Shown here piece by piece: positions 1-64,000 of a DNA stretch of 64,000 nucleotides (the stretch's first letter is position 1; each line of letters starts with the position of its first letter). The translations under genes and the position numbers were made by a program. The stretch comes from a candidate division Zixibacteria bacterium SM23_81. GTDB taxonomy: Bacteria > SM23-81. The stretch lies in contig LJUY01000007.1 in NCBI GenBank assembly GCA_001304015.1, positions 10,314-74,313 on the forward strand. Reading direction: 5' to 3'. Under the pieces are notes generated by a model. That model saw only the letters and a program-made list of their open reading frames with translations. It was not told the DNA's origin and did no database searches.

Positions 1-2700
1 GCCGGCCACCGAGCGGCCGATGGAATCGTAGAACTCCGGGGTTTTAGACCGCCACACCAAGCTTCCCGAGGAAGCATTCAGGGCGTTCATGTACCGCTCC
101 GGCGAGGTGAAAAAGACTTTGTTACCTCCCCACACCGGCCAGGCAGCCGCCGCGCTGTAGTAACGGCTGGCGCTGGTGGGACTTTGCCAGCGCCATTGCT
201 GGGCATGAGTGTTGATGTTTACGGCGTAGAAGTAGGAATCCCAACTGCCGAAATAGACCAGACTATCTTGCACCAGGGGCCGGGTCTCGATCATCCCGCC
301 GGTGGAGAAGGACCACAGCTCATCTCCCGTGGCCTTGTGCACCGCGTACAGCTTGTGGTCACCGCAGCCCACATAGACCACTGTGTCCGCCACGGTGGGA
401 TGGCTCATGATGGTGCCGCCAGCCTTGAAGCTCCACTCCTCTGAGCCGTCGAAGACGTCCAGGGCGTAAAGGGTGCTGTCGCAGGAGCCGATGAACACCA
501 GGTCGCCATCCACCGCCGGGGAGGAGACCACCTCGCTGCCGGTCTGGAAATCCCACAGCCAGTTTCCGGTGAAAAGATCCAGGCAGGTGACCTTCCCCTC
601 CAGTGTGCCGAAATAGACCCGCTCAGCATCGGCCGCCGGGGAGGACTGGATGGTGCCTCCGGCCTGGTAGCGCCAGACCGCCTTGGGATAGCCGTTCTCC
701 ACGTAGATGTTGGTGGATTTGTACCAGGTGTAGGAGGCCGACATCAGCCGCACCTGCACCTGATGGGCTCCGTTCATCAAGCCCGTGGTGGAGCCCGAAC
801 CGCTCCAGTTGGAGCCCAGGCCGCTCATGCTCTGCCAGCCATTATCGTCGAACTGGAACTCCGCCGCGGTGATGGTTTCCGGATGGCCACTGATGGTCAC
901 GTCGATGTTGGAGGTGCCGGAGATCAGCGCATCCTCCGTGGGTTGGTTAAAGGTGATGGTGGGATACGTGGGTACCGGCAGGTTGACGGTGACCCAAGGC
1001 GACTGGGTGGGACCGCCGGTGGGCCGATAGGAGACGGTGACCTGGCTCTCGGTGATCTCCACGATGTTGTAGCCCGGCCCGAGGCCCCCGGGCCCGGGCC
1101 CGAAGGGAGATTCCCCCTCCACGCCCACCAGGCTCTCGAAATCGAACAGGACGTTGGAGTGGCCGTGGGCCACGAAGCAGATGATCACGTTGTAGGGCTT
1201 GAGGATGTCCAGCAATTTGGATTTGTTGGCCAGAGCCCAAGAGCCGGCGTCGGCAGGATGATGCCAGACGGTGAATATGGGGGTATTAGGCAGCAATGAG
1301 GCCAGATCGTCCTGTAGCCACTCAAATTGGGTCACATCCATGCTGCCCTCGCCCCGCAGCCAGGTGCCTGAGTTGAGCATGATGAAATGATATCCTTTGT
1401 GATCGAAGGAATAGTATGGATCGCCGAACAGATCCCGATATTTCTCTAAACCGGCCTCGGGCCACTTGGTGTCGTGGTTGCCGGGCACCTCGTAGTGGGG
1501 TATGGTCAATGCGTCCAGGTAGGTCTTGTATTGATCGAACATCCAGTTGTCGCCGAACTCGGTCAGGTCGCCTCCCACCAGGACGAAATCGATATCTGCA
1601 AGTGTGTTGATGTCGGGTACCGCCGCTGCGGTGCCGGCGCTGCCCCCGGCGTCGCCTACGTGGGTGTCGGCCATGTAGATGAACTTGAACACCTTGTTGA
1701 GCATGACGTCGGCGCCGGTCACGTTGCCGCCAGAGACGGTCGTGTTGGCCAGGGTGGCGGCGTCGGTGGCGTAGCCGGTGGCTTTGACCACGATGTCGTA
1801 GGTCCCGTCGGGGAAGTCCACCAGGGTGTAGGAGCCCCCTCCGGCGGCGGTGCTGTCCCTATCCAGGACGTGCTGGGTGTCGTTCTCGTAGGCGGTGATC
1901 TCGGCCACGGCCGTGGGGGAGCCGTCGCTGAAGGAGATGCTCCCGCCGATGGTGTAGAAGGGTCCCGCAGAGCGCTGCATGACCACGTCCTGACCGGTAA
2001 CGTCGTCCCCGGAGATGACCACGCTGTCGATGGTTGCTGTGTCGTAACGCACCGAGGTGAACTCCAGGTCGTAGTCACCATCGAACAGGTCGTCGATGGA
2101 GTAACTGCCTCCGCCGGGGGCCGTCTCGTCCTGCCCAACCAGATTGGAGGTGCCATACTCATAGGCCTTGATCGAGGCGATGTCGATGGGCGAGCTATCG
2201 CTGAAGCTGACCGAGCCCTGGATGGAGTGGGTGGGGGTCAGGTAGACCCAGCGGATGGCATCGGCGACGACAAAGGATCCGACAGTGAATAAGTCGGTAA
2301 CGATTATTGTAGCTGAAGATGTGAAATCCCACGTGCCCAACGGATGCCAACCGTCACCTTCGTTATATTGGTCACGATATACAGTATCGATGCCTCCTGT
2401 GTGTTGAACGATATACTGAGCGTCCTGGGCATAGGTGCCATTGTTTACCCAGAACCACACCTCATAGTCTCCATCGTAATCCAAAGAAGTAGAATAAGTG
2501 GCAGTCTCCATGCCACTTCCTCCAGGATTGTGATAGTGTTTCTCGCCATCGTAGTTATTACCCCAGGTGCTGATCGACCAGCTGCCCACGAAGACGGCGT
2601 CGTCATCGTCCACGATGACCTCGTAGGCCGCCAGAGCTAGGCTCGGCAGAACGGCCGTCACGACGAGAGCCAAGAGAGCGCAAACAAAGGTTCTGTTCAC
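1..2700 (-). CDS. Large secreted modular protein (partial, runs off left edge): signal peptide, golvesin-like beta-sandwich, two carboxypeptidase-regulatory-like domains, calcineurin-like metallophosphoesterase, PQQ/BamB-like beta-propeller
   Basis: Not in ORF track because no stop lies in the window. Manual translation: AGGAGG RBS, GTG at 2700, MNRTFVCALLALVVTAVLPSLALA signal. Metallophosphoesterase motifs MADTH, GGDLT, PGNHD, WHHP, AHGH; PQQ-type repeats WRYQAGGTIQSSP, WDFQTGSEVVSSP, WSFKAGGTIMSHP. Frame stays open to position 1. Confidence 0.88.
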   Translation of the reverse strand, partial: MNRTFVCALLALVVTAVLPSLALAAYEVIVDDDDAVFVGSWSISTWGNNYDGEKHYHNPGGSGMETATYSTSLDYDGDYEVWFWVNNGTYAQDAQYIVQHTGGIDTVYRDQYNEGDGWHPLGTWDFTSSATIIVTDLFTVGSFVVADAIRWVYLTPTHSIQGSVSFSDSSPIDIASIKAYEYGTSNLVGQDETAPGGGSYSIDDLFDGDYDLEFTSVRYDTATIDSVVISGDDVTGQDVVMQRSAGPFYTIGGSISFSDGSPTAVAEITAYENDTQHVLDRDSTAAGGGSYTLVDFPDGTYDIVVKATGYATDAATLANTTVSGGNVTGADVMLNKVFKFIYMADTHVGDAGGSAGTAAAVPDINTLADIDFVLVGGDLTEFGDNWMFDQYKTYLDALTIPHYEVPGNHDTKWPEAGLEKYRDLFGDPYYSFDHKGYHFIMLNSGTWLRGEGSMDVTQFEWLQDDLASLLPNTPIFTVWHHPADAGSWALANKSKLLDILKPYNVIICFVAHGHSNVLFDFESLVGVEGESPFGPGPGGLGPGYNIVEITESQVTVSYRPTGGPTQSPWVTVNLPVPTYPTITFNQPTEDALISGTSNIDVTISGHPETITAAEFQFDDNGWQSMSGLGSNWSGSGSTTGLMNGAHQVQVRLMSASYTWYKSTNIYVENGYPKAVWRYQAGGTIQSSPAADAERVYFGTLEGKVTCLDLFTGNWLWDFQTGSEVVSSPAVDGDLVFIGSCDSTLYALDVFDGSEEWSFKAGGTIMSHPTVADTVVYVGCGDHKLYAVHKATGDELWSFSTGGMIETRPLVQDSLVYFGSWDSYFYAVNINTHAQQWRWQSPTSASRYYSAAAAWPVWGGNKVFFTSPERYMNALNASSGSLVWRSKTPEFYDSIGRSVAG

Positions 2701-2758
2701 GTTGCCTCCTTGTGAGATTGAAAAATGACATGAAATCGCTTTCACAAGTACCTTTAAC

Positions 2759-2788
2759 ATCTTAACACAAAATGGAAGAGCATGTCAA
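2759..2788 (-). promoter_or_regulatory. Sigma70-type promoter for the 1..2700 gene
   Basis: Minus strand TTGACA-18 nt-TAAGAT, about 60 nt upstream of the GTG start. Confidence 0.6.
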
Positions 2789-2997
2789 GAGATTTTTTGG
2801 GAAATCGTTGTCCGTGAATCGTGATTCGTGAATCGCGTTCGTTTGCTCGGTAAACTGGCAATATCTTCATTAATAGGAGGGACCTCCTGACCTCGATATC
2901 CGCAGAGGCGGCGGCCTCCGCGGTGCCAAAATTCATTGTAAATTACACAGTGCAAATTTTGAATTTGCCCCTCCCAAACCCGGAAGCATCACTATCT

Positions 2998-3224
2998 TGT
3001 CATTCTGAGGGAAGCCTGAGCAAAAGCGAAGGCGACCGAAGAATCTCAGGCGACAGGTTTTAATATGCCCGCATGACTTTGACCACCTCTTTCTGCGCCC
3101 CTTAAGACTATCAGCAGAGATTCTTCGCTTCACTCCACTAGATCCGCTTAGGTTGGATTTCTGCGTCTCATTGCCCATTGGACAAGAAAGCGGTTTATTA
3201 ACCTGCCCTTCGCTCAGAATGACA
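2998..3224. repeat. REP/MITE-like inverted-repeat element, copy 1
   Basis: Perfect 12-bp terminal IR TGTCATTCTGAG (2998-3009) / CTCAGAATGACA (3213-3224); inner IR CGAAGAATCTC / GAGATTCTTCG. Confidence 0.8.
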
Positions 3225-3290
3225 TGAAAAGTAGATTGCTGCTTATTTTCTAGCTTTCCTTTCATTCAGCCTATTAGCATACTTCTTCAA

Positions 3291-3419
3291 TATCATTCTA
3301 ATGAAGGGTGCTCTGAGCTCTGGCGAAGGCGACCGAAGAATCTGCTTTTATTCTTTTCCACCCCACCACCCTAAAAGCAGATTCTTCGTCACTCACTTCA
3401 CTCGTGATTCAGAATGACA
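3291..3419. repeat. REP/MITE-like inverted-repeat element, copy 2
   Basis: Ends TATCATTCT / AGAATGACA; perfect 17-bp inner IR 3334-3350 / 3372-3388; shares the 21-mer GCGAAGGCGACCGAAGAATCT (3323-3343) with copy 1 (3026-3046). Confidence 0.8.
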
Positions 3420-3494
3420 AATCTTTTTGGATTTTCACGATTCCCCAGTCTCCAGTCTCAAGTCTCCTGTTTCGATTCCCTATTCTCTTTCATT

Positions 3495-3518
3495 AAAAAG
3501 GGCGAGCGGCGCTCGCCC
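3495..3518 (-). terminator. Intrinsic terminator after the SSS transporter
   Basis: GGGCGAGC-ggc-GCTCGCCC stem followed by T5 on the minus strand, just downstream of the stop at 3541. Confidence 0.65.
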
Positions 3519-3540
3519 CCACTGCCAACTGCCACTTTTT

Positions 3541-5010
3541 TTAACTGCCTCCTACCTCCTGCATCCCGCCTCCTGGCTTTCCCAATCCATCCAAAGCATA
3601 CCCCAGCACAAAGGTCCACAGCATGCCGATGACCACGATCCACGGCCAGCTGATGTGCAGGACAGGCTCCAGCTTGAAGATGATCAGAGTCACGACCACG
3701 CTGGAGAACATGGCCATGATGTTGCCCAGGTTCGAGCCGCGCTTGACCAAAACGCCCAGCAGGAATACGCCCAACATGCCCCCGTAAGTGAAGCCAACGA
3801 TCCTTAAGCCCAGCCAGAGGACTCCCTCCACATTGCGGCACGCGATGGCGATGGCCACTAGGATGGCACAGAACAGAACCACGAACCATCGAGACGCGCG
3901 CAGGTAGTGCTTTTCCGTGGCCTTCTTCCTGATGTAAGGCTTATAGATGTCTACAACGGCGCTGGAAGAAAGGGCTCCCAGGGCCGAATCGGTGCTGGAC
4001 ATAGCCGCTGCCAACACCCCGGCGATGAGCAAACCCCGAAGGCCCACGGGTAACTGGGTCATGATGAAGAAGGGGAAGACGCGGTCCGTCTGAGCCGGGA
4101 GGTTGGGGTCGGGGTAGAAGTGGTAGAAGACGAACAGCAGGGTGCCAATGCTCAGGAAGAGCATCACCAGGGGAAAATCGATGATGCCGGTGAGAACGAT
4201 GGACTTCTGGGCTTCCCGGGTCCTTTTAGTGGTCAACATGCGCTGGGCCAGGTCCTGATCGGTCCCCAGGGCAGCGAAGGTCTGGATACAGCCGTTGACC
4301 AGACCCACAAGCAGGATTCTGGGATTGTTCAGGGAGATGCCCAGGTCAAAAGCGCGCAGCTTGCCCAGAGGCCCGGCCACGCTGGTGACGCCTTCCCAGC
4401 CCCCGGGAATCTTGGTGAGCAAGTAGATCGCTGCCAGTAGGGCTCCACCCAGGAACACGGTGATCTGGAGCACATCCGTCCAGACCACTGCCTTGATGCC
4501 TCCCAGGCCGGTATAGGCCATGGCCACCAGGGCCATGATCCCGATGCAGGGGATGATGGGCCATCCGGTGACCACCGAGACAGCGATGGAAGCGCCGAAG
4601 AGTCGCACCCCGCTGGCCAGAAGCCGGGTGACGAAGAAGAACAGGGTGGCGGTGTTGCGAGTTCCCGTGCCGAACCGCTGAACCAGATATTCGTAAACGG
4701 TGGTGACCCTTCCCCGGTAGAAGGCGGGCATAAACAGGAGGGCTATGCCCAGGCGGCCCAGCATGGAACCGAAGGCGAACTGGATATAGGCGTGATCGGC
4801 CCGAAAAGAGTCGGCGGGCACCCCGATGAAGGTCAGGGCGCTGAGCTCGGTGGCCAGGATGGAGAAGCAGACGGCCAGCCAGGGAATTTTCCGGCCGCCC
4901 AGGAAGAAATCTTCGGTGTCTCTCTCCCGACGCCCGAAGATGTACCCCACCGTGCCCAGGGAGCAAAAGTAGAGGATCAGTATGGTGAAATCGATCCCAG
5001 AAAGTCGCAT
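3541..5010 (-). CDS. Sodium:solute symporter (SSS family; sugar/amino-sugar-like)
   Basis: About 13 TM helices; DFFLGGRKIPW, SILATELSALTFIGVP, GGIKAVVWTD, DQDLAQR, AAAMSS motifs. Confidence 0.92.
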   Translation of the reverse strand: MRLSGIDFTILILYFCSLGTVGYIFGRRERDTEDFFLGGRKIPWLAVCFSILATELSALTFIGVPADSFRADHAYIQFAFGSMLGRLGIALLFMPAFYRGRVTTVYEYLVQRFGTGTRNTATLFFFVTRLLASGVRLFGASIAVSVVTGWPIIPCIGIMALVAMAYTGLGGIKAVVWTDVLQITVFLGGALLAAIYLLTKIPGGWEGVTSVAGPLGKLRAFDLGISLNNPRILLVGLVNGCIQTFAALGTDQDLAQRMLTTKRTREAQKSIVLTGIIDFPLVMLFLSIGTLLFVFYHFYPDPNLPAQTDRVFPFFIMTQLPVGLRGLLIAGVLAAAMSSTDSALGALSSSAVVDIYKPYIRKKATEKHYLRASRWFVVLFCAILVAIAIACRNVEGVLWLGLRIVGFTYGGMLGVFLLGVLVKRGSNLGNIMAMFSSVVVTLIIFKLEPVLHISWPWIVVIGMLWTFVLGYALDGLGKPGGGMQEVGGS

Positions 5011-5122
5011 GAAAGCTCCTTTTGAATAGGGAAAAAATTTAAGGAGTTAAGGATTCAGGGCTCTGGGATGCCCTTTGCCCAAGCCAGGGAAGCCACTTCG
5101 CTGGTTCGTTATGGGTCACATT

Positions 5123-6628
5123 CTAAACTCTCTCTATTTTATCTGTAATTTCATCTATAGGCACATAATCTGCCAATACAGGAAAATTGTCTAGACGTTT
5201 GGCAATGGCTGCCTGAAGGAAGCAGTTCACCCACCAGAAGATGTTGTATTTACGAATTGATTGGCGGAGTTTCTTCATGCGTGACCGTCTTTCCTCCTGG
5301 GGCATCCGAAATGCTTGATAGATTGCTTCAGCCATTCCCTCGATGTCGTGAGGGTTCACCAATAGCGCGCTCTTTTGTAACTGGGCCGTTGCGCCGGCAA
5401 ACTCGCTCAATATCAGCACCCCATTCTCCTCCAAATTTGAAGCACAATATTCCTTGGCCACCAAGTTCATGCCGTCCTTCAGAGGAGTAAGCAGGGCTAT
5501 CTCGGCAGTGCGATAGTAAGCAAGGAGTTCTTTCCGCTCCAAACTTCGAAAAATATAATGGATGGGCACCCAGCCAGATCGAGTAAATTGCCCGTTAATT
5601 TCGCCCACCAGACGTTCAATTTCCGTTTTGAGATCTCGGTATTTAGGGATGCCCCTGCGGCTGGGCACCAGAACCTGGATGAGCACAACTTTCTCTTGCA
5701 AATTCGGAAATCGGCTTAGGGCGTTTCTGAAAGCCTTGAGCTTTTCGGGAATACCTTTGGTATAATCCAGCCGGTCCACACCGAGGATGATCTTTTGGTG
5801 TGGTAAATCCTCATGGATGTACCAAGCTCTATTGGCCACTTCTTTTTCCTTGGCTAGTTTGGCAAATTCATTAAAATCGATGCTGATGGGAAAAGCGCCA
5901 ACTCTGAGCTTTCGATTGCCGAACCTGAGGGTGAGCACCTGACCCCTGCCAAATATATTCGTATCTTTAACTAGGGTTCGGACACACTGCACGAAATTGC
6001 GCCGGTCGCGCAGAGTTTGAAAACCTATTAGGTCGTATTCCAGAAGAGCACGCAAGATATGAAAGCGCCAGGGGAGTTTGAGAAAGATATCCAGCGAGGG
6101 GAAAGGGGTATGGAGGAAAAACCCGCTTCTGGAATTGCTTCCCAGGTCCCGCAGCGCCTTGGCCACTCCCATGAGGTGATAATCATGAACCCAGATGAAA
6201 TCGTCTGTTCTGCTGTTTTGGGCGATGACCTGGGCAAATTTTTTGTTGACTCTCTGGTATGCAAACAAATAGTCAGGTCTGAAGTTGCAGTATGACTGAA
6301 GATCGTGGAAGAGAGGCCAGAGCACTTCGTTCGAAAAGCCTCTGTAATATTTGCTCCTGTCCTCAGCTGTGAGCATCACTGGCTTCAGTGTATAGCCCGA
6401 ATCTTTGGTTGCACTGGCCAGAAGTTTATCCATCTCGACATCATGTTTTGCCGCTGTGCCTGGCCAGCCAATCCATATTCCCCCGCGGTCGCGTAAAACT
6501 GGTGCGAGAGCTGTCACCAGACCACCTGTACCACGCTTGAGTTGCCACTGGTCCTTCTTTCCCCTTGTGAGCACAATTGGCAGGCGATTGGAGACGATGA
6601 TGAGGCGGTTTTCTGGGATTTTATTCAT
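5123..6628 (-). CDS. otsA: Trehalose-6-phosphate synthase (GT20)
   Basis: [56 protein letters not shown]. Confidence 0.95.
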
Positions 6629-6638
6629 AGACCTTTAT

Positions 6639-7730
6639 CTATTTGGGAGGTTCTTTTCTCTCTAGCGCGGGGATACTGGCTTCCTCTTCCTTCATGTAGA
6701 TGGTCTGCGTGGGATAGGCGAAGCCGATTTCCTCATCCTCGAATCGTTTATAAATGGCCAAATTGATGGCCTGCTGGATGTCCATATAGACGTTGTAGTC
6801 TGGTACTTGCACGTAATAGACCACCTCGAAATTCAGGGAGAAATCGCCATACTCCTTGAAGTGGGCACGATCAAAACGCGCCTTTTCCTGAGCCTCGACA
6901 ATCTCTCGCACCAGGTCGGGGATAGCGGCCAGCTTTTCATAAGGCGTCTGATAGGTGACACCGAAATGAAAGACAATCCGCCGTTCAAACATGCGCTTGT
7001 AATTGCGTATACGGCTTTGCAGCAGATCGTTGTTGGAGAAGACAAGCTGCTCTCCGTAAAGGCTACGGACGCGAGTGGTCTTCAAACCAATCTTTTCCAC
7101 CGTTCCTAGAAGATCGCCCACGATGATGAAGTCTCCGATAACAAATGGTTTGTCCAGCACGATGGAAAGGGAGGCGAATAGGTCTCCGAGAATATTCTGG
7201 ACGGCCAGAGCCACGGCGATGCCGCCAACTCCCAAGCCGGCGACGAGGGTTGTGATGTCCACGCCCAGATTGTCAAGGACTAAAAGAAGAACAGCCGACC
7301 ATACGATCAATTTGCTAAGAAACCGCAAAGCGCTGTAAGTGGTCGCAGTTGCAGCATCCTCCTCCAACTTCCGCTTCATTTGACGCGTCAGCCAGAAGGA
7401 GATGAATCCGCTTGCCCAGATAGCCGCCTGAATCAGGAGGGCCAGCATAGCCACTGTTGTGATCACTCGCGTTGCGGTCTGGGGTAAGCTCAGGGCGAAC
7501 GTGGCAAAATATATCGATACGATCAGCAAAAAGAATAGCTTTGTTCTGGCGATCAAATCAGCCACAAGGTCGTCCAACTCCGTCTTGGTTTTTTTGGCAA
7601 AAGCGCTCAAGCGCCGCAGGATAACACCGGTCAAAAGTTTCAACACGACCATGACGACGGCCATGAGCAGGAGAGCAAATAGCCAAGCTCGGACCGTGTT
7701 GCCGTAATACGTTGTGTCCCAGACGGTCAT
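6639..7730 (-). CDS. mscS: Small-conductance mechanosensitive channel
   Basis: GLGVGGIAVALAVQNILGDLFASLSIVLDKPFVIGDFI, GTVEKIGLKTT. Likely start ATG 7730 overlapping the otsB stop (ATGA); the ORF track extends to 7799. Confidence 0.92.
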   Translation of the reverse strand: MTVWDTTYYGNTVRAWLFALLLMAVVMVVLKLLTGVILRRLSAFAKKTKTELDDLVADLIARTKLFFLLIVSIYFATFALSLPQTATRVITTVAMLALLIQAAIWASGFISFWLTRQMKRKLEEDAATATTYSALRFLSKLIVWSAVLLLVLDNLGVDITTLVAGLGVGGIAVALAVQNILGDLFASLSIVLDKPFVIGDFIIVGDLLGTVEKIGLKTTRVRSLYGEQLVFSNNDLLQSRIRNYKRMFERRIVFHFGVTYQTPYEKLAAIPDLVREIVEAQEKARFDRAHFKEYGDFSLNFEVVYYVQVPDYNVYMDIQQAINLAIYKRFEDEEIGFAYPTQTIYMKEEEASIPALERKEPPK

Positions 7731-8527
7731 CTCCCCCCCCCACGAGTTTTGTGCCAGCGCAATAAAAACTCCAACAACTCTTCCGGCGGAGTCAGCCATA
7801 AATCGGCAGCTGTCGAGCGATACTCATCCCGAACCAGGATGCCAAGCCCTTTTCCTTTAATGGCCTTGAAAGCATCTTCGTCGGTAATGTCGTCGCCCAG
7901 ATAGGCTGCCACAGAGTCGTTGCCCATCTCCGCTAAGATAGTCTTCACCGCGTAGCCCTTATTTCTGCCGGGCACACGGAGCTCTAGGCCACCGTCGAAT
8001 TCACTCAGCATGAGTCCTGTTTTTTTCGCCAACAGCGTCCATTTCGTAATGGCTTTGGAGTGAATCCCACGGATCTTTTCCTGGGTTAAGCCACGCCAGT
8101 GAAGCGCGAGACAGCCAGGCTTGTGTTCACATCGGTCTGCCAATCCTTTTTCCTCCACCCATCTGTCGGCCTCGGCCAGGCCTATCAAAGCCCTCTCATC
8201 AAATTCGGCTATTTGGTGAGTTCCATCAGTCCGTAAACGCTCCCAGCCATGGGAGCCCCATATCTCGGGAAGAGGATCAAACCCCAAAAGAGGAATTAAA
8301 TCCTTCGTCCATCGCCCGCTGATGAGAACCACACGAGTGCGCTGTCCTTTGAGAAGCTTGTTTAAGATGCTGCGGACGCCTGGATATGGAACTGCCTTCT
8401 CGGCTTGGACCCGAAAGGGCGCCAGGGTTCCGTCATAGTCGAGCATGAGAGCACATTGAGGTGCCGCTTTTAATGCCTGAAAAAATGACTTCAGCAATTG
8501 AGGCGAATGGGATGTTTTGGAGAGCAA
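7727..8527 (-). CDS. otsB: Trehalose-6-phosphate phosphatase (HAD)
   Basis: LDYDGTL, ISGR, GSHGWE, NKG, YLGDDITDEDAF. Confidence 0.93.
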   Translation of the reverse strand: MLSKTSHSPQLLKSFFQALKAAPQCALMLDYDGTLAPFRVQAEKAVPYPGVRSILNKLLKGQRTRVVLISGRWTKDLIPLLGFDPLPEIWGSHGWERLRTDGTHQIAEFDERALIGLAEADRWVEEKGLADRCEHKPGCLALHWRGLTQEKIRGIHSKAITKWTLLAKKTGLMLSEFDGGLELRVPGRNKGYAVKTILAEMGNDSVAAYLGDDITDEDAFKAIKGKGLGILVRDEYRSTAADLWLTPPEELLEFLLRWHKTRGGGR

Positions 8528-8587
8528 AGTTTAGCCTTTCAATTGTATGATGAGCTACATTTGATTTGTCTTGCTATTGCCCTTATT

Positions 8588-8623
8588 CGGGAACCGGGGA
8601 CCGGGATCCGGGAACCGGGAATC
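8588..8623. repeat. Degenerate heptamer tandem array (CGGGAAC-like x5)
   Basis: cgggaac cggggac cgggatc cgggaac cgggaat. Confidence 0.8.
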
Positions 8624-8770
8624 CTGCTAGGCTGCTTACTGCCTATGGCTGCTGTCAGTGCCAATTAGCATTAGGTTTTTCACGATTCTAGGGTCTCGGC
8701 TTTTCAAAGATCAATCGAATTTCACGAATAATTCGAGCTATTGAAGGCAAAAGAGGTTTCGTCAGTACCG

Positions 8771-10012
8771 TCAAGCTAACTCAATTCTCTCCTCCTTGCC
8801 GTGAAGGAGGGCTAGCATCAGGGTGAAGTATTCTCGCAAGTGCCTGGTGATGAGAAAATTCTCCCGAACGAACTGTTTGGCCTTCCGTCCCATCTCCTCC
8901 AGCTTTTCCCTGTGATAGAGCAGATACCTGATGCGCAGGGCGGCACCTTCCGGGCTGTTCACCAAAAAGCCGGTGTGATGGTTTACAACCTGAATCCGGA
9001 TGCCTCCGGTGTCGCCTCCGATAACGGGCTTGTTCTTCCACATGGCCTCAGTTACGGTGAGGCCAAAGCCTTCTTTAATAGATTTTTGCACAATGATATC
9101 TGCTGCTCGCTGGAGAGCGTTGATAGTGCGATGGTCATCGCCTGGCAAGAGGAGAATGTGTATGTCAGGATCATCGACGGCGGCTGCCCTGACCTCATTG
9201 AGCACGATTTTCCCCTCTGGGTCATCGCTGGCGCCCCCTCCAGCGAGGACAAGTTGTAATGAAGGGACGAATTCCTTAGCCAATTTATAGGTTTGAATGA
9301 CTCCCAGCGGATCCTTGAATCGGTCATAGCGGGAAACCTGCACAATAACTGGTCGTTGCGTTTCAATTGCGAAGCGCTCGCAAACAGAACGCATCTCATC
9401 TTCGTTCAGCTCGATGTTTTTCTCATGTAATGGGTCTATGCTGGGGGGGATTAAATACACGGGATGGGGTAGCGATTGCGCAAAGGTCGATAGGGAGAAA
9501 ATGCTGGCGTCATAGGAGGATACAAAAGTCCTGAGATACTTCCAGACCGGTCGAAATGGCTTGTTGGCATCTATGTGGCAACGCCATATCCATCGGCCCT
9601 TACGGCCTGCAATATGGTGTGCCAGGGGAGCGGGCTGAGGATCGTGAACAAAGACGAAATCTGCATCCCGCACTTTCTCAGCAAGCATTTCCGCGTTACG
9701 GGCATTTGTCTCTTCATAGGTGCGCAACAGAGAGTCGGGAATTTCAGTCCGTTCTCCCTGTATGGCATTGTGCATGCTTTTGGTACATTGGAAGAACTTG
9801 GAGTCACCGGTTATGCTCTCCCAGCTCGCCTGGATTCCCAGCTCTACCATAAGAGGAACCATTTTGTGCAATATCTCAGCGACACCTCCACCCACCTTAG
9901 TGGAATTTATATGAACCACCTTTAACCCTCTCAGGCGGTCTGCCAGTTGATGCAGATGGTCAACCACATCTTGGCCAGCAATTTTCGCGTACATCTGTAA
10001 GGAGTGTTTCAT
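8771..10012 (-). CDS. treT: Trehalose synthase-type GT4 glycosyltransferase
   Basis: HINSTKVGGGVAEIL, HDPQP, WIWRCHID, QVSRYDRFKDPLGV, EGFGLTVTEAMWK. Confidence 0.88.
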   Translation of the reverse strand: MKHSLQMYAKIAGQDVVDHLHQLADRLRGLKVVHINSTKVGGGVAEILHKMVPLMVELGIQASWESITGDSKFFQCTKSMHNAIQGERTEIPDSLLRTYEETNARNAEMLAEKVRDADFVFVHDPQPAPLAHHIAGRKGRWIWRCHIDANKPFRPVWKYLRTFVSSYDASIFSLSTFAQSLPHPVYLIPPSIDPLHEKNIELNEDEMRSVCERFAIETQRPVIVQVSRYDRFKDPLGVIQTYKLAKEFVPSLQLVLAGGGASDDPEGKIVLNEVRAAAVDDPDIHILLLPGDDHRTINALQRAADIIVQKSIKEGFGLTVTEAMWKNKPVIGGDTGGIRIQVVNHHTGFLVNSPEGAALRIRYLLYHREKLEEMGRKAKQFVRENFLITRHLREYFTLMLALLHGKEERIELA

Positions 10013-10764
10013 TTTTTCGCTTCACGAAAATGTTCGCGAAACAGATTTGCAAGCTCAGTGCGTAATTCGGTTAAGGTACTAAAATACGGGTCTATTTCGC
10101 TGATTTGCTGACAGAGATCAGCATATGCGCCGTCGAAGCCATCCAACCAATGCTGAAAGTCATCAATAGCGTCAGGTGATCGGCGGCAGGCGTCGATGAA
10201 ATGGTAAAAAATGCTGCCCACTGACACAGTTGGTAAAACCGTCACAAATTCTTGAGGCTTAAGGACCTTGCGATGTGTATCGAAAATAATTATCTGTGAT
10301 CGGATGAAATCAAATCGGTCGTCTCTTTTAGCCCAAGGTATAAAATCACTTTCATCCAATCTCTCCTCAATAGCCTCGATCAGTTCTTGCCGTAGATCCT
10401 CCAGTGAAGAAAACTCTGTGGGATCGATAATGCTTAAACGTTCGGCGAGCTTTTTATCGTGAAGGCTGTGCGCTGCCCAGGCGGCAAAGTCGTTGTTGTA
10501 TTCGGGATCATCAAATCGCGGGCGAAGAAGGCCGCCCCAAAAATGATAGTAGATGCTGCCAGGATGAATGGTCTGCAGATCGTCCCTCAGTTCTCGAAGA
10601 TTCTGGGCCTGCTTGCCGGTGGCTATTGCAATTAGGGCACAATCTTTGATGAAGAAAGGTTCATTTTGGAGTTTTCTAGAGGCCATTTGAATCTCGCTTA
10701 GGTGACGATGTTTCAGATCTTCTGTCTTAATATCTGCTCTGAAAGGAAAAAAGCGTTCTCTCAA
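10009..10764 (-). CDS. DUF5752-family protein (partner of TreT)
   Basis: Two internal repeats with SIYYHF/SIFYHF and NDFAAW/DDFQHW; translationally coupled to treT. True start may be ATG 10686. Confidence 0.75.
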   Translation of the reverse strand: MRERFFPFRADIKTEDLKHRHLSEIQMASRKLQNEPFFIKDCALIAIATGKQAQNLRELRDDLQTIHPGSIYYHFWGGLLRPRFDDPEYNNDFAAWAAHSLHDKKLAERLSIIDPTEFSSLEDLRQELIEAIEERLDESDFIPWAKRDDRFDFIRSQIIIFDTHRKVLKPQEFVTVLPTVSVGSIFYHFIDACRRSPDAIDDFQHWLDGFDGAYADLCQQISEIDPYFSTLTELRTELANLFREHFREAKK

Positions 10765-10998
10765 TAGGGGTCATGCACTCATATTTTCCCGCTTTGAGCT
10801 GAGATTGTAACGGGCTGAAGGCAAGACAGCATTTCCATCTGGTCGGCATCGATATGCTCATATGCCCGCGTTCATCTAGGAGTCAAAACTTTGAGGACGG
10901 GCAATAGCACAGCGTCCAGGTGAAGATAAAGATCAAAGGGTTTCAGGGCCCGGATAAGAATCGGAGACGTCTTAGGATGATTTTCGTTGCAAGAGCTA

Positions 10999-12567
10999 TT
11001 ATTCCTGCCTCTCCTCCTCGAACTTAAATCTCTTCTCCCGGAAAAGCTTCAGGCAAACGTCGACCACCTGGGGATCATAACTGGTCCCCTTGTGCTGAGC
11101 GATTTCCTCCAAGGCTCTCTTTAAACCAGGTGCCTGGCGGTAGGACCGGTGAGAGACCATGCCCTCTACGACGTCTGCTACAGCAAGAATTCTGGCCGGC
11201 AAAAGTGTCTCTTCTCCAACCAGCCCATTGGGATATCCCGAGCCGTCCATCCTCTCGTGATGTTGAAGCACCATTTCGGCCACCGGCCATGGGAATTCGA
11301 TGGGCTTCAATATGTCGTAACCGACTTGCGGGTGAGTTTTGATCATATCGAACTCTTTCAGCGTCAGCTGGCCGGGCTTAATGAGGATATCGGCGGGCAC
11401 AGTCACCTTGCCGATGTCGTGAACCAGACCCGCCATGTGAAGTCCCTCGATTTCCTCCTCGGACAGGCCTAACTCTTCGGCGATAGCGCAGGCGAGTTGG
11501 GTAACCCTCCTTTGATGACCAATGGTATAGGGATCTCTCATCTCCACTGATGATGCCAGAGCGTCCACTGTTGACTGGAGGATCTTCAGTGATTTCTGGA
11601 AGCTATGTTTGGTTTCTTCTTGAGCTTGCTTATGTTGGATGGAAAGTCCTATCTGGGCCGACAGGAACTCCAAAATCTCCAGATCTTTTTCATCATAAGC
11701 TCTCTCGTCCGAGTAACTCTGAACTGCCAAGACGGCGCCGATCTCTTGCCCTATTTTTATAGGAACTCCAAGCCAGACCTTTGGTGGCGTCCCAACAGCT
11801 TCCACTTCACCCAACTGAATCAGCCTGTGGATCTCCTCGCTGGTGGCAAGGAGCGCTTTTTCATTCTTTAGGACATAGGCCGTAAGGGTCTTCCCCGCCG
11901 GAAAGGTTTCCAGTTGCTCTTTTTGGTCACGGTAATAGGGAAGAGAAAAAGTCTTGCTTTCTCTGTCATAGAGGGCGATAGAAAAGTTTTTGGTGTTGAC
12001 GATGGCACTCAAGTCTTGGTGGATGGTCCCTAACAAATCTTTGAGGTCCTCTGTTGTGTGAGCAGCGTTGGCGATTCGATAAAGCACTCGCTGAATGTCT
12101 CTGGCACGCCGTCGCTGGGAGATGTCTACGACGGCTCCCATCACCGCGGGCTTCCCTCCGTAGTCGATATGTTTGGCGAACATCTCCAGCCAACGTACAG
12201 AACCATCTTTTTGGACTCCACGATACTCGTGGTTGGGCGTGGTCGGCTTGCCTTGCAAGTGTTCCTGAAGGCGCTGCCAGAAGTTGTGCTGATCGTCTTG
12301 GTGGATCATCGCCGTGACGTCCTCGGCCGAGAGAGACATCAGCTCGTCAAGGCTGTATCCGCTGATCTCGGAAAAAGCGGTGTTGGCAAAAACGATGTGA
12401 GAATCCTGGATGATGACGACCCCTTGGGGTAAATCCTCTACCGAAGCCCGAGGCATCTCTTCGATCAGTTCAGGCTCGGCTCCGGTACCTTTCAGCTCAG
12501 CGATCCATTTACGCAATGCTGCCAGTTCATCTAAAAGTTGCTCTTTTGTCTTATCTTCGTCCTTCAT
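10999..12567 (-). CDS. PAS-GAF-HD-GYP cyclic-dinucleotide phosphodiesterase
   Basis: MKDEDKTKEQL coiled N-terminus, PAS (ANTAFSEISGYS...KDGSVRW), GAF, RDPYTIGHQRRV, HDIGK, HHERMDGSGYP. Confidence 0.92.
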   Translation of the reverse strand: MKDEDKTKEQLLDELAALRKWIAELKGTGAEPELIEEMPRASVEDLPQGVVIIQDSHIVFANTAFSEISGYSLDELMSLSAEDVTAMIHQDDQHNFWQRLQEHLQGKPTTPNHEYRGVQKDGSVRWLEMFAKHIDYGGKPAVMGAVVDISQRRRARDIQRVLYRIANAAHTTEDLKDLLGTIHQDLSAIVNTKNFSIALYDRESKTFSLPYYRDQKEQLETFPAGKTLTAYVLKNEKALLATSEEIHRLIQLGEVEAVGTPPKVWLGVPIKIGQEIGAVLAVQSYSDERAYDEKDLEILEFLSAQIGLSIQHKQAQEETKHSFQKSLKILQSTVDALASSVEMRDPYTIGHQRRVTQLACAIAEELGLSEEEIEGLHMAGLVHDIGKVTVPADILIKPGQLTLKEFDMIKTHPQVGYDILKPIEFPWPVAEMVLQHHERMDGSGYPNGLVGEETLLPARILAVADVVEGMVSHRSYRQAPGLKRALEEIAQHKGTSYDPQVVDVCLKLFREKRFKFEEERQE

Positions 12568-12903
12568 TTTGCCGGCCTCCTGAAACTGGGCAGCAGTTCC
12601 CTGTGGCAGTCGTGCAGGGAAAGTAACCAGAACTGGAAACTTCTTTTTAACTCTTCATTTTTAGGAAACTTAAACACATCAGCTATTTGGCGAGTAAAAG
12701 AACACTCCTTCATAACCTGAAAGAAACAGTTCATCAGCTGCAATAACCTTCGAGCTCTCTAGGGGCAGACGTAATGGCAGAAGGAACAGAAAGCGTTCAT
12801 ACCTCACTGATCTCGCTAGGAATCTCTTTGTTCATTCCCTCTGTCTGGGCGCCCCAATTTCTCAACAACCAAAGTCGTTCGTCGAACACTTGGCACAATC
12901 AGC

Positions 12904-13395
12904 TTACCAGCTGGTTAGGATGTGGTCGTCGTATTCGGACTCCAGCTTGTGCTTGTGCTTGGCTTCTTCCTGAGCCAAGACCCGAAAAAGTTTTGCAAGC
13001 CCCGGGTCAGAGGTCATATTGGCCAAGTCGGAGTAAAGTCTATGAGCTTCCTCCTCCTTCTTCATGGCCACAATAAGGATCTGCTGGTAGTCCAGATCGG
13101 GGCCAAAGGGAACATCTTCGGTGTACTGGCTGATTTTCAGGTCCGGAACATTCTCTATAGGAAAGGACTCGATGTCTCCCTGTTTCAATGCATCCAACAT
13201 CTTGAAATGCTTTCGCTCCTCAGCAGCCATCTCCTGAAACATAACCTTAGATCCAGGATTTTTAGCCACTTGACCGGCCGATTCGTAGAAGTGAATGGCA
13301 GCGTCCTCTTTCTGCTTGGCAAAACTGATGGCTTCCTCAAAGGTGTTAATCTCCATACCTGACTCCTTTTGGGGCAAAAATATGTCGTCCGCCAT
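12904..13395 (-). CDS. Ferritin-like/rubrerythrin-family di-iron protein
   Basis: Paired E...EExxH motifs (EERKH, EEAKH). Confidence 0.85.
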   Translation of the reverse strand: MADDIFLPQKESGMEINTFEEAISFAKQKEDAAIHFYESAGQVAKNPGSKVMFQEMAAEERKHFKMLDALKQGDIESFPIENVPDLKISQYTEDVPFGPDLDYQQILIVAMKKEEEAHRLYSDLANMTSDPGLAKLFRVLAQEEAKHKHKLESEYDDHILTSW

Positions 13396-13413
13396 GAATT
13401 ACTCTTTAACGTG

Positions 13414-13935
13414 TTACCATGATCTGCTTTTTCCGGTCTTTGTCAGTTTGATCATCTCCCGGGAAAAGGCCGGGAGATCCGAGGGCTGGCGGGAGGTGAT
13501 CAGATTTCCATCTACCACCACCTCTTGGTCTCGATAATTCGCCCCGGAGGATACCAACTCCCCTTTGGTGCTGCGGTAGCCTGTGACCTCTCGGTCCTTC
13601 AGCAGTCCAGCGGCGGCCAGGATCACTGGGCCGTGGCAGATGGCGGCCACAGGCTTTTTCTCGGCGAAGAAATGCCTGGCGATGGCCCATGCTCTCTGTT
13701 CTTTTTTCAGGCGCTCTGGGGCCTTGCCTCCGGGCAAGACCAAAAGATCATACTCCTCAGGTTTGACTTCGTCGAGGCTCAGGTCAACTGTAATGGCATA
13801 CCCGTGTTTGCCGGTGATGGTGCCCTTGGAGAAGGAGGTCACATGGACCTCGAACCCCTCCTCCTTGAGACGGTAATACGGATAGAGAAGCTCGGTGTCC
13901 TCGAAATGGTTTGCGCTGATGATCAAAACCTTCAT
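13414..13935 (-). CDS. pfpI: PfpI/DJ-1 family (type 1 glutamine amidotransferase-like) protein
   Basis: FEDTEL, LPGG, AAICHGP, VVVDGNLITSR. Confidence 0.9.
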   Translation of the reverse strand: MKVLIISANHFEDTELLYPYYRLKEEGFEVHVTSFSKGTITGKHGYAITVDLSLDEVKPEEYDLLVLPGGKAPERLKKEQRAWAIARHFFAEKKPVAAICHGPVILAAAGLLKDREVTGYRSTKGELVSSGANYRDQEVVVDGNLITSRQPSDLPAFSREMIKLTKTGKSRSW

Positions 13936-13958
13936 TGGAATGGCACCTCCTGCCAGGA

Positions 13959-14495
13959 TTAGCCCTCGAAGTGGGGCCGTTCCTCTCGGACGAACCAGTC
14001 CGCCGGATTTTCCAGGTAGTCGCGGGTCTCCTTCAGAAAGGCGTAATGCTCATTTTCCTGTTCCAGCATGAATTGATAGAGCTTTCTGGCCATGTCATCT
14101 GAGGTGTCCTTGATGAGCCGCTGATACATATTGTAGGCCTTCTGTTCCAGCTCCATGGCCGCCTCATAGGCCTCCAGACTTCCCGCATCGGCCTTGATCG
14201 TCTCGTCCATGTCTTGGCAAGCTTTTTTGAACACATTCTCGAGCCTTGTCTTCGCGTGAGGTTTATCCTCGAGCAAACCTCCCAGCTCCTGACACGTGCC
14301 CTTCTCTTGAAGCGCGCAGTAAAAGGCCTTAATGGTCTCGATGTGAACCAGCTCTTCGTCAGCCAGGGTTTCGAAGACCGATTTGGCCAGTGGATTCGCT
14401 GAACGCCGTGCAGCTGCCTTATAGAAAGCTCCGCCATCCTGTTCCGTCTTGATGGCGGTGCTCAGGGATTCCAATTCCTCTTGCGTCGTGCTCAT
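13959..14495 (-). CDS. Ferritin-like/rubrerythrin-family protein
   Basis: AIKTE...EELVH and AMELE...QENEH; likely start ATG 14495 after GGAGG. Confidence 0.83.
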   Translation of the reverse strand: MSTTQEELESLSTAIKTEQDGGAFYKAAARRSANPLAKSVFETLADEELVHIETIKAFYCALQEKGTCQELGGLLEDKPHAKTRLENVFKKACQDMDETIKADAGSLEAYEAAMELEQKAYNMYQRLIKDTSDDMARKLYQFMLEQENEHYAFLKETRDYLENPADWFVREERPHFEG

Positions 14496-14539
14496 GTATC
14501 TCCTCCCGTCAGTGATAGTGAATGAGAAAAACGAGACCT

Positions 14540-14958
14540 TCACCTGTCCTTGATCTCGATGAGGATGCCGTCGGGATCGCGAATAAAATAGACCAGATGG
14601 GCCTTCCGCACCACCTCGATCACCTGAGCGCCCTTCTCCTTGGCCTCCTGGCAGAAAGCTCCTTTGTTCCCAACCTCCAGACCGAAATGGTTGATGCGGG
14701 GATCAGGGGAAAGGGGCCTTGATCTTGCATTTTTTGGTCGGAATGGAACAGCTCTAGCACCACCTTGTCCCGGCGATAGACCTCCGCCGTGTAGGCCGTG
14801 TCTTGACCGAAGATGTGATGCATGATCTTGGCGGGTACATGGTAGCTGTCCTGTTTTTCAAAGCCTAAGACGCGGCGGTAGAATCGACTTAAGCGCTCTA
14901 GGTCTGTCACCCATAGGCCAATATGCTGAACCCGTAATGCAATTGATTCCTCATTCAT
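14540..14958 (-). pseudogene. VOC/glyoxalase-family gene with a one-base frameshift
   Basis: N-half HIGLWVTDLERLSRFYRRVLGF...LELF. The C-half INHFGLEV...YFIRDPDGILIEIKDR* lies in another frame ending at TGA 14540-14542; shift at ~14700-14740. Confidence 0.78.
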
Positions 14959-15040
14959 ATCGATTCCAGGATGTGTCTTGAGAGCGTGTCCTCCAATATC
15001 CCCAGACTTCTCCAGCCGAGCTTTCCGATCCGATGTCAGG

Positions 15041-16159
15041 TTAGATTCCTAGCTCCGTTCGCGTCCTCAGTCGTCGCAGAATATTACCCCGTTGAAGAAT
15101 TCCGATGACCCTCTCGTTCTCCACCACGGGCAGCTGCCCCACGTCCTTCTCGCTGAGACGCTGCAGGATGATGTTGCCATCGTCGTCGGGGGCGATGATC
15201 TCCAGTTCTTCGCGGGGAGTCATGGCCTGGCGAATGGTGGTGGAAGCCCACTGTTCCCGGGCCACCTTTTTGATGTCTCCCAAGCCGACCATACCCTCCA
15301 GCCGGCCGGCATCGGTCACCACGAAGGTATGTCGATGTCGCCCCAGGATATGGTCCTCGACGAGATCCTGTAGAGAGAGGTCGCCGGCGACGGTCTCGAA
15401 ATCCTTGGTCATGAGGTCTTCGGCCCTCAGGCCCCGCAGCATCTCTCGCATTAATACATGGTGGTAGCCGCGGACTGCGGCGCTGTGCAGAAACCAGCCG
15501 ATAAAGATGAGCCAAAGGCCGTTGACGAAAAGTCCTGCAAAGATCTGCCGGAGACCGATGAAGATCAACAGAAATGCAACTCCCTGCCCCGTCAGGGAGG
15601 CGACACGGGTGGCCTTCTTTAAATTTCCTGTCATTCCCCAGACAATGGCTCGCAGAACTCGACCGCCGTCAAGGGGAAAGCCGGGGACCATGTTGAAGAC
15701 CGCCAGGATGGCGTTGATCATGGCCAGATAGCGCCCCAGGGCCGCCAGGGGCTGACTGGTAGTCTGAAATACAAGCCACCAGATTGCGAAAAAAGCGGCT
15801 ATCATAAGGCTGGAGAGGGGCCCGGCGATGGCCATTGTGAATTCTTTAGCCGGCCTGTCGGGCTCCTCGGTGATCTGGGCCACGCCACCGAATATGAATA
15901 AGGTAATATTACGAACCTTTTCCCCCTGCCGGATGGCCACCAGGGAATGGGTTAACTCATGGGCCAAGACCGATCCGAAGAAGAGGAAGCTGGTCACCAG
16001 ACCGATGAGCCAATGCATGCCGGAGCTCCAACTGGGATATTGCCTGGGGAAATAGGAGCCCCCCAGAGTGAAGGTGATCAAGGCGAAGATGACTAGCCAG
16101 CTGGGGTCGATATTCACCTCCACCCCCAGGATTTTTCCCAGGCGCCAGGAGCTTCTCAT
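15041..16159 (-). CDS. Site-2 protease (M50) with CBS pair
   Basis: HELTH, AIAGP, FNMVPGFPLDGGR, C-terminal CBS domains; likely start ATG 16159. Confidence 0.92.
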   Translation of the reverse strand: MRSSWRLGKILGVEVNIDPSWLVIFALITFTLGGSYFPRQYPSWSSGMHWLIGLVTSFLFFGSVLAHELTHSLVAIRQGEKVRNITLFIFGGVAQITEEPDRPAKEFTMAIAGPLSSLMIAAFFAIWWLVFQTTSQPLAALGRYLAMINAILAVFNMVPGFPLDGGRVLRAIVWGMTGNLKKATRVASLTGQGVAFLLIFIGLRQIFAGLFVNGLWLIFIGWFLHSAAVRGYHHVLMREMLRGLRAEDLMTKDFETVAGDLSLQDLVEDHILGRHRHTFVVTDAGRLEGMVGLGDIKKVAREQWASTTIRQAMTPREELEIIAPDDDGNIILQRLSEKDVGQLPVVENERVIGILQRGNILRRLRTRTELGI

Positions 16160-16296
16160 ATTTTTCTCTTTCAGTGGGATGAAATGGGGCGGCCTCGCGG
16201 GCGAGACACAAGCCAGGAGTTTCTTCAAAGGTAGGAATTTTTCAGTGGTATGTCAAGAGCTATCCAGGAGGATCGAGGAAGGCCGCAAATGAGGGA

Positions 16297-18591
16297 TCAT
16301 TTTCCCATGACCAACCGAAAATCTCTCTTGATCTTCCCCTGCTTGACCACCTTAAGGGTCGTCTGGAAGACATCGTATCCGGGGCGATGAACGGTGATGA
16401 TCCTGGTACCCGGCTCCACGCAGACGAATCGGTAGGCTCCATTGGATCCCGTTTGCAGAGCAAAGGCATTATCCAGTACCACAAGGGCTCCCTCAATGGG
16501 TTTGCCCTGCTCATCGGTGATGGTGCCTGCGATGGCGCCGGTCGTCTCCAGGTCTAAGCCAAAATCCTCTAACAGGCCGCAGAAGATGGCATAGGCCTCC
16601 TGGCGCAAAGTGGCTGTGTCTTTCAGCCTCTCCTCGGCCGCAGGATCTGTGACCACTGTGGGGGTTGCCAGGGCTCGGTCCACCCAGGCCTCGATCATGA
16701 GGTAAGAGGACCACTCATGGGCTCCCAAATTTTTTGTTCCCAAATACCAAACTAGGTGTTTCTGGATTCGCTCAGCCAGGGCTTTGCCCTCTCCGTCGGT
16801 GTAAAAATAATAGGATCGCGAGCCGTCCTCGTCTATGTAGGGGTTGCTGTGAGAGATGGAGACCAATTTGTTGGGCATGAGATTGCGGACAAAGCGGGTT
16901 CTCATCACGGGGTCTATGGTCTCGGCGAACTGGGTCCTGGTCATATGGACGGTGGCTCCCGCAGCGATGAGGTACTCTCGGAGATATTGAGCCACCCGTA
17001 AGTTGATATCGGAGGCCTTTAGGCCTGTGGGACCCACTGCTCCGGGCTCGTCGCCACCATATTCCGCATCGATGACCACAGACTTGTCCAGAAGCAATCC
17101 ACCGTATAGGGGCGTCATGGCGATATCTTGATGTTGGCCAGCGTTCTTTCTTACCTTGATCGAGTCTTCATGGCTCAGGTAGCCGGGACATTTCACCATG
17201 AGTGGATATGAACCAGGGTCTAAGTTTTCAAACAGGTAGAAGCCACCCTGGTCTGTCTGGGCCATCTTGTCGGCCAATTTCACCCAGGCTTCCGGCACCG
17301 GGTGCTGATTTGTTCCATCGGTGATCATGCCCGTAACCAGGGCAGGACTGGTGGAGTCGAACTGAACCTCCACGCGGTCGTAGAGATTTCCGCAAGTGGC
17401 GAAGATGAGGGCTTTTCCCTTTGGATTCTGGACCTTTAGATATGTGCTGACATGACCGCCTGCGGTGCTGTCTGTCGAGGAACTGGGCGAACCCCGGTCG
17501 GTGACAAAAGAGACCTTTGTGCCCTCTGCCACGGGATGTCCATTTCTGTCCCTCACAGAGGCCCGAGCTCCAACGACGAAGGTACCCTTCACAGGAGCCC
17601 ACAGAGGTGCACAGCTCAATTGAAGATTGGCTGGTGGGAGGTCCACGGTAAACTCTTTCTGCAGCGGTTTGGTGGCATTTCCCTTGCGGTTCCGAGCTAG
17701 GAGGAAAAGTGTGTGTGTGCCGCTGGCCAGAGGTTGGAGAGATGAAGCGGTCAGCAATCCCGTTTGATGATCGAAATGGTAAAGAAGCTGTTCATCGTCT
17801 ACTTTCAACTCTATAGTTGCCGGATCGATGCCCAAACCTCCCTCCTCGTCGAGAATGGTGGCTTGAACTGTAAGGAGTCCTGTATGGGCGACATCCTGGT
17901 TGATCTGAAACTCTGAAATAATGGGGATCCCGCCATCAAAGTAATTCTTGATTCCCTCGTAATAGGCCTGGGCTTCCTCTTTTTGATGTTCTTCTGTTTT
18001 CAACTTGGCCTCTCGTTCAGGATTGCTGATGTACGAGGGCTCGCCCAGAACACAGGGCTCGTCGTTGTTGCGGGTGACATAATAGATGGCCGGGCGGACG
18101 GGAAGTTGGGATAATCCGATGTGTTTGTGGAAAGCGGCGTAGAGATGGTTGGCCACATCCCGAGAGGGGCCGTCGCTCCACCAGTAGTAGTACAACTCCG
18201 AGCGATCGACGGCTCGGTCTACCTGGGCGTTGGCATTGTGGTGCAGTGAGACGAACAAGTCGGGCTTTCGCTTTTTGGTAAAGGCCACCCGATCCTGCAA
18301 GGAGATCGTCTGATTATCTCGTTCCCGCGTCATATAGACCTTGGCTCCGTCCTTTTCCAGCATCTCTTTCAGCCTTTTGCTGACCTTCAGGTTAGGAGTT
18401 TTCTCTTCCAACCCGTTGAGACCCACGGCTCCTAAATGCTCACCCCCATGGCCTGCATCGAGAACGATCTTTTTTCCGGCAAGACCCACACCCCGTTGCC
18501 TTCCGCCGATGATGGCGCAGGAGGTAACCAGGATGGGGACGATCAGCAGGATGAGGAAAATGGAACCTGCAGAGGGATGAGATATGCTCAT
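16297..18591 (-). CDS. N-acetylmuramoyl-L-alanine amidase with two Amidase_3 domains (second degenerate) and Ig/carboxypeptidase-regulatory domains; possible lipoprotein
   Basis: Domain 1: LDAGHGG, EKTPNL, SLHHNA, LGEPSY. Domain 2: IDAEYGG, ASDINL, SISHSN. Possible lipobox VTSC. Confidence 0.87.
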   Translation of the reverse strand: MSISHPSAGSIFLILLIVPILVTSCAIIGGRQRGVGLAGKKIVLDAGHGGEHLGAVGLNGLEEKTPNLKVSKRLKEMLEKDGAKVYMTRERDNQTISLQDRVAFTKKRKPDLFVSLHHNANAQVDRAVDRSELYYYWWSDGPSRDVANHLYAAFHKHIGLSQLPVRPAIYYVTRNNDEPCVLGEPSYISNPEREAKLKTEEHQKEEAQAYYEGIKNYFDGGIPIISEFQINQDVAHTGLLTVQATILDEEGGLGIDPATIELKVDDEQLLYHFDHQTGLLTASSLQPLASGTHTLFLLARNRKGNATKPLQKEFTVDLPPANLQLSCAPLWAPVKGTFVVGARASVRDRNGHPVAEGTKVSFVTDRGSPSSSTDSTAGGHVSTYLKVQNPKGKALIFATCGNLYDRVEVQFDSTSPALVTGMITDGTNQHPVPEAWVKLADKMAQTDQGGFYLFENLDPGSYPLMVKCPGYLSHEDSIKVRKNAGQHQDIAMTPLYGGLLLDKSVVIDAEYGGDEPGAVGPTGLKASDINLRVAQYLREYLIAAGATVHMTRTQFAETIDPVMRTRFVRNLMPNKLVSISHSNPYIDEDGSRSYYFYTDGEGKALAERIQKHLVWYLGTKNLGAHEWSSYLMIEAWVDRALATPTVVTDPAAEERLKDTATLRQEAYAIFCGLLEDFGLDLETTGAIAGTITDEQGKPIEGALVVLDNAFALQTGSNGAYRFVCVEPGTRIITVHRPGYDVFQTTLKVVKQGKIKRDFRLVMGK

Positions 18592-18832
18592 GGCAATCTT
18601 CCTGTGGAGGGTGAGCTTTAGGGGCTAAAGGAGAGATGGGATATGAGATCGAAAATTGGTGTTGTATAAGATTATCGAAGCTCGTCCCTTGAGGGTCGAG
18701 ACCCGAAACTTAAATCAAGAATTGCCATTCGGGGATTTCAGCATCAGAAGATGCCTCCTACAGAGTCTCCTCACAGGGGTAGTAGACTCTTACATTCCCG
18801 CCACTTTGTTTGCTCTAATTCTTGATTTCATC

Positions 18833-18952
18833 TTGTCATTGCTGCGAATGCAGGAATCTCACAATAGAAGATCTCCCCACAGTTGCTGCTGTCCCTGAGA
18901 TGCCTGTCCCCGCTCCTCGCTTTCGCGGGGAAAAGTTGAGCAGGCATGACAA
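18833..18952. repeat. Degenerate TGTCAT...ATGACA REP-like element
   Basis: TTGTCATTGCTGCGAATGCAGGAATCTCA ... TGAGATGCCTG ... CAGGCATGACAA, with an inner CCCCGC/GCGGGG hairpin. Confidence 0.6.
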
Positions 18953-18988
18953 CTTTTAATTGCCAACATCCACAAGGAGCGAGGAGGG

Positions 18989-20038
18989 TTATGAACGAAG
19001 CTTGGTGCTCGTTTTCACGCGAAGAAAGGGGATTGTTCCCAGAAGAGCATCTTTCCCGAAAAGACCCCGGGAAAATCCCGATTCTATTTTAAGATTGGCA
19101 GTAGGGATAAAGATGGCAATTCCAGGACTCACCGTAAATCTGTGCTGCCCGTCATCGGTTTTCCAACCTTCCTCGCTTTTGGAGGCAGTTATGGAATACC
19201 CATTAAATTCCAGAACGGCAGAGACGGAGGGAGAAAAAGCTCGGACCAAGGCGATATCATAAGAATACACATCCCCGAGATACAAATCCCCAAAGCCTAT
19301 CTCATAAGTATAATAATGGCGATACGCGGCTTCAGTTTTGCCGGTCGCCACATAGCCAAAGTTAGCATAGATTTTAAGGCTTTTCAAATCAGCACTATCA
19401 TACGCCATATATGCTATGAATGCGAAGTCTGTGCTGCCTGTGCCGGTGGGAAGCTCTTCATATGCGTTTAGATACCGGTGGGGTAGCCAATCGCCGGGGT
19501 AATAGATGTAATATCCTTCATTAGTATCAAATGATCGCAGGCGATGATCTCCCGTCGGCAATTTGATCCCCGCTCCTAAAGATATTCGTATCGGTCCAGC
19601 TAAAGATCCAAAAGGATCGGCTCGTAATCTGAGCAGGAGGTCGCCGAATCTCTTGTTGTCGAGTTTGCCAACGGGCCGAGGGCCTTCTAGTTTCCTCCAG
19701 ATAAAGGGAGCTCTGAGTCCAATTTCAACATTCGCCGTGAGGCCATAATTCATTTCCAGGAAGTGGACCAATCGTGAGTAATCGTATGGCTCTAAATCTC
19801 TGATTGTCCCCGACGAGTTCAAGTACCAATTGTAGTCGCAGTATCGCAGTTCGTTTGTAATCCTAAGGGTACCTTTCGCCGTCAGCGTCACATCGCCTAT
19901 ACCTAGGGGCTCACCATAGGTGCCACGGATATAATCCCCGACTGGAAATAGTGACGGATTTGGGATAGGATCAGCAAGAACACTTGGAGAGAGGGTAACG
20001 CACAATAAAAACGACAGGAGGAATATCAAGTTGCGCAT
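18989..20038 (-). CDS. Putative outer-membrane beta-barrel ('transporter'/MetA-pathway-like)
   Basis: Signal peptide; YGLTANVEIGLRAPF, FGDLLL, LGAGIKLPTGD, LPTGTGSTD; amphipathic strands. Confidence 0.6.
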   Translation of the reverse strand: MRNLIFLLSFLLCVTLSPSVLADPIPNPSLFPVGDYIRGTYGEPLGIGDVTLTAKGTLRITNELRYCDYNWYLNSSGTIRDLEPYDYSRLVHFLEMNYGLTANVEIGLRAPFIWRKLEGPRPVGKLDNKRFGDLLLRLRADPFGSLAGPIRISLGAGIKLPTGDHRLRSFDTNEGYYIYYPGDWLPHRYLNAYEELPTGTGSTDFAFIAYMAYDSADLKSLKIYANFGYVATGKTEAAYRHYYTYEIGFGDLYLGDVYSYDIALVRAFSPSVSAVLEFNGYSITASKSEEGWKTDDGQHRFTVSPGIAIFIPTANLKIESGFSRGLFGKDALLGTIPFLRVKTSTKLRS

Positions 20039-20080
20039 GACCTTCCCCCTTTCCCTTTGGATCCACTGAACTCCCCACCC

Positions 20081-20509
20081 TCACCTCACCAACAGCACCG
20101 AACACTGGGCTCGCTGGACCACCTCCTGGCTGACGCTGCCCAACCTTTTAACCTCTCTCTCGCTCAACCCCCGGGATCCCAGGACGATCAGGTCGTAATT
20201 TCCTGCCTTGGCTTCTTCCAAAATGGCGTCGGCGGGGTGGAGGTCCTGGACCAGTTTTGTATCGCAGGACTGCTGTTCCTCAGTAAAGACCTTCTCGGTG
20301 AAGCGGAGGGCCTGTCTGGCATCGTTTAGGAAGCTCTCGTTCAACTCAGCCCCGATGTCGTCCCGGTACATGGTGGGCACATAGGCCACGCTGATCAAGG
20401 TTGCTTTGGCGGGGAGCTTCCTGACCAACTGGATCGCCTGACGTGCTGCTCTAAGGGCGTTGTCTGAGCCATCGGTGGCCACCAGAAGTTTCGAGAACAT
20501 TGGGCGCAC
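20081..20509 (-). CDS. uspA: Universal stress protein
   Basis: KLLVATDGS, DLIVLGSRG, LGSVSQEVV. Confidence 0.92.
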   Translation of the reverse strand: MRPMFSKLLVATDGSDNALRAARQAIQLVRKLPAKATLISVAYVPTMYRDDIGAELNESFLNDARQALRFTEKVFTEEQQSCDTKLVQDLHPADAILEEAKAGNYDLIVLGSRGLSEREVKRLGSVSQEVVQRAQCSVLLVR

Positions 20510-20645
20510 CTTTCTCGTGGGATGAGGATGGACAGGATCTGATCTGTGGACTCGGTGAGGTCGAGTTCACTTTTTCCGCGTCCTTGGGCCAGGTGGCAAA
20601 AGAGCGCTCTGCGAAGACCCCTTTCGGGATTCTGGAGGGTGGTCG

Positions 20646-23093
20646 TCACCGCACCAGGATCATCTTGCGGCTCTGAGCAAGGCGGCCAACCTGCAGATGG
20701 CAGAAATACACTCCGCTGGCCACGGGCAGGCCTCGATCATCCAGTCCTTTCCATCTTACGGTATAAGTTCCGGCTGCTTGACTCTCGTCAACAAGCGTTT
20801 TCACCGTCTGTCCAAAAACGTTGAAGATCCGCAGTCGGACATGGTCGTCCTCGGAAAGCTGGTAGCCGATATTCGTCTCGGGGTTAAAGGGATTGGGATA
20901 GTTCTGGAAGAGTTGAAATGTGCTCGGTAACCTGTGAGTCAGCTGTCCTTGGTCGTCCACGCCGGTAACGGCCCTGGCCAAACGGAGATCATCCAGGTAA
21001 ATGGTTCCTTTGCTGGCTCCCCCCTGGTCGTGGTAAGTCATCTGAAAGCTGTCCACCCGCATGGTTCCCTCCAGGATGCCATTGCCGATCCAGCTTCCCA
21101 CGGGATCGGAGCCCAAGTCCCACTGGACCAGCCTCCAGCCGACCCAGTCGATGGTCACCCACTGGCTTACCTCGTGATACTCCGCAGCGGTGGAGGGGAT
21201 GTGGTCGTCGACGCAGAAGCGGAATTTGTTGTTGCTGCCGTCGCCGTAGAGCCAGACCTGCAGAGTATAGCTGGTGTCGAAGTGCACGGCATCCGAGGCC
21301 GGCGGAGGAAAGTAGACGCGTATCAACCAGCTAGGGGCTCCCGGATCCCACTCATAATCCAGACGGCCCGAGGCGGTGCTGCCCGTGGTGGGATTGACCG
21401 TAGAGGTGTCGGTGTCGAAGGTGGTGCTGTCCGCGATGGTGCCCGAGGTGCTGCCGCTGGCTTCGGGATCCCACCACGGTGATACCCCATCCTCGAAGTC
21501 GTCGATGCTGGTGAACTGATAGGATTGAGAGCTGGTGGTGAAGGACCACTCATACGTCTGGTCCATTTCATTTAAGAAGAGGTCTCGGAGGCCTGTGTTC
21601 AAAGTCACCGTGTATGTTTCATCGGGATTCAGAAGCTCGGCCGGGTAGATGAAGATGAACCCGTGGGTGCCCAGCTCCTGATAATCGAAGGTCCGAGCCA
21701 CCGGAACGGAGTTGCCATCTCTGAGGATGACGTTCTGGGGGATGATGGTGGTGGGATCTAAAAATTCGTCGAACTCCGCGGAGATGACCGCGTCAACGGA
21801 CACATCATCTGCCCCATTGGCCGGAGAAACGGCAAACACCAATGGGGAGGTGGTATCCAGACGCGCGGTCCTGAAGACGAAAGTGTATGGATCGCCTTCC
21901 AGACCATCTCCATTGCCATCCAAAAGGTGGCCGAAGTTATCCTCAGCCGTGGCCGCGATGGTCACCTGATAATCCGTGTGTGACTGTAAATATTCGTCGG
22001 GATCAAAGGTCATTTGTGTGTGATCTATGTTCCAGCTGAAGGTTCCCATAGCAGAGGGGACGATGACGAAGGCGCTTTCGGTAGTGGCCTGGTCCATGTA
22101 GCGGCTGAAGTTTATGACCAACTCCTCGAACACGAAAACGCCGGTATCCCCGGAATCGGGCACCGTGCTCACCACTGTGGGAGGGATGGTGTTGGCCAGG
22201 CCGAAGTCTTGGATGGTGAAGATGTCGGCGGCGACCATTACGCTGGCCGTGTCGCTCATATAGCCCTCATTCTCCACCGCCACCGAATAGGATCCTGGGG
22301 AGAGGTCGTCGAAGATGTACAGACCGTTCAGAGAATCGTCGGTGATGTACACCAGGCTGTCGGGAAAAAGGGTGCAGGTCACCCCGTTGAGGGGCTGACC
22401 CGTTTCCGCGTCGGAGATGATGCCGGAGAGATTTCCCGTGGTCAGGGGATCGGCTCCGAAGTAATCCAGGAAGGAGGTAAACAGAGCTCGGGCCTCCATC
22501 TTCAGGTAGTCATCGTTGCGCAGCCGGTTCTTTTCCGGTGTATAGTCGAAGAAGGAGGCCTCGGTGAGCTCGCCGGGCATCTGCAGGTCGTCGAGTACGC
22601 CCAAGTTATATCCCAGAAAGCTCCGGTCTCCTCGAGCGTACCAAGTGGTGGTGCGCATTGCGTGCCAGATGTCTTCGCCCATGATCTCGCTCATGGTCAC
22701 CGCCTCCGGCCATTGAGGTTGCCCATTGGAGAGCTCTTCGTAGAGCACCAGAGTGTAATTGCTCACTCCTTGCCATGCGTTGTGATGGATGGAATTGAAC
22801 CAGTCCACGTTGTTGGAGTTGGCGATGAACTCCCGCTCGCTGAGGGAGGGATTTTGAATGTTGTCCGTACGGGTGAGGATCACCGTGTCCGGATTGGCCG
22901 TCTCCAGGTAATCTTTCAGGTAGAAGCCCACCTTCAGGTTGATGAGAGTCTCAAATGGTTTGATGGTCGGGTAGGCGCCGTGGCCGGGATCCAAACAGAA
23001 CTTCAGGCCGCTCAGGTCGGCGCCCTGGGCTAAAGAGGGCGAGATGCCACCGAAGAGGACCATCAGCATGATCACAAGTCGCCGTTGCGACAT
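20646..23093 (-). CDS. Secreted N-acetylmuramoyl-L-alanine amidase with carboxypeptidase-regulatory domain, two Ig-like (Big_5) domains, CBM-like sandwich and T9SS-type CTD
   Basis: LDPGHG, ETLINL, SIHHNA, LTEASF; PPTVVSTVP and PLVFAVSPANGA Ig repeats; QNYPNPFN...GVYF...KMILVR. Confidence 0.88.
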   Translation of the reverse strand: MSQRRLVIMLMVLFGGISPSLAQGADLSGLKFCLDPGHGAYPTIKPFETLINLKVGFYLKDYLETANPDTVILTRTDNIQNPSLSEREFIANSNNVDWFNSIHHNAWQGVSNYTLVLYEELSNGQPQWPEAVTMSEIMGEDIWHAMRTTTWYARGDRSFLGYNLGVLDDLQMPGELTEASFFDYTPEKNRLRNDDYLKMEARALFTSFLDYFGADPLTTGNLSGIISDAETGQPLNGVTCTLFPDSLVYITDDSLNGLYIFDDLSPGSYSVAVENEGYMSDTASVMVAADIFTIQDFGLANTIPPTVVSTVPDSGDTGVFVFEELVINFSRYMDQATTESAFVIVPSAMGTFSWNIDHTQMTFDPDEYLQSHTDYQVTIAATAEDNFGHLLDGNGDGLEGDPYTFVFRTARLDTTSPLVFAVSPANGADDVSVDAVISAEFDEFLDPTTIIPQNVILRDGNSVPVARTFDYQELGTHGFIFIYPAELLNPDETYTVTLNTGLRDLFLNEMDQTYEWSFTTSSQSYQFTSIDDFEDGVSPWWDPEASGSTSGTIADSTTFDTDTSTVNPTTGSTASGRLDYEWDPGAPSWLIRVYFPPPASDAVHFDTSYTLQVWLYGDGSNNKFRFCVDDHIPSTAAEYHEVSQWVTIDWVGWRLVQWDLGSDPVGSWIGNGILEGTMRVDSFQMTYHDQGGASKGTIYLDDLRLARAVTGVDDQGQLTHRLPSTFQLFQNYPNPFNPETNIGYQLSEDDHVRLRIFNVFGQTVKTLVDESQAAGTYTVRWKGLDDRGLPVASGVYFCHLQVGRLAQSRKMILVR

Positions 23094-23167
23094 AGAATCC
23101 TCCTTGCTGAGATGATATTAAGACACCATGATTTGTTTGTCTGTCTTCCAGCTGCCGGCAGGGAGGA

Positions 23168-25588
23168 TCATCTCACCAGCAGCATCTTCCTGACAAGTTG
23201 CTTTTTTCCAGCGCGCAGCCGGCAGAAATAAACCCCGCTGGCCACACTCTGGCCGATTCCATCACGGCCGTCCCACCAGGCCATATGCTGTCCTGGTCTT
23301 TTCACCTCATCCACCAGGGCTCGAATCTCCTGTCCCAAGATGTTGTAGATCTTCAGGCTGACCGGCAAGGGACCGGTACCGGGGGGGACGGTGAAGCGAA
23401 TGCGGGTGCTGGCGTTAAAAGGATTGGGATAATTTTGGGCCAGATCGAACTCCTCCATGGGAAGAGAACCTTTGAGAGTAAGGGTCACTGGCCCGTGCAC
23501 CTCTTCCCGGTTGTTCCCATCCACAACCCCCAGCAAATAGAAGTAACTGTTTCCCGCCAGCACGGCGGAGTCCATATACTCACCGTGGATCTGTCCAGGC
23601 AGCAGTTGGTCGTTGAGCCGCTGGAAAGGGCCGTTGGGGGAAGTGCTGCGGTACAGGTTACTGCCGATAGCTCTTGCCTCAGAGGGAAGCGTCCAGCTTA
23701 GGAAGGCCAGGCCATGTATCTCCTGGGCGTTAAACTGGACCAAAGGTACCGGGGTGAATACCTCTACGAGTCTTACGGCGTCGGCGATGATCACCCCTCC
23801 GCTGGCCTCATTGGTCAGGGTGATGTCGCCGTTCGTGCCGGCTTCAAAGGGATAGGATCCCAGCTTATTCCATTGCTCCCCGTTTAGCTGTTGGTTCATC
23901 AGGACGGTGTCGGCCCCGCCCATGTAGTGGATGATGTAAGGAGCGTCTGTAGCTCGGTTTGTCCCCTGAACCCAGTAAGCGTAAACAGAATATGTACTGG
24001 CATTGGGCAGATCCAGCGTCCAGATGGCGGCACTTCCCGTTCCCGAGGAGGTCCACCGATAATCGGTGCCGTATGGATTTCCGTATGCTCCCGTAGACCA
24101 GGAGCCCACAGTTGAGAAGCCGGGATCTGAGTTATCCACCACGATCTCGATGCCGGAATGGGCCTTGCCTACGAACTTACGGCTGGCGTTCAAGGTGGTG
24201 AGAGTTTGCCCCTGCAAGTTTTCGACCCCGGTTACCGTCAGGGTATAGACAGTAGCTTCCGTCTGGGAGGTGGTGGTCAGATGGACCAGGGCGTGGTTGA
24301 GGCTATCCAACTGAGCGCTCTCTGCCCCGGTTAGGCTAAGCCCGCCATCGAAGCTGTAGTGGAGCTCGTCTTCGGCTGTGGCTATCTGCACCTGTTGGCT
24401 GAAGAGCACGTCCACCTGGGTTCCGCTGATGGATCGAGCCACAGAGAGCGTGAAAGGTTTGAGTTCCTTCCAGGGCATAACGGGAATATCGGCCTGTTGG
24501 GCGAAAGGACCAGAACGTAAAAGGCTTACCTCTGTGAGCCCAAGTGAGGTGCTGGAGAAAAAGGTGCATCCCTCGGCTGCCAGAGAACGAGTGGAATCCA
24601 CTTGGGCCAGCAGCTCTGTCGGCTCCAACAAGTAGGCCCCGATTCCTGCGTAGATGTGACGGCCATACGAGCTGACCACGTGGTTTTCCAAACGGCTATG
24701 AAAGGCCCACATGTCGTCGGTGTAGATCATGGGGGCGCTGAAGTCCAGGATCTTCGACTCCAGCCACCCATGGGAGTCTTGATAATAAAAGGTATAGCCA
24801 TCATAGAAATCTCCCCAGGTGGCAGCGGATACCTTTACCCACGGTTTCAGTCCCGTGACGTCATAGTAAACGCCTGATACAAAATGTGTCACCAGGTTTC
24901 GTCGAAATTGCTTCCACTGATCGGGTAGCTCCCCGGGCGTCCCACCGTATTCCCTCTGGAACCGGGCTAGGCTGGAGTCATCGTAGGAGTATCCAGAGCT
25001 GGGGTAACGGATGTAGTCCAGGTGAACGCCGTCCACGTCGTATTTGGTCACGATGTCTGTGATGACATCGCGGATGTGCTGAGCCGCCTGGGGGATACCT
25101 GGGCTGATGAAAGCGTAACCGGCCGACGGATCCATGGGGATCCCGGATTGGTCTACCATGACCCATTCGGGATGGAGATTGTAGATATGCTGAGGATCTG
25201 CGGGAAGGTTAGCACCGTTCCACACGGGGAAGACGTTGATGTAAGCGTGCAGCTCCATGCCCCGCAGTTGAGCCTCTTCAATGGCCACAGCCAGTGGATC
25301 GAAACCGGGATAGCCGCCTCCTAGTAGTTCCGACCAGGGCTCCAGATCAGAGAGATAGAGAGCATCTGCCTGCCCTCTGACCTGAAATAAGATGATGTTA
25401 CAGCGGCAGGAATCCGCCTTGCCGATTTCGGAGCGAATATCGGCCTCGGAATCATACTCGAAGCGACTGAACCACACCACCCGAGCCTCCTCATCGGCTG
25501 AAGAGAGGGGCGCTGAGAGCACAAACTGGGCCACGAGCAGGTATAGGAAACGCAGAACAATGCTATGCCGCTTCTTTCTCAGGCGCAT
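23168..25588 (-). CDS. Secreted GHL10 (DUF187/DigH-like) glycosyl hydrolase with golvesin-like domain and T9SS-type CTD
   Basis: EARVVW, FQVRGQADALY, FDPL, ELHAYIN, YDVDGVHLDYIRYP, PMIY; CTD QNYPNPFN...KMLLVR; likely start ATG 25588. Confidence 0.87.
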   Translation of the reverse strand: MRLRKKRHSIVLRFLYLLVAQFVLSAPLSSADEEARVVWFSRFEYDSEADIRSEIGKADSCRCNIILFQVRGQADALYLSDLEPWSELLGGGYPGFDPLAVAIEEAQLRGMELHAYINVFPVWNGANLPADPQHIYNLHPEWVMVDQSGIPMDPSAGYAFISPGIPQAAQHIRDVITDIVTKYDVDGVHLDYIRYPSSGYSYDDSSLARFQREYGGTPGELPDQWKQFRRNLVTHFVSGVYYDVTGLKPWVKVSAATWGDFYDGYTFYYQDSHGWLESKILDFSAPMIYTDDMWAFHSRLENHVVSSYGRHIYAGIGAYLLEPTELLAQVDSTRSLAAEGCTFFSSTSLGLTEVSLLRSGPFAQQADIPVMPWKELKPFTLSVARSISGTQVDVLFSQQVQIATAEDELHYSFDGGLSLTGAESAQLDSLNHALVHLTTTSQTEATVYTLTVTGVENLQGQTLTTLNASRKFVGKAHSGIEIVVDNSDPGFSTVGSWSTGAYGNPYGTDYRWTSSGTGSAAIWTLDLPNASTYSVYAYWVQGTNRATDAPYIIHYMGGADTVLMNQQLNGEQWNKLGSYPFEAGTNGDITLTNEASGGVIIADAVRLVEVFTPVPLVQFNAQEIHGLAFLSWTLPSEARAIGSNLYRSTSPNGPFQRLNDQLLPGQIHGEYMDSAVLAGNSYFYLLGVVDGNNREEVHGPVTLTLKGSLPMEEFDLAQNYPNPFNASTRIRFTVPPGTGPLPVSLKIYNILGQEIRALVDEVKRPGQHMAWWDGRDGIGQSVASGVYFCRLRAGKKQLVRKMLLVR

Positions 25589-25772
25589 GAGCCGTTCCTT
25601 TCTAGCCTCAAGAGGGATGGGAGAGTTTTTGGGGTGAGATTGGGGTGACAAAATATAGTGGCGGAAGCCGTCAAGGGATTCATCTAGTTTCGGAAAGAGG
25701 ACAGAAAAGACCATCTCGGCGAGCCTGCTTGGCCTTTCCTGTCCTCTTCGAGTGTTTGCTCCAAAAGGGCCT

Positions 25773-27479
25773 TTATCGCAGCAGGATCATCTTCTTGGTG
25801 AGTTCGCAGTGGTCTGCGCTCAGACGGTAGAAGTAGATGCCGCTGGCAACTTGTTGTTCCTCTCCATCAGATCCATCCCATCGAGCGGCATACTCGCCCG
25901 CTGGCTGCATCCCTTCCACGAGAGTCTGGACTAACTGCCCCCTCACGTTGTAGATTTTCAGTGCCACGTTCCCTGCCACGGGGAGGCTGTAAGATATTGT
26001 GGTGCCTGCGTTAAAGGGATTGGGATGGTTCTGGGAGAGAGCATAACCGTCGGGTATTTCTCTGGAAGCGGACCAGGCCTCCTCTACGGAGACTATGTTC
26101 ATCAATGCCCTATAGGCATTGAGTCGGCCCCCTCCCAGCCAACCCACGTAGGTAGGATTCAAGTCGTAAATGTTGTCTGCGGTGGTTCGTACTCTCTCCT
26201 CGAACTCGTCGCTGTTCATATTCGGCTCAGTGACCTTGATCAGTCCGGCTACCCCGGATACAAGGGCACAGGCGGCACTGGTGCTGGGTATGCCAGCGAT
26301 GGGACGAAACTGATAGTCATCGTCCCACAGGGTGCTGTAGATGGATGCTCCCGGCGCTGAGACGTCCACCCAAGAGCCGTAGAAGGTCCAGTCTGTGGCC
26401 TTATCGGTCATATTCGTGGCTGCCACGGCCGTCACATGGGAATAAGCGGCAGGATAGGTGAGGGGACAGGTGTCCGGAGGGGCGAAGGCGTTGCCCACCT
26501 CATCATTCCCAGCAGCGGCCACCAGGATGATCCCCTTTGCGAAGGCGCTGTCGATGATCTCCTGCTCGAAGGCGCTGGCCGTGTCGCTTCGCGCCCAACT
26601 GAGGTTGATCACTTGAGCCCCGTTATCCGTTGCGTATTGGATACCCTCATAGCCATGGGTTATGGTACTGCTGTCGTCGGGACTGACTTTTACCCCCATA
26701 ATCGTGCAGTTCCAAGACATTCCGGCAACGCCCACTTCGTTGTTGGTCACCGCTGCAGCAACACCGGCGGCGTGGGTGCCGAGAAGCGCGGAGGTCTCGC
26801 TGACGTTATAGTCAGAGCCGACGAAGTCCCAGCCGTAGAAGTCATCCCTGAAACCATTGCTGTCGTCATCGACGGCGTTCCAGTCGATGCCGGTGATCCG
26901 CCCATCCCCGTTGACATCCTCTCCGAAATTAATCCAAATGTTGTCGGATATATCTGGATGATTCCAGTCCACTCCGGTATCAACGATGCCGATGATTACC
27001 GAGCTGTCCCCATGGGTCACATCCCAAGCATCTGGGGCTTGTACGGTGGCGAAGAACCACTGGAATCCACTTGCGTAACGGGGATCGTTGGGTGCGTCAC
27101 AGGTATGGTGGAGATAGCGCGGCTCAGCGTATAAGAGGTGTTTATCTTTGGCGAAATCGCGGGCCACAGCCTTGGAGTCGTATTGAGGATCGAACTCGAG
27201 CTGATAGATAAAGGCCAGCTCCGATTTTTTATGGGCAAAGATCTGACTAATCCGATGGACGCCATATCGCTCCATTCTTCCGTCTAGGGAAGCGATGCCC
27301 ACGGAGATGACCTCGCCTTGTCTCTCTGCCACCACCTGTCCGACTTCCGGGGCGACCTTGGCGATGATCTGGCCCGGCTCATATGCGGGGCGGGAGGCTA
27401 TTGACATGGCCGCGAAGGCCAACACTACAGCCATGGTCGTGAGGATAACCACGCCGGAAACCCTTGAAGGACTCAACAT
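25773..27479 (-). CDS. Secreted S8 subtilase-like protein with T9SS-type CTD; catalytic His replaced by Leu
   Basis: IVDTGVD, LGTHAAG (consensus HGTHVAG), VINLSW, AAAGND, STSAA; QNHPNPFN CTD. Confidence 0.85.
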   Translation of the reverse strand: MLSPSRVSGVVILTTMAVVLAFAAMSIASRPAYEPGQIIAKVAPEVGQVVAERQGEVISVGIASLDGRMERYGVHRISQIFAHKKSELAFIYQLEFDPQYDSKAVARDFAKDKHLLYAEPRYLHHTCDAPNDPRYASGFQWFFATVQAPDAWDVTHGDSSVIIGIVDTGVDWNHPDISDNIWINFGEDVNGDGRITGIDWNAVDDDSNGFRDDFYGWDFVGSDYNVSETSALLGTHAAGVAAAVTNNEVGVAGMSWNCTIMGVKVSPDDSSTITHGYEGIQYATDNGAQVINLSWARSDTASAFEQEIIDSAFAKGIILVAAAGNDEVGNAFAPPDTCPLTYPAAYSHVTAVAATNMTDKATDWTFYGSWVDVSAPGASIYSTLWDDDYQFRPIAGIPSTSAACALVSGVAGLIKVTEPNMNSDEFEERVRTTADNIYDLNPTYVGWLGGGRLNAYRALMNIVSVEEAWSASREIPDGYALSQNHPNPFNAGTTISYSLPVAGNVALKIYNVRGQLVQTLVEGMQPAGEYAARWDGSDGEEQQVASGIYFYRLSADHCELTKKMILLR

Positions 27480-27861
27480 AACAGCTCCTCCTCGTTGGGT
27501 TATGCTTTAGGGGGCCGATAACGGCCGCCACGAACGCAACTTTACTCGAAAGTGCCTCACCAAGAATTTCGTTTCTTAGCCCGGCCCCGTCCATGGTCAC
27601 GAGGCACTGCAGTTGGAATGTGGGATTTGAGCTTAGGTTACTTAATATATAAAACCAAAAACTCAAAATCAATTAAAAAGTGCCTCCTTGTTGAAGGAGT
27701 TTAGGAAAAAGTGGACTTTCGGCCCAGTGTATGATGTTATGGTCCCCAACCAGATTGGAAAGATGGATTGAGGAGCCGCTCAGACGGGATTGGTAAGGGG
27801 GCGAAATGGCTTCCGGGAGAGCCCCGAAGGCCACTGGCGAATCACACAGCCTGATGAAAGT

Positions 27862-28806
27862 CTATTCCTCGGGCAGGGGCGGCTGAACTCTTACGCCCAA
27901 CCCTGACCGGGGGGAATTGTCGAATTGCTCGATGATGTGGAAGGCCAGAAGACTGTATTGCTTATCAGCGCCGCCGTGAAAATAGCCGTGGGCTAAGTTG
28001 CTGAACTCCAACAGGTCTTTTTCGTCTTGGGTGATCTTCGTGTCTTGGGGATGAATGATGCGGACGATGGCCCGCAGCTCGTAGCTGGGCATGTCCGTGA
28101 ACACGATGGTGGCCACAGGATTGGCCATAATATTCAGAAAGGTGTGGGTCTCAAAATCGGGCCGGGTATAGAGTTCCAAGGACAACTGTTTGGTGCGATC
28201 CCATAGCTCGGGATGGCGGTAGTTGTCCTGCAGGATTTCTAACTTCTCCTTCATATCGGCATCCATAGTGTTTTTAAACCTGTCCGTCAGCTCTCCGATC
28301 CTCTCCTTCTTGGGGGCAAAGCCCACTCCCTTGATGGCATTGTTCAGTGTGAAAACGCTGTCGCGGCGTCCTCCGCCATAGGTGGCTATGGCAGCGGCAT
28401 GGGGCCCCGCTAAGCTGGGCATATTCCCATGAGAGATGGTTTGCAAGTATTCCAGCCTTGTCTTGAGGTTCCACTCCATGAATCTATCGTCCAACTCCGT
28501 GATGCTGTGCTCTCTCCAGTAGCCGTCGATCTGAGCCCTGATGATCCCCTGGTCGATCTTGCTCATATCCACATTGTTCTGGACGAAAATATCCCCTTGC
28601 CAGCGGTTGTTGTCCCCATGCTCCCACCAACCGGCCAGGGCTTGGGGCACTTTTCCTAAAAAAGCTATCCAGGGCATCGCAAAACCAGTCGCCCTCAAAA
28701 AGGTCCGACGAGGAAGGGAAAATTTGCTGAGCATGTCCCAAGCGGGTCCGGCATGGGCGAATCTCTTTTTCACCTGATAACCTCCTTGATTCGATCCCCA
28801 GAACAA
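27862..28806 (-). CDS. Hypothetical protein with twin-arginine-like signal
   Basis: 314-aa ORF co-oriented with neighbours; PRRTFL...ALA-G; start uncertain (28773 or 28734 possible). Confidence 0.6.
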   Translation of the reverse strand: MFWGSNQGGYQVKKRFAHAGPAWDMLSKFSLPRRTFLRATGFAMPWIAFLGKVPQALAGWWEHGDNNRWQGDIFVQNNVDMSKIDQGIIRAQIDGYWREHSITELDDRFMEWNLKTRLEYLQTISHGNMPSLAGPHAAAIATYGGGRRDSVFTLNNAIKGVGFAPKKERIGELTDRFKNTMDADMKEKLEILQDNYRHPELWDRTKQLSLELYTRPDFETHTFLNIMANPVATIVFTDMPSYELRAIVRIIHPQDTKITQDEKDLLEFSNLAHGYFHGGADKQYSLLAFHIIEQFDNSPRSGLGVRVQPPLPEE

Positions 28807-29037
28807 ACAGCTCTATGTCGTATCTTTTCGTCTTTAGGACGATGGGGGACGATGGGGGATGTTAAAATAGATGCTCAAATCTTAAAGTCAGAGATCAAAG
28901 CATATCCTTCACCAGCAGAGATTCTCAGCCAGCCTCGAGCTTTTAGCTTCCAGTCTTACTGCCAGATTCCATACCTAAAAACCGGTTTCGAGTTTCCTCT
29001 TATGAGGATGTTGCCCGGATACAGGCGAAAAGCCCCC

Positions 29038-30780
29038 TCACAGCAGCCAATTTAACACTCCCCCCACCACCAGTGTCGCGGCGATCATAATCATCATGGA
29101 CAGAACCATATCCCGGAGCCCCAGCTCCTTAGCCATAACCACAAAGGTGGCCACACAGGGAAAATACATGGCCAGAACAACGCTGGCCACAACAAGCTGG
29201 TTGAAGTCGAGGCCCAGGGGAGAGAGCATGCCCACCGCTACGTCCTTGCGCAGGAAGCCTACCATCAGGGCTGCCACTGCCTCGCGGGGAAGCCCCAAAA
29301 TGCCGGTGATCACCGGGGCGGTGATTTTGCCCACAAAGTCGATCACCTTCAGAGTATAGAGCACGTTTACAATCAGGACGCCCAGGATCACGAAGGGGAT
29401 CGCTTCCCGCAAAAATCTGCTGACTCGCATCCACATTTTCTTGGACAAACCCGCGAGATAGGGCAGGCGATAGGGGGGAATTTCGACGAAGATTTCTGGG
29501 CTTTCTCCGCGGATGAGACGGTTCAACAGGTAACCCAGAGTGATCCAGACCAGAGCAAGGGTGCCGAAGACCTGGATGAGCCCCCGGACCCCGGCTCTGC
29601 CCACCAATCCCACGATCATGGCCAGCTGGGCCGCGCAGGGGACACAGATGGCCATGAGAGTGGTGGAGATGAAGCGCTCCTTGCGCGTCTCAAGGATCCG
29701 GGTGGACATGGCTCCCGGCACATTACAGCCCAGCCCCAGCAACATGGGGATAATGGCCAGGCCGTGCAGCCCTATTCGGTGCATGATGTTGTCCACCAGG
29801 ATGGCCAGGCGAGGCAGGTAGCCTGAATCCTCCAGGAAACTCAGTATCAGGTAGAATGCGAAGACATAGGGGAGCACCATGGCTAAAGGCACGAACAGGC
29901 CGGTAGTCAAAAGGCCCATGGATTCCACGAAATCGATCTCTCCTGCCACCAGTTTTCCGATAAGGATGTCGTGTAAGAAGCCCCCTGATCCCAAGATGGC
30001 AGATAATTTCATCATCAAGGGAGCCCACATGTTCTCGAAGATGGGCTCGAAGATGTAGCCGATGAGCCCCTCACCGAGGAATCGAATGATGGAGAACGTA
30101 ACGCCCAGAGCCACGAGGGCGATGGGGATGCCGGAGATGGGATTGATGGAGGCGTCGCCCAGCCTCTCCAAGAACGTGTGGTGGCGATGTGTTACTTGCT
30201 GCACCTGCTCGACGATGCGACCGATCTCGTGCCACCTTTCCTCATCGTCATAAGTAAGGCGTCCGGGCCTGGCCTGTGGCAATTGCTGAACCAGGTCTTT
30301 GATGCCCTCTCCGGTCACGGCCACAGTGGGAACCACGGGGACTCCCAGGAGATGCTCAAGTTTGTTCTCATCGATAGTGACGCCGATGTGTTTGGCCTCG
30401 TCCCACATGTTCAGAGCCACAACCATGGGGACGTCCTTTTTCAACAGCTGGAGGGTGAGGTTAAGGTTGCGCTCGAGGTTAGTAGCGTCCACCACGTTGA
30501 TGACCAGGTCGCCATCTCCGCACATCTCCACGGCAACCTCTTCCGCCTTACAGGTGGGGTTCAGAGAGTAGGTGCCGGGAACATCTACCACCTCTGCTTT
30601 CTCACCGCTCAGCTTCATGGTGCCGCGGGTATATCCCACAGTGGTTCCCGGATAGTTGGAGGCGATCACTCGCACTCCCGTTAGTCGGGAGAATATCACA
30701 CTTTTTCCCACGTTGGGATTGCCCATCAACAAGATTTTCTTCATGTTGACCCTTCCCCTTGGGTCGGAAAGTCTTCTCAT
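29038..30780 (-). CDS. feoB: Ferrous iron transporter B
   Basis: GNPNVGKS, NYPGTTV, DVPGTYSL, NMWD, LEDSGYLPR, GLGCNVP, YFPCVAT; start may be ATG 30744. Confidence 0.95.
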   Translation of the reverse strand: MRRLSDPRGRVNMKKILLMGNPNVGKSVIFSRLTGVRVIASNYPGTTVGYTRGTMKLSGEKAEVVDVPGTYSLNPTCKAEEVAVEMCGDGDLVINVVDATNLERNLNLTLQLLKKDVPMVVALNMWDEAKHIGVTIDENKLEHLLGVPVVPTVAVTGEGIKDLVQQLPQARPGRLTYDDEERWHEIGRIVEQVQQVTHRHHTFLERLGDASINPISGIPIALVALGVTFSIIRFLGEGLIGYIFEPIFENMWAPLMMKLSAILGSGGFLHDILIGKLVAGEIDFVESMGLLTTGLFVPLAMVLPYVFAFYLILSFLEDSGYLPRLAILVDNIMHRIGLHGLAIIPMLLGLGCNVPGAMSTRILETRKERFISTTLMAICVPCAAQLAMIVGLVGRAGVRGLIQVFGTLALVWITLGYLLNRLIRGESPEIFVEIPPYRLPYLAGLSKKMWMRVSRFLREAIPFVILGVLIVNVLYTLKVIDFVGKITAPVITGILGLPREAVAALMVGFLRKDVAVGMLSPLGLDFNQLVVASVVLAMYFPCVATFVVMAKELGLRDMVLSMMIMIAATLVVGGVLNWLL

Positions 30781-31031
30781 TGCTCCAGATCGACGATGAT
30801 CTTTTTCGCCATTCCAAAGCCGATGGCCGCTTGGGTGTTACCCATGCCGATGGTAACGGGACCGCGCAACAGCTGGGAGCTCTTCTTGGTGATCTTCGCT
30901 CCAGGGCGAATTCCAAGAGCGCCCAAGCGCGCTTTCACTCTCTGGCCGCCATTGATCTCGGTGACGGTTCCTCGATCTCCCGATTTCATCATGGTCAAAT
31001 TCACTCTTTCCATGTGAACCTCACGTTTCAA
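30777..31031 (-). CDS. feoA: Ferrous iron transport protein A
   Basis: RLGALGIRPGAKI, GPV, AIGFGMAKKI; adjacent to feoB. Confidence 0.92.
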   Translation of the reverse strand: MKREVHMERVNLTMMKSGDRGTVTEINGGQRVKARLGALGIRPGAKITKKSSQLLRGPVTIGMGNTQAAIGFGMAKKIIVDLEQ

Positions 31032-31055
31032 AAGCCGGTGGATATGCCCCGTTTG

Positions 31056-31502
31056 TCAATGTCGGCGGCATTTTTCGCAATAACCATACAGCTCTAACTT
31101 GTGCTGCAGTACAGTGAAGTTATTATTCTCGGCCACCTCTTTCTGTAGCTCCTCGATTTTTTGGTTCTGGAACTCGATGATGGCCCCACAGTTAACGCAA
31201 ATTAAGTGATCGTGGTGTCTTCCCCCAGCGACCGGCTCGTAGCGGGTAATGCCGTCTCCGAATTCCCGTTGACTGGCAAGGCCCGCTTCCACCAATAATT
31301 TTAAAGTGCGGTAGATGGTGGAGAGGCCCATCTCCGGATGGCCCTTCTGAATCAGCCGATACAGCTCCTCGGCGCTGAGGTGACGTGTGGAGTCCAGAAA
31401 AGTTTGGGCAATTTCCTCTCGCTGGTGGGTCACCTTTAGCCCTCTGTGTCGCAAATAATCACGTAATGTGCCAGCTTTACCCATGGCCCTCTCGAATGCC
31501 AA
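31056..31502 (-). CDS. fur: Fur-family transcriptional regulator
   Basis: HLSAEELY, STIYRTLKLL, HHDHLICVNCG, YGYCEKC. Confidence 0.94.
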   Translation of the reverse strand: MAFERAMGKAGTLRDYLRHRGLKVTHQREEIAQTFLDSTRHLSAEELYRLIQKGHPEMGLSTIYRTLKLLVEAGLASQREFGDGITRYEPVAGGRHHDHLICVNCGAIIEFQNQKIEELQKEVAENNNFTVLQHKLELYGYCEKCRRH

Positions 31503-31555
31503 TTTTGATTTTGATTTTCAATTTCAATCATATCGTTTTTTCTCTTCTTTGTCAA
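31501..31555 (-). promoter_or_regulatory. Sigma70 promoter with adjoining Fur-box-like operator
   Basis: TTGACA (31555-31550)-17 nt-TATGAT (31532-31527), followed directly by TGAAATTGAAAATCAAAATCAA, resembling the 7-1-7 Fur box. Confidence 0.72.
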
Positions 31556-31607
31556 GGGGAAAATGTCAGGGCTTTGAGCCAATCTGAGAACTTCTTGCGT
31601 AGCTGTG

Positions 31608-31630
31608 AAAAAAGCGGGCAAAAAGCCCGC
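31608..31630 (-). terminator. Intrinsic terminator after the Kelch gene
   Basis: GCGGGC/GCCCGC stem with T6 on the minus strand. Confidence 0.6.
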
Positions 31631-31660
31631 CTTTAGTCTTCTCAGAAAGCCAGGCAAATT

Positions 31661-32958
31661 CTACCTGAGCAAAATCATCTTGATGGTTTCTACAGAACGG
31701 CCGCTCCTTAGTTGACAGAAGTAGATACCGCTTGCCGCCGGGCAACCATGGAGGTCCTGGCCGTTCCAGCTCACATGGTAGGCACCGGATGTTTGTTCCT
31801 CATCCACAAGAATCTTGGTTAATTGCCCATTGACGTTGTAGATTCTGATGGTCACCGGACCAGCCTGGGGCAATTGGTAGTTGATCCACGTGTCTGGGTT
31901 GAAGGGGTTGGGGTAGTTGGAGAAGAGCTGGAACGTTTTGGGCTGAGCATCGCTGAGGGGAGAGAATTCAACGGAAACAAGATAATCTCCACCACCAAAG
32001 ATCCAGGTATCATCGTCGTAGCCACTGGCTTCATCTCCTCCAAATAATATCGGGAGACTCGATCCGTCCATGCTGGTCTCGGAGAGCCGGTGGTAATTTC
32101 TCGCCGAAGGCTGGGTGGTATTGGCGTCTAGGGTCCAGCTTGTCTCTCCCAGATCGAAGATCCAGGTCTCATCGCTGCGCACGGCTCCGGGGAGCCTTCC
32201 GCCGAACAGAAGCACCTGATCTCCGCCGATGTAAGCCATATCAGAGGCCTGTCGCACCGAGGGTTTGGCAGAGGGACTGAGCTGGGTCCATGTGGTGTCT
32301 CCCAGATCAAAGACCCAGGTCTCATCGTCCTCAAACGTATCGTAGCCTCCAAACAGAAGCACCTGATCCCCGCCGATGAATGCCATAGCATGCATGCTTC
32401 GCCCCGAAGGTTGGGATGCAGGGCTGAGCTGGATCCATGTGGTGTCTCCCAGATCAAAGACCCAGGTCTCATCGTTCTTACCGGCAGCATCTTCCCCGCC
32501 AAACAGAAGCACCTGACCCTCTCCGATGTAGGCTAAAGAATGCATGTTTCGCGGCGATGGTTTGAGTACGGGGTTAAGGTGGGTCCATGCGGTGTCGCTC
32601 AGATCGAAGATCCAGGTCTCGTCATTCTTCCCAGCAGCTGTGAGCCCGCCAAACATGAGCACCTGATCCCCTCCGATATAAGCCACGGCATGAGTCAATC
32701 GCGCTGGGGGTTGGGATGTGGGGCTAAGCTGAACCCAGGTTGTATATCGCCCAGATCAAAAAACCAGGTATCGCCGAGGAAGGAGGTAAAGCCTCCGCCA
32801 AACAGAAGCACCTGATCCTCTCCGATGCAAGCCATATCATGCTGCGCACGTCTCGAGGGGTAAGAAGAGGGGAATACTTGAGTCCAGTCGTCAAGGGCAT
32901 ACGCTGCTCCAGCGAAGAGCAGGCAAGCCATGAATAGACTAAAAATGGCCATTTTCAT
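31661..32958 (-). pseudogene. Secreted Kelch-repeat beta-propeller with T9SS-type CTD, split by a 2-bp frameshift
   Basis: Two track ORFs (32695..32958 and 31661..32698) carry the same ~50-aa repeat IGGDQVLLFGG...DETWxFDLGDTTW. GATATACAACCTGG has an extra AT at ~32744-32747. Confidence 0.85.
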
Positions 32959-33274
32959 CGTTGGGACCTCCTTTCGTATCGTTTTGTTCTCAATCTTTTG
33001 CCTATAAATCTATGGGATGGTAATTTGATGTCAAGGTTTTTTTCTCTGATTGTGCAGAAACCTATGGTCGCGGGGCTGTTTTTTTCTTCGGGGATAAATG
33101 AGGGAGAGATTGAAGAGGTATGAGCTGTGACTTGTTTTTATGGAAAAACTAGGGGTCAAGGATAGAGGGTTGAGGCTTTAGGATTTGGGGGAAAAGCAAT
33201 ACTTGACCAGATTCTCAAAAAGGCACCAGAAAATCTTCAGAGTGATTGAGCCGGGATCCCTCACCCCTGTTCAC

Positions 33275-33898
33275 TCACAGATACCCCATGATCTTCAAAT
33301 GCTTGCGGATGAGCTCCTCTTCCTCAGCGCTATAGGGTGAGATACGGGCCTTAGGAATATACCCAAGAACTTCCAGGGTCATGAGGATCCGCTTTAGACC
33401 CTCTTCGGGCGATTCCTGATCCGTCTCTACGACGACCTCAGGCTTCAGGGGCGCCTCGTAGGGGTCATCGATGCCGGCCACATGTTTGATCTCACCAGCG
33501 GTGGCACGTGAGTATAGCCGGTTCTTGTCCCGCCTGCGAAGCTCCTCCAAGGAGCACTTACAGTAAACTTCGATGTAGGCGCCGAGCATTTTCCGATTGC
33601 GTTCTCGAGCCTCCCGGATGGGCGAGATGGCCACGGCGATGGCCGCCACACCGTTTTTGGCTAAAAGACGGCACACCTCACCCATGCGGCGGATGTTTTT
33701 TTCTCTATCCTTCAGAGAAAAGCCCAAACCCTCGCTGATGATTTTGCGGATCTCTTTGCCCTGGATGATCTCCGACCGAATGTCCCGGCCAACTAACGCA
33801 TGATCCAGCATCTCGGCCAGAGTGGTCTTGCCGGAACCAGAGAGGCCCGTGAACCATACCGTGAAAGCTTTCTTTTTCCCTTTCATATTGTTCCCCAA
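33275..33898 (-). CDS. cysC: Adenylyl-sulfate kinase-like protein (divergent)
   Basis: VWFTGLSGSGKTT, LGFS...DREKNIRR, AISP, GIDDPYEAP. Confidence 0.85.
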   Translation of the reverse strand: MGNNMKGKKKAFTVWFTGLSGSGKTTLAEMLDHALVGRDIRSEIIQGKEIRKIISEGLGFSLKDREKNIRRMGEVCRLLAKNGVAAIAVAISPIREARERNRKMLGAYIEVYCKCSLEELRRRDKNRLYSRATAGEIKHVAGIDDPYEAPLKPEVVVETDQESPEEGLKRILMTLEVLGYIPKARISPYSAEEEELIRKHLKIMGYL

Positions 33899-33902
33899 AG
33901 GG

Positions 33903-35306
33903 TTAATAAATCAGACCGATGAGAGGCCAATAAAGCTTCATCACCAGCATGAGCACCAATATGGCCGCCAGGTTCAGAAACATCCCTTTGCGAGCCACCT
34001 GGCTGATGCTGTAATAGCCCGCTGAAAATGAGATAGCGTTAGGAGGGCTGCCCATGGGGAGGCAGAAGGGCAGACCTGCCGGAATGGTAATGGCGAAAAC
34101 CATGAGGATCGGGGAGATGCCAAACTTGTTGGCAATTCCAAATCCCAAGGGTATTAAAACAGCAACAGCGGCTGTGTTGCTGATGGCCTCGGTGAGCAGA
34201 ATGCTGATGATGGCCAGTAGGACAAGAACTGCATAGACGGGAAGCTGCCCGAATGGCAAATAATTAATAAGCAGGTCCTCGATAGCTTTTGTCTCGGTGA
34301 GGGCCTTCCCGATGGCGATGGCTCCACCGTACATCACGACCACGCCCCAATTCACATAGTCCTCAATTTCCGCCCACCGTACGATCTTCAGGACAAAGAG
34401 CAGGACGGCGGCAAGAACGGAGATCTCTGCCAAGCCGATGTAATTGCCCAGGGTGATCCAACACAAGATAGTGCACAGGATAAGAAGTCCCATTCTTTTT
34501 TCCTGAGCGCTCATGGTGCCGATTCGTTCCAGCTCCGTACGTAAAAACAAGCTAGCCCTCTTCACGTCGGCGATGTCGATGCGGAAAAAGATGGACAATG
34601 CCAGCCATGCCAGGGGAACCATGAGGATCACCACAGGGATGGCCGCCTTCACCCATGTCAGGAAGCCAATGTTCAAGCCGTAGGCTTCCCGGAGCAGGCC
34701 CACGGCCAATGGCGCTCTGGCACCACCGAGAAAGGTTCCCACCCCTCCGATAATGGCGCCCCACGCCAGGCTGAGAAACAGCGCCTTGCCGTATTCGCTC
34801 TTGAGGGGGCGGAGATTCAATTGTAAGGAGACCTCGAGGACGATGGGAAACATCATGGCCGCCACGGCATGTTCCGGCATCCACAGGGCGAAGAAAGTGC
34901 ATGTCAGGAGGATTCCGAAAAGCAGAAAGCGCGGGCTACGGTCGAAACGCTCTAAAAAAAGAAGGGCTATGCGTTTGCTGAGCCCTGTTCTGATCATGGC
35001 CGCCGTAAGCATAAAGACGCCCATCAGGAAGAAGACGGCCTGGTTCCCGAAGAAGGAGAAAGCCCGACCGGGCTCCATGATGCCCAGAAGGGGAATGAGG
35101 ACGATGGCCAGCAGGCTGGTGGCCGCCAGGGGTATGAGATTGGTGACCCATAGAGCCAGGCAGAGGACGAAGATGGCCAGGGCATTTCGCCCGGGCTCGG
35201 TCAGCCCTTGTGGGGGAGACTGAGAGAGAAGGAGCAGCGCCAGAATTAGGGCGAAGGAAAAGATGGCCAGTTTTGCAAAGAAACTGGTTCGTCTCCGTGA
35301 GGCCAT
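33903..35306 (-). CDS. DASS/SLC13 sodium:sulfate or dicarboxylate symporter
   Basis: LWVTNLIPLAATSL, IGGVGTFLGG, EAISNTAAV, LPMGSPPNAI. Confidence 0.9.
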   Translation of the reverse strand: MASRRRTSFFAKLAIFSFALILALLLLSQSPPQGLTEPGRNALAIFVLCLALWVTNLIPLAATSLLAIVLIPLLGIMEPGRAFSFFGNQAVFFLMGVFMLTAAMIRTGLSKRIALLFLERFDRSPRFLLFGILLTCTFFALWMPEHAVAAMMFPIVLEVSLQLNLRPLKSEYGKALFLSLAWGAIIGGVGTFLGGARAPLAVGLLREAYGLNIGFLTWVKAAIPVVILMVPLAWLALSIFFRIDIADVKRASLFLRTELERIGTMSAQEKRMGLLILCTILCWITLGNYIGLAEISVLAAVLLFVLKIVRWAEIEDYVNWGVVVMYGGAIAIGKALTETKAIEDLLINYLPFGQLPVYAVLVLLAIISILLTEAISNTAAVAVLIPLGFGIANKFGISPILMVFAITIPAGLPFCLPMGSPPNAISFSAGYYSISQVARKGMFLNLAAILVLMLVMKLYWPLIGLIY

Positions 35307-35464
35307 GGGTGCCCTCAGATGATATCAGCAACTGGAGAGTAGGGGAGATTACTTCTCCAGAACCATTCTAATAATTCCCCAAATTAGCATAAGGTCGTAG
35401 TAAATGCAAGGGAAAAGGAATCTCGAATATCATTAGGCTCGGGACGCGTCCCCTGGATCTGGCT

Positions 35465-37693
35465 CTATTTTAAAAGGACCATCTTCCTGGTGCCGACGAA
35501 AGGGCCGACTCGAAGCACGTAGAAGTAAATGCCACTGCTTACCCGATGGTCCTCGTCATCCTGGCCATTCCAGGTCACCCTGTGGAAGCCCGGTGCCAAT
35601 GGAGCCTCAAGTAGGGTCCGGACTTGTTGTCCCAGGAGATTGTAAATCCTCAAGGTGGTCTGTTGGAGGCCCTCTCCGGGAAGGGCAAAGGTGATAGTGG
35701 TGGTGGGATTAAAGGGATTGGGGTAATTTTGGTGCAGAGTGAATACTCGCGGTAGGGGGAGCTCATCCTGGAGCGCTGACTCCACCGGGGTGAACAGGCC
35801 GAAGTAGCCCAAGACTCTACCCATGACGGCAGTACGATCGCTCTCGGGATAGACGGTCTCAAAAGGAAAACCCAGATAGACCAGCCGACCCTCTTGGTTT
35901 GATCGACCGAAAACGCCCTGATATTGAACTCCCGCCTTATAAGAGGTGCCTGAATAGACCAAGTTCACCACGCTGGCTCCCATCTCGGCGATGGCATCAG
36001 GCTTATTTTCCTCGTAGATCCCGTGGGTGCCGTCGTCGAAGGCGAAGTTCAGACCATCGAAGATGGTGCCGATAACGCCCTCTACGGTATTGGCCTCGGC
36101 GTCATCGGTGACATATTCGGCCTTCAAAATCTGATGGTAGAAGTCAGCGTCAGCCGTTGAGCCCAGCTCCACCAGATCGTAACCCACCTCTGATCCAGAC
36201 AGAAAGAAATTCCCTCCACCCTCTAGGTAAGTGGTCACTAAGCTCTGCTCGGTGGGGGTGAATGTGGAGTCCTCCTGGCCCTCGTCACCCAGGATCCAGA
36301 TGACGGCATGGTAGTCAGCCAGGGGAATGCTGTCTAGGACAGCCGCCTCGTTGGCGCAGCAATCGAAGGCTACCCCCAAAGCGTCAAGGGCTCTGGCGTG
36401 GCTGAAAGCAAAGGGATGAGACGGTTGCGTCCAGCTGTCGGAGGTGCGATCAAAACCGTCCACCAACAGGACCTTGGGTCCCACATCAGTGAGGCGAGTC
36501 CCATAGATGTCGGACTCAAGGCTCTCGTTGGGTATGGCCGCCGAGTCCACCGCGGTGAGCTTGAAGAAGAGAGAATGGTCGTTTTGGAAATCGGCCGTTA
36601 ACTGGGTGGTAGTATCCGGTAAGTCGTCCTCATCGTAGTTGCAGTACCAATTTATACCGTCATAGCTGTGATGGAGCCGGTATCCCTTCAAATCGGGCTC
36701 CTTGTTGGCCTGCCATGAGACCGTCAGGCTATTATCCCTCGTGCCCGTGACCGATTTCAACACCGGCGTCGCGGGGCGCTCCACATCCTGCTCGGCCACC
36801 TCCACCCACACGGTGGTGGTGTCCCAGTTATCCCTGGTGTCACAGCAATACACGGCCACCAGGTAGTGACCGGGGTCCACCCAGCGGGTGTCCCAGTAGC
36901 TGTCGTGAGAGATCTGATTGGTGACGATGTAGTAGTAGACAGAGGTGCTGGAGCCGGGGAAATACACGTTCGTGATGTAGGAGTCAGAGGGCTTGGTATC
37001 GAAGGTGAAGGGGAAATGAGGTCCCTCCACGGAGGTAGTGTCCTCGGCCGCAAAGACCTGCCATCCGATGGAGTAGACCCCGTTGTTGCCCCCGTATGTG
37101 CTCATGTCTGTCCGATCATAAGACCGTGACACGATGTCAACCAGGCCTGAGACCTTGGCTGTGGGAAACAGCTGGGTGGTACCATTCTCGTAGAAATTGA
37201 TGGTCTGAACCGTCGGTTTATAGGGATCCTCGAAGGGGTAGAGACCACCAGGCCTGAGGGCGTTGATGATGGTGGTCCCGGAAGCACCGCCACCATCCTT
37301 GAAGTGGATGTGGTTTTGATCATTGGTGGTTCCCACCACGTCCCCTTGCTGGATGGGGTCGCCCACATGGAGGTCTGGATGGGGATTGACGTGGACGTAG
37401 CAAAAACGTCCCACGCGTATATATGCGTTGGCCCCGGAGGGATCCACGGTCAGGACGGTGCCGTCAGCAACCGACAACACAGCCCCGCCATAACCCAGGG
37501 GGATGTCCGTCCCATCGTGAAAGTGGTCTCGGTCGCCGCGGCACTCGCCGAAGGTGGCCGAGACGTTATGCTGGACGTCCATGGGAGCTAAAGGCCAGGG
37601 ATACGTGGCCCCTGAGGAGGATGCCAGAACGAGGCTCCCTGCGCTGAGCGCCAGCAGGCTCAGGCAGAGGGCTGTCTTATTGATTGTGCGCAT
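35465..37693 (-). CDS. Secreted M23-family metallopeptidase with Fn3, GATase-like domain and T9SS-type CTD
   Basis: HFHDGTDI (HxxxD), NHIHF (HxH); Fn3 VSWQANKEPDLKGY; YLEGGGNFFLSGSE; QNYPNPFN...KMVLLK. Confidence 0.8.
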   Translation of the reverse strand: MRTINKTALCLSLLALSAGSLVLASSSGATYPWPLAPMDVQHNVSATFGECRGDRDHFHDGTDIPLGYGGAVLSVADGTVLTVDPSGANAYIRVGRFCYVHVNPHPDLHVGDPIQQGDVVGTTNDQNHIHFKDGGGASGTTIINALRPGGLYPFEDPYKPTVQTINFYENGTTQLFPTAKVSGLVDIVSRSYDRTDMSTYGGNNGVYSIGWQVFAAEDTTSVEGPHFPFTFDTKPSDSYITNVYFPGSSTSVYYYIVTNQISHDSYWDTRWVDPGHYLVAVYCCDTRDNWDTTTVWVEVAEQDVERPATPVLKSVTGTRDNSLTVSWQANKEPDLKGYRLHHSYDGINWYCNYDEDDLPDTTTQLTADFQNDHSLFFKLTAVDSAAIPNESLESDIYGTRLTDVGPKVLLVDGFDRTSDSWTQPSHPFAFSHARALDALGVAFDCCANEAAVLDSIPLADYHAVIWILGDEGQEDSTFTPTEQSLVTTYLEGGGNFFLSGSEVGYDLVELGSTADADFYHQILKAEYVTDDAEANTVEGVIGTIFDGLNFAFDDGTHGIYEENKPDAIAEMGASVVNLVYSGTSYKAGVQYQGVFGRSNQEGRLVYLGFPFETVYPESDRTAVMGRVLGYFGLFTPVESALQDELPLPRVFTLHQNYPNPFNPTTTITFALPGEGLQQTTLRIYNLLGQQVRTLLEAPLAPGFHRVTWNGQDDEDHRVSSGIYFYVLRVGPFVGTRKMVLLK

Positions 37694-38924
37694 AGATTAG
37701 ATACCTTTTGTCGAAGGCTAAAAGAAACCGGGAGTTCTCATCCAGAAATTTTGCAAGAGGTTGGAGGAATCTCTCCTCAGGGAACGTCTTCTCCCAGACC
37801 TGGTGACCTTCCTCATCGAAGAGCAAGATCTGTGGCGACTGGTAGACGAACTGGGGGCCATGGTATCTTCCTGGGGCCAGCTCAACAAGAGCAAGTTGTC
37901 CGTTGGGAGACAGGTCCAAAGCTCGTATCTGGCCCGCCTTGCTGGGCAGAAGGTGTTCCCATAAGAGCTGGCCCGTTTGGGTCTCCACCAGATGAATGGA
38001 GTTCTTCTGGCCTAAAAGGAGAAACCGTCCGTCAGAGGAGAAGTCTGCGTAGCGGAAGGGAAATTCGTATGTGTGCTGTAAATTTCCATCCAGGTCGTAG
38101 AGGTGCGTGGATCGCTCTACGGCGTTCAACCCTTTGACGGAGTGGCCCCCGGCCACAATGGCTTTGCCATCTGAGGAGATCTCAACCGCCATTGAGACCT
38201 CATGGGCTAACTCACGACGCCACATCTCTGTGCCCTGGTCGTCGAACAAAATCAGATAGCTATGTCCCCTTTCGCGTGGGGATAACTCGGTGCCCGGTCG
38301 AGCGTAATGTTTCAACGCATTGACGACAAAGTAGGTTCCATCTTCGGAAAAGGCACAGGCCACGGGGCGCTCCATCTCGGCCAAAGTTTTGGGGAAGAGA
38401 GAGGTCTTCTGGACCAGAGAGCCGGCCTGGTCGTAAAAAGAGAGAATTCCCTCCAGAGGTTCCACCATAACCAGCATCCCCAGATTGGAGAGATAGAAAC
38501 TGGGCATGGGCGTGTCAATCCCTAAGGATCGACTCAAAGACCAACGTTTCTTCCCCTGCCCATCGTAAAGGGTAAAAGTCAAAGCACTGGGAGATTCGAG
38601 CCTTTGATCGGAATCAGATAGCTCCTGAATCCCGACGAAATTGCCCTTTTTGGAGAGGAATACTATGGTGTTCTGGCCACGCTCCAGACGCGACAGGACT
38701 TGGCCGGATGAGGTCAGAAACTGCACAGACTTCTGTGCAGCCAACATGGCCGGCCTGTCGCCGGAAAAGCTGACGGTGCTCCAAGCCCCGGGCAGAGAGC
38801 CCTCGACGACCAGTTGGTAGGTCAGCTGCGCTGGTTGATTCCCTCGTCTGCCCAAGGCCATTGCCAAAGAAAATAGACTCATGACCAGGGCCAGAGAGAA
38901 CATGCAGGTGAGGATTTTTTTCAC
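37677..38924 (-). CDS. Secreted WD40/PQQ-like beta-propeller protein
   Basis: Repeats FSEDG, ISSDG, FSSDG, LSPNG with GxxxW. Likely GTG start 38924 after AGGAG; the track extension to 39038 overlaps the transposase. Confidence 0.7.
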   Translation of the reverse strand: MKKILTCMFSLALVMSLFSLAMALGRRGNQPAQLTYQLVVEGSLPGAWSTVSFSGDRPAMLAAQKSVQFLTSSGQVLSRLERGQNTIVFLSKKGNFVGIQELSDSDQRLESPSALTFTLYDGQGKKRWSLSRSLGIDTPMPSFYLSNLGMLVMVEPLEGILSFYDQAGSLVQKTSLFPKTLAEMERPVACAFSEDGTYFVVNALKHYARPGTELSPRERGHSYLILFDDQGTEMWRRELAHEVSMAVEISSDGKAIVAGGHSVKGLNAVERSTHLYDLDGNLQHTYEFPFRYADFSSDGRFLLLGQKNSIHLVETQTGQLLWEHLLPSKAGQIRALDLSPNGQLALVELAPGRYHGPQFVYQSPQILLFDEEGHQVWEKTFPEERFLQPLAKFLDENSRFLLAFDKRYLIYAHNQ

Positions 38925-38989
38925 GGATGACTCCTGTATAAGATGAGACCATAGAGAAGTCTTGAGGATTCGGGCATCGATCTTTTCAA

Positions 38990-39542
38990 CTAGAATTTTG
39001 ATTTCCAATTTTTGGGCTTTTCTTTGCCTCGTTCCCATTTCAAGGGGTTGTTCATGATATATTCGCGGAGTTCATTCAGATCGTGTTCGTTGGGGATGAC
39101 ATGTTCGTGGTAGTTACGTTGCCAAACAGCAGCACCATATGTGATTCGTAGTTCGTTGATCCGTTTGGTCACAGCAGATTTAAAGCCCCGAACGATAGCG
39201 CCTATGGTCTGCGAAGGGGATCGAAATTTATTTTGGATTGTAGGGGCGTATTGCAATACGCCCCTACAATTGATGAAAATTATTGCATGCACATGATTTG
39301 GCATAATGGCAAACCTGTCCAAGGCGATATTAATCCGTAAATTGGCCGTTTTCGTCAATTCATTTTCGACAATGCGACCGAATGAATTCAGTTGCATTTC
39401 GACATCCACGACATTGTCAATTGTCAAACAAGCATCTCTTATCAGGCGCACAAGCCGTGACGAAATAGGCGCCACTTTGGAAATAATCAAAACCTTTTAA
39501 CCGTAGCGAACGCCGATGCTGTCCGTTTGGATATTTTGGCAT
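38990..39542 (-). mobile_element. REP-associated tyrosine transposase (RAYT, Y1/HUH) pseudogene
   Basis: N-terminus MPKYPNGQHRRSLRLKGFDY...GAYFVT from ATG 39542 is in one frame; MPNHVH, GFKS and WQRNYHEH...YIMNNPLKW are in another. Junction is a tandem ATTGTCA duplication at 39413-39426. Confidence 0.87.
39237..39270. repeat. Perfect 34-bp palindrome (GTAG-type REP) inside the RAYT gene
   Basis: ATTGTAGGGGCGTATTG|CAATACGCCCCTACAAT. Confidence 0.9.
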
Positions 39543-39620
39543 GACGCTCTGAAGTGGGCTAGAAAGCCAGGCACCTATATCTTGAATCCTTGATTGTTTG
39601 GCTGCTTTGCTCTCATTTAC

Positions 39621-39649
39621 AAATTAACCACTCCTGTTGCCCTTGTCAA
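39621..39649 (-). promoter_or_regulatory. Sigma70-type promoter upstream of the RAYT/propeller/M23 genes
   Basis: TTGACA-17 nt-TAATTT on the minus strand. Confidence 0.55.
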
Positions 39650-39659
39650 GTCTTTCCAC

Positions 39660-39691
39660 AAAAAAGGGGAGAGAGCCAATGCCCTCTCCCC
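39660..39691 (-). terminator. Intrinsic terminator
   Basis: GGGGAGAG/CTCTCCCC stem plus T-run on the minus strand, 15 nt after the stop at 39706. Confidence 0.75.
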
Positions 39692-39705
39692 GTATCCTCA
39701 GGGAC

Positions 39706-40644
39706 TTAGCGCAAGAACGTCATCTTGATGCTTTGGGCGAAGCCGTCCGCCTCCATTCGGCAGAAGTATACTCCGCTGGCCAGAATCCCGCCCTGTTGGT
39801 CGGTGCCGTTCCAGCTCACTCGGTAGCTGCCGGTGGCCATTTCCTCCTCCACCAGCGTATTGACCAGCTGGCCGGTCGCGTTATAAACCTTTAGGCTGAC
39901 GTGTCCCGCCTTTGCGACGATGAACTGAATCTGTGTCTCCGCGTTGAACGGATTGGGATAGTTCTGGGATAGGGTGTGCTGACGCGGCAGCTCGCCGGAG
40001 CCCATTGATTGAGGCTCCACAACGGTGGCCTCTGCTTTCAGAATCTGATAGCTGTCTAGAGAGACCATAGGGCCATCTATAACTCCGTTTCCGTTCACCC
40101 AGCCAACGACTGGGTCGACGGCTAGATCAAAGGTGACCAGCTGCCAGCCAGTCCAGTCGATGGGAATCCAAGGGCTGCCCTCCATTCCGTCAGAGTCGTC
40201 TATGCAAAAGCGAAACTGATCCAAGCTATTATTCCCGTAGATCCATACCTGCACCTTGTCGTTGCTGGACCAATTGGGGGAACCTTGCATATACTGGGGG
40301 TATTCTCTAATGAAACCCGCCGAGTCGGTATGTTCCCACTGGTATTCCAGCTTGGCAGAGGTCGTCCCAGCGTACACGGTGGTAAATTCGTCAACGAAAA
40401 CTGAAGAGTTGGTGTTATAGGCCTCGCCAGGGCCGTAATAGGTACCATAGGTGCTGCCGCTTCCATCTGGGTCCCACCAGCCGTTTGCGAGGACGCCGCC
40501 CTCGTAGTCATCCAAGATGGTCGTGTCTCCGAAGGCCGGGACCACCCTTAAGTCGTCGAAGTAAATCTGGGTGATGTCCATCTGGCCCCAACAGATGCCG
40601 GCGGAGAGCAGAATGACAAAGGTTGTGAGCAATGCTGTTCTCAT
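39706..40644 (-). CDS. Secreted stand-alone CBM-like beta-sandwich with T9SS-type CTD
   Basis: Signal peptide; WWDPDGSGST, FRFCIDD, IDWTGWQLV match the domain in the 20646..23093 amidase; QNYPNPFN...KMTFLR. Confidence 0.8.
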   Translation of the reverse strand: MRTALLTTFVILLSAGICWGQMDITQIYFDDLRVVPAFGDTTILDDYEGGVLANGWWDPDGSGSTYGTYYGPGEAYNTNSSVFVDEFTTVYAGTTSAKLEYQWEHTDSAGFIREYPQYMQGSPNWSSNDKVQVWIYGNNSLDQFRFCIDDSDGMEGSPWIPIDWTGWQLVTFDLAVDPVVGWVNGNGVIDGPMVSLDSYQILKAEATVVEPQSMGSGELPRQHTLSQNYPNPFNAETQIQFIVAKAGHVSLKVYNATGQLVNTLVEEEMATGSYRVSWNGTDQQGGILASGVYFCRMEADGFAQSIKMTFLR

Positions 40645-40723
40645 AACATTTGACTCCTTCAGGCGTTGGAGAAAGGGCTGCCGGGCGCTGGGCCCGGCAG
40701 CCCAGGTATGAAAAGGGCCAGAC

Positions 40724-42376
40724 CTACTTCAAAAAGGTCATCTTCTTGGTCTGGTTGAAATCTCCAGCCAGCAGCTGATAGAAGTACACCCCGCTGGCAA
40801 CTGGTCGGCCGCCTTCGTCCGTCCCGTCCCAGGTCACGGCATAGCGATTGATGGGCTTGTAGTCGTTCACCAAGGTTTTGACCAGCTGTCCCGTGGAGTT
40901 GAAAACCCTCAGGGTAACCTGATTCGGTCGAGAGATGGTGTACTCGATGGTGGTCTGGGCGTTGAACGGGTTGGGATAGTTCTGGGCCAGCTGGAACTCG
41001 CGTGGGACGTCGACGGCGATGGTGTACTCCTCCACTTCCGTCTCCCCGGTCCACTCGAAGACCCGGAACCACTTGCCTTCTGGCGGTACGGCCTCCAGGA
41101 AGGTGGCCACCAACTCCAGCTTATCGTCTTTGTCCAGGTCCACCGACGGCGCAGAGAGGGCGAAAGAGCCCTGATCGTTTGAGGTGCCTACGAACAGGTC
41201 GTAATGTGTCCAGGCGGCTGGGTCGGTAGGATCCGCGCCGGTGAGCTCCCAATCCTTGATGACGCCGCTGGTGTACACGGCGGTGAAGATGTCCATACCG
41301 TCGGTGCCGGTGCCGTGATCCTGATCGCCTATGGCCATGCCGTAAGCCCCGGCCTCACCGGTGTAGGCGATATAGGTGACGTTGTTCCCAAAGGTGATGG
41401 TGCTGACGTCGGCGCCGCCGGTGATGACGGCCATCTCTCCCCCGCCGTAGATATTGAAGTAGACCTCATCGGCGCCATCGTTGTTCAGGTCGGCCACCTC
41501 GAAGTTGTCCAGGTTGACCCCATCTCCTGTGGTGTCGATGGAGATGTAGGTCTGGTATGCGTAGGCGTTGGCCCCGGTAGCTTCTACGATGTAGAGGGCG
41601 GCGTAATCCCAGACCCCGAAGATGGCCTCCTTCAGGCCATCCCCATCCATATCGCCGATCTGAGCGTTGGTAGGGCTTCCGCCGAAGGGGTTGGCGCCAC
41701 CGCGCATGAACGCTGCTTCCTCATTCCAGGTGAAGAAGCCAGATTCGAAGGTGCCACTCACCGAGAGGATATACAGGCCGTCCTGGTCGTCGGGGTTTTC
41801 GGTATTGTCCACGATAACCATCTCGTTCTGACCATCGTCGTCCACGTCTCCTATGGCGAACCCTTCGGCGCGGAAACGCTGTTGGTGGGTGGGATTAGGC
41901 TTGTAGATGGCAACAGCTTCCGTCCCGTATCCGTTGTCGGTGCTGCCATCCCATTCGTAGACGTGCACACCCCCCTCGTAATCCACGCTCCAGGAACCAT
42001 CGGAGCCCGCGAAGATGATCTCGCCAATACCGTCGTTGTCCATGTCGCCGGTTCCCACCTGGCGGATGTTGCCTACGTTGGATCCGGCGGAGCTCCATAC
42101 CCACTCCAGGGTGTTGTCACCGGTGACCTCGTAGACGTGCACCATCCCTCCGTTATCATAGTCGGTGACGATGATCTCGTACAGGCCATCCTGGTCCAGG
42201 TCCGAGCCGGCGGCCAGCCCGCGGATGAGGCTGTCGGATAGGGTATCGTCCTCGGCGTTGCCGTAGGCGTATTCGAAGATGTTGTCGCCATCGGCGGCCC
42301 AACCCACAGATACGGCCAGGAGAAGAGCCATGGCCCAAATGGCCAACGGAACTCCTCGTCTGATCACGATCTGCAC
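40724..42376 (-). CDS. Secreted FG-GAP/VCBS-repeat propeller protein with T9SS-type CTD
   Basis: DLDQDGLYE, GDMDNDGIGE, GDVDDDGQNE, GDMDGDGLKE, ADLNNDGADE, DLDKDDKLE; QNYPNPFN...KMTFLK. Confidence 0.85.
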   Translation of the reverse strand: MQIVIRRGVPLAIWAMALLLAVSVGWAADGDNIFEYAYGNAEDDTLSDSLIRGLAAGSDLDQDGLYEIIVTDYDNGGMVHVYEVTGDNTLEWVWSSAGSNVGNIRQVGTGDMDNDGIGEIIFAGSDGSWSVDYEGGVHVYEWDGSTDNGYGTEAVAIYKPNPTHQQRFRAEGFAIGDVDDDGQNEMVIVDNTENPDDQDGLYILSVSGTFESGFFTWNEEAAFMRGGANPFGGSPTNAQIGDMDGDGLKEAIFGVWDYAALYIVEATGANAYAYQTYISIDTTGDGVNLDNFEVADLNNDGADEVYFNIYGGGEMAVITGGADVSTITFGNNVTYIAYTGEAGAYGMAIGDQDHGTGTDGMDIFTAVYTSGVIKDWELTGADPTDPAAWTHYDLFVGTSNDQGSFALSAPSVDLDKDDKLELVATFLEAVPPEGKWFRVFEWTGETEVEEYTIAVDVPREFQLAQNYPNPFNAQTTIEYTISRPNQVTLRVFNSTGQLVKTLVNDYKPINRYAVTWDGTDEGGRPVASGVYFYQLLAGDFNQTKKMTFLK

Positions 42377-42525
42377 CCCCTTTCAGGGAAAAAGGATGTT
42401 CCCGTTAACTTCGCTGCCGAACGAAAAAAGATCTCGTCACCACCTCCTTTCATCGTGCTGGGTCATTTCGTAGCGTGGTATGGGCTTGCAGCCCTGTTCC
42501 AAGGTTTGCTGCCATGTCTAATATT

Positions 42526-42702
42526 TCGTGAATCGGCGATCGTTTAGCGGTGTCGAATTTCGTATCGTCCGTCGTCAATCGGGAGTCGTGGATCGTGGCT
42601 TTTGGGACAACGGTTTTCATCGGTATGAGTGTTGAAGACGATTGACGATTTACGACCCACGAACAACGTAACGAGCTTCGACGCCGACAAACGAAAGACG
42701 AG
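42526..42702. repeat. Inverted pair of degenerate heptamer arrays
   Basis: Left arm TCGTnnn units, right arm nnnACGA units; perfect core IR TCGTCAATCG (42572-42581) / CGATTGACGA (42639-42648). Confidence 0.7.
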
Positions 42703-42713
42703 TTTCTTTCTCA

Positions 42714-43979
42714 TCAAGCAGCTACATACGGAAACGTAGAGCTCCCCACAGGCGAGATGATCACATCGGGATTTTTGTATTGACCGGACAGGGTACCGAT
42801 GGCCTCCTCGATGGAAGCAGCATACATCATGTCCATGTCCTCGATCTGCTCTTTGGCGATTCCGTCGGAGACCACCACCAGTTTTTTGCTCTGCAACAGC
42901 GTTCTGAGCATGGAGGAGATGGGACCGCCCGTGGGCGAGGCTTTTCCCTCAGCGATCCATTGGATCACTGTCTCAGGATCGGGTTTTTCTTTCAGCGTTT
43001 CGTACAGCAAAGGGCCGGCTCCATCGTCGAGGGCGCTGAGCAGCACGATGGTCCCGCCCTCTTTGGTCACCTCGTTGGCCAGAAGAACCGCCTTGCCCGA
43101 TTGAATTAGGTTGGTCTCCAGAGGATACCCGGCGGTGAGGGTGATGTCGGCCATCCTGGGCACCGGCAGGCCGTAGATATCCAATAGGGCCTTCACCGCT
43201 GCCTTCTGGGCCTGTTCCACCTCACCGGCGAAGATGTTGCAGACCTCTTTGCGGGTGTTCAACAGCAGATCGATCTTCATACCCAGTTTGGCGATGCGGG
43301 CCGCCTCCAGCATGTCCTCCCAGATGGGATTGCCCTCCATTTTCCCCTGGACGGCATTTTTATCCGCGATCATGGTGTGATTGCGCACGATGCTTTCCCG
43401 CCCTGAGACACCCGGGAGAATGAGCTTTGCCCCGCCTCCGTAGCCAGCAAAGTAGTGGGGATTTATGGTGCCTATGGCAATAACCAAGCCGGCTTCGGCC
43501 ACCTTCCGATTGATCCACACGGGGGTTTCCCGCGAGGTCATACCCATGAGCACCAAATTGTCGGTGTCGTCTACGTCGTGGACCGAGACCTCGAATCGAT
43601 CCACGATGCGTTTGCCAAGTTTGGCCTCAATTTCCTCAGGGGTTGTCTCCCGATGCGTGCCACGTCCGATGATCACATGAATCCGCGCATCTTCAACGTC
43701 CAGCTCGCCCAGCATATCTACCAGTGGCTCCATGACCGCTCCCGTGGGGGAGGGGCGGGTCTGGTCCTCGCTAATGATAGCCACCTTGCTTTCGGCGGGA
43801 ATGACCTCTTTGAGGCCAGGCATGCCGATGGGGTTTTCCAAAGCTTTTCTCACACTTGCTTTCAGGTCCGATATCGCGCATGCCTCCCTGGGCTCGGCCT
43901 GGGCCAGCAGGTTCCAGTCTTCGGGAATGTCAAAATGTTGCTCTTGACCTTTAAAGTAGAGCTTTCCGCGAGTAGCCAT
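42714..43979 (-). CDS. larA: LarA-family nickel-pincer-dependent racemase/epimerase
   Basis: ALENPIG, EDQTRP, GRGTHR, PHYFAGYGGGAKLILPG, KEGGTIV; likely start ATG 43979; substrate not assignable. Confidence 0.88.
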   Translation of the reverse strand: MATRGKLYFKGQEQHFDIPEDWNLLAQAEPREACAISDLKASVRKALENPIGMPGLKEVIPAESKVAIISEDQTRPSPTGAVMEPLVDMLGELDVEDARIHVIIGRGTHRETTPEEIEAKLGKRIVDRFEVSVHDVDDTDNLVLMGMTSRETPVWINRKVAEAGLVIAIGTINPHYFAGYGGGAKLILPGVSGRESIVRNHTMIADKNAVQGKMEGNPIWEDMLEAARIAKLGMKIDLLLNTRKEVCNIFAGEVEQAQKAAVKALLDIYGLPVPRMADITLTAGYPLETNLIQSGKAVLLANEVTKEGGTIVLLSALDDGAGPLLYETLKEKPDPETVIQWIAEGKASPTGGPISSMLRTLLQSKKLVVVSDGIAKEQIEDMDMMYAASIEEAIGTLSGQYKNPDVIISPVGSSTFPYVAA

Positions 43980-44130
43980 TGCCTTTCCTTTCGAGTTGAT
44001 ATATTCGCATGAACCTCTTGAATCCCGCTTGTTCAAGAGACGAGAGTTTCACCGTTTTAATAAGAATAAGAAAGAGGATTCAAAAGGTCAAGAGTCTGTA
44101 CGAAAAAAAGTGGTTCAAACACCTTACCGG

Positions 44131-45600
44131 TTACATCTCATCTGCCAGCCGCTGAGCTTTGGTTCTGATGTATGCCTGGGCTAAACTGTTAAGCTGATTA
44201 AAGTTTGCAGCCTTCAAAGAAAACTCTTTAGCCTTCTCTTTGTCGCCCTTACCCCGGTAGGCCAGAGCTATTCGGTAGAAGTTATATGGATTTTGCTGGT
44301 TGGCCTGCTGGAGCTCTGAGAGGGCTGTATTGTACTCTTTTTCTTCCAGGGCAATCATTCCCGCCAGTTGATGAGCCAATCGAATTTGAAAGGGATTCTT
44401 TATGGCTTCCACTCGCTGACGATACTCTTCCGCTTGGGCCTTGGCGGTGGCAAAATCACCTTTCTTGAAAGCGACCCGGGCCGAGTTATAGAGAAAGCCT
44501 CGTCGGAAATTGTCTTTCACTTCTTCAGATCGATCAGAGGCTTCCACGATTTCCACCGCCTTTTCATGTTTTTCCAAGGCCTGGTCATATTTGCCCATCT
44601 CTCGAAGAATGTCGCCCATGGTCACCAGGTCTCCCGCCATGGCCGTGGCGTCGTTGATTTTCTCTGCCAGAGCGTATTGCTTTTCCTGCTCCTTCAGCGC
44701 TTTGTCCATGTCTCCCTGGTCAACATAGGAAACTGTCATGGCGAAATGAGCTGCACGACGCTCTCCGTCATTGCGAGCAATATCATACAGTTTCTGGAGC
44801 TGTTTCCTGGCCTCTCCGTGCTGTCCCTTATAGTTAAGGTTCGTGGCTATGCCGATATGGGAGGCCACGAAATTTGGATTGTACTCCAGGGCGTTGCGAT
44901 AGTTTTCGATGGACTCGTCGTACCTACCCATTTTCAACAGCAATTCGGCATAGGAATCGTAAGGATTGGGGTCGTCCGGAATCAACTCGATGTATTTCTG
45001 AAAGGCCTTCTCCGCCTCGGCATAATTCTCCAGAAATCTGTGAGCATAACCCAGCTGATTGTAGGGCGGCGAAAAGTTGGGGGCGATCTCCGTTGCCTTA
45101 TTATATACCTCGATCGCCGATGCATATTCTTGTTGGCCAAAATAATTGGTGCCCAAAAGATTATGGGCTCGCTCGTCGTTTGGATAGAGCTCCACCAGCT
45201 GTTGGTATAGCTCTCTTTGTTTCATCGCAAAGGCGTTCGTTCCCGCCTCAACGCCCAGAATCCACAGCCGCTCTCCTTCAGAGGCGTTATCAACGAGAGC
45301 CACCGCTTTATCGAGATTCTCGAAAAAGCCTTTATTGGTTGGTTGGGCGAATGAAAGGAAAAGATATCCCATGGCGAAGTTGGGATCCTCGGCCACGGCC
45401 TTCTCGAAGTACTGACGGGATTCCTGGGCCTGTAGTCTTTCGAAGAGGTCGCGACCCTGCAGGTAATATTCTCTGGCCGATTCAGATGTGGTGGTGATGG
45501 GGATTTTGCCCTCATCCTTCTTGGCGCAGCCGATGGCCACAACCAGAATAGCGCTGAGGATAACGACCAGTGCAGAGCGCGTCAGATGATGCTTTTTCAT
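44131..45600 (-). CDS. TPR-repeat lipoprotein
   Basis: Lipobox AIGC; multiple TPRs (AVAEDPNFA, YIELIPDDPNPYDSYAE). Confidence 0.88.
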   Translation of the reverse strand: MKKHHLTRSALVVILSAILVVAIGCAKKDEGKIPITTTSESAREYYLQGRDLFERLQAQESRQYFEKAVAEDPNFAMGYLFLSFAQPTNKGFFENLDKAVALVDNASEGERLWILGVEAGTNAFAMKQRELYQQLVELYPNDERAHNLLGTNYFGQQEYASAIEVYNKATEIAPNFSPPYNQLGYAHRFLENYAEAEKAFQKYIELIPDDPNPYDSYAELLLKMGRYDESIENYRNALEYNPNFVASHIGIATNLNYKGQHGEARKQLQKLYDIARNDGERRAAHFAMTVSYVDQGDMDKALKEQEKQYALAEKINDATAMAGDLVTMGDILREMGKYDQALEKHEKAVEIVEASDRSEEVKDNFRRGFLYNSARVAFKKGDFATAKAQAEEYRQRVEAIKNPFQIRLAHQLAGMIALEEKEYNTALSELQQANQQNPYNFYRIALAYRGKGDKEKAKEFSLKAANFNQLNSLAQAYIRTKAQRLADEM

Positions 45601-45656
45601 CTCTCCCTCCTTGTAGATTTTGCGAATTAATACAAGGGGTTACATCCTGAAGCTCG

Positions 45657-45905
45657 CTAAAACCCGCTTTCGGAGCGCGACCAGCGGATTTCAACATCAT
45701 CGCGTTCACCAAGAGCCCTACGCAATACCTTTAATAAGCGAGCATCAGCTCCTTGGCTTTCCAACATATCCACTGTAGCTCGCTCCAGATAGTAATCCCG
45801 ATCCTGTAGCGATTCTTCCTCAAGGTGATCGATGAGAAACTGGAGCTGATCATCCGTGATCTCGCCAACTTTATCACCGGTGTCATTGTAGTATAACCGG
45901 ATCAT
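45657..45905 (-). CDS. Small acidic hypothetical protein
   Basis: 82 aa, co-oriented, RBS-like AAGGGA; QLQFLIDHLEEES...DYYL pattern. Confidence 0.65.
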   Translation of the reverse strand: MIRLYYNDTGDKVGEITDDQLQFLIDHLEEESLQDRDYYLERATVDMLESQGADARLLKVLRRALGERDDVEIRWSRSESGF

Positions 45906-46013
45906 AAATTATCCCTTGGAATATCATGCTTTTGAATCAATTTGACAGCCAGGAGCTATGCCGCAAGGTGCGGGGCTATTAGTCTAACGAAGGTCAGCTT
46001 TCTTTTGCTTCAG

Positions 46014-46484
46014 TTAGAATTCATACAGGATCCGGTGCTGTTCACGTAATCCCGGCTCGTAAATTCGCAATCGAATCGGTCCCATTCCGGTTCGGTACAT
46101 GTATCTGTAAGCTTGTTTCAAGGGTGACAAGTCAAAGATCATCTCGTCGCGAACAAGGGCCTTGCACCTGTCTCCATGGGCATCATGTGAGAGGTATATC
46201 TTCGTCTGTACAGGGTAGGATTCCATGAAGGAAGTGGACCCGTATAGTTTGAAGTCATGTTTTCTGCAGCCTCCGCCGTAGGCAACCTGTAGTCTAAGGA
46301 AATCTCGCTGCAAGCTTGCTTCTTCGATGGTTGCTGCGTCGGTAGCCAGCGTAATGGCATTATGGTCATCGAAGAGGATGATCTCCTTAGCGGCTGGACT
46401 CGGACCCTTCACAGGATTGGAGTGCTGACAACCAGCAACGGCCAGCAACAGCGTGACCAGCAAGTATGCAAGAAGCCGTCTCAT
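46014..46484 (-). CDS. Lipoprotein (NigD C-terminal-like beta-sandwich)
   Basis: Lipobox VAGC; YGGGC..HDF.L...FMESYPVQ...HDAHGDRCKAL; likely start ATG 46484. Confidence 0.65.
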   Translation of the reverse strand: MRRLLAYLLVTLLLAVAGCQHSNPVKGPSPAAKEIILFDDHNAITLATDAATIEEASLQRDFLRLQVAYGGGCRKHDFKLYGSTSFMESYPVQTKIYLSHDAHGDRCKALVRDEMIFDLSPLKQAYRYMYRTGMGPIRLRIYEPGLREQHRILYEF

Positions 46485-46498
46485 ACCGTTGGTCCCAC

Positions 46499-47356
46499 CT
46501 ATGGACAATCAATATCCTCAAGGTTCTCATTCCAGCAATGCCAAATCTCATCATCGAAGTGCGCGGGGTCTTTCACCTGACCATTCTTTACAGTGAGATT
46601 CCATTCGATATTCGTGAGGTTGTTCTGTCCCTTATTGTAGATGTCATAGAACGCATCATAAGGGTCGTCGTTCGTGATTCCATAGTGAATATAGCCGCCG
46701 TTTTCGGGCCCATCGGGGACGATATTGGTGTATCTGATGTCGGCGGTGCTATCCTGCACATCGCGGTGCCACAAGATACCGATATAGGGGATGGGCTCAG
46801 GGTCCTCGGGATCCTTGTTCAAAGTCCAGGTGCCCTCCGTGAGGAACAGATCGGCCTCTCCGAAATACCACAGAAAGTCCTCGTAGTAACCCTCTTTGGA
46901 GATGTACATCTCCCACTCAGTTCCGTTATTATCGATGGATCCCCAGAGCTCTGCGGTGTACTCGACATCATGAACCGTGAAAGCATAAGACCAGACCCAG
47001 GAGCTATCAGGCTGTTGCTCCGGCTGGTGTTTGAAGGACTCCACAAACGCCGCCACGGGGATGGCTGCGTGCACCGTGATGATGATATTCCAGATGCTCA
47101 CATTGAGAGCCGCCCAGCCCCAGTTGTCAAATGAAAGGATGACATCCTGCGGCACATCGCCATTGGGCACGTAGGGACTTTGTCCTATGGGGGTGAAATC
47201 GTCAAAGTCCATGAGAAATGTGGATAATGGCGGGAGCTCTGGAGGTTTTAACGGCTCCGGTTTTGTGGGCTCATCTTCGCATCCAGCGATGAAAAGCACC
47301 ACAGCAGTCAGGGCAAGAAGAAGGTATGGTATGATGGTGCTGCGTATCTTTTTCAT
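46499..47356 (-). CDS. Acidic, Trp-rich lipoprotein of unknown function
   Basis: Lipobox IAGC; likely start ATG 47356 after GGAGG. Confidence 0.75.
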   Translation of the reverse strand: MKKIRSTIIPYLLLALTAVVLFIAGCEDEPTKPEPLKPPELPPLSTFLMDFDDFTPIGQSPYVPNGDVPQDVILSFDNWGWAALNVSIWNIIITVHAAIPVAAFVESFKHQPEQQPDSSWVWSYAFTVHDVEYTAELWGSIDNNGTEWEMYISKEGYYEDFLWYFGEADLFLTEGTWTLNKDPEDPEPIPYIGILWHRDVQDSTADIRYTNIVPDGPENGGYIHYGITNDDPYDAFYDIYNKGQNNLTNIEWNLTVKNGQVKDPAHFDDEIWHCWNENLEDIDCP

Positions 47357-47427
47357 GATCCAAACCCTCCCACAGCTCTTCTGCTGGCTTAAATCGATTA
47401 TTCCCTTGTCCACCCTCCCACAAGCTC

Positions 47428-48438
47428 TCAGAACTCCAGTCCCATGGAGAAGCGATGCACGTCTTCCAGGCGGCCCCAGTCAGCATAGGCGTAATCGATC
47501 TTCACGGCCGTAAATCCTGTCAGGGGGTATCTCAAACCGGCGCCGAGGGTCAAACCCTCCTCGCTGTCTTTCCTCCCCAGGGCCTTGTATCCGCCTCGCA
47601 GGGCTATGGACTCATTCCACATCACCTCGGTGCCCAGGTTAATGGCCTCGTCGTTATCGTTGGGGTGCAGGGCGTCTACGGCCACTGTCCAGCGCATTGG
47701 GCCGGTGTCCACCATATCCATGGCCAGCCCCACCCGGAAGTTCAGGGGCAGGTCCCAGTAATCTGTCTCCATAAAGGCGGTGACGGCCTCGTTGTGGCCG
47801 GTCAGTCCGGGGTCCACGTCATGAAATACTCGTGCGTCCTTGCCTTCCATCCTCATCTTGGTGCCGAAGTTGGCCATGGACATGCCGATGCGCATCTGGT
47901 TGAACCGGGTGATATACAGCGTCCCCACATCAAAGGCGAAACTGGAGGCGCTCATGTGCCAGATGTTCTGCTTGATGTATTTGACATTGAAGCCGAAAGA
48001 AAATCGGTCCGTCAGGCTACGGGCATAGCTTCCCGCAAGGGCAAAATCGCCGGCTTCCATAATCTCGCCGGTCCCTTCGGGGTCATCCACGGTGGTGACC
48101 TCCCATTCTCCATAGTTCAGCGAGGTGATGGAGGCTCCCAGAACGTTGTTCCCCAGGAGGATAACCACGCCGCCGAAGTTGAAATCGGTGTCTGCCAGCC
48201 AATCGGCGTGCATCAACAGAAGCTCGTTGCCCGCAAGACGAGCCAGGCCAGCTGGGTTCCAGTAAAGGGCTGAGGCATCGCTGGCCATGGCAGCGTATGT
48301 TCCGCCCATGGCGGCAGCACGGCAGCCCACCTCGATTTTCAGAAATTGGGCCGCGCTGGTGGCTACTTTTGTGGTGGCCGAAGCCGGGGGCACGGCCACC
48401 AGGATGATCGACACAGCTAACAGGATTACTTTTCGCAT
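47428..48438 (-). CDS. PorV/PorQ-family (UPF0164-like) outer-membrane beta-barrel
   Basis: AQFLKIEVGCRAAAMG, DASALYWNPAGLA, LRGGY, IDYAY, C-terminal Phe. Confidence 0.85.
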   Translation of the reverse strand: MRKVILLAVSIILVAVPPASATTKVATSAAQFLKIEVGCRAAAMGGTYAAMASDASALYWNPAGLARLAGNELLLMHADWLADTDFNFGGVVILLGNNVLGASITSLNYGEWEVTTVDDPEGTGEIMEAGDFALAGSYARSLTDRFSFGFNVKYIKQNIWHMSASSFAFDVGTLYITRFNQMRIGMSMANFGTKMRMEGKDARVFHDVDPGLTGHNEAVTAFMETDYWDLPLNFRVGLAMDMVDTGPMRWTVAVDALHPNDNDEAINLGTEVMWNESIALRGGYKALGRKDSEEGLTLGAGLRYPLTGFTAVKIDYAYADWGRLEDVHRFSMGLEF

Positions 48439-48459
48439 GGCTTGTCCTCCGGTAAGGTC

Positions 48460-51400
48460 CTATTTGATGATGGCGAACTTGCCAATTTTCTCTCCGATGT
48501 CCGATTCGATGTGGTAGATATATATGCCGTAGGCCACATCCATATCGTCCTTGGACAGCAGGTTCCACGATTCAGAGCCGTCCCAGAGATCTTCCTCGTG
48601 TTCGATAACCCGTACCAGGTCCCCGGAGATAGTGAAGATCCGAATGGTGCACTTGCGGGGCAGATGAATGAAGTCGATGCGACGCTCTCCGCGGCCGTGG
48701 CCGGGAGGGATGTCTGGGGGCAGCGTTTCCCATTTGGCCGCGCTGACATATGGATTGGGCACCACCTTGATCTGATCCAGCAAGTTTTCGGTGGCGCTGG
48801 CCGTGCTGGCCATTTGAGTGGTGAAGGTGAACTGATCCTCAGTCGTCAGCGGCTCGGCGATCTCCACGAAGGCCACATCCCCCGCCTGGGGGTCGATTTT
48901 GGTCACGATGGTGTCAACGGGACCGATGATAAAGCTGTCGGGTTGGAAAATCCAGATGGTGTCTATCACCACCGAGTCCTCTGGGGCTGTGAAGGTGATT
49001 TCCCAGGTGCCCTTGGGCGTGGTGCCCTGGTAGATCACCGGCAGAACCTGATCGCGGGAGGTAACGTAGGAATCGGGGTCAAAGTCGCCGTCTTTGTCGA
49101 AGAAGATGAAGTCGCTCTGCACATCTTCGCTGACGTTCCAGACCTGGAATTTAACCGGTTGCGGTTGGACGATCTGGGAGGTGTCAACCACTGTATCGAA
49201 GAATCGGATCTCGTAGTCAGCAGGATAAGGGACACCGCCGAATGGATAGAGCTGTACCGACATATCGTAGTTACAGTCACCCACAAGCCACGCGTGCAGG
49301 CTATCGATGGCATCGATATTGTCTATCTCGTCTATGGTCACATCCAGCCCGTCAAAGATGACCTGCTGTCCCTCCAGGCTGGCACTATTCTCTATTATAA
49401 CCGAATCTCCAAGACTTTCGTCCAGAACTGAGAAGGTCATCCAGGCGGCCGTGGTGTCGTCGAAGGTGATCCGATATGAGTGGCCGGTGATCTCCTGCGG
49501 ATCTAAGACCTCGATAGATATGGCGGCGTCGCCGTTACCCTGATGGGTCAGTTGCAGGATCTCCGGGGCCACGTAGCCCAGGGGTTTGGCGTTGGGGACC
49601 ACGGAGACGACGTTGGGCTCGGTGATGAGGTCCGGATTCTTGATGGCCTTGGCGCACTCCACAGGGGGAATCCCATCGACAACACTGCCAATGTCGTAAG
49701 AACAGATGGCGTAATAGTAACGGATCCCGTTGGTTACGTTGCGATCCATCCAGGAATAGGCCAAGCCGGTATCGTCGCCCATGTAATAATGGACCCCTGA
49801 GCTTTTAGGATCGGTAGCCTGCTTTCCCAGGTGGTCCAGGGGATGTGAACCTAGGACGCTGTCCACCAGATCAAACTGGGCTATGGGCTCCCAGTAAACC
49901 TGCACCCCTCGGTTATCTGTGATGGGATTGCCCCAGGTGGCTCCCCGGTCTGTGCTGCGGTATATGGTGTAGCCCTCGAAGTCAGGTCCCAGCAGGGGGT
50001 CCACCGATTTCTCAGCAATATTGTCCCAATATAAAGTTACCTCTCCGTCCCCGGCCACAGCGGTCAGGTGCGGCGTGAAGGGAGCCTTGGTGAATTGGTA
50101 ACCCAACTCGTAGATGGTCTGAGCTATTTCGGCGTTGTTCCACAGGTCCACGCTATCGGCCCCCACGATGATGGCGATGGACATGGGCTGCGATTCCCCT
50201 GGCTGTAGGGAGAAATAGCCCGAGCCGAAGAAGAAGACGTTGTCACCTACGGGAAAGGTATCCGAGAAGCTACCCGGGGTCAGGGCGATCCAGCCCGTGG
50301 AATCGTTGCCGGCATAGTAGGGACTGTTGTAATCATAGCTCATCATGCTGGTCATGCCCAGGTAGTCACTCTCGTCGATGTCTCGGATGCCGAAGTCGGG
50401 CTCGCCTTGGGAGGGTTGTCCGTCACCTTCTCCTTCGTCCCCGGTTCCAGGAATGCCATCGGCTCCAATATCGTCTGATAGCTCGTCCACATCGTTGGTG
50501 TCCTGCTGGGCCTCCTCGTCGGTGAGGTCCCAGTCGCCGTCCTCATCTTGGTCGTTATATTGCGATTCGTCGACCAGCCCGTCGCCGTCGTTGTCGATGC
50601 CGTCATGATCGTTATAAGGGCTCTCCAGATATTTGAATCCGATCCAGCCCACATCCCCCGGGAAGTTGGGGCTGGTATTATCAGTGTCCCAGCTATACAC
50701 AAAGTTGTTCTCTTTCTCGAAGTCGACCCCGTCGTCGGCGAAGTCGGGATAACCGCCCACATCCAAATCTACAAAATAGCCAGCCACCACCTTATCCAGA
50801 GTCCTATAGCCCATGTTTTTGATCTCGTAGACGAAGAAGATGATGTCCTCGGCGATGGCCGCTGCCCATTGGTAGCCCCGGGAGCTGATCTCGATGGCCA
50901 GCCCCTGGAGATCATCGTCATCGGGATAATAATCATAGATGCCGGCGGCGTTGCCGCCGCCCTCGCCGGCGTTGTTGGCCTGATCGTCCATCACGAAGTA
51001 ACTCTCCTGATCGGCGGTGATAACTCCTTCGCCAAACTGACCGGGCCACACCTCCCACTCCGGTGGCCAGGTTGTGGGATCATCGCTCATGGCCGGACTC
51101 TCGTTGGGCAGCGGTGCGAAGAAGCCGGGGAGGGGCTCAAGATCATCATCGCCGCCGTCTAGTATGCCCTCAATGGAGCAGTGGACAGTGTCCCACTCGG
51201 CATTCACGCTGTCCCAGCGGACGAACTCGGCAGCGACGATGGGCCCAAACTCGTAGCCGTATTCATGGCCGCTGTAGGCCGGCCACTCGATGCGCGGCGC
51301 ATAGCGACCGATGGAGCCGAAGTTGGTGAACCGAGTCCTGACCCTGTTGCCGGCGTGAATGCCCGCCTTCCGGTCGGGATTCACCTGCATGCTCTTGAGA

Positions 51401-51537
51401 ACAGTTTCCGTCTGCTCTGCTGACATGTACTTCTGTCCTCGCTGACCGGCCCAAGTCTGTCCGAAGGGCAGAAATTGGAGACAGACCAGGACGGTGATCA
51501 ACAGAACAGAGAAGATCAAGAGTTTAAATCTTTTCAT
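48460..51537 (-). CDS. Large acidic secreted protein with Ca-binding-like repeats, Fn3-like domain and variant CTD
   Basis: Signal peptide; TNFGSIG, IEWP, DGIDNDGDGLVDE; LTAVAGDGEVTLYWD...DFEGY; C-terminal IKVVPNPY...GIYIYHI...GKFAIIK. Confidence 0.85.
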   Translation of the reverse strand: MKRFKLLIFSVLLITVLVCLQFLPFGQTWAGQRGQKYMSAEQTETVLKSMQVNPDRKAGIHAGNRVRTRFTNFGSIGRYAPRIEWPAYSGHEYGYEFGPIVAAEFVRWDSVNAEWDTVHCSIEGILDGGDDDLEPLPGFFAPLPNESPAMSDDPTTWPPEWEVWPGQFGEGVITADQESYFVMDDQANNAGEGGGNAAGIYDYYPDDDDLQGLAIEISSRGYQWAAAIAEDIIFFVYEIKNMGYRTLDKVVAGYFVDLDVGGYPDFADDGVDFEKENNFVYSWDTDNTSPNFPGDVGWIGFKYLESPYNDHDGIDNDGDGLVDESQYNDQDEDGDWDLTDEEAQQDTNDVDELSDDIGADGIPGTGDEGEGDGQPSQGEPDFGIRDIDESDYLGMTSMMSYDYNSPYYAGNDSTGWIALTPGSFSDTFPVGDNVFFFGSGYFSLQPGESQPMSIAIIVGADSVDLWNNAEIAQTIYELGYQFTKAPFTPHLTAVAGDGEVTLYWDNIAEKSVDPLLGPDFEGYTIYRSTDRGATWGNPITDNRGVQVYWEPIAQFDLVDSVLGSHPLDHLGKQATDPKSSGVHYYMGDDTGLAYSWMDRNVTNGIRYYYAICSYDIGSVVDGIPPVECAKAIKNPDLITEPNVVSVVPNAKPLGYVAPEILQLTHQGNGDAAISIEVLDPQEITGHSYRITFDDTTAAWMTFSVLDESLGDSVIIENSASLEGQQVIFDGLDVTIDEIDNIDAIDSLHAWLVGDCNYDMSVQLYPFGGVPYPADYEIRFFDTVVDTSQIVQPQPVKFQVWNVSEDVQSDFIFFDKDGDFDPDSYVTSRDQVLPVIYQGTTPKGTWEITFTAPEDSVVIDTIWIFQPDSFIIGPVDTIVTKIDPQAGDVAFVEIAEPLTTEDQFTFTTQMASTASATENLLDQIKVVPNPYVSAAKWETLPPDIPPGHGRGERRIDFIHLPRKCTIRIFTISGDLVRVIEHEEDLWDGSESWNLLSKDDMDVAYGIYIYHIESDIGEKIGKFAIIK

Positions 51538-51642
51538 CTTCTCCCTCCCTACTAAGTTTTAGAGGTATATGAAGGTACAGTTTTTGCTTATAATTTTTCC
51601 TCTAACCTTACCGTGAGCTTGATAGGTTTTGGCAGGATTTCA

Positions 51643-53340
51643 TTACCGAAATAACAACATCTTTTTTGTGCAGTATAGATTGCCCCTTTCCAAGCAGTAC
51701 AGATACAGTCCACTGGCCACTGCCCTCCCCGCGTCGTCGCAGCCGTCCCAGGTGACGAACCCCCAACCGTCCTCAACAGGTTGAATCTGCAGGTGCCGGA
51801 CCACCTGCCCCAAGACATTGTAGACCCGGAGGGAAGCGCCGGAGAGGTCCCCAGGAGGCAGCGAGAAGGGAATTTTGGTGGAGGTGTTAAAAGGGTTGGG
51901 GTAGTTTTGGCCTAACGAGAAAGCGAGTGGTACCCCTTCAGGCAGATATGCCTCAGCTATGTGCGTGACCACGCTCTGATGCTCGTAGATGGTCTGGGCC
52001 ACCTCGGCGTTCTGCCACAGATCAATGCTATCGGCTCCTACGACGATGGCGATAGACATGGGCTGGGACTGTCCCGGTTCTAGGGAGAAATATCCCGATC
52101 CGAAGAAGAAGACGTTATCGCCTATAGGAAAGGTCTGCGAAAAACTTCCTGGAGTTAGGGCAATCCAAACCGCGGGGTCGTTGCCAGCATAGTAGGGGCT
52201 ATTGTAGTCGTAGCTCATCATGCTGGTCAATCCCAGCTGGTCGTTTTCGTCCAGATCCCGGATCTCGAAATCCGGTTCCCCTAAAGTGGGCCAGCTATCT
52301 CCTTCGCCTTCGTCGTTTGTTTCAGGAATTCCATCAGCCCCCACATCGTCGGAGAGCTGATCCCAATCATTGGGGTCCTGCTGGGCCTCCTCGTCGGTGA
52401 GATCCCAGTCGCCATCATTATCCAGGCCGTCGCTCTGCGACTCGTCGACCATCCCGTCGCCGTCGTTGTCGATGCCGTCGTCATCGTTGTAAGGACTCTC
52501 CAGATATTTGAAGCCCACCCAGCCCACGTCACCGGTCCAGTTGGGCGAATGGTTATCCGTATCCCAGCTGTAGACAAGATTGTTCGCCCAGTCGAAGTCA
52601 ACTCCATCATCGTGGAAATCGGGATAGCCGCCAACGTCCAGGTCCACGAAATAACCGGCCACAACTTTATCCAGAGTTTTGTACCCGATGTTTTTAATCT
52701 TGTAAACGAAGAAGATCATATCCTCGGCGATGGCTGCAGCCCACTGGTAGCCCCGGGAGCTGATCTCAATGGCCAGGCCCTGGAGGGTGTCCGTTTCGGG
52801 ATAATAGTCATACATGGGATCAGAGTTTCCTCCGCCCGGACCAGCGTTGCTAGGCTGATCGCTCATCACGAAGTAGCTCTCCTGGTCGGCAGTGATCACC
52901 CCGGGTCCGAACTGCCCCGGCCATTCTGTCCACTCCAGGGGCCAGGTGCTGGGGTCGTCGCTCATGGCCGGGCTCTCGTTCGGTAGAGAGGCGAAGTAAC
53001 CAGGATAGGGCTCAAGATCGTCATCCCCACCGTCCAGGATACCCTCGATGGTGCAATGGATAGTCTCACTATCTCTGATGAACTCAGCGGCGATGATAGG
53101 CCCAAGCTCGTATCCGTATTCGTGACCGCTGTAAGCGGGCCACTCGATGCGCGGCGGGTAGCGCCCGATGGAGCCGAAGTTCGTGAAGCGAGTCCTGATC
53201 GAGTTTCCGTCGTGAATGCCCGCCTTCCGGTCGGGATTGACCTGAGAAATCGCCAGATCGGGGCTAGACAAGAGCAAACCTGCCAGAACGGCCAGCAGCA
53301 GAGCAAGTGAGAACACTTGTCTGGCTCCTGTCAATTTCAT
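51643..53340 (-). CDS. Paralog of the N-terminal half of the 1025-aa protein fused to a canonical T9SS-type CTD
   Basis: Near-identical blocks from QVNPDRKAGIH to AQTIYE, then QNYPNPFN...GLYLY...KMLLFR. Confidence 0.87.
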   Translation of the reverse strand: MKLTGARQVFSLALLLAVLAGLLLSSPDLAISQVNPDRKAGIHDGNSIRTRFTNFGSIGRYPPRIEWPAYSGHEYGYELGPIIAAEFIRDSETIHCTIEGILDGGDDDLEPYPGYFASLPNESPAMSDDPSTWPLEWTEWPGQFGPGVITADQESYFVMSDQPSNAGPGGGNSDPMYDYYPETDTLQGLAIEISSRGYQWAAAIAEDMIFFVYKIKNIGYKTLDKVVAGYFVDLDVGGYPDFHDDGVDFDWANNLVYSWDTDNHSPNWTGDVGWVGFKYLESPYNDDDGIDNDGDGMVDESQSDGLDNDGDWDLTDEEAQQDPNDWDQLSDDVGADGIPETNDEGEGDSWPTLGEPDFEIRDLDENDQLGLTSMMSYDYNSPYYAGNDPAVWIALTPGSFSQTFPIGDNVFFFGSGYFSLEPGQSQPMSIAIVVGADSIDLWQNAEVAQTIYEHQSVVTHIAEAYLPEGVPLAFSLGQNYPNPFNTSTKIPFSLPPGDLSGASLRVYNVLGQVVRHLQIQPVEDGWGFVTWDGCDDAGRAVASGLYLYCLERGNLYCTKKMLLFR

Positions 53341-53385
53341 CCACCTCCCTTTTTTAAAAAGGGATGAGGAGATTTATTCCATCTC

Positions 53386-56046
53386 CTAAAATTCCACCTC
53401 AAACCCCACCAGAACTTTTCGGGGTTCGCTGTAGAAGTGAGGTCTGTTGATGTAATCAAGCCGCAGCTCTTCTCCCCCTTCTTCGACCAGATTCTCGTAT
53501 GGATTAAGATTGTAGGTAGACCGACCGGTGCTGTCCCATACTATGATCTCGTTCTTGGCGTCGAAGAGGTTGTATACCCTCACGAAAATGGCAGTGCGCA
53601 GGCTACGGCCGTACACGTTTTTCAATATGAAATCCTTACGAGCGTTGAGGTCGAAGTTCAACTGGGCGGGCTTTCGCTCGCTGTTCTCCTCACCGGTCCG
53701 GTGTCCTTTGGAATCCAAGGGGGTATACGGGAGGCCGCTGCCGTACTTGCCGATGATACCCATGCCCCAATTGTCCGGCTGGCTGAGAGTCACGGACATA
53801 TTCACAGTGTGGGTTTGATCCCAGTCCAAAGGCACCACCTGTTTTTCCGGCTGGCGCCTCAAGTTGGCCGCCCAGTCGTCATGCTCGGCGTCGGGATCGG
53901 AGGCATTGCCCTCGGCCACCTGAAAGGTGTAGTTAATATCGAAGCCCACCAGCCCCCTCAGCCGCTTGGTCAACTCAACGGTTACGCCCTTGACGTTTCC
54001 ATAGTCTCTGTTGACGTATTGAAAATAGCTCTCTGCCGCGGTGAGCTTGAACCTCTTGGTGGCGATGAGGTTGGTGATGTCCTTGTAAAAACCGGTGACG
54101 CTCAGGGCCAGATCCTCGATCATCTCCTGACGGAATCCCACCTCGTAGATGACCGTCTTTTGAGGTTTCAACTCTCCGGGGGCAATCTCTTTGTCCCTGA
54201 GCTCCAGCTCAGAGTTGGTGTAGAGGTAATTGTAGGTGGGAATCTGGAAGAAGTGCCCATAGGAGAAGTACAGCACTCCCTTGTCGGAGATGGGGTGAGC
54301 CACCCCCAGGCGGGGACTCAGCTGGCTGCTGGCTTTCAAGGTGGCGATTGAATCTTCCTCGGGGAAGTCTTCGGTTCCATCCCTTCCCAGAGCAAACGTC
54401 CAGGCATCGGGGCTAAAATAATCGAAGCGGAGTCCAGCGTTGATAATCATGTCCTGCAGCTCGATCTTGTCCTGGATATAGGAAGCTAACTCATAAGGAC
54501 TGTGCCTGTAGTGGTTGAAGAAAAAGCGGCTGTCCCCGCTGATGTAGCTTTTAAAGGTAGGATCGATTTCAAACAGAGAGAGATCGTGATCGTTGAACTC
54601 AAATCCCGTCTTCATCTGGTGGGCTTGATTCACCTGGCTGGTCAGGTCGAAATTGTAGGTCCGACTCACAGTCCTCTGCCGGAACCACCAGCTGAGGATG
54701 CTGTTCTTCCAGAAGTTCTGGCTCTGGTAATCCCTGGATTCCGCCTGGTCGTAGCGAACGTCGTTGTAATCATCCCATAGGAAATATCGGTACTGCTGCT
54801 CCATGTAAGAAAGTTTTAGCGAGTAAAAAGTGCTCGGGCTGAGAGTATGGGTCAGGGAGAAGTGGCCTCGGTCGCTCTGACGCCTGCGGTTGTAGGTGCT
54901 CTCGGGTAGATATTTCCAGCGGTGGTCGTATGTTTTGTATTCCCGACGATACCCCAGGTAGCCGGCGGTGATTTTGATGGCATCTGTAAGGCGCCAGGTC
55001 ATCTTTCCGCTGAAATTTTTCCTCAGGTCTGGCTTCATAGGTACCCGTTCCATGAAATCGGCTCTGGTGGTGTCAGGCAGGATGTTCTCGAACTCATCTC
55101 GAATGGCCTTCTGGGAGTACTTCTTGAAGCCGTAAAGCCATCCATCGGTGTCCTCATATCGGCCCGATAGGAAAAAGCTGAATTGATCGCCCAAAAAGGG
55201 CAAGGGGCCGCCCAGGGTTCCCTGGACATTGAATTCGTTGAAGGGCTCGATATCGTCGATCTCCGGAAAGATGTCGGTGTGGTCGCTGACGTGGTCCCCG
55301 GTATAGGCGGCGATTCGTCCAGAGAGTTTCTGGCCTCCCTCTTTGGTGACGATGTTGACGATGCCCGACATAGCGTTCCCATATTCGGCGTTGAAGGTCC
55401 CGCTGACAGCCACCATCTCCTCGATGGCTCCGCTGTTGAGGTTCAGGTTGTCCATCTGCCCGGAGTACGGGTTCTTCACCAGGATGCCATCCACCATGTA
55501 GGCCACCTCTTCCTTACGTCCCCCTCGCATATGGGTGTTGCCAGAGATGTCTGTGGTCACCGCGGCCTGGGTTTCCAGGATATCATCCACCTCCTCCACG
55601 GGCATCTCCTGGATCTCCAGTGCGGTGGTGATGTCAGAGCTGGAGGTGACGTCCATACGGACCAGAGGACGCTCTGCCACCACAGTGATCACCTCGGCCA
55701 CGTCCAGAACAGTCTCCCTGAGGGAGAAGTTCACAGAGCTGGTCAGGTCGACGTTCACCTGGACGTCTGTCTGCTCCATGGGTGAATAGCCGATCATCTC
55801 GGCTCTGAGAGTGTAGATCCCGGCGGGCACGTTGAGAATGAAGTAAGTGCCGTTCAGGTCGGTGGACGCACCCAGGATGGTGCCCTGGACGAGCACATTC
55901 ACTCCCGGCAGCGGCCTTCCGTTGGCCGCATCGGTCACCGTTCCGGCGATCTTTCCAGTCGTGCCGGCCATCGAAATGGTTCCGCCTGCCAGGCTGATGA
56001 GGACTACCAAACCCATCAGGTTAATGAGTCTTACCACACGTCTCAT
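53386..56046 (-). CDS. TonB-dependent receptor with N-terminal carboxypeptidase-regulatory-like domain
   Basis: GTTGKIAGTV, plug HMRGGR...YMVDG, FNAEYGNAMSGIVNIVTKEG, SPRLG, YNLFD, PR...GFEVEF. Confidence 0.93.
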   Translation of the reverse strand: MRRVVRLINLMGLVVLISLAGGTISMAGTTGKIAGTVTDAANGRPLPGVNVLVQGTILGASTDLNGTYFILNVPAGIYTLRAEMIGYSPMEQTDVQVNVDLTSSVNFSLRETVLDVAEVITVVAERPLVRMDVTSSSDITTALEIQEMPVEEVDDILETQAAVTTDISGNTHMRGGRKEEVAYMVDGILVKNPYSGQMDNLNLNSGAIEEMVAVSGTFNAEYGNAMSGIVNIVTKEGGQKLSGRIAAYTGDHVSDHTDIFPEIDDIEPFNEFNVQGTLGGPLPFLGDQFSFFLSGRYEDTDGWLYGFKKYSQKAIRDEFENILPDTTRADFMERVPMKPDLRKNFSGKMTWRLTDAIKITAGYLGYRREYKTYDHRWKYLPESTYNRRRQSDRGHFSLTHTLSPSTFYSLKLSYMEQQYRYFLWDDYNDVRYDQAESRDYQSQNFWKNSILSWWFRQRTVSRTYNFDLTSQVNQAHQMKTGFEFNDHDLSLFEIDPTFKSYISGDSRFFFNHYRHSPYELASYIQDKIELQDMIINAGLRFDYFSPDAWTFALGRDGTEDFPEEDSIATLKASSQLSPRLGVAHPISDKGVLYFSYGHFFQIPTYNYLYTNSELELRDKEIAPGELKPQKTVIYEVGFRQEMIEDLALSVTGFYKDITNLIATKRFKLTAAESYFQYVNRDYGNVKGVTVELTKRLRGLVGFDINYTFQVAEGNASDPDAEHDDWAANLRRQPEKQVVPLDWDQTHTVNMSVTLSQPDNWGMGIIGKYGSGLPYTPLDSKGHRTGEENSERKPAQLNFDLNARKDFILKNVYGRSLRTAIFVRVYNLFDAKNEIIVWDSTGRSTYNLNPYENLVEEGGEELRLDYINRPHFYSEPRKVLVGFEVEF

Positions 56047-56131
56047 GGCGACTTCCCTCCCCAGTATTTATGTAGATGGTGTTCTCGATAGCCAGTGGTG
56101 TCGGTTAGAGAAATTTTACAAAGTCAAGCAA

Positions 56132-56160
56132 ATAATAAGTTCAACAACCTCCATTGTCAA
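56132..56160 (-). promoter_or_regulatory. Near-consensus sigma70 promoter of the TBDR operon
   Basis: TTGACA-17 nt-TATTAT on the minus strand, ~85 nt upstream of the ATG at 56046. Confidence 0.75.
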
Positions 56161-56265
56161 GTGTTTAATTTGGGGACTCAAAAGATTATCAAAGAGGTCG
56201 ATCAGGCTGCCGGGGAGTTCATCGAAAAGTGCCCCAAGTTCAGGCATGGGAGGAAAGAAATTGAC

Positions 56266-56294
56266 TTGCATTCAGGATTGGCTTGCATTATGTT
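56266..56294 (+). promoter_or_regulatory. Possible sigma70 promoter of the xdh-like operon
   Basis: TTGCAT-17 nt-TATGTT upstream of AAGGAG RBS and ATG 56356. Confidence 0.5.
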
Positions 56295-56355
56295 ATTTTT
56301 CGATTTAGAAATGCTGGAAATGTCGAAAAATCTATGTGTTGTTAAAGGAGTCGCT

Positions 56356-57210
56356 ATGTCAGCTTTGCGCGATTTCAAAAGGCCGAGTTCTGTCGCCGAG
56401 GCCGTAGCCATGGTTCGAGAGGGGCCCGGAAGGGGAGGTTTCATTGCCGGCGGCACGACCCTGGGATTGGCTCGGATGTTACCTTATGATTTTCTGGTGG
56501 ACATCACCGGCGTGGGATTAAACAAGCTTCGAAAGGTCGGCGATGGGATCCGTATCGGAGCTGCAGCTACCATCCAACAGTTGGCTACCTCCCCCCTGCT
56601 TCATAATTCCGGCCTCGAGTTCTTGATCCAGGCGGCCCTTTCTGTGGCCACACGGCAGATCAGAAACATGGCCACAGTGGGTGGCGACCTAGTTTCGGGA
56701 TACCCCGTGGCCGATTTGCCGGCAGTATTTTTAGTTCTGGACGCACAACTATCCCTGACCGGCTCCGACCGCATGGAACTTTCGCTGCGTGATTTTTTCG
56801 ATTCGAGAGTTTCAGGGAGCTTGAATGGCGCGCTGGTCACCGAGATCTCCTTTCCGGTCCCGCCTCAGGACAGCCGGGGCTTCTTCGTCAAGTTCGCCCG
56901 CACCGAGAATGACGTTGCCCTCATTGACCTGGCCTGCTTGGCGAGCTTGGAAGGGCGTCACTTTAAGTGGGTCCGAGTTGCCCTGGGTTCCACAGTCCTG
57001 CGGCCATCGCGCTTGCTGGCTCTCGAGGATTTTCTCAAGGGCAAGCCGGCGGAGGAGCAGGTGCTGGCTCAAGCCGCGAAGCTGGCCACTAAGGACCTGT
57101 CCATTCTAGACAATATTAGGGGCAGTCGGCCTTATCGTATGGAGATGATTCAGGTTTTGCTTCGCAGAGCTCTGCTGAACTGTGCCCAGAGGGGAGGTGG
57201 GGATAAGTGA
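56356..57210 (+). CDS. Xanthine-dehydrogenase-family FAD-binding subunit (CoxM/YgfM-like)
   Basis: RPSSVAEA, IAGGT, IGAAAT, QIRNMATVGG, RGSRPYR. Start ATG 56356 after AAGGAG; the track start at 56095 is over-extended. Confidence 0.9.
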   Translation: MSALRDFKRPSSVAEAVAMVREGPGRGGFIAGGTTLGLARMLPYDFLVDITGVGLNKLRKVGDGIRIGAAATIQQLATSPLLHNSGLEFLIQAALSVATRQIRNMATVGGDLVSGYPVADLPAVFLVLDAQLSLTGSDRMELSLRDFFDSRVSGSLNGALVTEISFPVPPQDSRGFFVKFARTENDVALIDLACLASLEGRHFKWVRVALGSTVLRPSRLLALEDFLKGKPAEEQVLAQAAKLATKDLSILDNIRGSRPYRMEMIQVLLRRALLNCAQRGGGDK

Positions 57211-57686
57211 AGATCCATGTCACCATCAATGGGGTCCCAACGGATGTGAAGGTTGCCCCCAACGAAAAGCTCCTGGATATGCTCAGGCGGATGGGCTACT
57301 ATGGAGTCAAATTCGGCTGCGGTCGTGGTGAGTGCGGAGTCTGCACGGTTATACTGGATGGCCAGGCGGTTATGGCCTGCCTTACCTTTGCAGCCCAGGC
57401 CCATAACAAGTCGGTAATCACCGTGGAGGGGATCGGCCAGCCAGGCAATCTCCATCTCATTCAGGAGGCCATTCTAGACCATGGGGCCGCCCAGTGCGGC
57501 TACTGCACACCTGGCATCGTCTGCTCGGCCAAAGCCCTCCTGGACGAAAATCCGCATCCCACCGAGGTTCAGGTTCGAGAGGCCCTGAAAGGCAATCTGT
57601 GTCGTTGCACCGGATATCAGAAATACGTGGAAGCCATCCTAGATGCAGCTGAAAAGTTGAGGGAAACGTCAGGGCGCTTGGAGTGA
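57207..57686 (+). CDS. Xanthine-dehydrogenase-family 2Fe-2S subunit (CoxS-like)
   Basis: GCGRGECGVCTV...C, QCGYCTPG, GNLCRCTGY. Confidence 0.94.
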   Translation: MKIHVTINGVPTDVKVAPNEKLLDMLRRMGYYGVKFGCGRGECGVCTVILDGQAVMACLTFAAQAHNKSVITVEGIGQPGNLHLIQEAILDHGAAQCGYCTPGIVCSAKALLDENPHPTEVQVREALKGNLCRCTGYQKYVEAILDAAEKLRETSGRLE

Positions 57687-57726
57687 AGGTTTCTGACCAG
57701 GGAAAGATATCGGGGGATAGGGGCTA

Positions 57727-59097
57727 ATGGCTCAGGCAGGCAGAGTAGCTTTGTGGAGTTTCTTTCTCCTGTCAATTTCGATCAGCTCTCTGAGAGGGGA
57801 TGAAGCTTCGCAGAAGCCCTCCGACTGGGAAAGGCGACTGGAGATGCTTCGCGCTGTACCTTATGTGGGTTTCTCGGAAGTTACCCCCAATGAGCAGGAG
57901 GATGGCGTTGTATTCTATGATCCGAAGAAGGCTTACCTTGGTTATAACTTATACTGCCTGCAATCAACCGGCGAGATTTTTCTGATAGATATGCATGGCC
58001 AGGCAATCCACCGGTGGACGTATTCTCCACAGACGAAGAGCTTCGGTTCTGGACACGCCATAATGTTGGAAAACGGCGATGTACTGGTCATCAAAGAGTT
58101 TCTTGAGCTGCTTCGGCTCAATTGGAATTCGAAGCTGGTCTGGAAAAAAGCCTTGGCGGCACATCATGACGTTGCACATGCGCCAGATAGTTCTTTTTAC
58201 GTGATTGCGCGGTCTTTTAAAAGACATAGGGGATTGAGAGTGATATTTCCCACAATAGTGCATCTCAAAACAGACGGGAAAGAAATTGACAGGTGGTCCG
58301 CTTACGACCATATGACTGAGATGAGGAACACTCTCGACACCAGCTCCTTTCTGGATATGCACCTCGACAGTGCCCTTTCTGGCCGGTCTCAGAAATTTGG
58401 GGTATCGGAAATAATCAAGAGGATTGGGACGGGCCCTGGACAGTATTACGATTACTTTCACCTAAATGCCATCACGGTGATTCCACCCACCGTTTTAGGA
58501 GAACAAGACTTGCGGTTCCGTCGCGGTAATTTACTCATTTGTCTCCGGAATGTGAATCAGATAGCGGTGTTAGAAAAGGACACATACCGCATTCTATGGT
58601 CCTGGGGTGAGGGTGAGCTTGAATGGCCACACCATCCCACGATGTTGGAAAACGGTCACATACTTATCTTCGACAACGGAGTCCAGCGCAGATATTCTCG
58701 GGTGGTGGAGCTAGATCCCCTGACAGAGGCCATTGTTTGGGAGTACGTGGCCGAGCAGCCGGAGGATTTTTACTCTCATTTTAGAGGTTCGGCCCAACGG
58801 CTACCCAACGGCAACACGCTCATCTGTGAAAGCGATAGGGCTCGTGTTTTTGAGGTGACAGAGCAGGGGGAAGTAGTGTGGTTTTGGCGGAATCCTGCCA
58901 CCGAAGAAGTGGAAGGGAAGTGGGAAAGACTGAGTTCGATACCGAGACAGTCGTCTGGAGCTAGGCGCCGGGAAGCTGTCTATAGGATGTTACGCATTCC
59001 CACAGCACAGGTAGACAGATTGATGAATGGGTGGTGGTGGAAGTGGGGTTTTGCAGATGAAAAAGAAGTTCACATGAATGTGCTACGCGCTGAGTGA
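57727..59097 (+). CDS. Secreted arylsulfotransferase (ASST)-like beta-propeller
   Basis: Signal peptide; LEMLRAVPYV, AHHD, DYFHLNAI, WPHHP, LIFDNG, GSAQRLPNGNTLI. Confidence 0.78.
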   Translation: MAQAGRVALWSFFLLSISISSLRGDEASQKPSDWERRLEMLRAVPYVGFSEVTPNEQEDGVVFYDPKKAYLGYNLYCLQSTGEIFLIDMHGQAIHRWTYSPQTKSFGSGHAIMLENGDVLVIKEFLELLRLNWNSKLVWKKALAAHHDVAHAPDSSFYVIARSFKRHRGLRVIFPTIVHLKTDGKEIDRWSAYDHMTEMRNTLDTSSFLDMHLDSALSGRSQKFGVSEIIKRIGTGPGQYYDYFHLNAITVIPPTVLGEQDLRFRRGNLLICLRNVNQIAVLEKDTYRILWSWGEGELEWPHHPTMLENGHILIFDNGVQRRYSRVVELDPLTEAIVWEYVAEQPEDFYSHFRGSAQRLPNGNTLICESDRARVFEVTEQGEVVWFWRNPATEEVEGKWERLSSIPRQSSGARRREAVYRMLRIPTAQVDRLMNGWWWKWGFADEKEVHMNVLRAE

Positions 59098-59192
59098 TTT
59101 GAGAATAGCGGATAGGTGAATTACGAACTTGAGGTTTTCACCCATAGCGTATGACGAATTACATGAGGCGATAATGGAGGAAGCGAGGTGAG

Positions 59193-61514
59193 ATGAAAAG
59201 ACCCAAGTATCGAAGCGTGGGCCAAAATCAGCGCAAGGTGGATGGCGAGGCTCTGGTAACTGGGCAAGCGCGGTATGTGGACGACATCGAACTCAGAGGC
59301 ATGCTGTACGGGAAGATTCTGCGTAGCCCCCACGCCCATGCCAGGATCCTGGAGATCGACGCAGACGAGGCCCGAGGCCTGCCCGGGGTTCATGCTGTGC
59401 TAACGCACCACAACGTGCCGCGAATCCAGTATACCACCGCGGGTCAAGGTGCCCCGGAACCCTCGCCCAAGGACACCTTCGTGCTGGATGAAAAGGTGCG
59501 CTACGTGGGCGATAGCGTGGCTGCCGTGGCCGCCGAGACAGCTCAGATTGCCGAGGAGGCTTTAAAGAAAATCAAGGTGAGGTGGGAGGTTTTGCCTGCC
59601 GTGCTGGATATGGAACAGGCCATGACCCCGGATGCTCCCAGAATTCATGAAATGCCTTCGGCAAATGAGATCTCCAATCCGGAGAAAAATATCGCCGCTC
59701 AGGTGGAGGTAACCGATGGGGACCCGGAGAGGGGTTTCGCCGAGGCGGATCTTGTGGTGGAGAACCACTACAGAGCTGGACGCGTTCACGCCAGCCATAC
59801 CGAACCGCATATCTGCATCACCTGCCTGGATGAGGCGGGCAGGCTTGTGGTGCGAACCTCCACACAGGTGCCCTTTCACGTCCGTCGGATTATCGCCCCC
59901 CTAGTGAACCTGCCCATCGGCAAGATTCGGGTGATCAAGCCCCGAATCGGCGGTGGATTTGGAGCCAAGCAGGAGGTGCTCCTGGAGCCCATCTGTGCCC
60001 TGTTGACCCTGAAAACGGGTCGCCCGGTGCGCATTCGGCTTACCCGGGAGGAGGAGTTCATCTCGTCAAGGACACGACATGCTCAGATTCTGCGGAGCAA
60101 AGTTGGCGCTAAAAGCGACGGCACCATCACTGCCACTGAGCTTGAGGTTCTGGCCGATACCGGGGCATATGGCTCTCATGCCTTAACGGTCCAGTGCAAC
60201 ACGGGGAGCAAATCGCTGCCCTTGTATCGTACGCATCAGTACCGGAAGGGTGTGAACAACGTCCACTTCAAGGCCACGGCAGTCTATACGAACCTTCCCG
60301 TGGCCGGAGCCATCCGTGGTTACGGAGCGCCCCAGGGATTTTTCGCCCTGGACAGCACCTTGGACGAGATGGCCCACAAGCTGAAGATGGACCCCATCGA
60401 TTTTCGTTTGAAGAATCTTGTGCGCAAGGGAGATTCTCCAGCCCTCTTGGAGAAACTGGGTGAGGGGAGAGAGGGAGTCAAGCAGATTTTGAAGAGCTGT
60501 GGAGTGCGAGAGTGCATCAAGCGGGGCATGGCCGAGATAGAATGGCAACAAAAGAGGGCTCGAAAAAACGGCGGAGTGGTGAGAAGAGGAGTGGGGATGG
60601 CTGTCCTGCAGCAGGGCTCCGGTATTCCAGGCATCGACATGGGGGCGGTGACCATTAAATTGAACGAAGATGGTTCCTTCAACCTAATGACCGGGGCTAC
60701 AGATTTGGGTACCGGCTCAGACACCATCCTGGCCCAGATCGCTGCCGAGGTGCTGGGCACCGCTGCCGATAAGTGTCACGTCTTCTCTTCCGACACTGAC
60801 CTGACCCCCTACGATACCGGAGCCTACGCCTCCAGCACTACTTACATAACCGGCATGGCTGCCAAAAAAGCCGCCGAGGAGATACGCAGGAAGGTTCTAG
60901 CGCGAGCCGTTCGAATGCTCTCGGAGAAAAGGGGAGATCTGACATTGGAGAACGGCCGGGTGAAAGGCCGCAAGAAGAGCATTTCCCTGGGGGAGGTCTG
61001 CGCCGACGCGCTTTACGAACACGATCAGGAACAAATTATGGCTACTGCCTCTCACATTTCTTACGATTGCCCGCCCCCCTTCGCAGCCCACTTCGCCGAC
61101 GTGGCTGTAGACACCGAGACGGGTCAGGTTAGGGTTCTCAAATATGTGGCAGCAGTAGACTGCGGCACGGCCATAAATCCCCAGTTGGCCGAGGGCCAAA
61201 CCTTGGGGGGGATCCATATGGGGTTAGGATATGCCCTGAGCGAGGAATACCAGTTCGACGATAGGGGTCGTCTGATGAATCCCAGGTTTCTGGATTATAA
61301 AATCTTGTCCGCTTCCGACATGCCAGAGATTAAGGTGATCTTGGTGCCCACCTTCGAGCCCACTGGACCCTTCGGTGCCAAGTCCGTCTCGGAGATTCCC
61401 ACCAACGGCCCTGCTCCAGCTATCGGCAACGCAATCTTCCATGCCTTAGGAGTGCGCCTGCGCGAGGTGCCGTTTACGCCAGAAAGGGTACTCAAGGCTT
61501 TACGTAATGCGTGA
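59193..61514 (+). CDS. Xanthine-dehydrogenase-family molybdopterin-binding subunit (XdhD-like)
   Basis: TGQARYVDD, RSPHAHA, STQVP, IGGGFGAKQE, AIRGYGAPQG, YASSTTY, FGAKSVSEIP. Confidence 0.93.
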   Translation: MKRPKYRSVGQNQRKVDGEALVTGQARYVDDIELRGMLYGKILRSPHAHARILEIDADEARGLPGVHAVLTHHNVPRIQYTTAGQGAPEPSPKDTFVLDEKVRYVGDSVAAVAAETAQIAEEALKKIKVRWEVLPAVLDMEQAMTPDAPRIHEMPSANEISNPEKNIAAQVEVTDGDPERGFAEADLVVENHYRAGRVHASHTEPHICITCLDEAGRLVVRTSTQVPFHVRRIIAPLVNLPIGKIRVIKPRIGGGFGAKQEVLLEPICALLTLKTGRPVRIRLTREEEFISSRTRHAQILRSKVGAKSDGTITATELEVLADTGAYGSHALTVQCNTGSKSLPLYRTHQYRKGVNNVHFKATAVYTNLPVAGAIRGYGAPQGFFALDSTLDEMAHKLKMDPIDFRLKNLVRKGDSPALLEKLGEGREGVKQILKSCGVRECIKRGMAEIEWQQKRARKNGGVVRRGVGMAVLQQGSGIPGIDMGAVTIKLNEDGSFNLMTGATDLGTGSDTILAQIAAEVLGTAADKCHVFSSDTDLTPYDTGAYASSTTYITGMAAKKAAEEIRRKVLARAVRMLSEKRGDLTLENGRVKGRKKSISLGEVCADALYEHDQEQIMATASHISYDCPPPFAAHFADVAVDTETGQVRVLKYVAAVDCGTAINPQLAEGQTLGGIHMGLGYALSEEYQFDDRGRLMNPRFLDYKILSASDMPEIKVILVPTFEPTGPFGAKSVSEIPTNGPAPAIGNAIFHALGVRLREVPFTPERVLKALRNA

Positions 61515-61552
61515 TACGTCATTGGTGATGCGTCATACGTATTACGTACTGC
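61503..61552. repeat. Degenerate heptamer tandem array (CGTnATn) spanning the stop codon of the Mo subunit
   Basis: cgtaatg cgtgata cgtcatt ggtgatg cgtcata cgtatta cgtactg. Confidence 0.75.
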
Positions 61553-61630
61553 ATCACTTTCTGGATTCAAAATGTGGTCATACCGTTCACGATATTGAAC
61601 AATGACTTTAGAACCCAAGTATAGGTTAGC

Positions 61631-63010
61631 ATGATGAACGAGCAAGGAGAAATCCTCTTTCAAAACATCTACCACTTGGTGACCATGAACGATCGAGGCG
61701 AGCGACTTTCTGGGGTGGACCTGTTGATCCAGGGCAACAAAATCGCCAAGATCGGCAAGGATATCGATGCCCCCGGGGCCAAGCTGATCAACGCCTCAAC
61801 GAGCCTAGTCATCCCCGGCCTCATCAACACTCACCATCATCTCTACCAGACCCTTCAGCGTAATATTCCCGCGGTGCAAGATGCGGAGCTGTTCGACTGG
61901 CTGAAAATTCTGTATCGGGTGTGGCAACATCTCACCCCTGAGGCGGTGCGAGTCAGCACCCTGCTGGGCTGTGGCGAGCTGCTTAAAACCGGTTGCACCA
62001 CCGCTCTCGACCAATATTACGTTTTCCCCGTGGGAATAGACGAAGATCTCATCGGGATCCAGGTGGAGGCGGCCCGGGAGGTGGGCATTCGGTTTCATCC
62101 CACCCGGGGAAGCATGTCTCGGGGTGAATCCCAAGGCGGTCTGCCTCCAGACTCGGTGGTCCAGGACGAGGAGACCATCCTGAAAGATTGCCAAAGAGTT
62201 ATCGAGCGGCATCACGACCCGGCTCCCTTCGCCATGACTCAAGTGGCCATTGCCCCCTGTTCCCCTTTCTCCGTCTCCAAGGATCTGCTGAGAAGGACGG
62301 TACAGTTGGCCAGGGAGATGGGGGTTCTCTGTCATACTCACGTCGCCGAGACGGAGGATGAGAACCAATATTGCCTGGAGGTATATGGCAAGCGCCCCCT
62401 GGCCCTCATGGAGGAGATGGGTTGGTTGGGGGAGGACATCTCCTTTGCCCATGGGATTCACTTCCGGGATGAAGAGCTGGACCTTTTGGCCCAAACCAAA
62501 ACGGCCATCGCCCACTGTCCCACCTCCAACATGCGACTTGGCTCCGGGGTAGCCAGAGTCCCGGAGATGATTCGGCGGGGCATCACCGTCGGTCTGGCCG
62601 TTGACGGCAGCGCCTCTAACGATTCCTCGGACATGCTGGGGGAGATGCGTAACTGCTTGTTGATGCATCGCCTGAATTGGGGCGCCTCCGCCATGACCGC
62701 CCAGGGAGCATTGTCCCTGGCCACACGGGGTGGGGCCAAGTTGTTGCGACGGAAGGAAATTGGCAGCCTGGAGGTTGGCAAGGCCGCCGATCTGGCCATG
62801 ATCGACCTGAACCGATTGGAGTACACCGGCTCTCTCTCCGACCCTCTGGCGGCGGTTATCTTCTCGGGTATTGACCACACTGTGAACCTGACCATGGTGA
62901 ACGGATGGATCGTGGTTCGCGACGGGCAACTGTTGGGTGTAGATGAGACTAAGCTTATCGAGGATGGCAATCGCCTGTCCAACGAGATGTTGGAAAAAGC
63001 GGGAATTTAG
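61631..63010 (+). CDS. 8-oxoguanine deaminase/AtzB-like amidohydrolase
   Basis: PGLINTHHHLYQ, RFHPTRGSMS, APCSPFSVS, HTHVAE, AHCPTSNMRLGSG, VDGSASND. Confidence 0.9.
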   Translation: MMNEQGEILFQNIYHLVTMNDRGERLSGVDLLIQGNKIAKIGKDIDAPGAKLINASTSLVIPGLINTHHHLYQTLQRNIPAVQDAELFDWLKILYRVWQHLTPEAVRVSTLLGCGELLKTGCTTALDQYYVFPVGIDEDLIGIQVEAAREVGIRFHPTRGSMSRGESQGGLPPDSVVQDEETILKDCQRVIERHHDPAPFAMTQVAIAPCSPFSVSKDLLRRTVQLAREMGVLCHTHVAETEDENQYCLEVYGKRPLALMEEMGWLGEDISFAHGIHFRDEELDLLAQTKTAIAHCPTSNMRLGSGVARVPEMIRRGITVGLAVDGSASNDSSDMLGEMRNCLLMHRLNWGASAMTAQGALSLATRGGAKLLRRKEIGSLEVGKAADLAMIDLNRLEYTGSLSDPLAAVIFSGIDHTVNLTMVNGWIVVRDGQLLGVDETKLIEDGNRLSNEMLEKAGI

Positions 63011-63147
63011 ATGAGAGCCTTTTGGCACCTGGAGGCGAGATCGCTTTACGCAAATCCTGACCAGCGTAGGTCATGATTTTTTCTTGACTTTGCTCTTTGG
63101 GCGTCATACTTTGTGGTCGGTCTCCTCATCTTAAAAGGAAAAGATTC

Positions 63148-64000
63148 TTGCAGCTTATGGCCACTTCCATAGACGGATTTCTCGCCTACTGGTGTGGGCT
63201 TCACGAGGTGCGCGGTGAGATCCACAGCGTTTTTCAGAGGGCTTTGAACATAAGAACCTATGGGGGACAACTAATTTCGATCCTCTCTCGGGCCGGGCTA
63301 GATGGTCCCAACACGATGGTGACGGAGCTTCCCCAGGATCTCAATTTCGTCACCATGGGCCTGAGTTCGGGAATGCCCGTGCGGTTGGACGGAGTGGAGG
63401 CCGACCTGGGCCAGGGAGCCCTAAATTTGAACATTGGTACGGCCCAGAAGTGGTGGCCGCGGTTGGCTGGTGGGGCCGAGCGACTGAATATGGATCGGCT
63501 CAAGCGTAACTTCAGTGCCATTCGGAGGACGATGCCCAAAGAGGAATCCAGGGAGGGATTAAGTGGACTTCTCTCGCTCGTGGGAACGCTGGCTGCTGGC
63601 CGCTGGAGGACGGTGCAGCGCATGGCCTTCACACCGCTGACCCACCAGGCCATACCCGGAATTCGGGACATTATGATGGGGGCGTTGAAGCGGAAAGAGA
63701 ATCTTCTGGGGCGAGGGCTTCGTGAGCTCATAGGGTTGGGGACCGGCCAGACCCCATCGGGGGATGATCTACTTTTGGGCTTCATTGGCACCCTAAGCGT
63801 GGTCTCCAGACGGGTAGGTGGACCAGAGGTGGAGGATTTGTTGAGAATCATCAGACGTGATTTGGGGGTCATGAAGGAAAGAACCACCTTTATCAGTGGT
63901 AGGCTTTTGTCTTACGCCTGCGCGGGGCGAATATCCTCTCCTATCATATCAGTTGTTCGAGCTATGCTCTTTGGAGATGCCCCCGATGCACACTCCTCAG
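63148..64000 (+). CDS. DUF2877 (YlbF/AllH-like) protein, partial at right edge
   Basis: Not in ORF track. Manual translation gives GEIHSVFQRALN, GPN, LIGLGTGQTPSGDDLLLG, TTFISG; start TTG 63148 or ATG 63157. Confidence 0.8.
   Translation, partial: MQLMATSIDGFLAYWCGLHEVRGEIHSVFQRALNIRTYGGQLISILSRAGLDGPNTMVTELPQDLNFVTMGLSSGMPVRLDGVEADLGQGALNLNIGTAQKWWPRLAGGAERLNMDRLKRNFSAIRRTMPKEESREGLSGLLSLVGTLAAGRWRTVQRMAFTPLTHQAIPGIRDIMMGALKRKENLLGRGLRELIGLGTGQTPSGDDLLLGFIGTLSVVSRRVGGPEVEDLLRIIRRDLGVMKERTTFISGRLLSYACAGRISSPIISVVRAMLFGDAPDAHSS

Follow-up and report, generated by a model that had tools for sequence, protein, structure and literature searches.

A conserved gene cassette of a TonB-dependent receptor, a variant-tailed protein and a PorV-family barrel in FCB bacteria

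Three neighbouring genes in the marine-sediment candidate division Zixibacteria bacterium SM23_81 recur together across FCB bacteria. They encode a TonB-dependent receptor (TBDR), a 1025-residue protein that we call B, and an outer-membrane barrel of the PorV family, and they lie in the window (the whole 64,000-nucleotide stretch of DNA that was analysed). We established the gene content, conservation and paralog-specific co-inheritance of this cassette, the folds of its proteins, and a predicted interface between the tail of B and the barrel. The reading we favour, with slightly better than even confidence in the full mechanism, is that this locus represents one instance of a modular FCB outer-membrane uptake cassette composed of the TBDR, B and a barrel dedicated to B. 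No description of such a cassette was found in the literature searched.

In the route we propose, Sec would take B into the periplasm and the T9SS, encoded elsewhere in the genome, would carry it over the outer membrane. The divergent CTD of B would remain uncleaved and dock extracellularly on its own PorV-like barrel, as PorU does on PorV and PorZ on PorQ, and this docking would keep B at the cell surface. There, a stalk of FN3 and other β-sandwich domains would display an N-terminal supersandwich with an acidic, probably calcium-binding insert. Substrate, which in most genomes is most likely glycan fragments, would be captured by this domain and passed to the TBDR encoded with it, for import driven by TonB. 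The cassette would fill the role that SusD and surface glycan-binding lipoproteins have beside SusC in Bacteroidia, with T9SS parts replacing the lipid anchors.

The conserved triplet

All six open reading frames of the locus are on the minus strand, as are all the features described below, and they and a promoter are placed as the original prediction stated. The putative σ70-like promoter (TTGACA-17-TATTAT, 56132–56160) is 86 nt 5′ of the TBDR ATG, matches at 11 of 12 positions and is the best of 8 such sites in the region; because shuffles lead us to expect 6.9, it is by itself within chance. A ribosome-binding stretch, GGGGAGGGAAG, immediately precedes the ATG. The junctions between the TBDR and the 565-residue paralog A, and between A and B, are spanned by independent metagenome contigs with 0 differences, and the gap from B to the barrel gene is 21 bp, as claimed.

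The 886-residue TBDR (53386–56046) has a signal peptide followed by three domains that Pfam profiles score above cut-off: a CarboxypepD_reg N-domain (PF13715, 71.6 bits), a Plug (PF07715, 35.1) and a 22-strand-type barrel (PF00593, 116.3). Against the SusC/RagA model TIGR04056 it scores only 51.4 (cut-off 368). The receptor had been predicted to work without SusD and, indeed, SusD families matched none of the six locus proteins, and a search of the whole genome (92.6% complete) found none either. The resemblance to SusC/SusD (RagA/RagB) and the utilisomes is thus one of organization: a CarboxypepD_reg TonB transporter is co-encoded with a putative surface partner, the cassettes are multiplied per genome, and in other genomes they have CAZyme surroundings. 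Surface capture followed by TonB import is a proposed likeness. However, where those systems have a SusD-fold TPR lipoprotein, the partner here is an all-β, T9SS-tailed protein of ∼1000 residues with its own barrel, and the TBDR falls below the SusC model (51 bits versus 368).

We examined synteny in 80 fetched loci of other species. A TBDR relative lies directly 5′ of B in 75, and a barrel directly 3′ of B in 75. Three of the five loci without the 5′ TBDR begin at B at a contig end and the other two are ordered B-B-TBDR-barrel; all five without the 3′ barrel stop there at a contig end. Record titles assign the loci to Ignavibacteriota (21), Bacteroidota-labelled genomes (17), Calditrichota (11), Fidelibacterota (10), Rhodothermota (7), Gemmatimonadota (2) and others. 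Conservation across FCB lineages, for which the original prediction suggested a search, holds for the TBDR–B–barrel triplet but not for A and the two lipoproteins as members of the unit. B itself is widespread: of 8000 candidates scored, 720 are relatives at E≤1e-3, and a relative is encoded in 594 of the 600 pattern stretches from species genomes, giving at least 594 species genomes. Every named relative among the 120 listed is called hypothetical.

The three proteins have congruent trees. Their tree distances correlate with Mantel r of 0.91, 0.82 and 0.88 over 58 cassettes, shared species history being uncontrolled in these values. Moreover, one locus (L009) carries two cassettes, and nearest neighbours agree in all three proteins cassette by cassette: those of the first are L001/L002 and that of the second is L024. 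Each cassette has kept its own partners.

The tail of B and its barrel

The last 110 residues of B (916–1025; 48463–48792), the 'VVPNPY' tail, are a variant T9SS CTD. The modelled tail has the CTD fold, and the CTDs of PorZ (Z 11.3, 92 aligned, rmsd 2.2, 25% identity) and PorU (Z 9.5, 85 aligned, rmsd 2.7) are its nearest structures. A conserved loop of ∼25 residues (W..E...GRGERR) is inserted between strands 1 and 2. All CTD sequence models score the tail below cut-off, NF052228 being the top weak match, and it shares 28% identity, with gaps, with the CTD of A. The tail is highly conserved: a search returned 283 cluster representatives at E≤1e-30, 147 of the best 150 matches run to the end of the protein, and V925, V926, P927, P929 and Y930 are invariant across 55 sequences.

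The 336-residue barrel (47428–48438) belongs to the PorV/PorQ family (NF033709, 225.8 bits, cut-off 90) and is below cut-off for both equivalogs (PorQ 102 bits, PorV 86 bits). In a tree of barrels, a single branch (SH-aLRT 93) sets all 16 tail-adjacent members apart from 11 other paralogs and the two PorV genes that adjoin PorU; 0 of 500 shuffles gave a value as low. We modelled barrel residues 23–336 with B residues 905–1025. The predicted barrel–CTD interface was recovered with complex scores of 0.91, 0.92 and 0.91, against 0.00 for the best of 3 controls; the runs share at least 85% of contacts and partner pLDDT is at least 73. Of 80 solved complexes, 58 attain the pass mark for such scores, as do 2 of 110 mismatched pairs. 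PorV–CTD complexes have already been solved (PMC10994853), and the docking score may reflect the model's memory of them. On this modelling, the barrel is the predicted cognate partner of the B tail.

A dedicated barrel for each cargo has precedents in PorU–PorV, PorZ–PorQ and the type-B CTD/SprF pairs, in the part of the source consulted (PMC10202324). In SprB–SprF and PG1035–PorP, as in the cassette, a cargo gene adjoins that of a private FadL/PorV-like barrel, and the type-B CTD is thought, in the same part of that source, to stay uncleaved and anchor the cargo on the barrel (PMC10202324). The cassette differs in that the B tail is not type B (CHU_C 17 bits, cut-off 27), its barrel is of the PorV/PorQ rather than the PorP/SprF family, its cargo is outside the gliding adhesin families and a TBDR is the invariant third member.

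The barrel might then be simply a private T9SS carrier, like SprF for SprB, serving B and perhaps neighbouring CTD proteins, with B a solo adhesin, binder or scaffold and the TBDR only co-regulated. Cargo-adjacent cognate carrier barrels are established for type-B CTDs (PMC10202324, in the part consulted), tail–barrel contact is the sole interface tested and supported, and many flanking genes have ordinary CTDs. We nevertheless consider this reading unlikely, if a serious one, because TBDR and barrel are equally constant (75 of 80 loci, with all misses accounted for), the B tree is tracked better by the TBDR (r 0.91) than by the barrel (0.82), and a TBDR is present in all four own-genome cassettes that are visible whole.

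The N-domain of B and the likely substrate

B (48460–51537), the conserved core partner of the cassette, lies outside all Pfam and NCBIfam families; no family was matched in either. Structure models were more informative. Residues ∼483–905 (48823–50091) form a predicted stalk (pLDDT 86.3) of FN3 and then further β-sandwich domains, with FN3 matches at Z ∼10 over stalk-model residues 13–181. Residues ∼47–477 (50107–51399), modelled on A (pLDDT 79.5), adopt a β-supersandwich of the galactose-mutarotase type (Foldseek E 1.4e-7). The closest structures are 9ju0 (Z 20.2, 258 aligned, rmsd 3.4), 1ulv (Z 20.1, 242 aligned, rmsd 3.5) and 1lf6 (Z 19.9, 229 aligned, rmsd 2.7).

The fold is common to the N-domains of GH15 glucoamylase/glucodextranase, GH94, GH65 and GH116 enzymes and to aldose 1-epimerases (Z 18–20, 229–274 aligned, rmsd 2.7–4.0 for the sugar-enzyme supersandwiches). 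Sequence identity to those N-domains is only 8–12%, the catalytic (α/α)6 domain of the enzymes does not follow, and the A/B domain has an acidic, DxDxDG-rich insert of roughly 90 residues (B residues ∼312–400) that probably binds calcium. The original prediction could name no characterised function for this domain. That stands at the level of family, whereas structure comparison recognises a sugar-enzyme-type fold; on the models, the fold is known and there is no characterised family. A common supersandwich fold by itself indicates no function.

Could B be an enzyme, such as a supersandwich-based hydrolase or lyase of glycans or other substrates, that processes material at the surface before TBDR import? 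Catalytic folds are among the matches (aldose epimerases, Z 12–14; GH174 fucanases, Z 12–13), and many acidic or polar residues are invariant, such as E178, D185, R220, Q223 and D231. We think it improbable, since GH15, GH94 and GH116 enzymes supply the top matches (Z 18–20) through N-domains that are not catalytic, enzyme families give no sequence match, and one protein family beside quite different CAZymes argues against a substrate-specific catalyst. The favoured capture reading has a difficulty of its own: B N-domains share 34–48% identity across loci with different CAZymes. A substrate-specific binder would be expected to vary more, and the uniformity may instead reflect a partner or ligand that is itself conserved.

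The favoured reading, uptake of glycan fragments in most genomes, draws on cassette flanks elsewhere, where CTD-tagged CAZymes are frequent. Among 37 co-oriented 5′ ORFs we found Por_Secre_tail in 29, CBM9 in 11 and CBM_4_9 in 3; the 62 ORFs 3′ of related cassettes include GH16 (6), GH94 (4), GH3 (3), GH9 (2) and SBP_bac_1 (7). The xylan locus of R. marinus, Xyn10A-TBDR-hypothetical(CTD)-hypothetical in the portion of the source consulted (PMC6987092), matches the cassette layout by published gene order. In the window the cassette neighbours are TPR, LarA-like and FG-GAP/CTD proteins and no adjoining CAZyme was found; nothing here therefore points to a glycan substrate for this copy. The import substrate of the window cassette might instead be a metal chelate, a cofactor or peptides, in which case the glycan setting of other genomes would not apply to it: the TBDR has weak subfamily matches to haem- and siderophore-type receptors, each far below cut-off, and the acidic insert could bind cations. 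With the closest orthologous cassettes in CAZyme/CBM contexts, and an N-domain fold typical of sugar-handling proteins, we hold this to be quite improbable.

Copies in the genome and lineage-specific additions

The genome (3.07 Mb) has four or five cassettes. The variant tail occurs in five of its proteins, four of them immediately 5′ of a PorV paralog and the fifth in a locus shared with a TBDR–barrel pair. In cassette C29, the tail protein has only 633 residues, lacks the supersandwich and is separated by three genes from the TBDR–barrel pair, which shows that a cassette can do without the capture domain. The three own-genome paralogs nearest to the window's TBDR are those in variant-tail cassettes.

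A search of the genome for T9SS parts, suggested by the original prediction, found a full system encoded elsewhere in it: SprA (799 bits), PorU (751.6 bits) with two PorV genes after it, and a PorZ-like gene (206 bits), together with 88 further CTD matches. PorU–PorV, adjacent in this genome too, and PorZ–PorQ resemble the cassette in keeping a CTD-fold tail on a PorV-family barrel, as proposed for B. They differ in being single-copy machinery with peptidase or propeller domains, whereas B is a multi-copy, TBDR-linked supersandwich/FN3 protein. That B and its barrel are housekeeping attachment-complex parts analogous to PorZ–PorQ, with an incidental TBDR neighbour, is scarcely credible: the PorZ-like tail, its NF052228 match and the higher PorQ score of the barrel fit, but PorU-PorV-PorV and PorZ-like genes exist elsewhere, there are four or five copies with a TBDR wherever visible, and the B models have no propeller domains.

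Three further genes appear, from sequence comparison, to be lineage-specific add-ons to the uptake cassette. Paralog A (51643–53340) combines the supersandwich N-domain and acidic insert with a type-A T9SS CTD (TIGR04183, cut-off 23: 23.0 for the whole protein, 28.3 for the tail alone). It is 80% identical to B across 431 residues, both proteins have a pI of 4.05, and no short form was seen beyond close relatives. By these comparisons A duplicates part of B in this lineage only: it is the putative capture domain, recently copied, on an ordinary type-A CTD. We would expect A to follow the general PorV/PorU route and end up released or linked to LPS.

The two putative lipoproteins, with lipoboxes assigned by eye, each accompany the cassette in 0 of the 80 related loci. 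The 164-residue protein (46014–46508; LAVAGC) resembles the NigD1/NigD2-like family weakly at best (22.1 bits, cut-off 60) and has a counterpart in 1 of 80 loci, away from the cassette there. The acidic 304-residue protein (46499–47413; LFIAGC; likely start MKKIRST...) matches no family above cut-off and is absent from all 80 loci; a partial copy, 78% identical, lies at a contig end (C81:1-366).

Organization of the locus

Six head-to-tail open reading frames occupy the minus strand between positions 46014 and 56046. The first encodes a TonB-dependent receptor (TBDR; 53386-56046, 886 aa) with CarboxypepD_reg, Plug and TonB barrel matches above the Pfam cut-offs. It is followed by protein A (51643-53340, 565 aa), which ends in an ordinary type-A T9SS CTD (TIGR04183); protein B (48460-51537, 1025 aa), without a Pfam or NCBIfam family; a PorV/PorQ-family outer-membrane barrel (47428-48438, 336 aa); and two putative lipoproteins (46499-47413, 304 aa; 46014-46508, 164 aa), each with a lipobox-like N-terminus read by eye. 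The larger lipoprotein has no family and the smaller none above cut-off; NigD was considered for the latter and rejected (22 bits, cut-off 60). The arrangement and the promoter sequence TTGACA-17-TATTAT (56160-56132, 86 nt 5' of the TBDR ATG) are as originally predicted. This is the best of eight promoter-like sites in the region, and shuffled sequences yield 6.9, so that it fits the picture of an operon and by itself proves nothing.

The barrel gene begins 21 bp after B, and its anticipated PorV-like character is borne out by NF033709 (225.8 bits against a cut-off of 90, over model positions 1–326 of 326). It falls under the equivalog cut-offs of both PorV (NF033710, 86.4 versus 250) and PorQ (NF033711, 102 versus 220). 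The receptor has the generic Plug and barrel features but falls far short of the SusC/RagA model TIGR04056, scoring 51.4 bits against 368.25 and matching only positions 2–206 of 981. The expectation that no SusD/RagB protein follows the receptor also held: none of the six proteins matches the SusD Pfam families, and PF07980 and PF14322 found nothing in the whole 3.07 Mb genome (92.6% complete), with B. thetaiotaomicron positive as the control.

A and B are 80% identical over 431 residues and each has a pI of 4.05, but their tails share just 28% identity when aligned, with a gap on the A side. The CTD of A reaches 23.0 on TIGR04183 for the whole protein (cut-off 23) and 28.3 for the tail alone, placing it in type A; on PF18962 it scores 24.2, under the cut-off of 27. 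A is a recent partial duplicate carried on an ordinary CTD, and would be expected to take the general PorV/PorU route. The tandem is not an artefact of assembly, because metagenome contigs from other studies' runs cover this stretch and bridge both the TBDR/A and the A/B junctions without differences. One contig from metagenome run X5 joins 46462 to 51703, skipping 5240 bases that hold a lipoprotein, the barrel and B; with just 20 letters on one side, this joint is probably spurious.

Conservation of a three-gene cassette

Of 8000 candidates scored, 720 are related to B at E<=1e-3. Most of the 120 listed are about 900–1130 aa long and every named one is called hypothetical; their sources include KSB1, Fidelibacterota, Calditrichota, WOR-3 and Stahlbacteria. 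The protein Atlas likewise gave only 'hypothetical protein' clusters. From 600 pattern stretches listed in contigs representing one genome per species, at least 594 B relatives are encoded, and B-family matches occur in all seven of seven genomes of the window's own small phylum.

Eighty loci were kept and searched by tblastn with the six window proteins. A TBDR relative ends just before B in 75 of the 80. Three of the remaining five begin at B, at a contig start, and two are ordered B-B-TBDR-barrel. A PorV-like relative begins just after B, again in 75 loci, and all five misses lie at a contig end. Chance adjacency can be rejected on these counts. Record titles, whose MAG labels are possibly imprecise, assign 21 of the loci to Ignavibacteriota, 17 to Bacteroidota-labelled MAGs, 11 to Calditrichota, 10 to Fidelibacterota, 7 to Rhodothermota, 2 to Gemmatimonadota and the rest to other groups. 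The neighbourhood search therefore finds the triplet conserved across FCB lineages, and the conserved unit is TBDR-B-barrel.

The original prediction had taken the receptor, the CTD proteins, the barrel and the lipoproteins as one locus type. The triad carries that claim, and the other members do not: the short A form is confined to close relatives in our searches, the 304-aa lipoprotein is absent from all 80 loci by tblastn, and the 164-aa lipoprotein occurs in one, distant from the cassette. The two lipoproteins are local additions. A partial copy of the larger one lies at a contig end in the same genome (C81:1-366, 78% identity over 124 aa).

The three proteins are strictly syntenic and inherited as a module. 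Mantel correlations between their trees across 58 cassettes are 0.91 (TBDR and B), 0.82 (B and barrel) and 0.88 (TBDR and barrel), part of which would come from shared species history alone. A sharper pattern is found at L009, a locus that holds two cassettes: all three proteins of one are nearest those of loci L001 and L002, and all three of the other are nearest those of L024, so that each cassette keeps its own partners.

Architecture of B and predicted fit of its tail to the barrel

The N-terminal domain common to A and B is modelled as a galactose-mutarotase-like beta-supersandwich (model of A: pLDDT 79.5, pTM 0.73). Its best structural matches are the N-domains of dextran dextrinase (Z 20.2, 258 residues aligned, rmsd 3.4), glucodextranase (Z 20.1, 242 residues, rmsd 3.5) and glucoamylase (Z 19.9, 229 residues, rmsd 2.7), followed by GH94, GH116 and GH65 enzymes and aldose epimerases. 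The match covers most of the domain. The structure search thus returns a known fold for a protein that belongs to no Pfam or NCBIfam family, and the models place a sugar-enzyme-type domain at the opposite end of B from its tail. Within this domain lies an acidic insert, some 90 residues long, whose DxDxDG-type motifs suggest that it may bind calcium.

The remainder of B (residues 471–1025, pLDDT 86.3) is modelled as an FN3 domain (Z ~10) and more beta-sandwiches, then the tail of about 110 residues. The tail most resembles the CTDs of PorZ (Z 11.3, 92 residues aligned, rmsd 2.2, 25% identity) and PorU (Z 9.5, 85 residues, rmsd 2.7). B itself is neither of these: it has no NCBIfam family, and the PorU and PorZ-like genes sit elsewhere in the genome. 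The tail is under cut-off on the type-A models TIGR04183 (14.0 versus 23) and PF18962 (12.9 versus 27) and on the type-B model CHU_C (PF13585, 17.0 versus 27), and neither TIGR04131 nor a PorP/SprF model appears among the NCBIfam matches of B and the barrel at E<=0.01. Only its predicted fold identifies it as a divergent CTD. What sets it apart from type A is a conserved loop, about 25 residues long, that follows the first strand; the motifs VVPNPY and GRGERR are nearly invariant.

A profile built from 59 tails and searched among 1.84 billion entries gave 283 cluster representatives at E<=1e-30, 4589 at 1e-10 and 12507 at 1e-3, the weaker tiers probably including ordinary CTDs. The match reaches the last residue in 147 of the best 150. 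Three top matches (P0121-P0123) are proteins of 2200–2400 aa with 12–15 internal repeats of a tail-like FlgD_ig-type domain, which are not C-terminal tails.

The barrel (residues 23–336) and the B tail (905–1025), each with its alignment, were modelled as a complex alongside three controls. The pair scored 0.91, 0.92 and 0.91, and the best control 0.00; the runs share at least 85% of contacts and partner pLDDT is at least 73. Of 80 solved complexes, 58 pass the same mark, as do 2 of 110 mismatched pairs. Predicted contacts run from tail residues 924–929, 966–975, 995–1011 and 1016–1025 to the N-terminal segment and loops of the barrel. The suggested test of the barrel–CTD pair thus yields a predicted interface, which may reflect likeness to known complexes rather than binding of this pair, since substrate CTDs bound to PorV loops have solved structures (PMC10994853).

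The genome that carries the window encodes a complete T9SS. SprA (799 bits) and PorU (751.6 against a cut-off of 420) were both recovered by the genome search proposed at the outset; two PorV genes follow PorU, and a PorZ-like gene scores 206 bits, under its cut-off of 260. The PorV family has 24 matches, 14 of them above cut-off, and 88 further places match the CTD of A.

The last 110 residues of B match five places in this genome. Apart from the cassette in the window, contigs C7 and C9 carry complete sets of TBDR, tailed protein (1099 and 991 aa) and barrel, and on C73 a tailed protein and barrel are cut by the contig end. The cassette at C29:10098-21480 (L083) is a variant: its tailed protein has 633 aa and lacks the supersandwich, and with it are encoded two proteins with ordinary CTDs, of which one is an LVIVD beta-propeller, a 484-aa lipoprotein, and then a TBDR and a barrel that lie directly side by side. 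Within the genome, the cassette TBDRs are more closely related to one another than to other paralogs. A tree was also built from 18 barrel paralogs of this genome together with 11 cassette barrels taken from elsewhere. One of its branches (SH-aLRT 93; 0 of 500 label shuffles as low) sets the 16 tail-adjacent barrels apart from the PorV pair downstream of the true PorU and from the 11 remaining paralogs. A private barrel clade goes with the private tail class.

Further CTD and barrel genes surround this picture. A second PorU-like gene (C9:102660-108044, a 1776-aa frame with 279.6 and 111.5 bits on the PorU model, under cut-off) is followed by its own PorV paralog, and it therefore seems that several large CTD proteins of this genome are matched with barrels of their own. 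At C72:3336-7296 about 1 kb separates a weak PorV-family barrel (71 bits, under cut-off) from a TBDR-like gene of reduced length (699 aa); the two may be a degenerate or different type of cassette. On the minus strand of the window, between 20646 and 42376, at least seven more open reading frames have a type-A CTD at their end (matched at C22 positions 30962, 33484, 36089, 41977, 45784, 50034 and 51046); they include an FG-GAP protein (40724-42376) and one (35465-37693) with a weak Peptidase_M23 match (26.9 bits, cut-off 28.7).

A possible role in nutrient capture

Polysaccharide uptake in Bacteroidota is understood through SusC and SusD. In sediments, hot springs and the deep ocean, important degraders include Ignavibacteria, Rhodothermia, Calditrichota, Marinimicrobia/Fidelibacterota, KSB1, Gemmatimonadota and lineages related to them, many of which possess loci that are rich in TBDRs and contain little or no SusD.

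The surroundings of the cassette were surveyed mechanically, by taking the longest open reading frame within 700 bp on each side. Upstream, 37 of 64 candidates were scanned (13 dropped as opposite-strand, 14 as short or cut), and these gave Por_Secre_tail (29), CBM9 (11), CBM_4_9 (3) and LacI (2). Downstream, 62 of 71 were scanned (4 dropped as opposite-strand, 4 as short and 1 as the TBDR of a second cassette), with Por_Secre_tail (19), Rotamase_2 (14), Laminin_G_3 (8), SBP_bac_1 (7), GH16 (6), GH94 (4), GH3 (3) and GH9 (2). Given these CAZyme, CBM and CTD genes, many cassettes sit in PUL-like loci. In 14 of the 62 loci the next co-oriented frame after the barrel is a PPIC-type PPIase (Rotamase_2, SurA-like), and some lineages may have this gene as a semi-conserved fourth member.

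The most economical mechanism has B exported by the T9SS, docked through its uncleaved tail on its own barrel, and presenting its capture domain beside the TBDR; B would thereby serve the receptor in the way that SusC is served by SusD and surface glycan-binding lipoproteins. We infer the export of B, the retention of its tail, its contact with the TBDR, its ligand and its calcium binding. PMC10202324 gives parallels: cargo with a type-B CTD depends on cognate PorP/SprF barrels whose genes lie alongside, the CTDs of PorU and PorZ remain on PorV and PorQ, and cognate PorV-like barrels may shield CTDs from cleavage. The observation behind the original prediction is confirmed, and its interpretation is supported in its core.

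In its general form the proposal is tentative, and we hold it as a possibility rather than an expectation: FCB bacteria outside Bacteroidia would own a widespread alternative to SusCD, in which a TBDR works with a T9SS-exported subunit, roughly 1000 aa long, that acts in capture or as a lid. A dedicated PorV-family barrel would hold this subunit non-covalently through its uncleaved CTD, whose 'VVPNPY...GRGERR' insert would define a new sequence class. If true, type IX secretion would be linked directly to nutrient import and a fourth CTD/carrier pairing defined. A conserved triad would give a core marker for annotating 'PULs' outside Bacteroidia, extend T9SS cargo-carrier logic to a new tail class and physically connect secretion and import machineries. 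The idea is directly testable in cultivable carriers such as Rhodothermus marinus.

The xylan locus of R. marinus appears, by the gene table of PMC6987092, to have the layout of the triad (Rmar_1070-1072). The table lists a GH43-CBM6 protein (CTD), Xyn10A (CTD), the TBDR Rmar_1070, a hypothetical protein carrying a Por sorting domain (1071), another hypothetical protein (1072) and a further one that has a CTD (1073); genes 1068-1071 are predicted to share one transcript. We found no further paper naming the Rmar_1070-1072 genes, and no description of the triad in the openly accessible main texts searched. In the portions available, the Caldithrix genome paper (PMC5317091) mentions SusC, SusD and T9SS zero times; a 2026 glycoside-transporter review (PMC13543919) mentions PorV, T9SS, Ignavibacteria, Rhodothermus and Marinimicrobia zero times; and PMC10202324 and PMC10994853 treat T9SS carriers, not the triad. 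The parts—TBDR, T9SS cargo and PorV-type carrier—are known, in an arrangement found undescribed in that literature.

Three findings argue against B as a simple 'SusD analogue'. Its N-domain varies unusually little among loci whose enzymes differ; the C29 cassette uses a shorter tailed protein that lacks the supersandwich; and the window copy has no CAZyme context. Indeed, the window copy is not in a PUL-like locus, and its neighbours are TPR, LarA-like and FG-GAP/CTD proteins. Divergent from the cassette promoter, the plus strand between 56095 and 61514 carries an open reading frame at 56095-57210, an arylsulfotransferase-family protein (57727-59097) and a molybdopterin-binding subunit of xanthine-dehydrogenase type (59193-61514).
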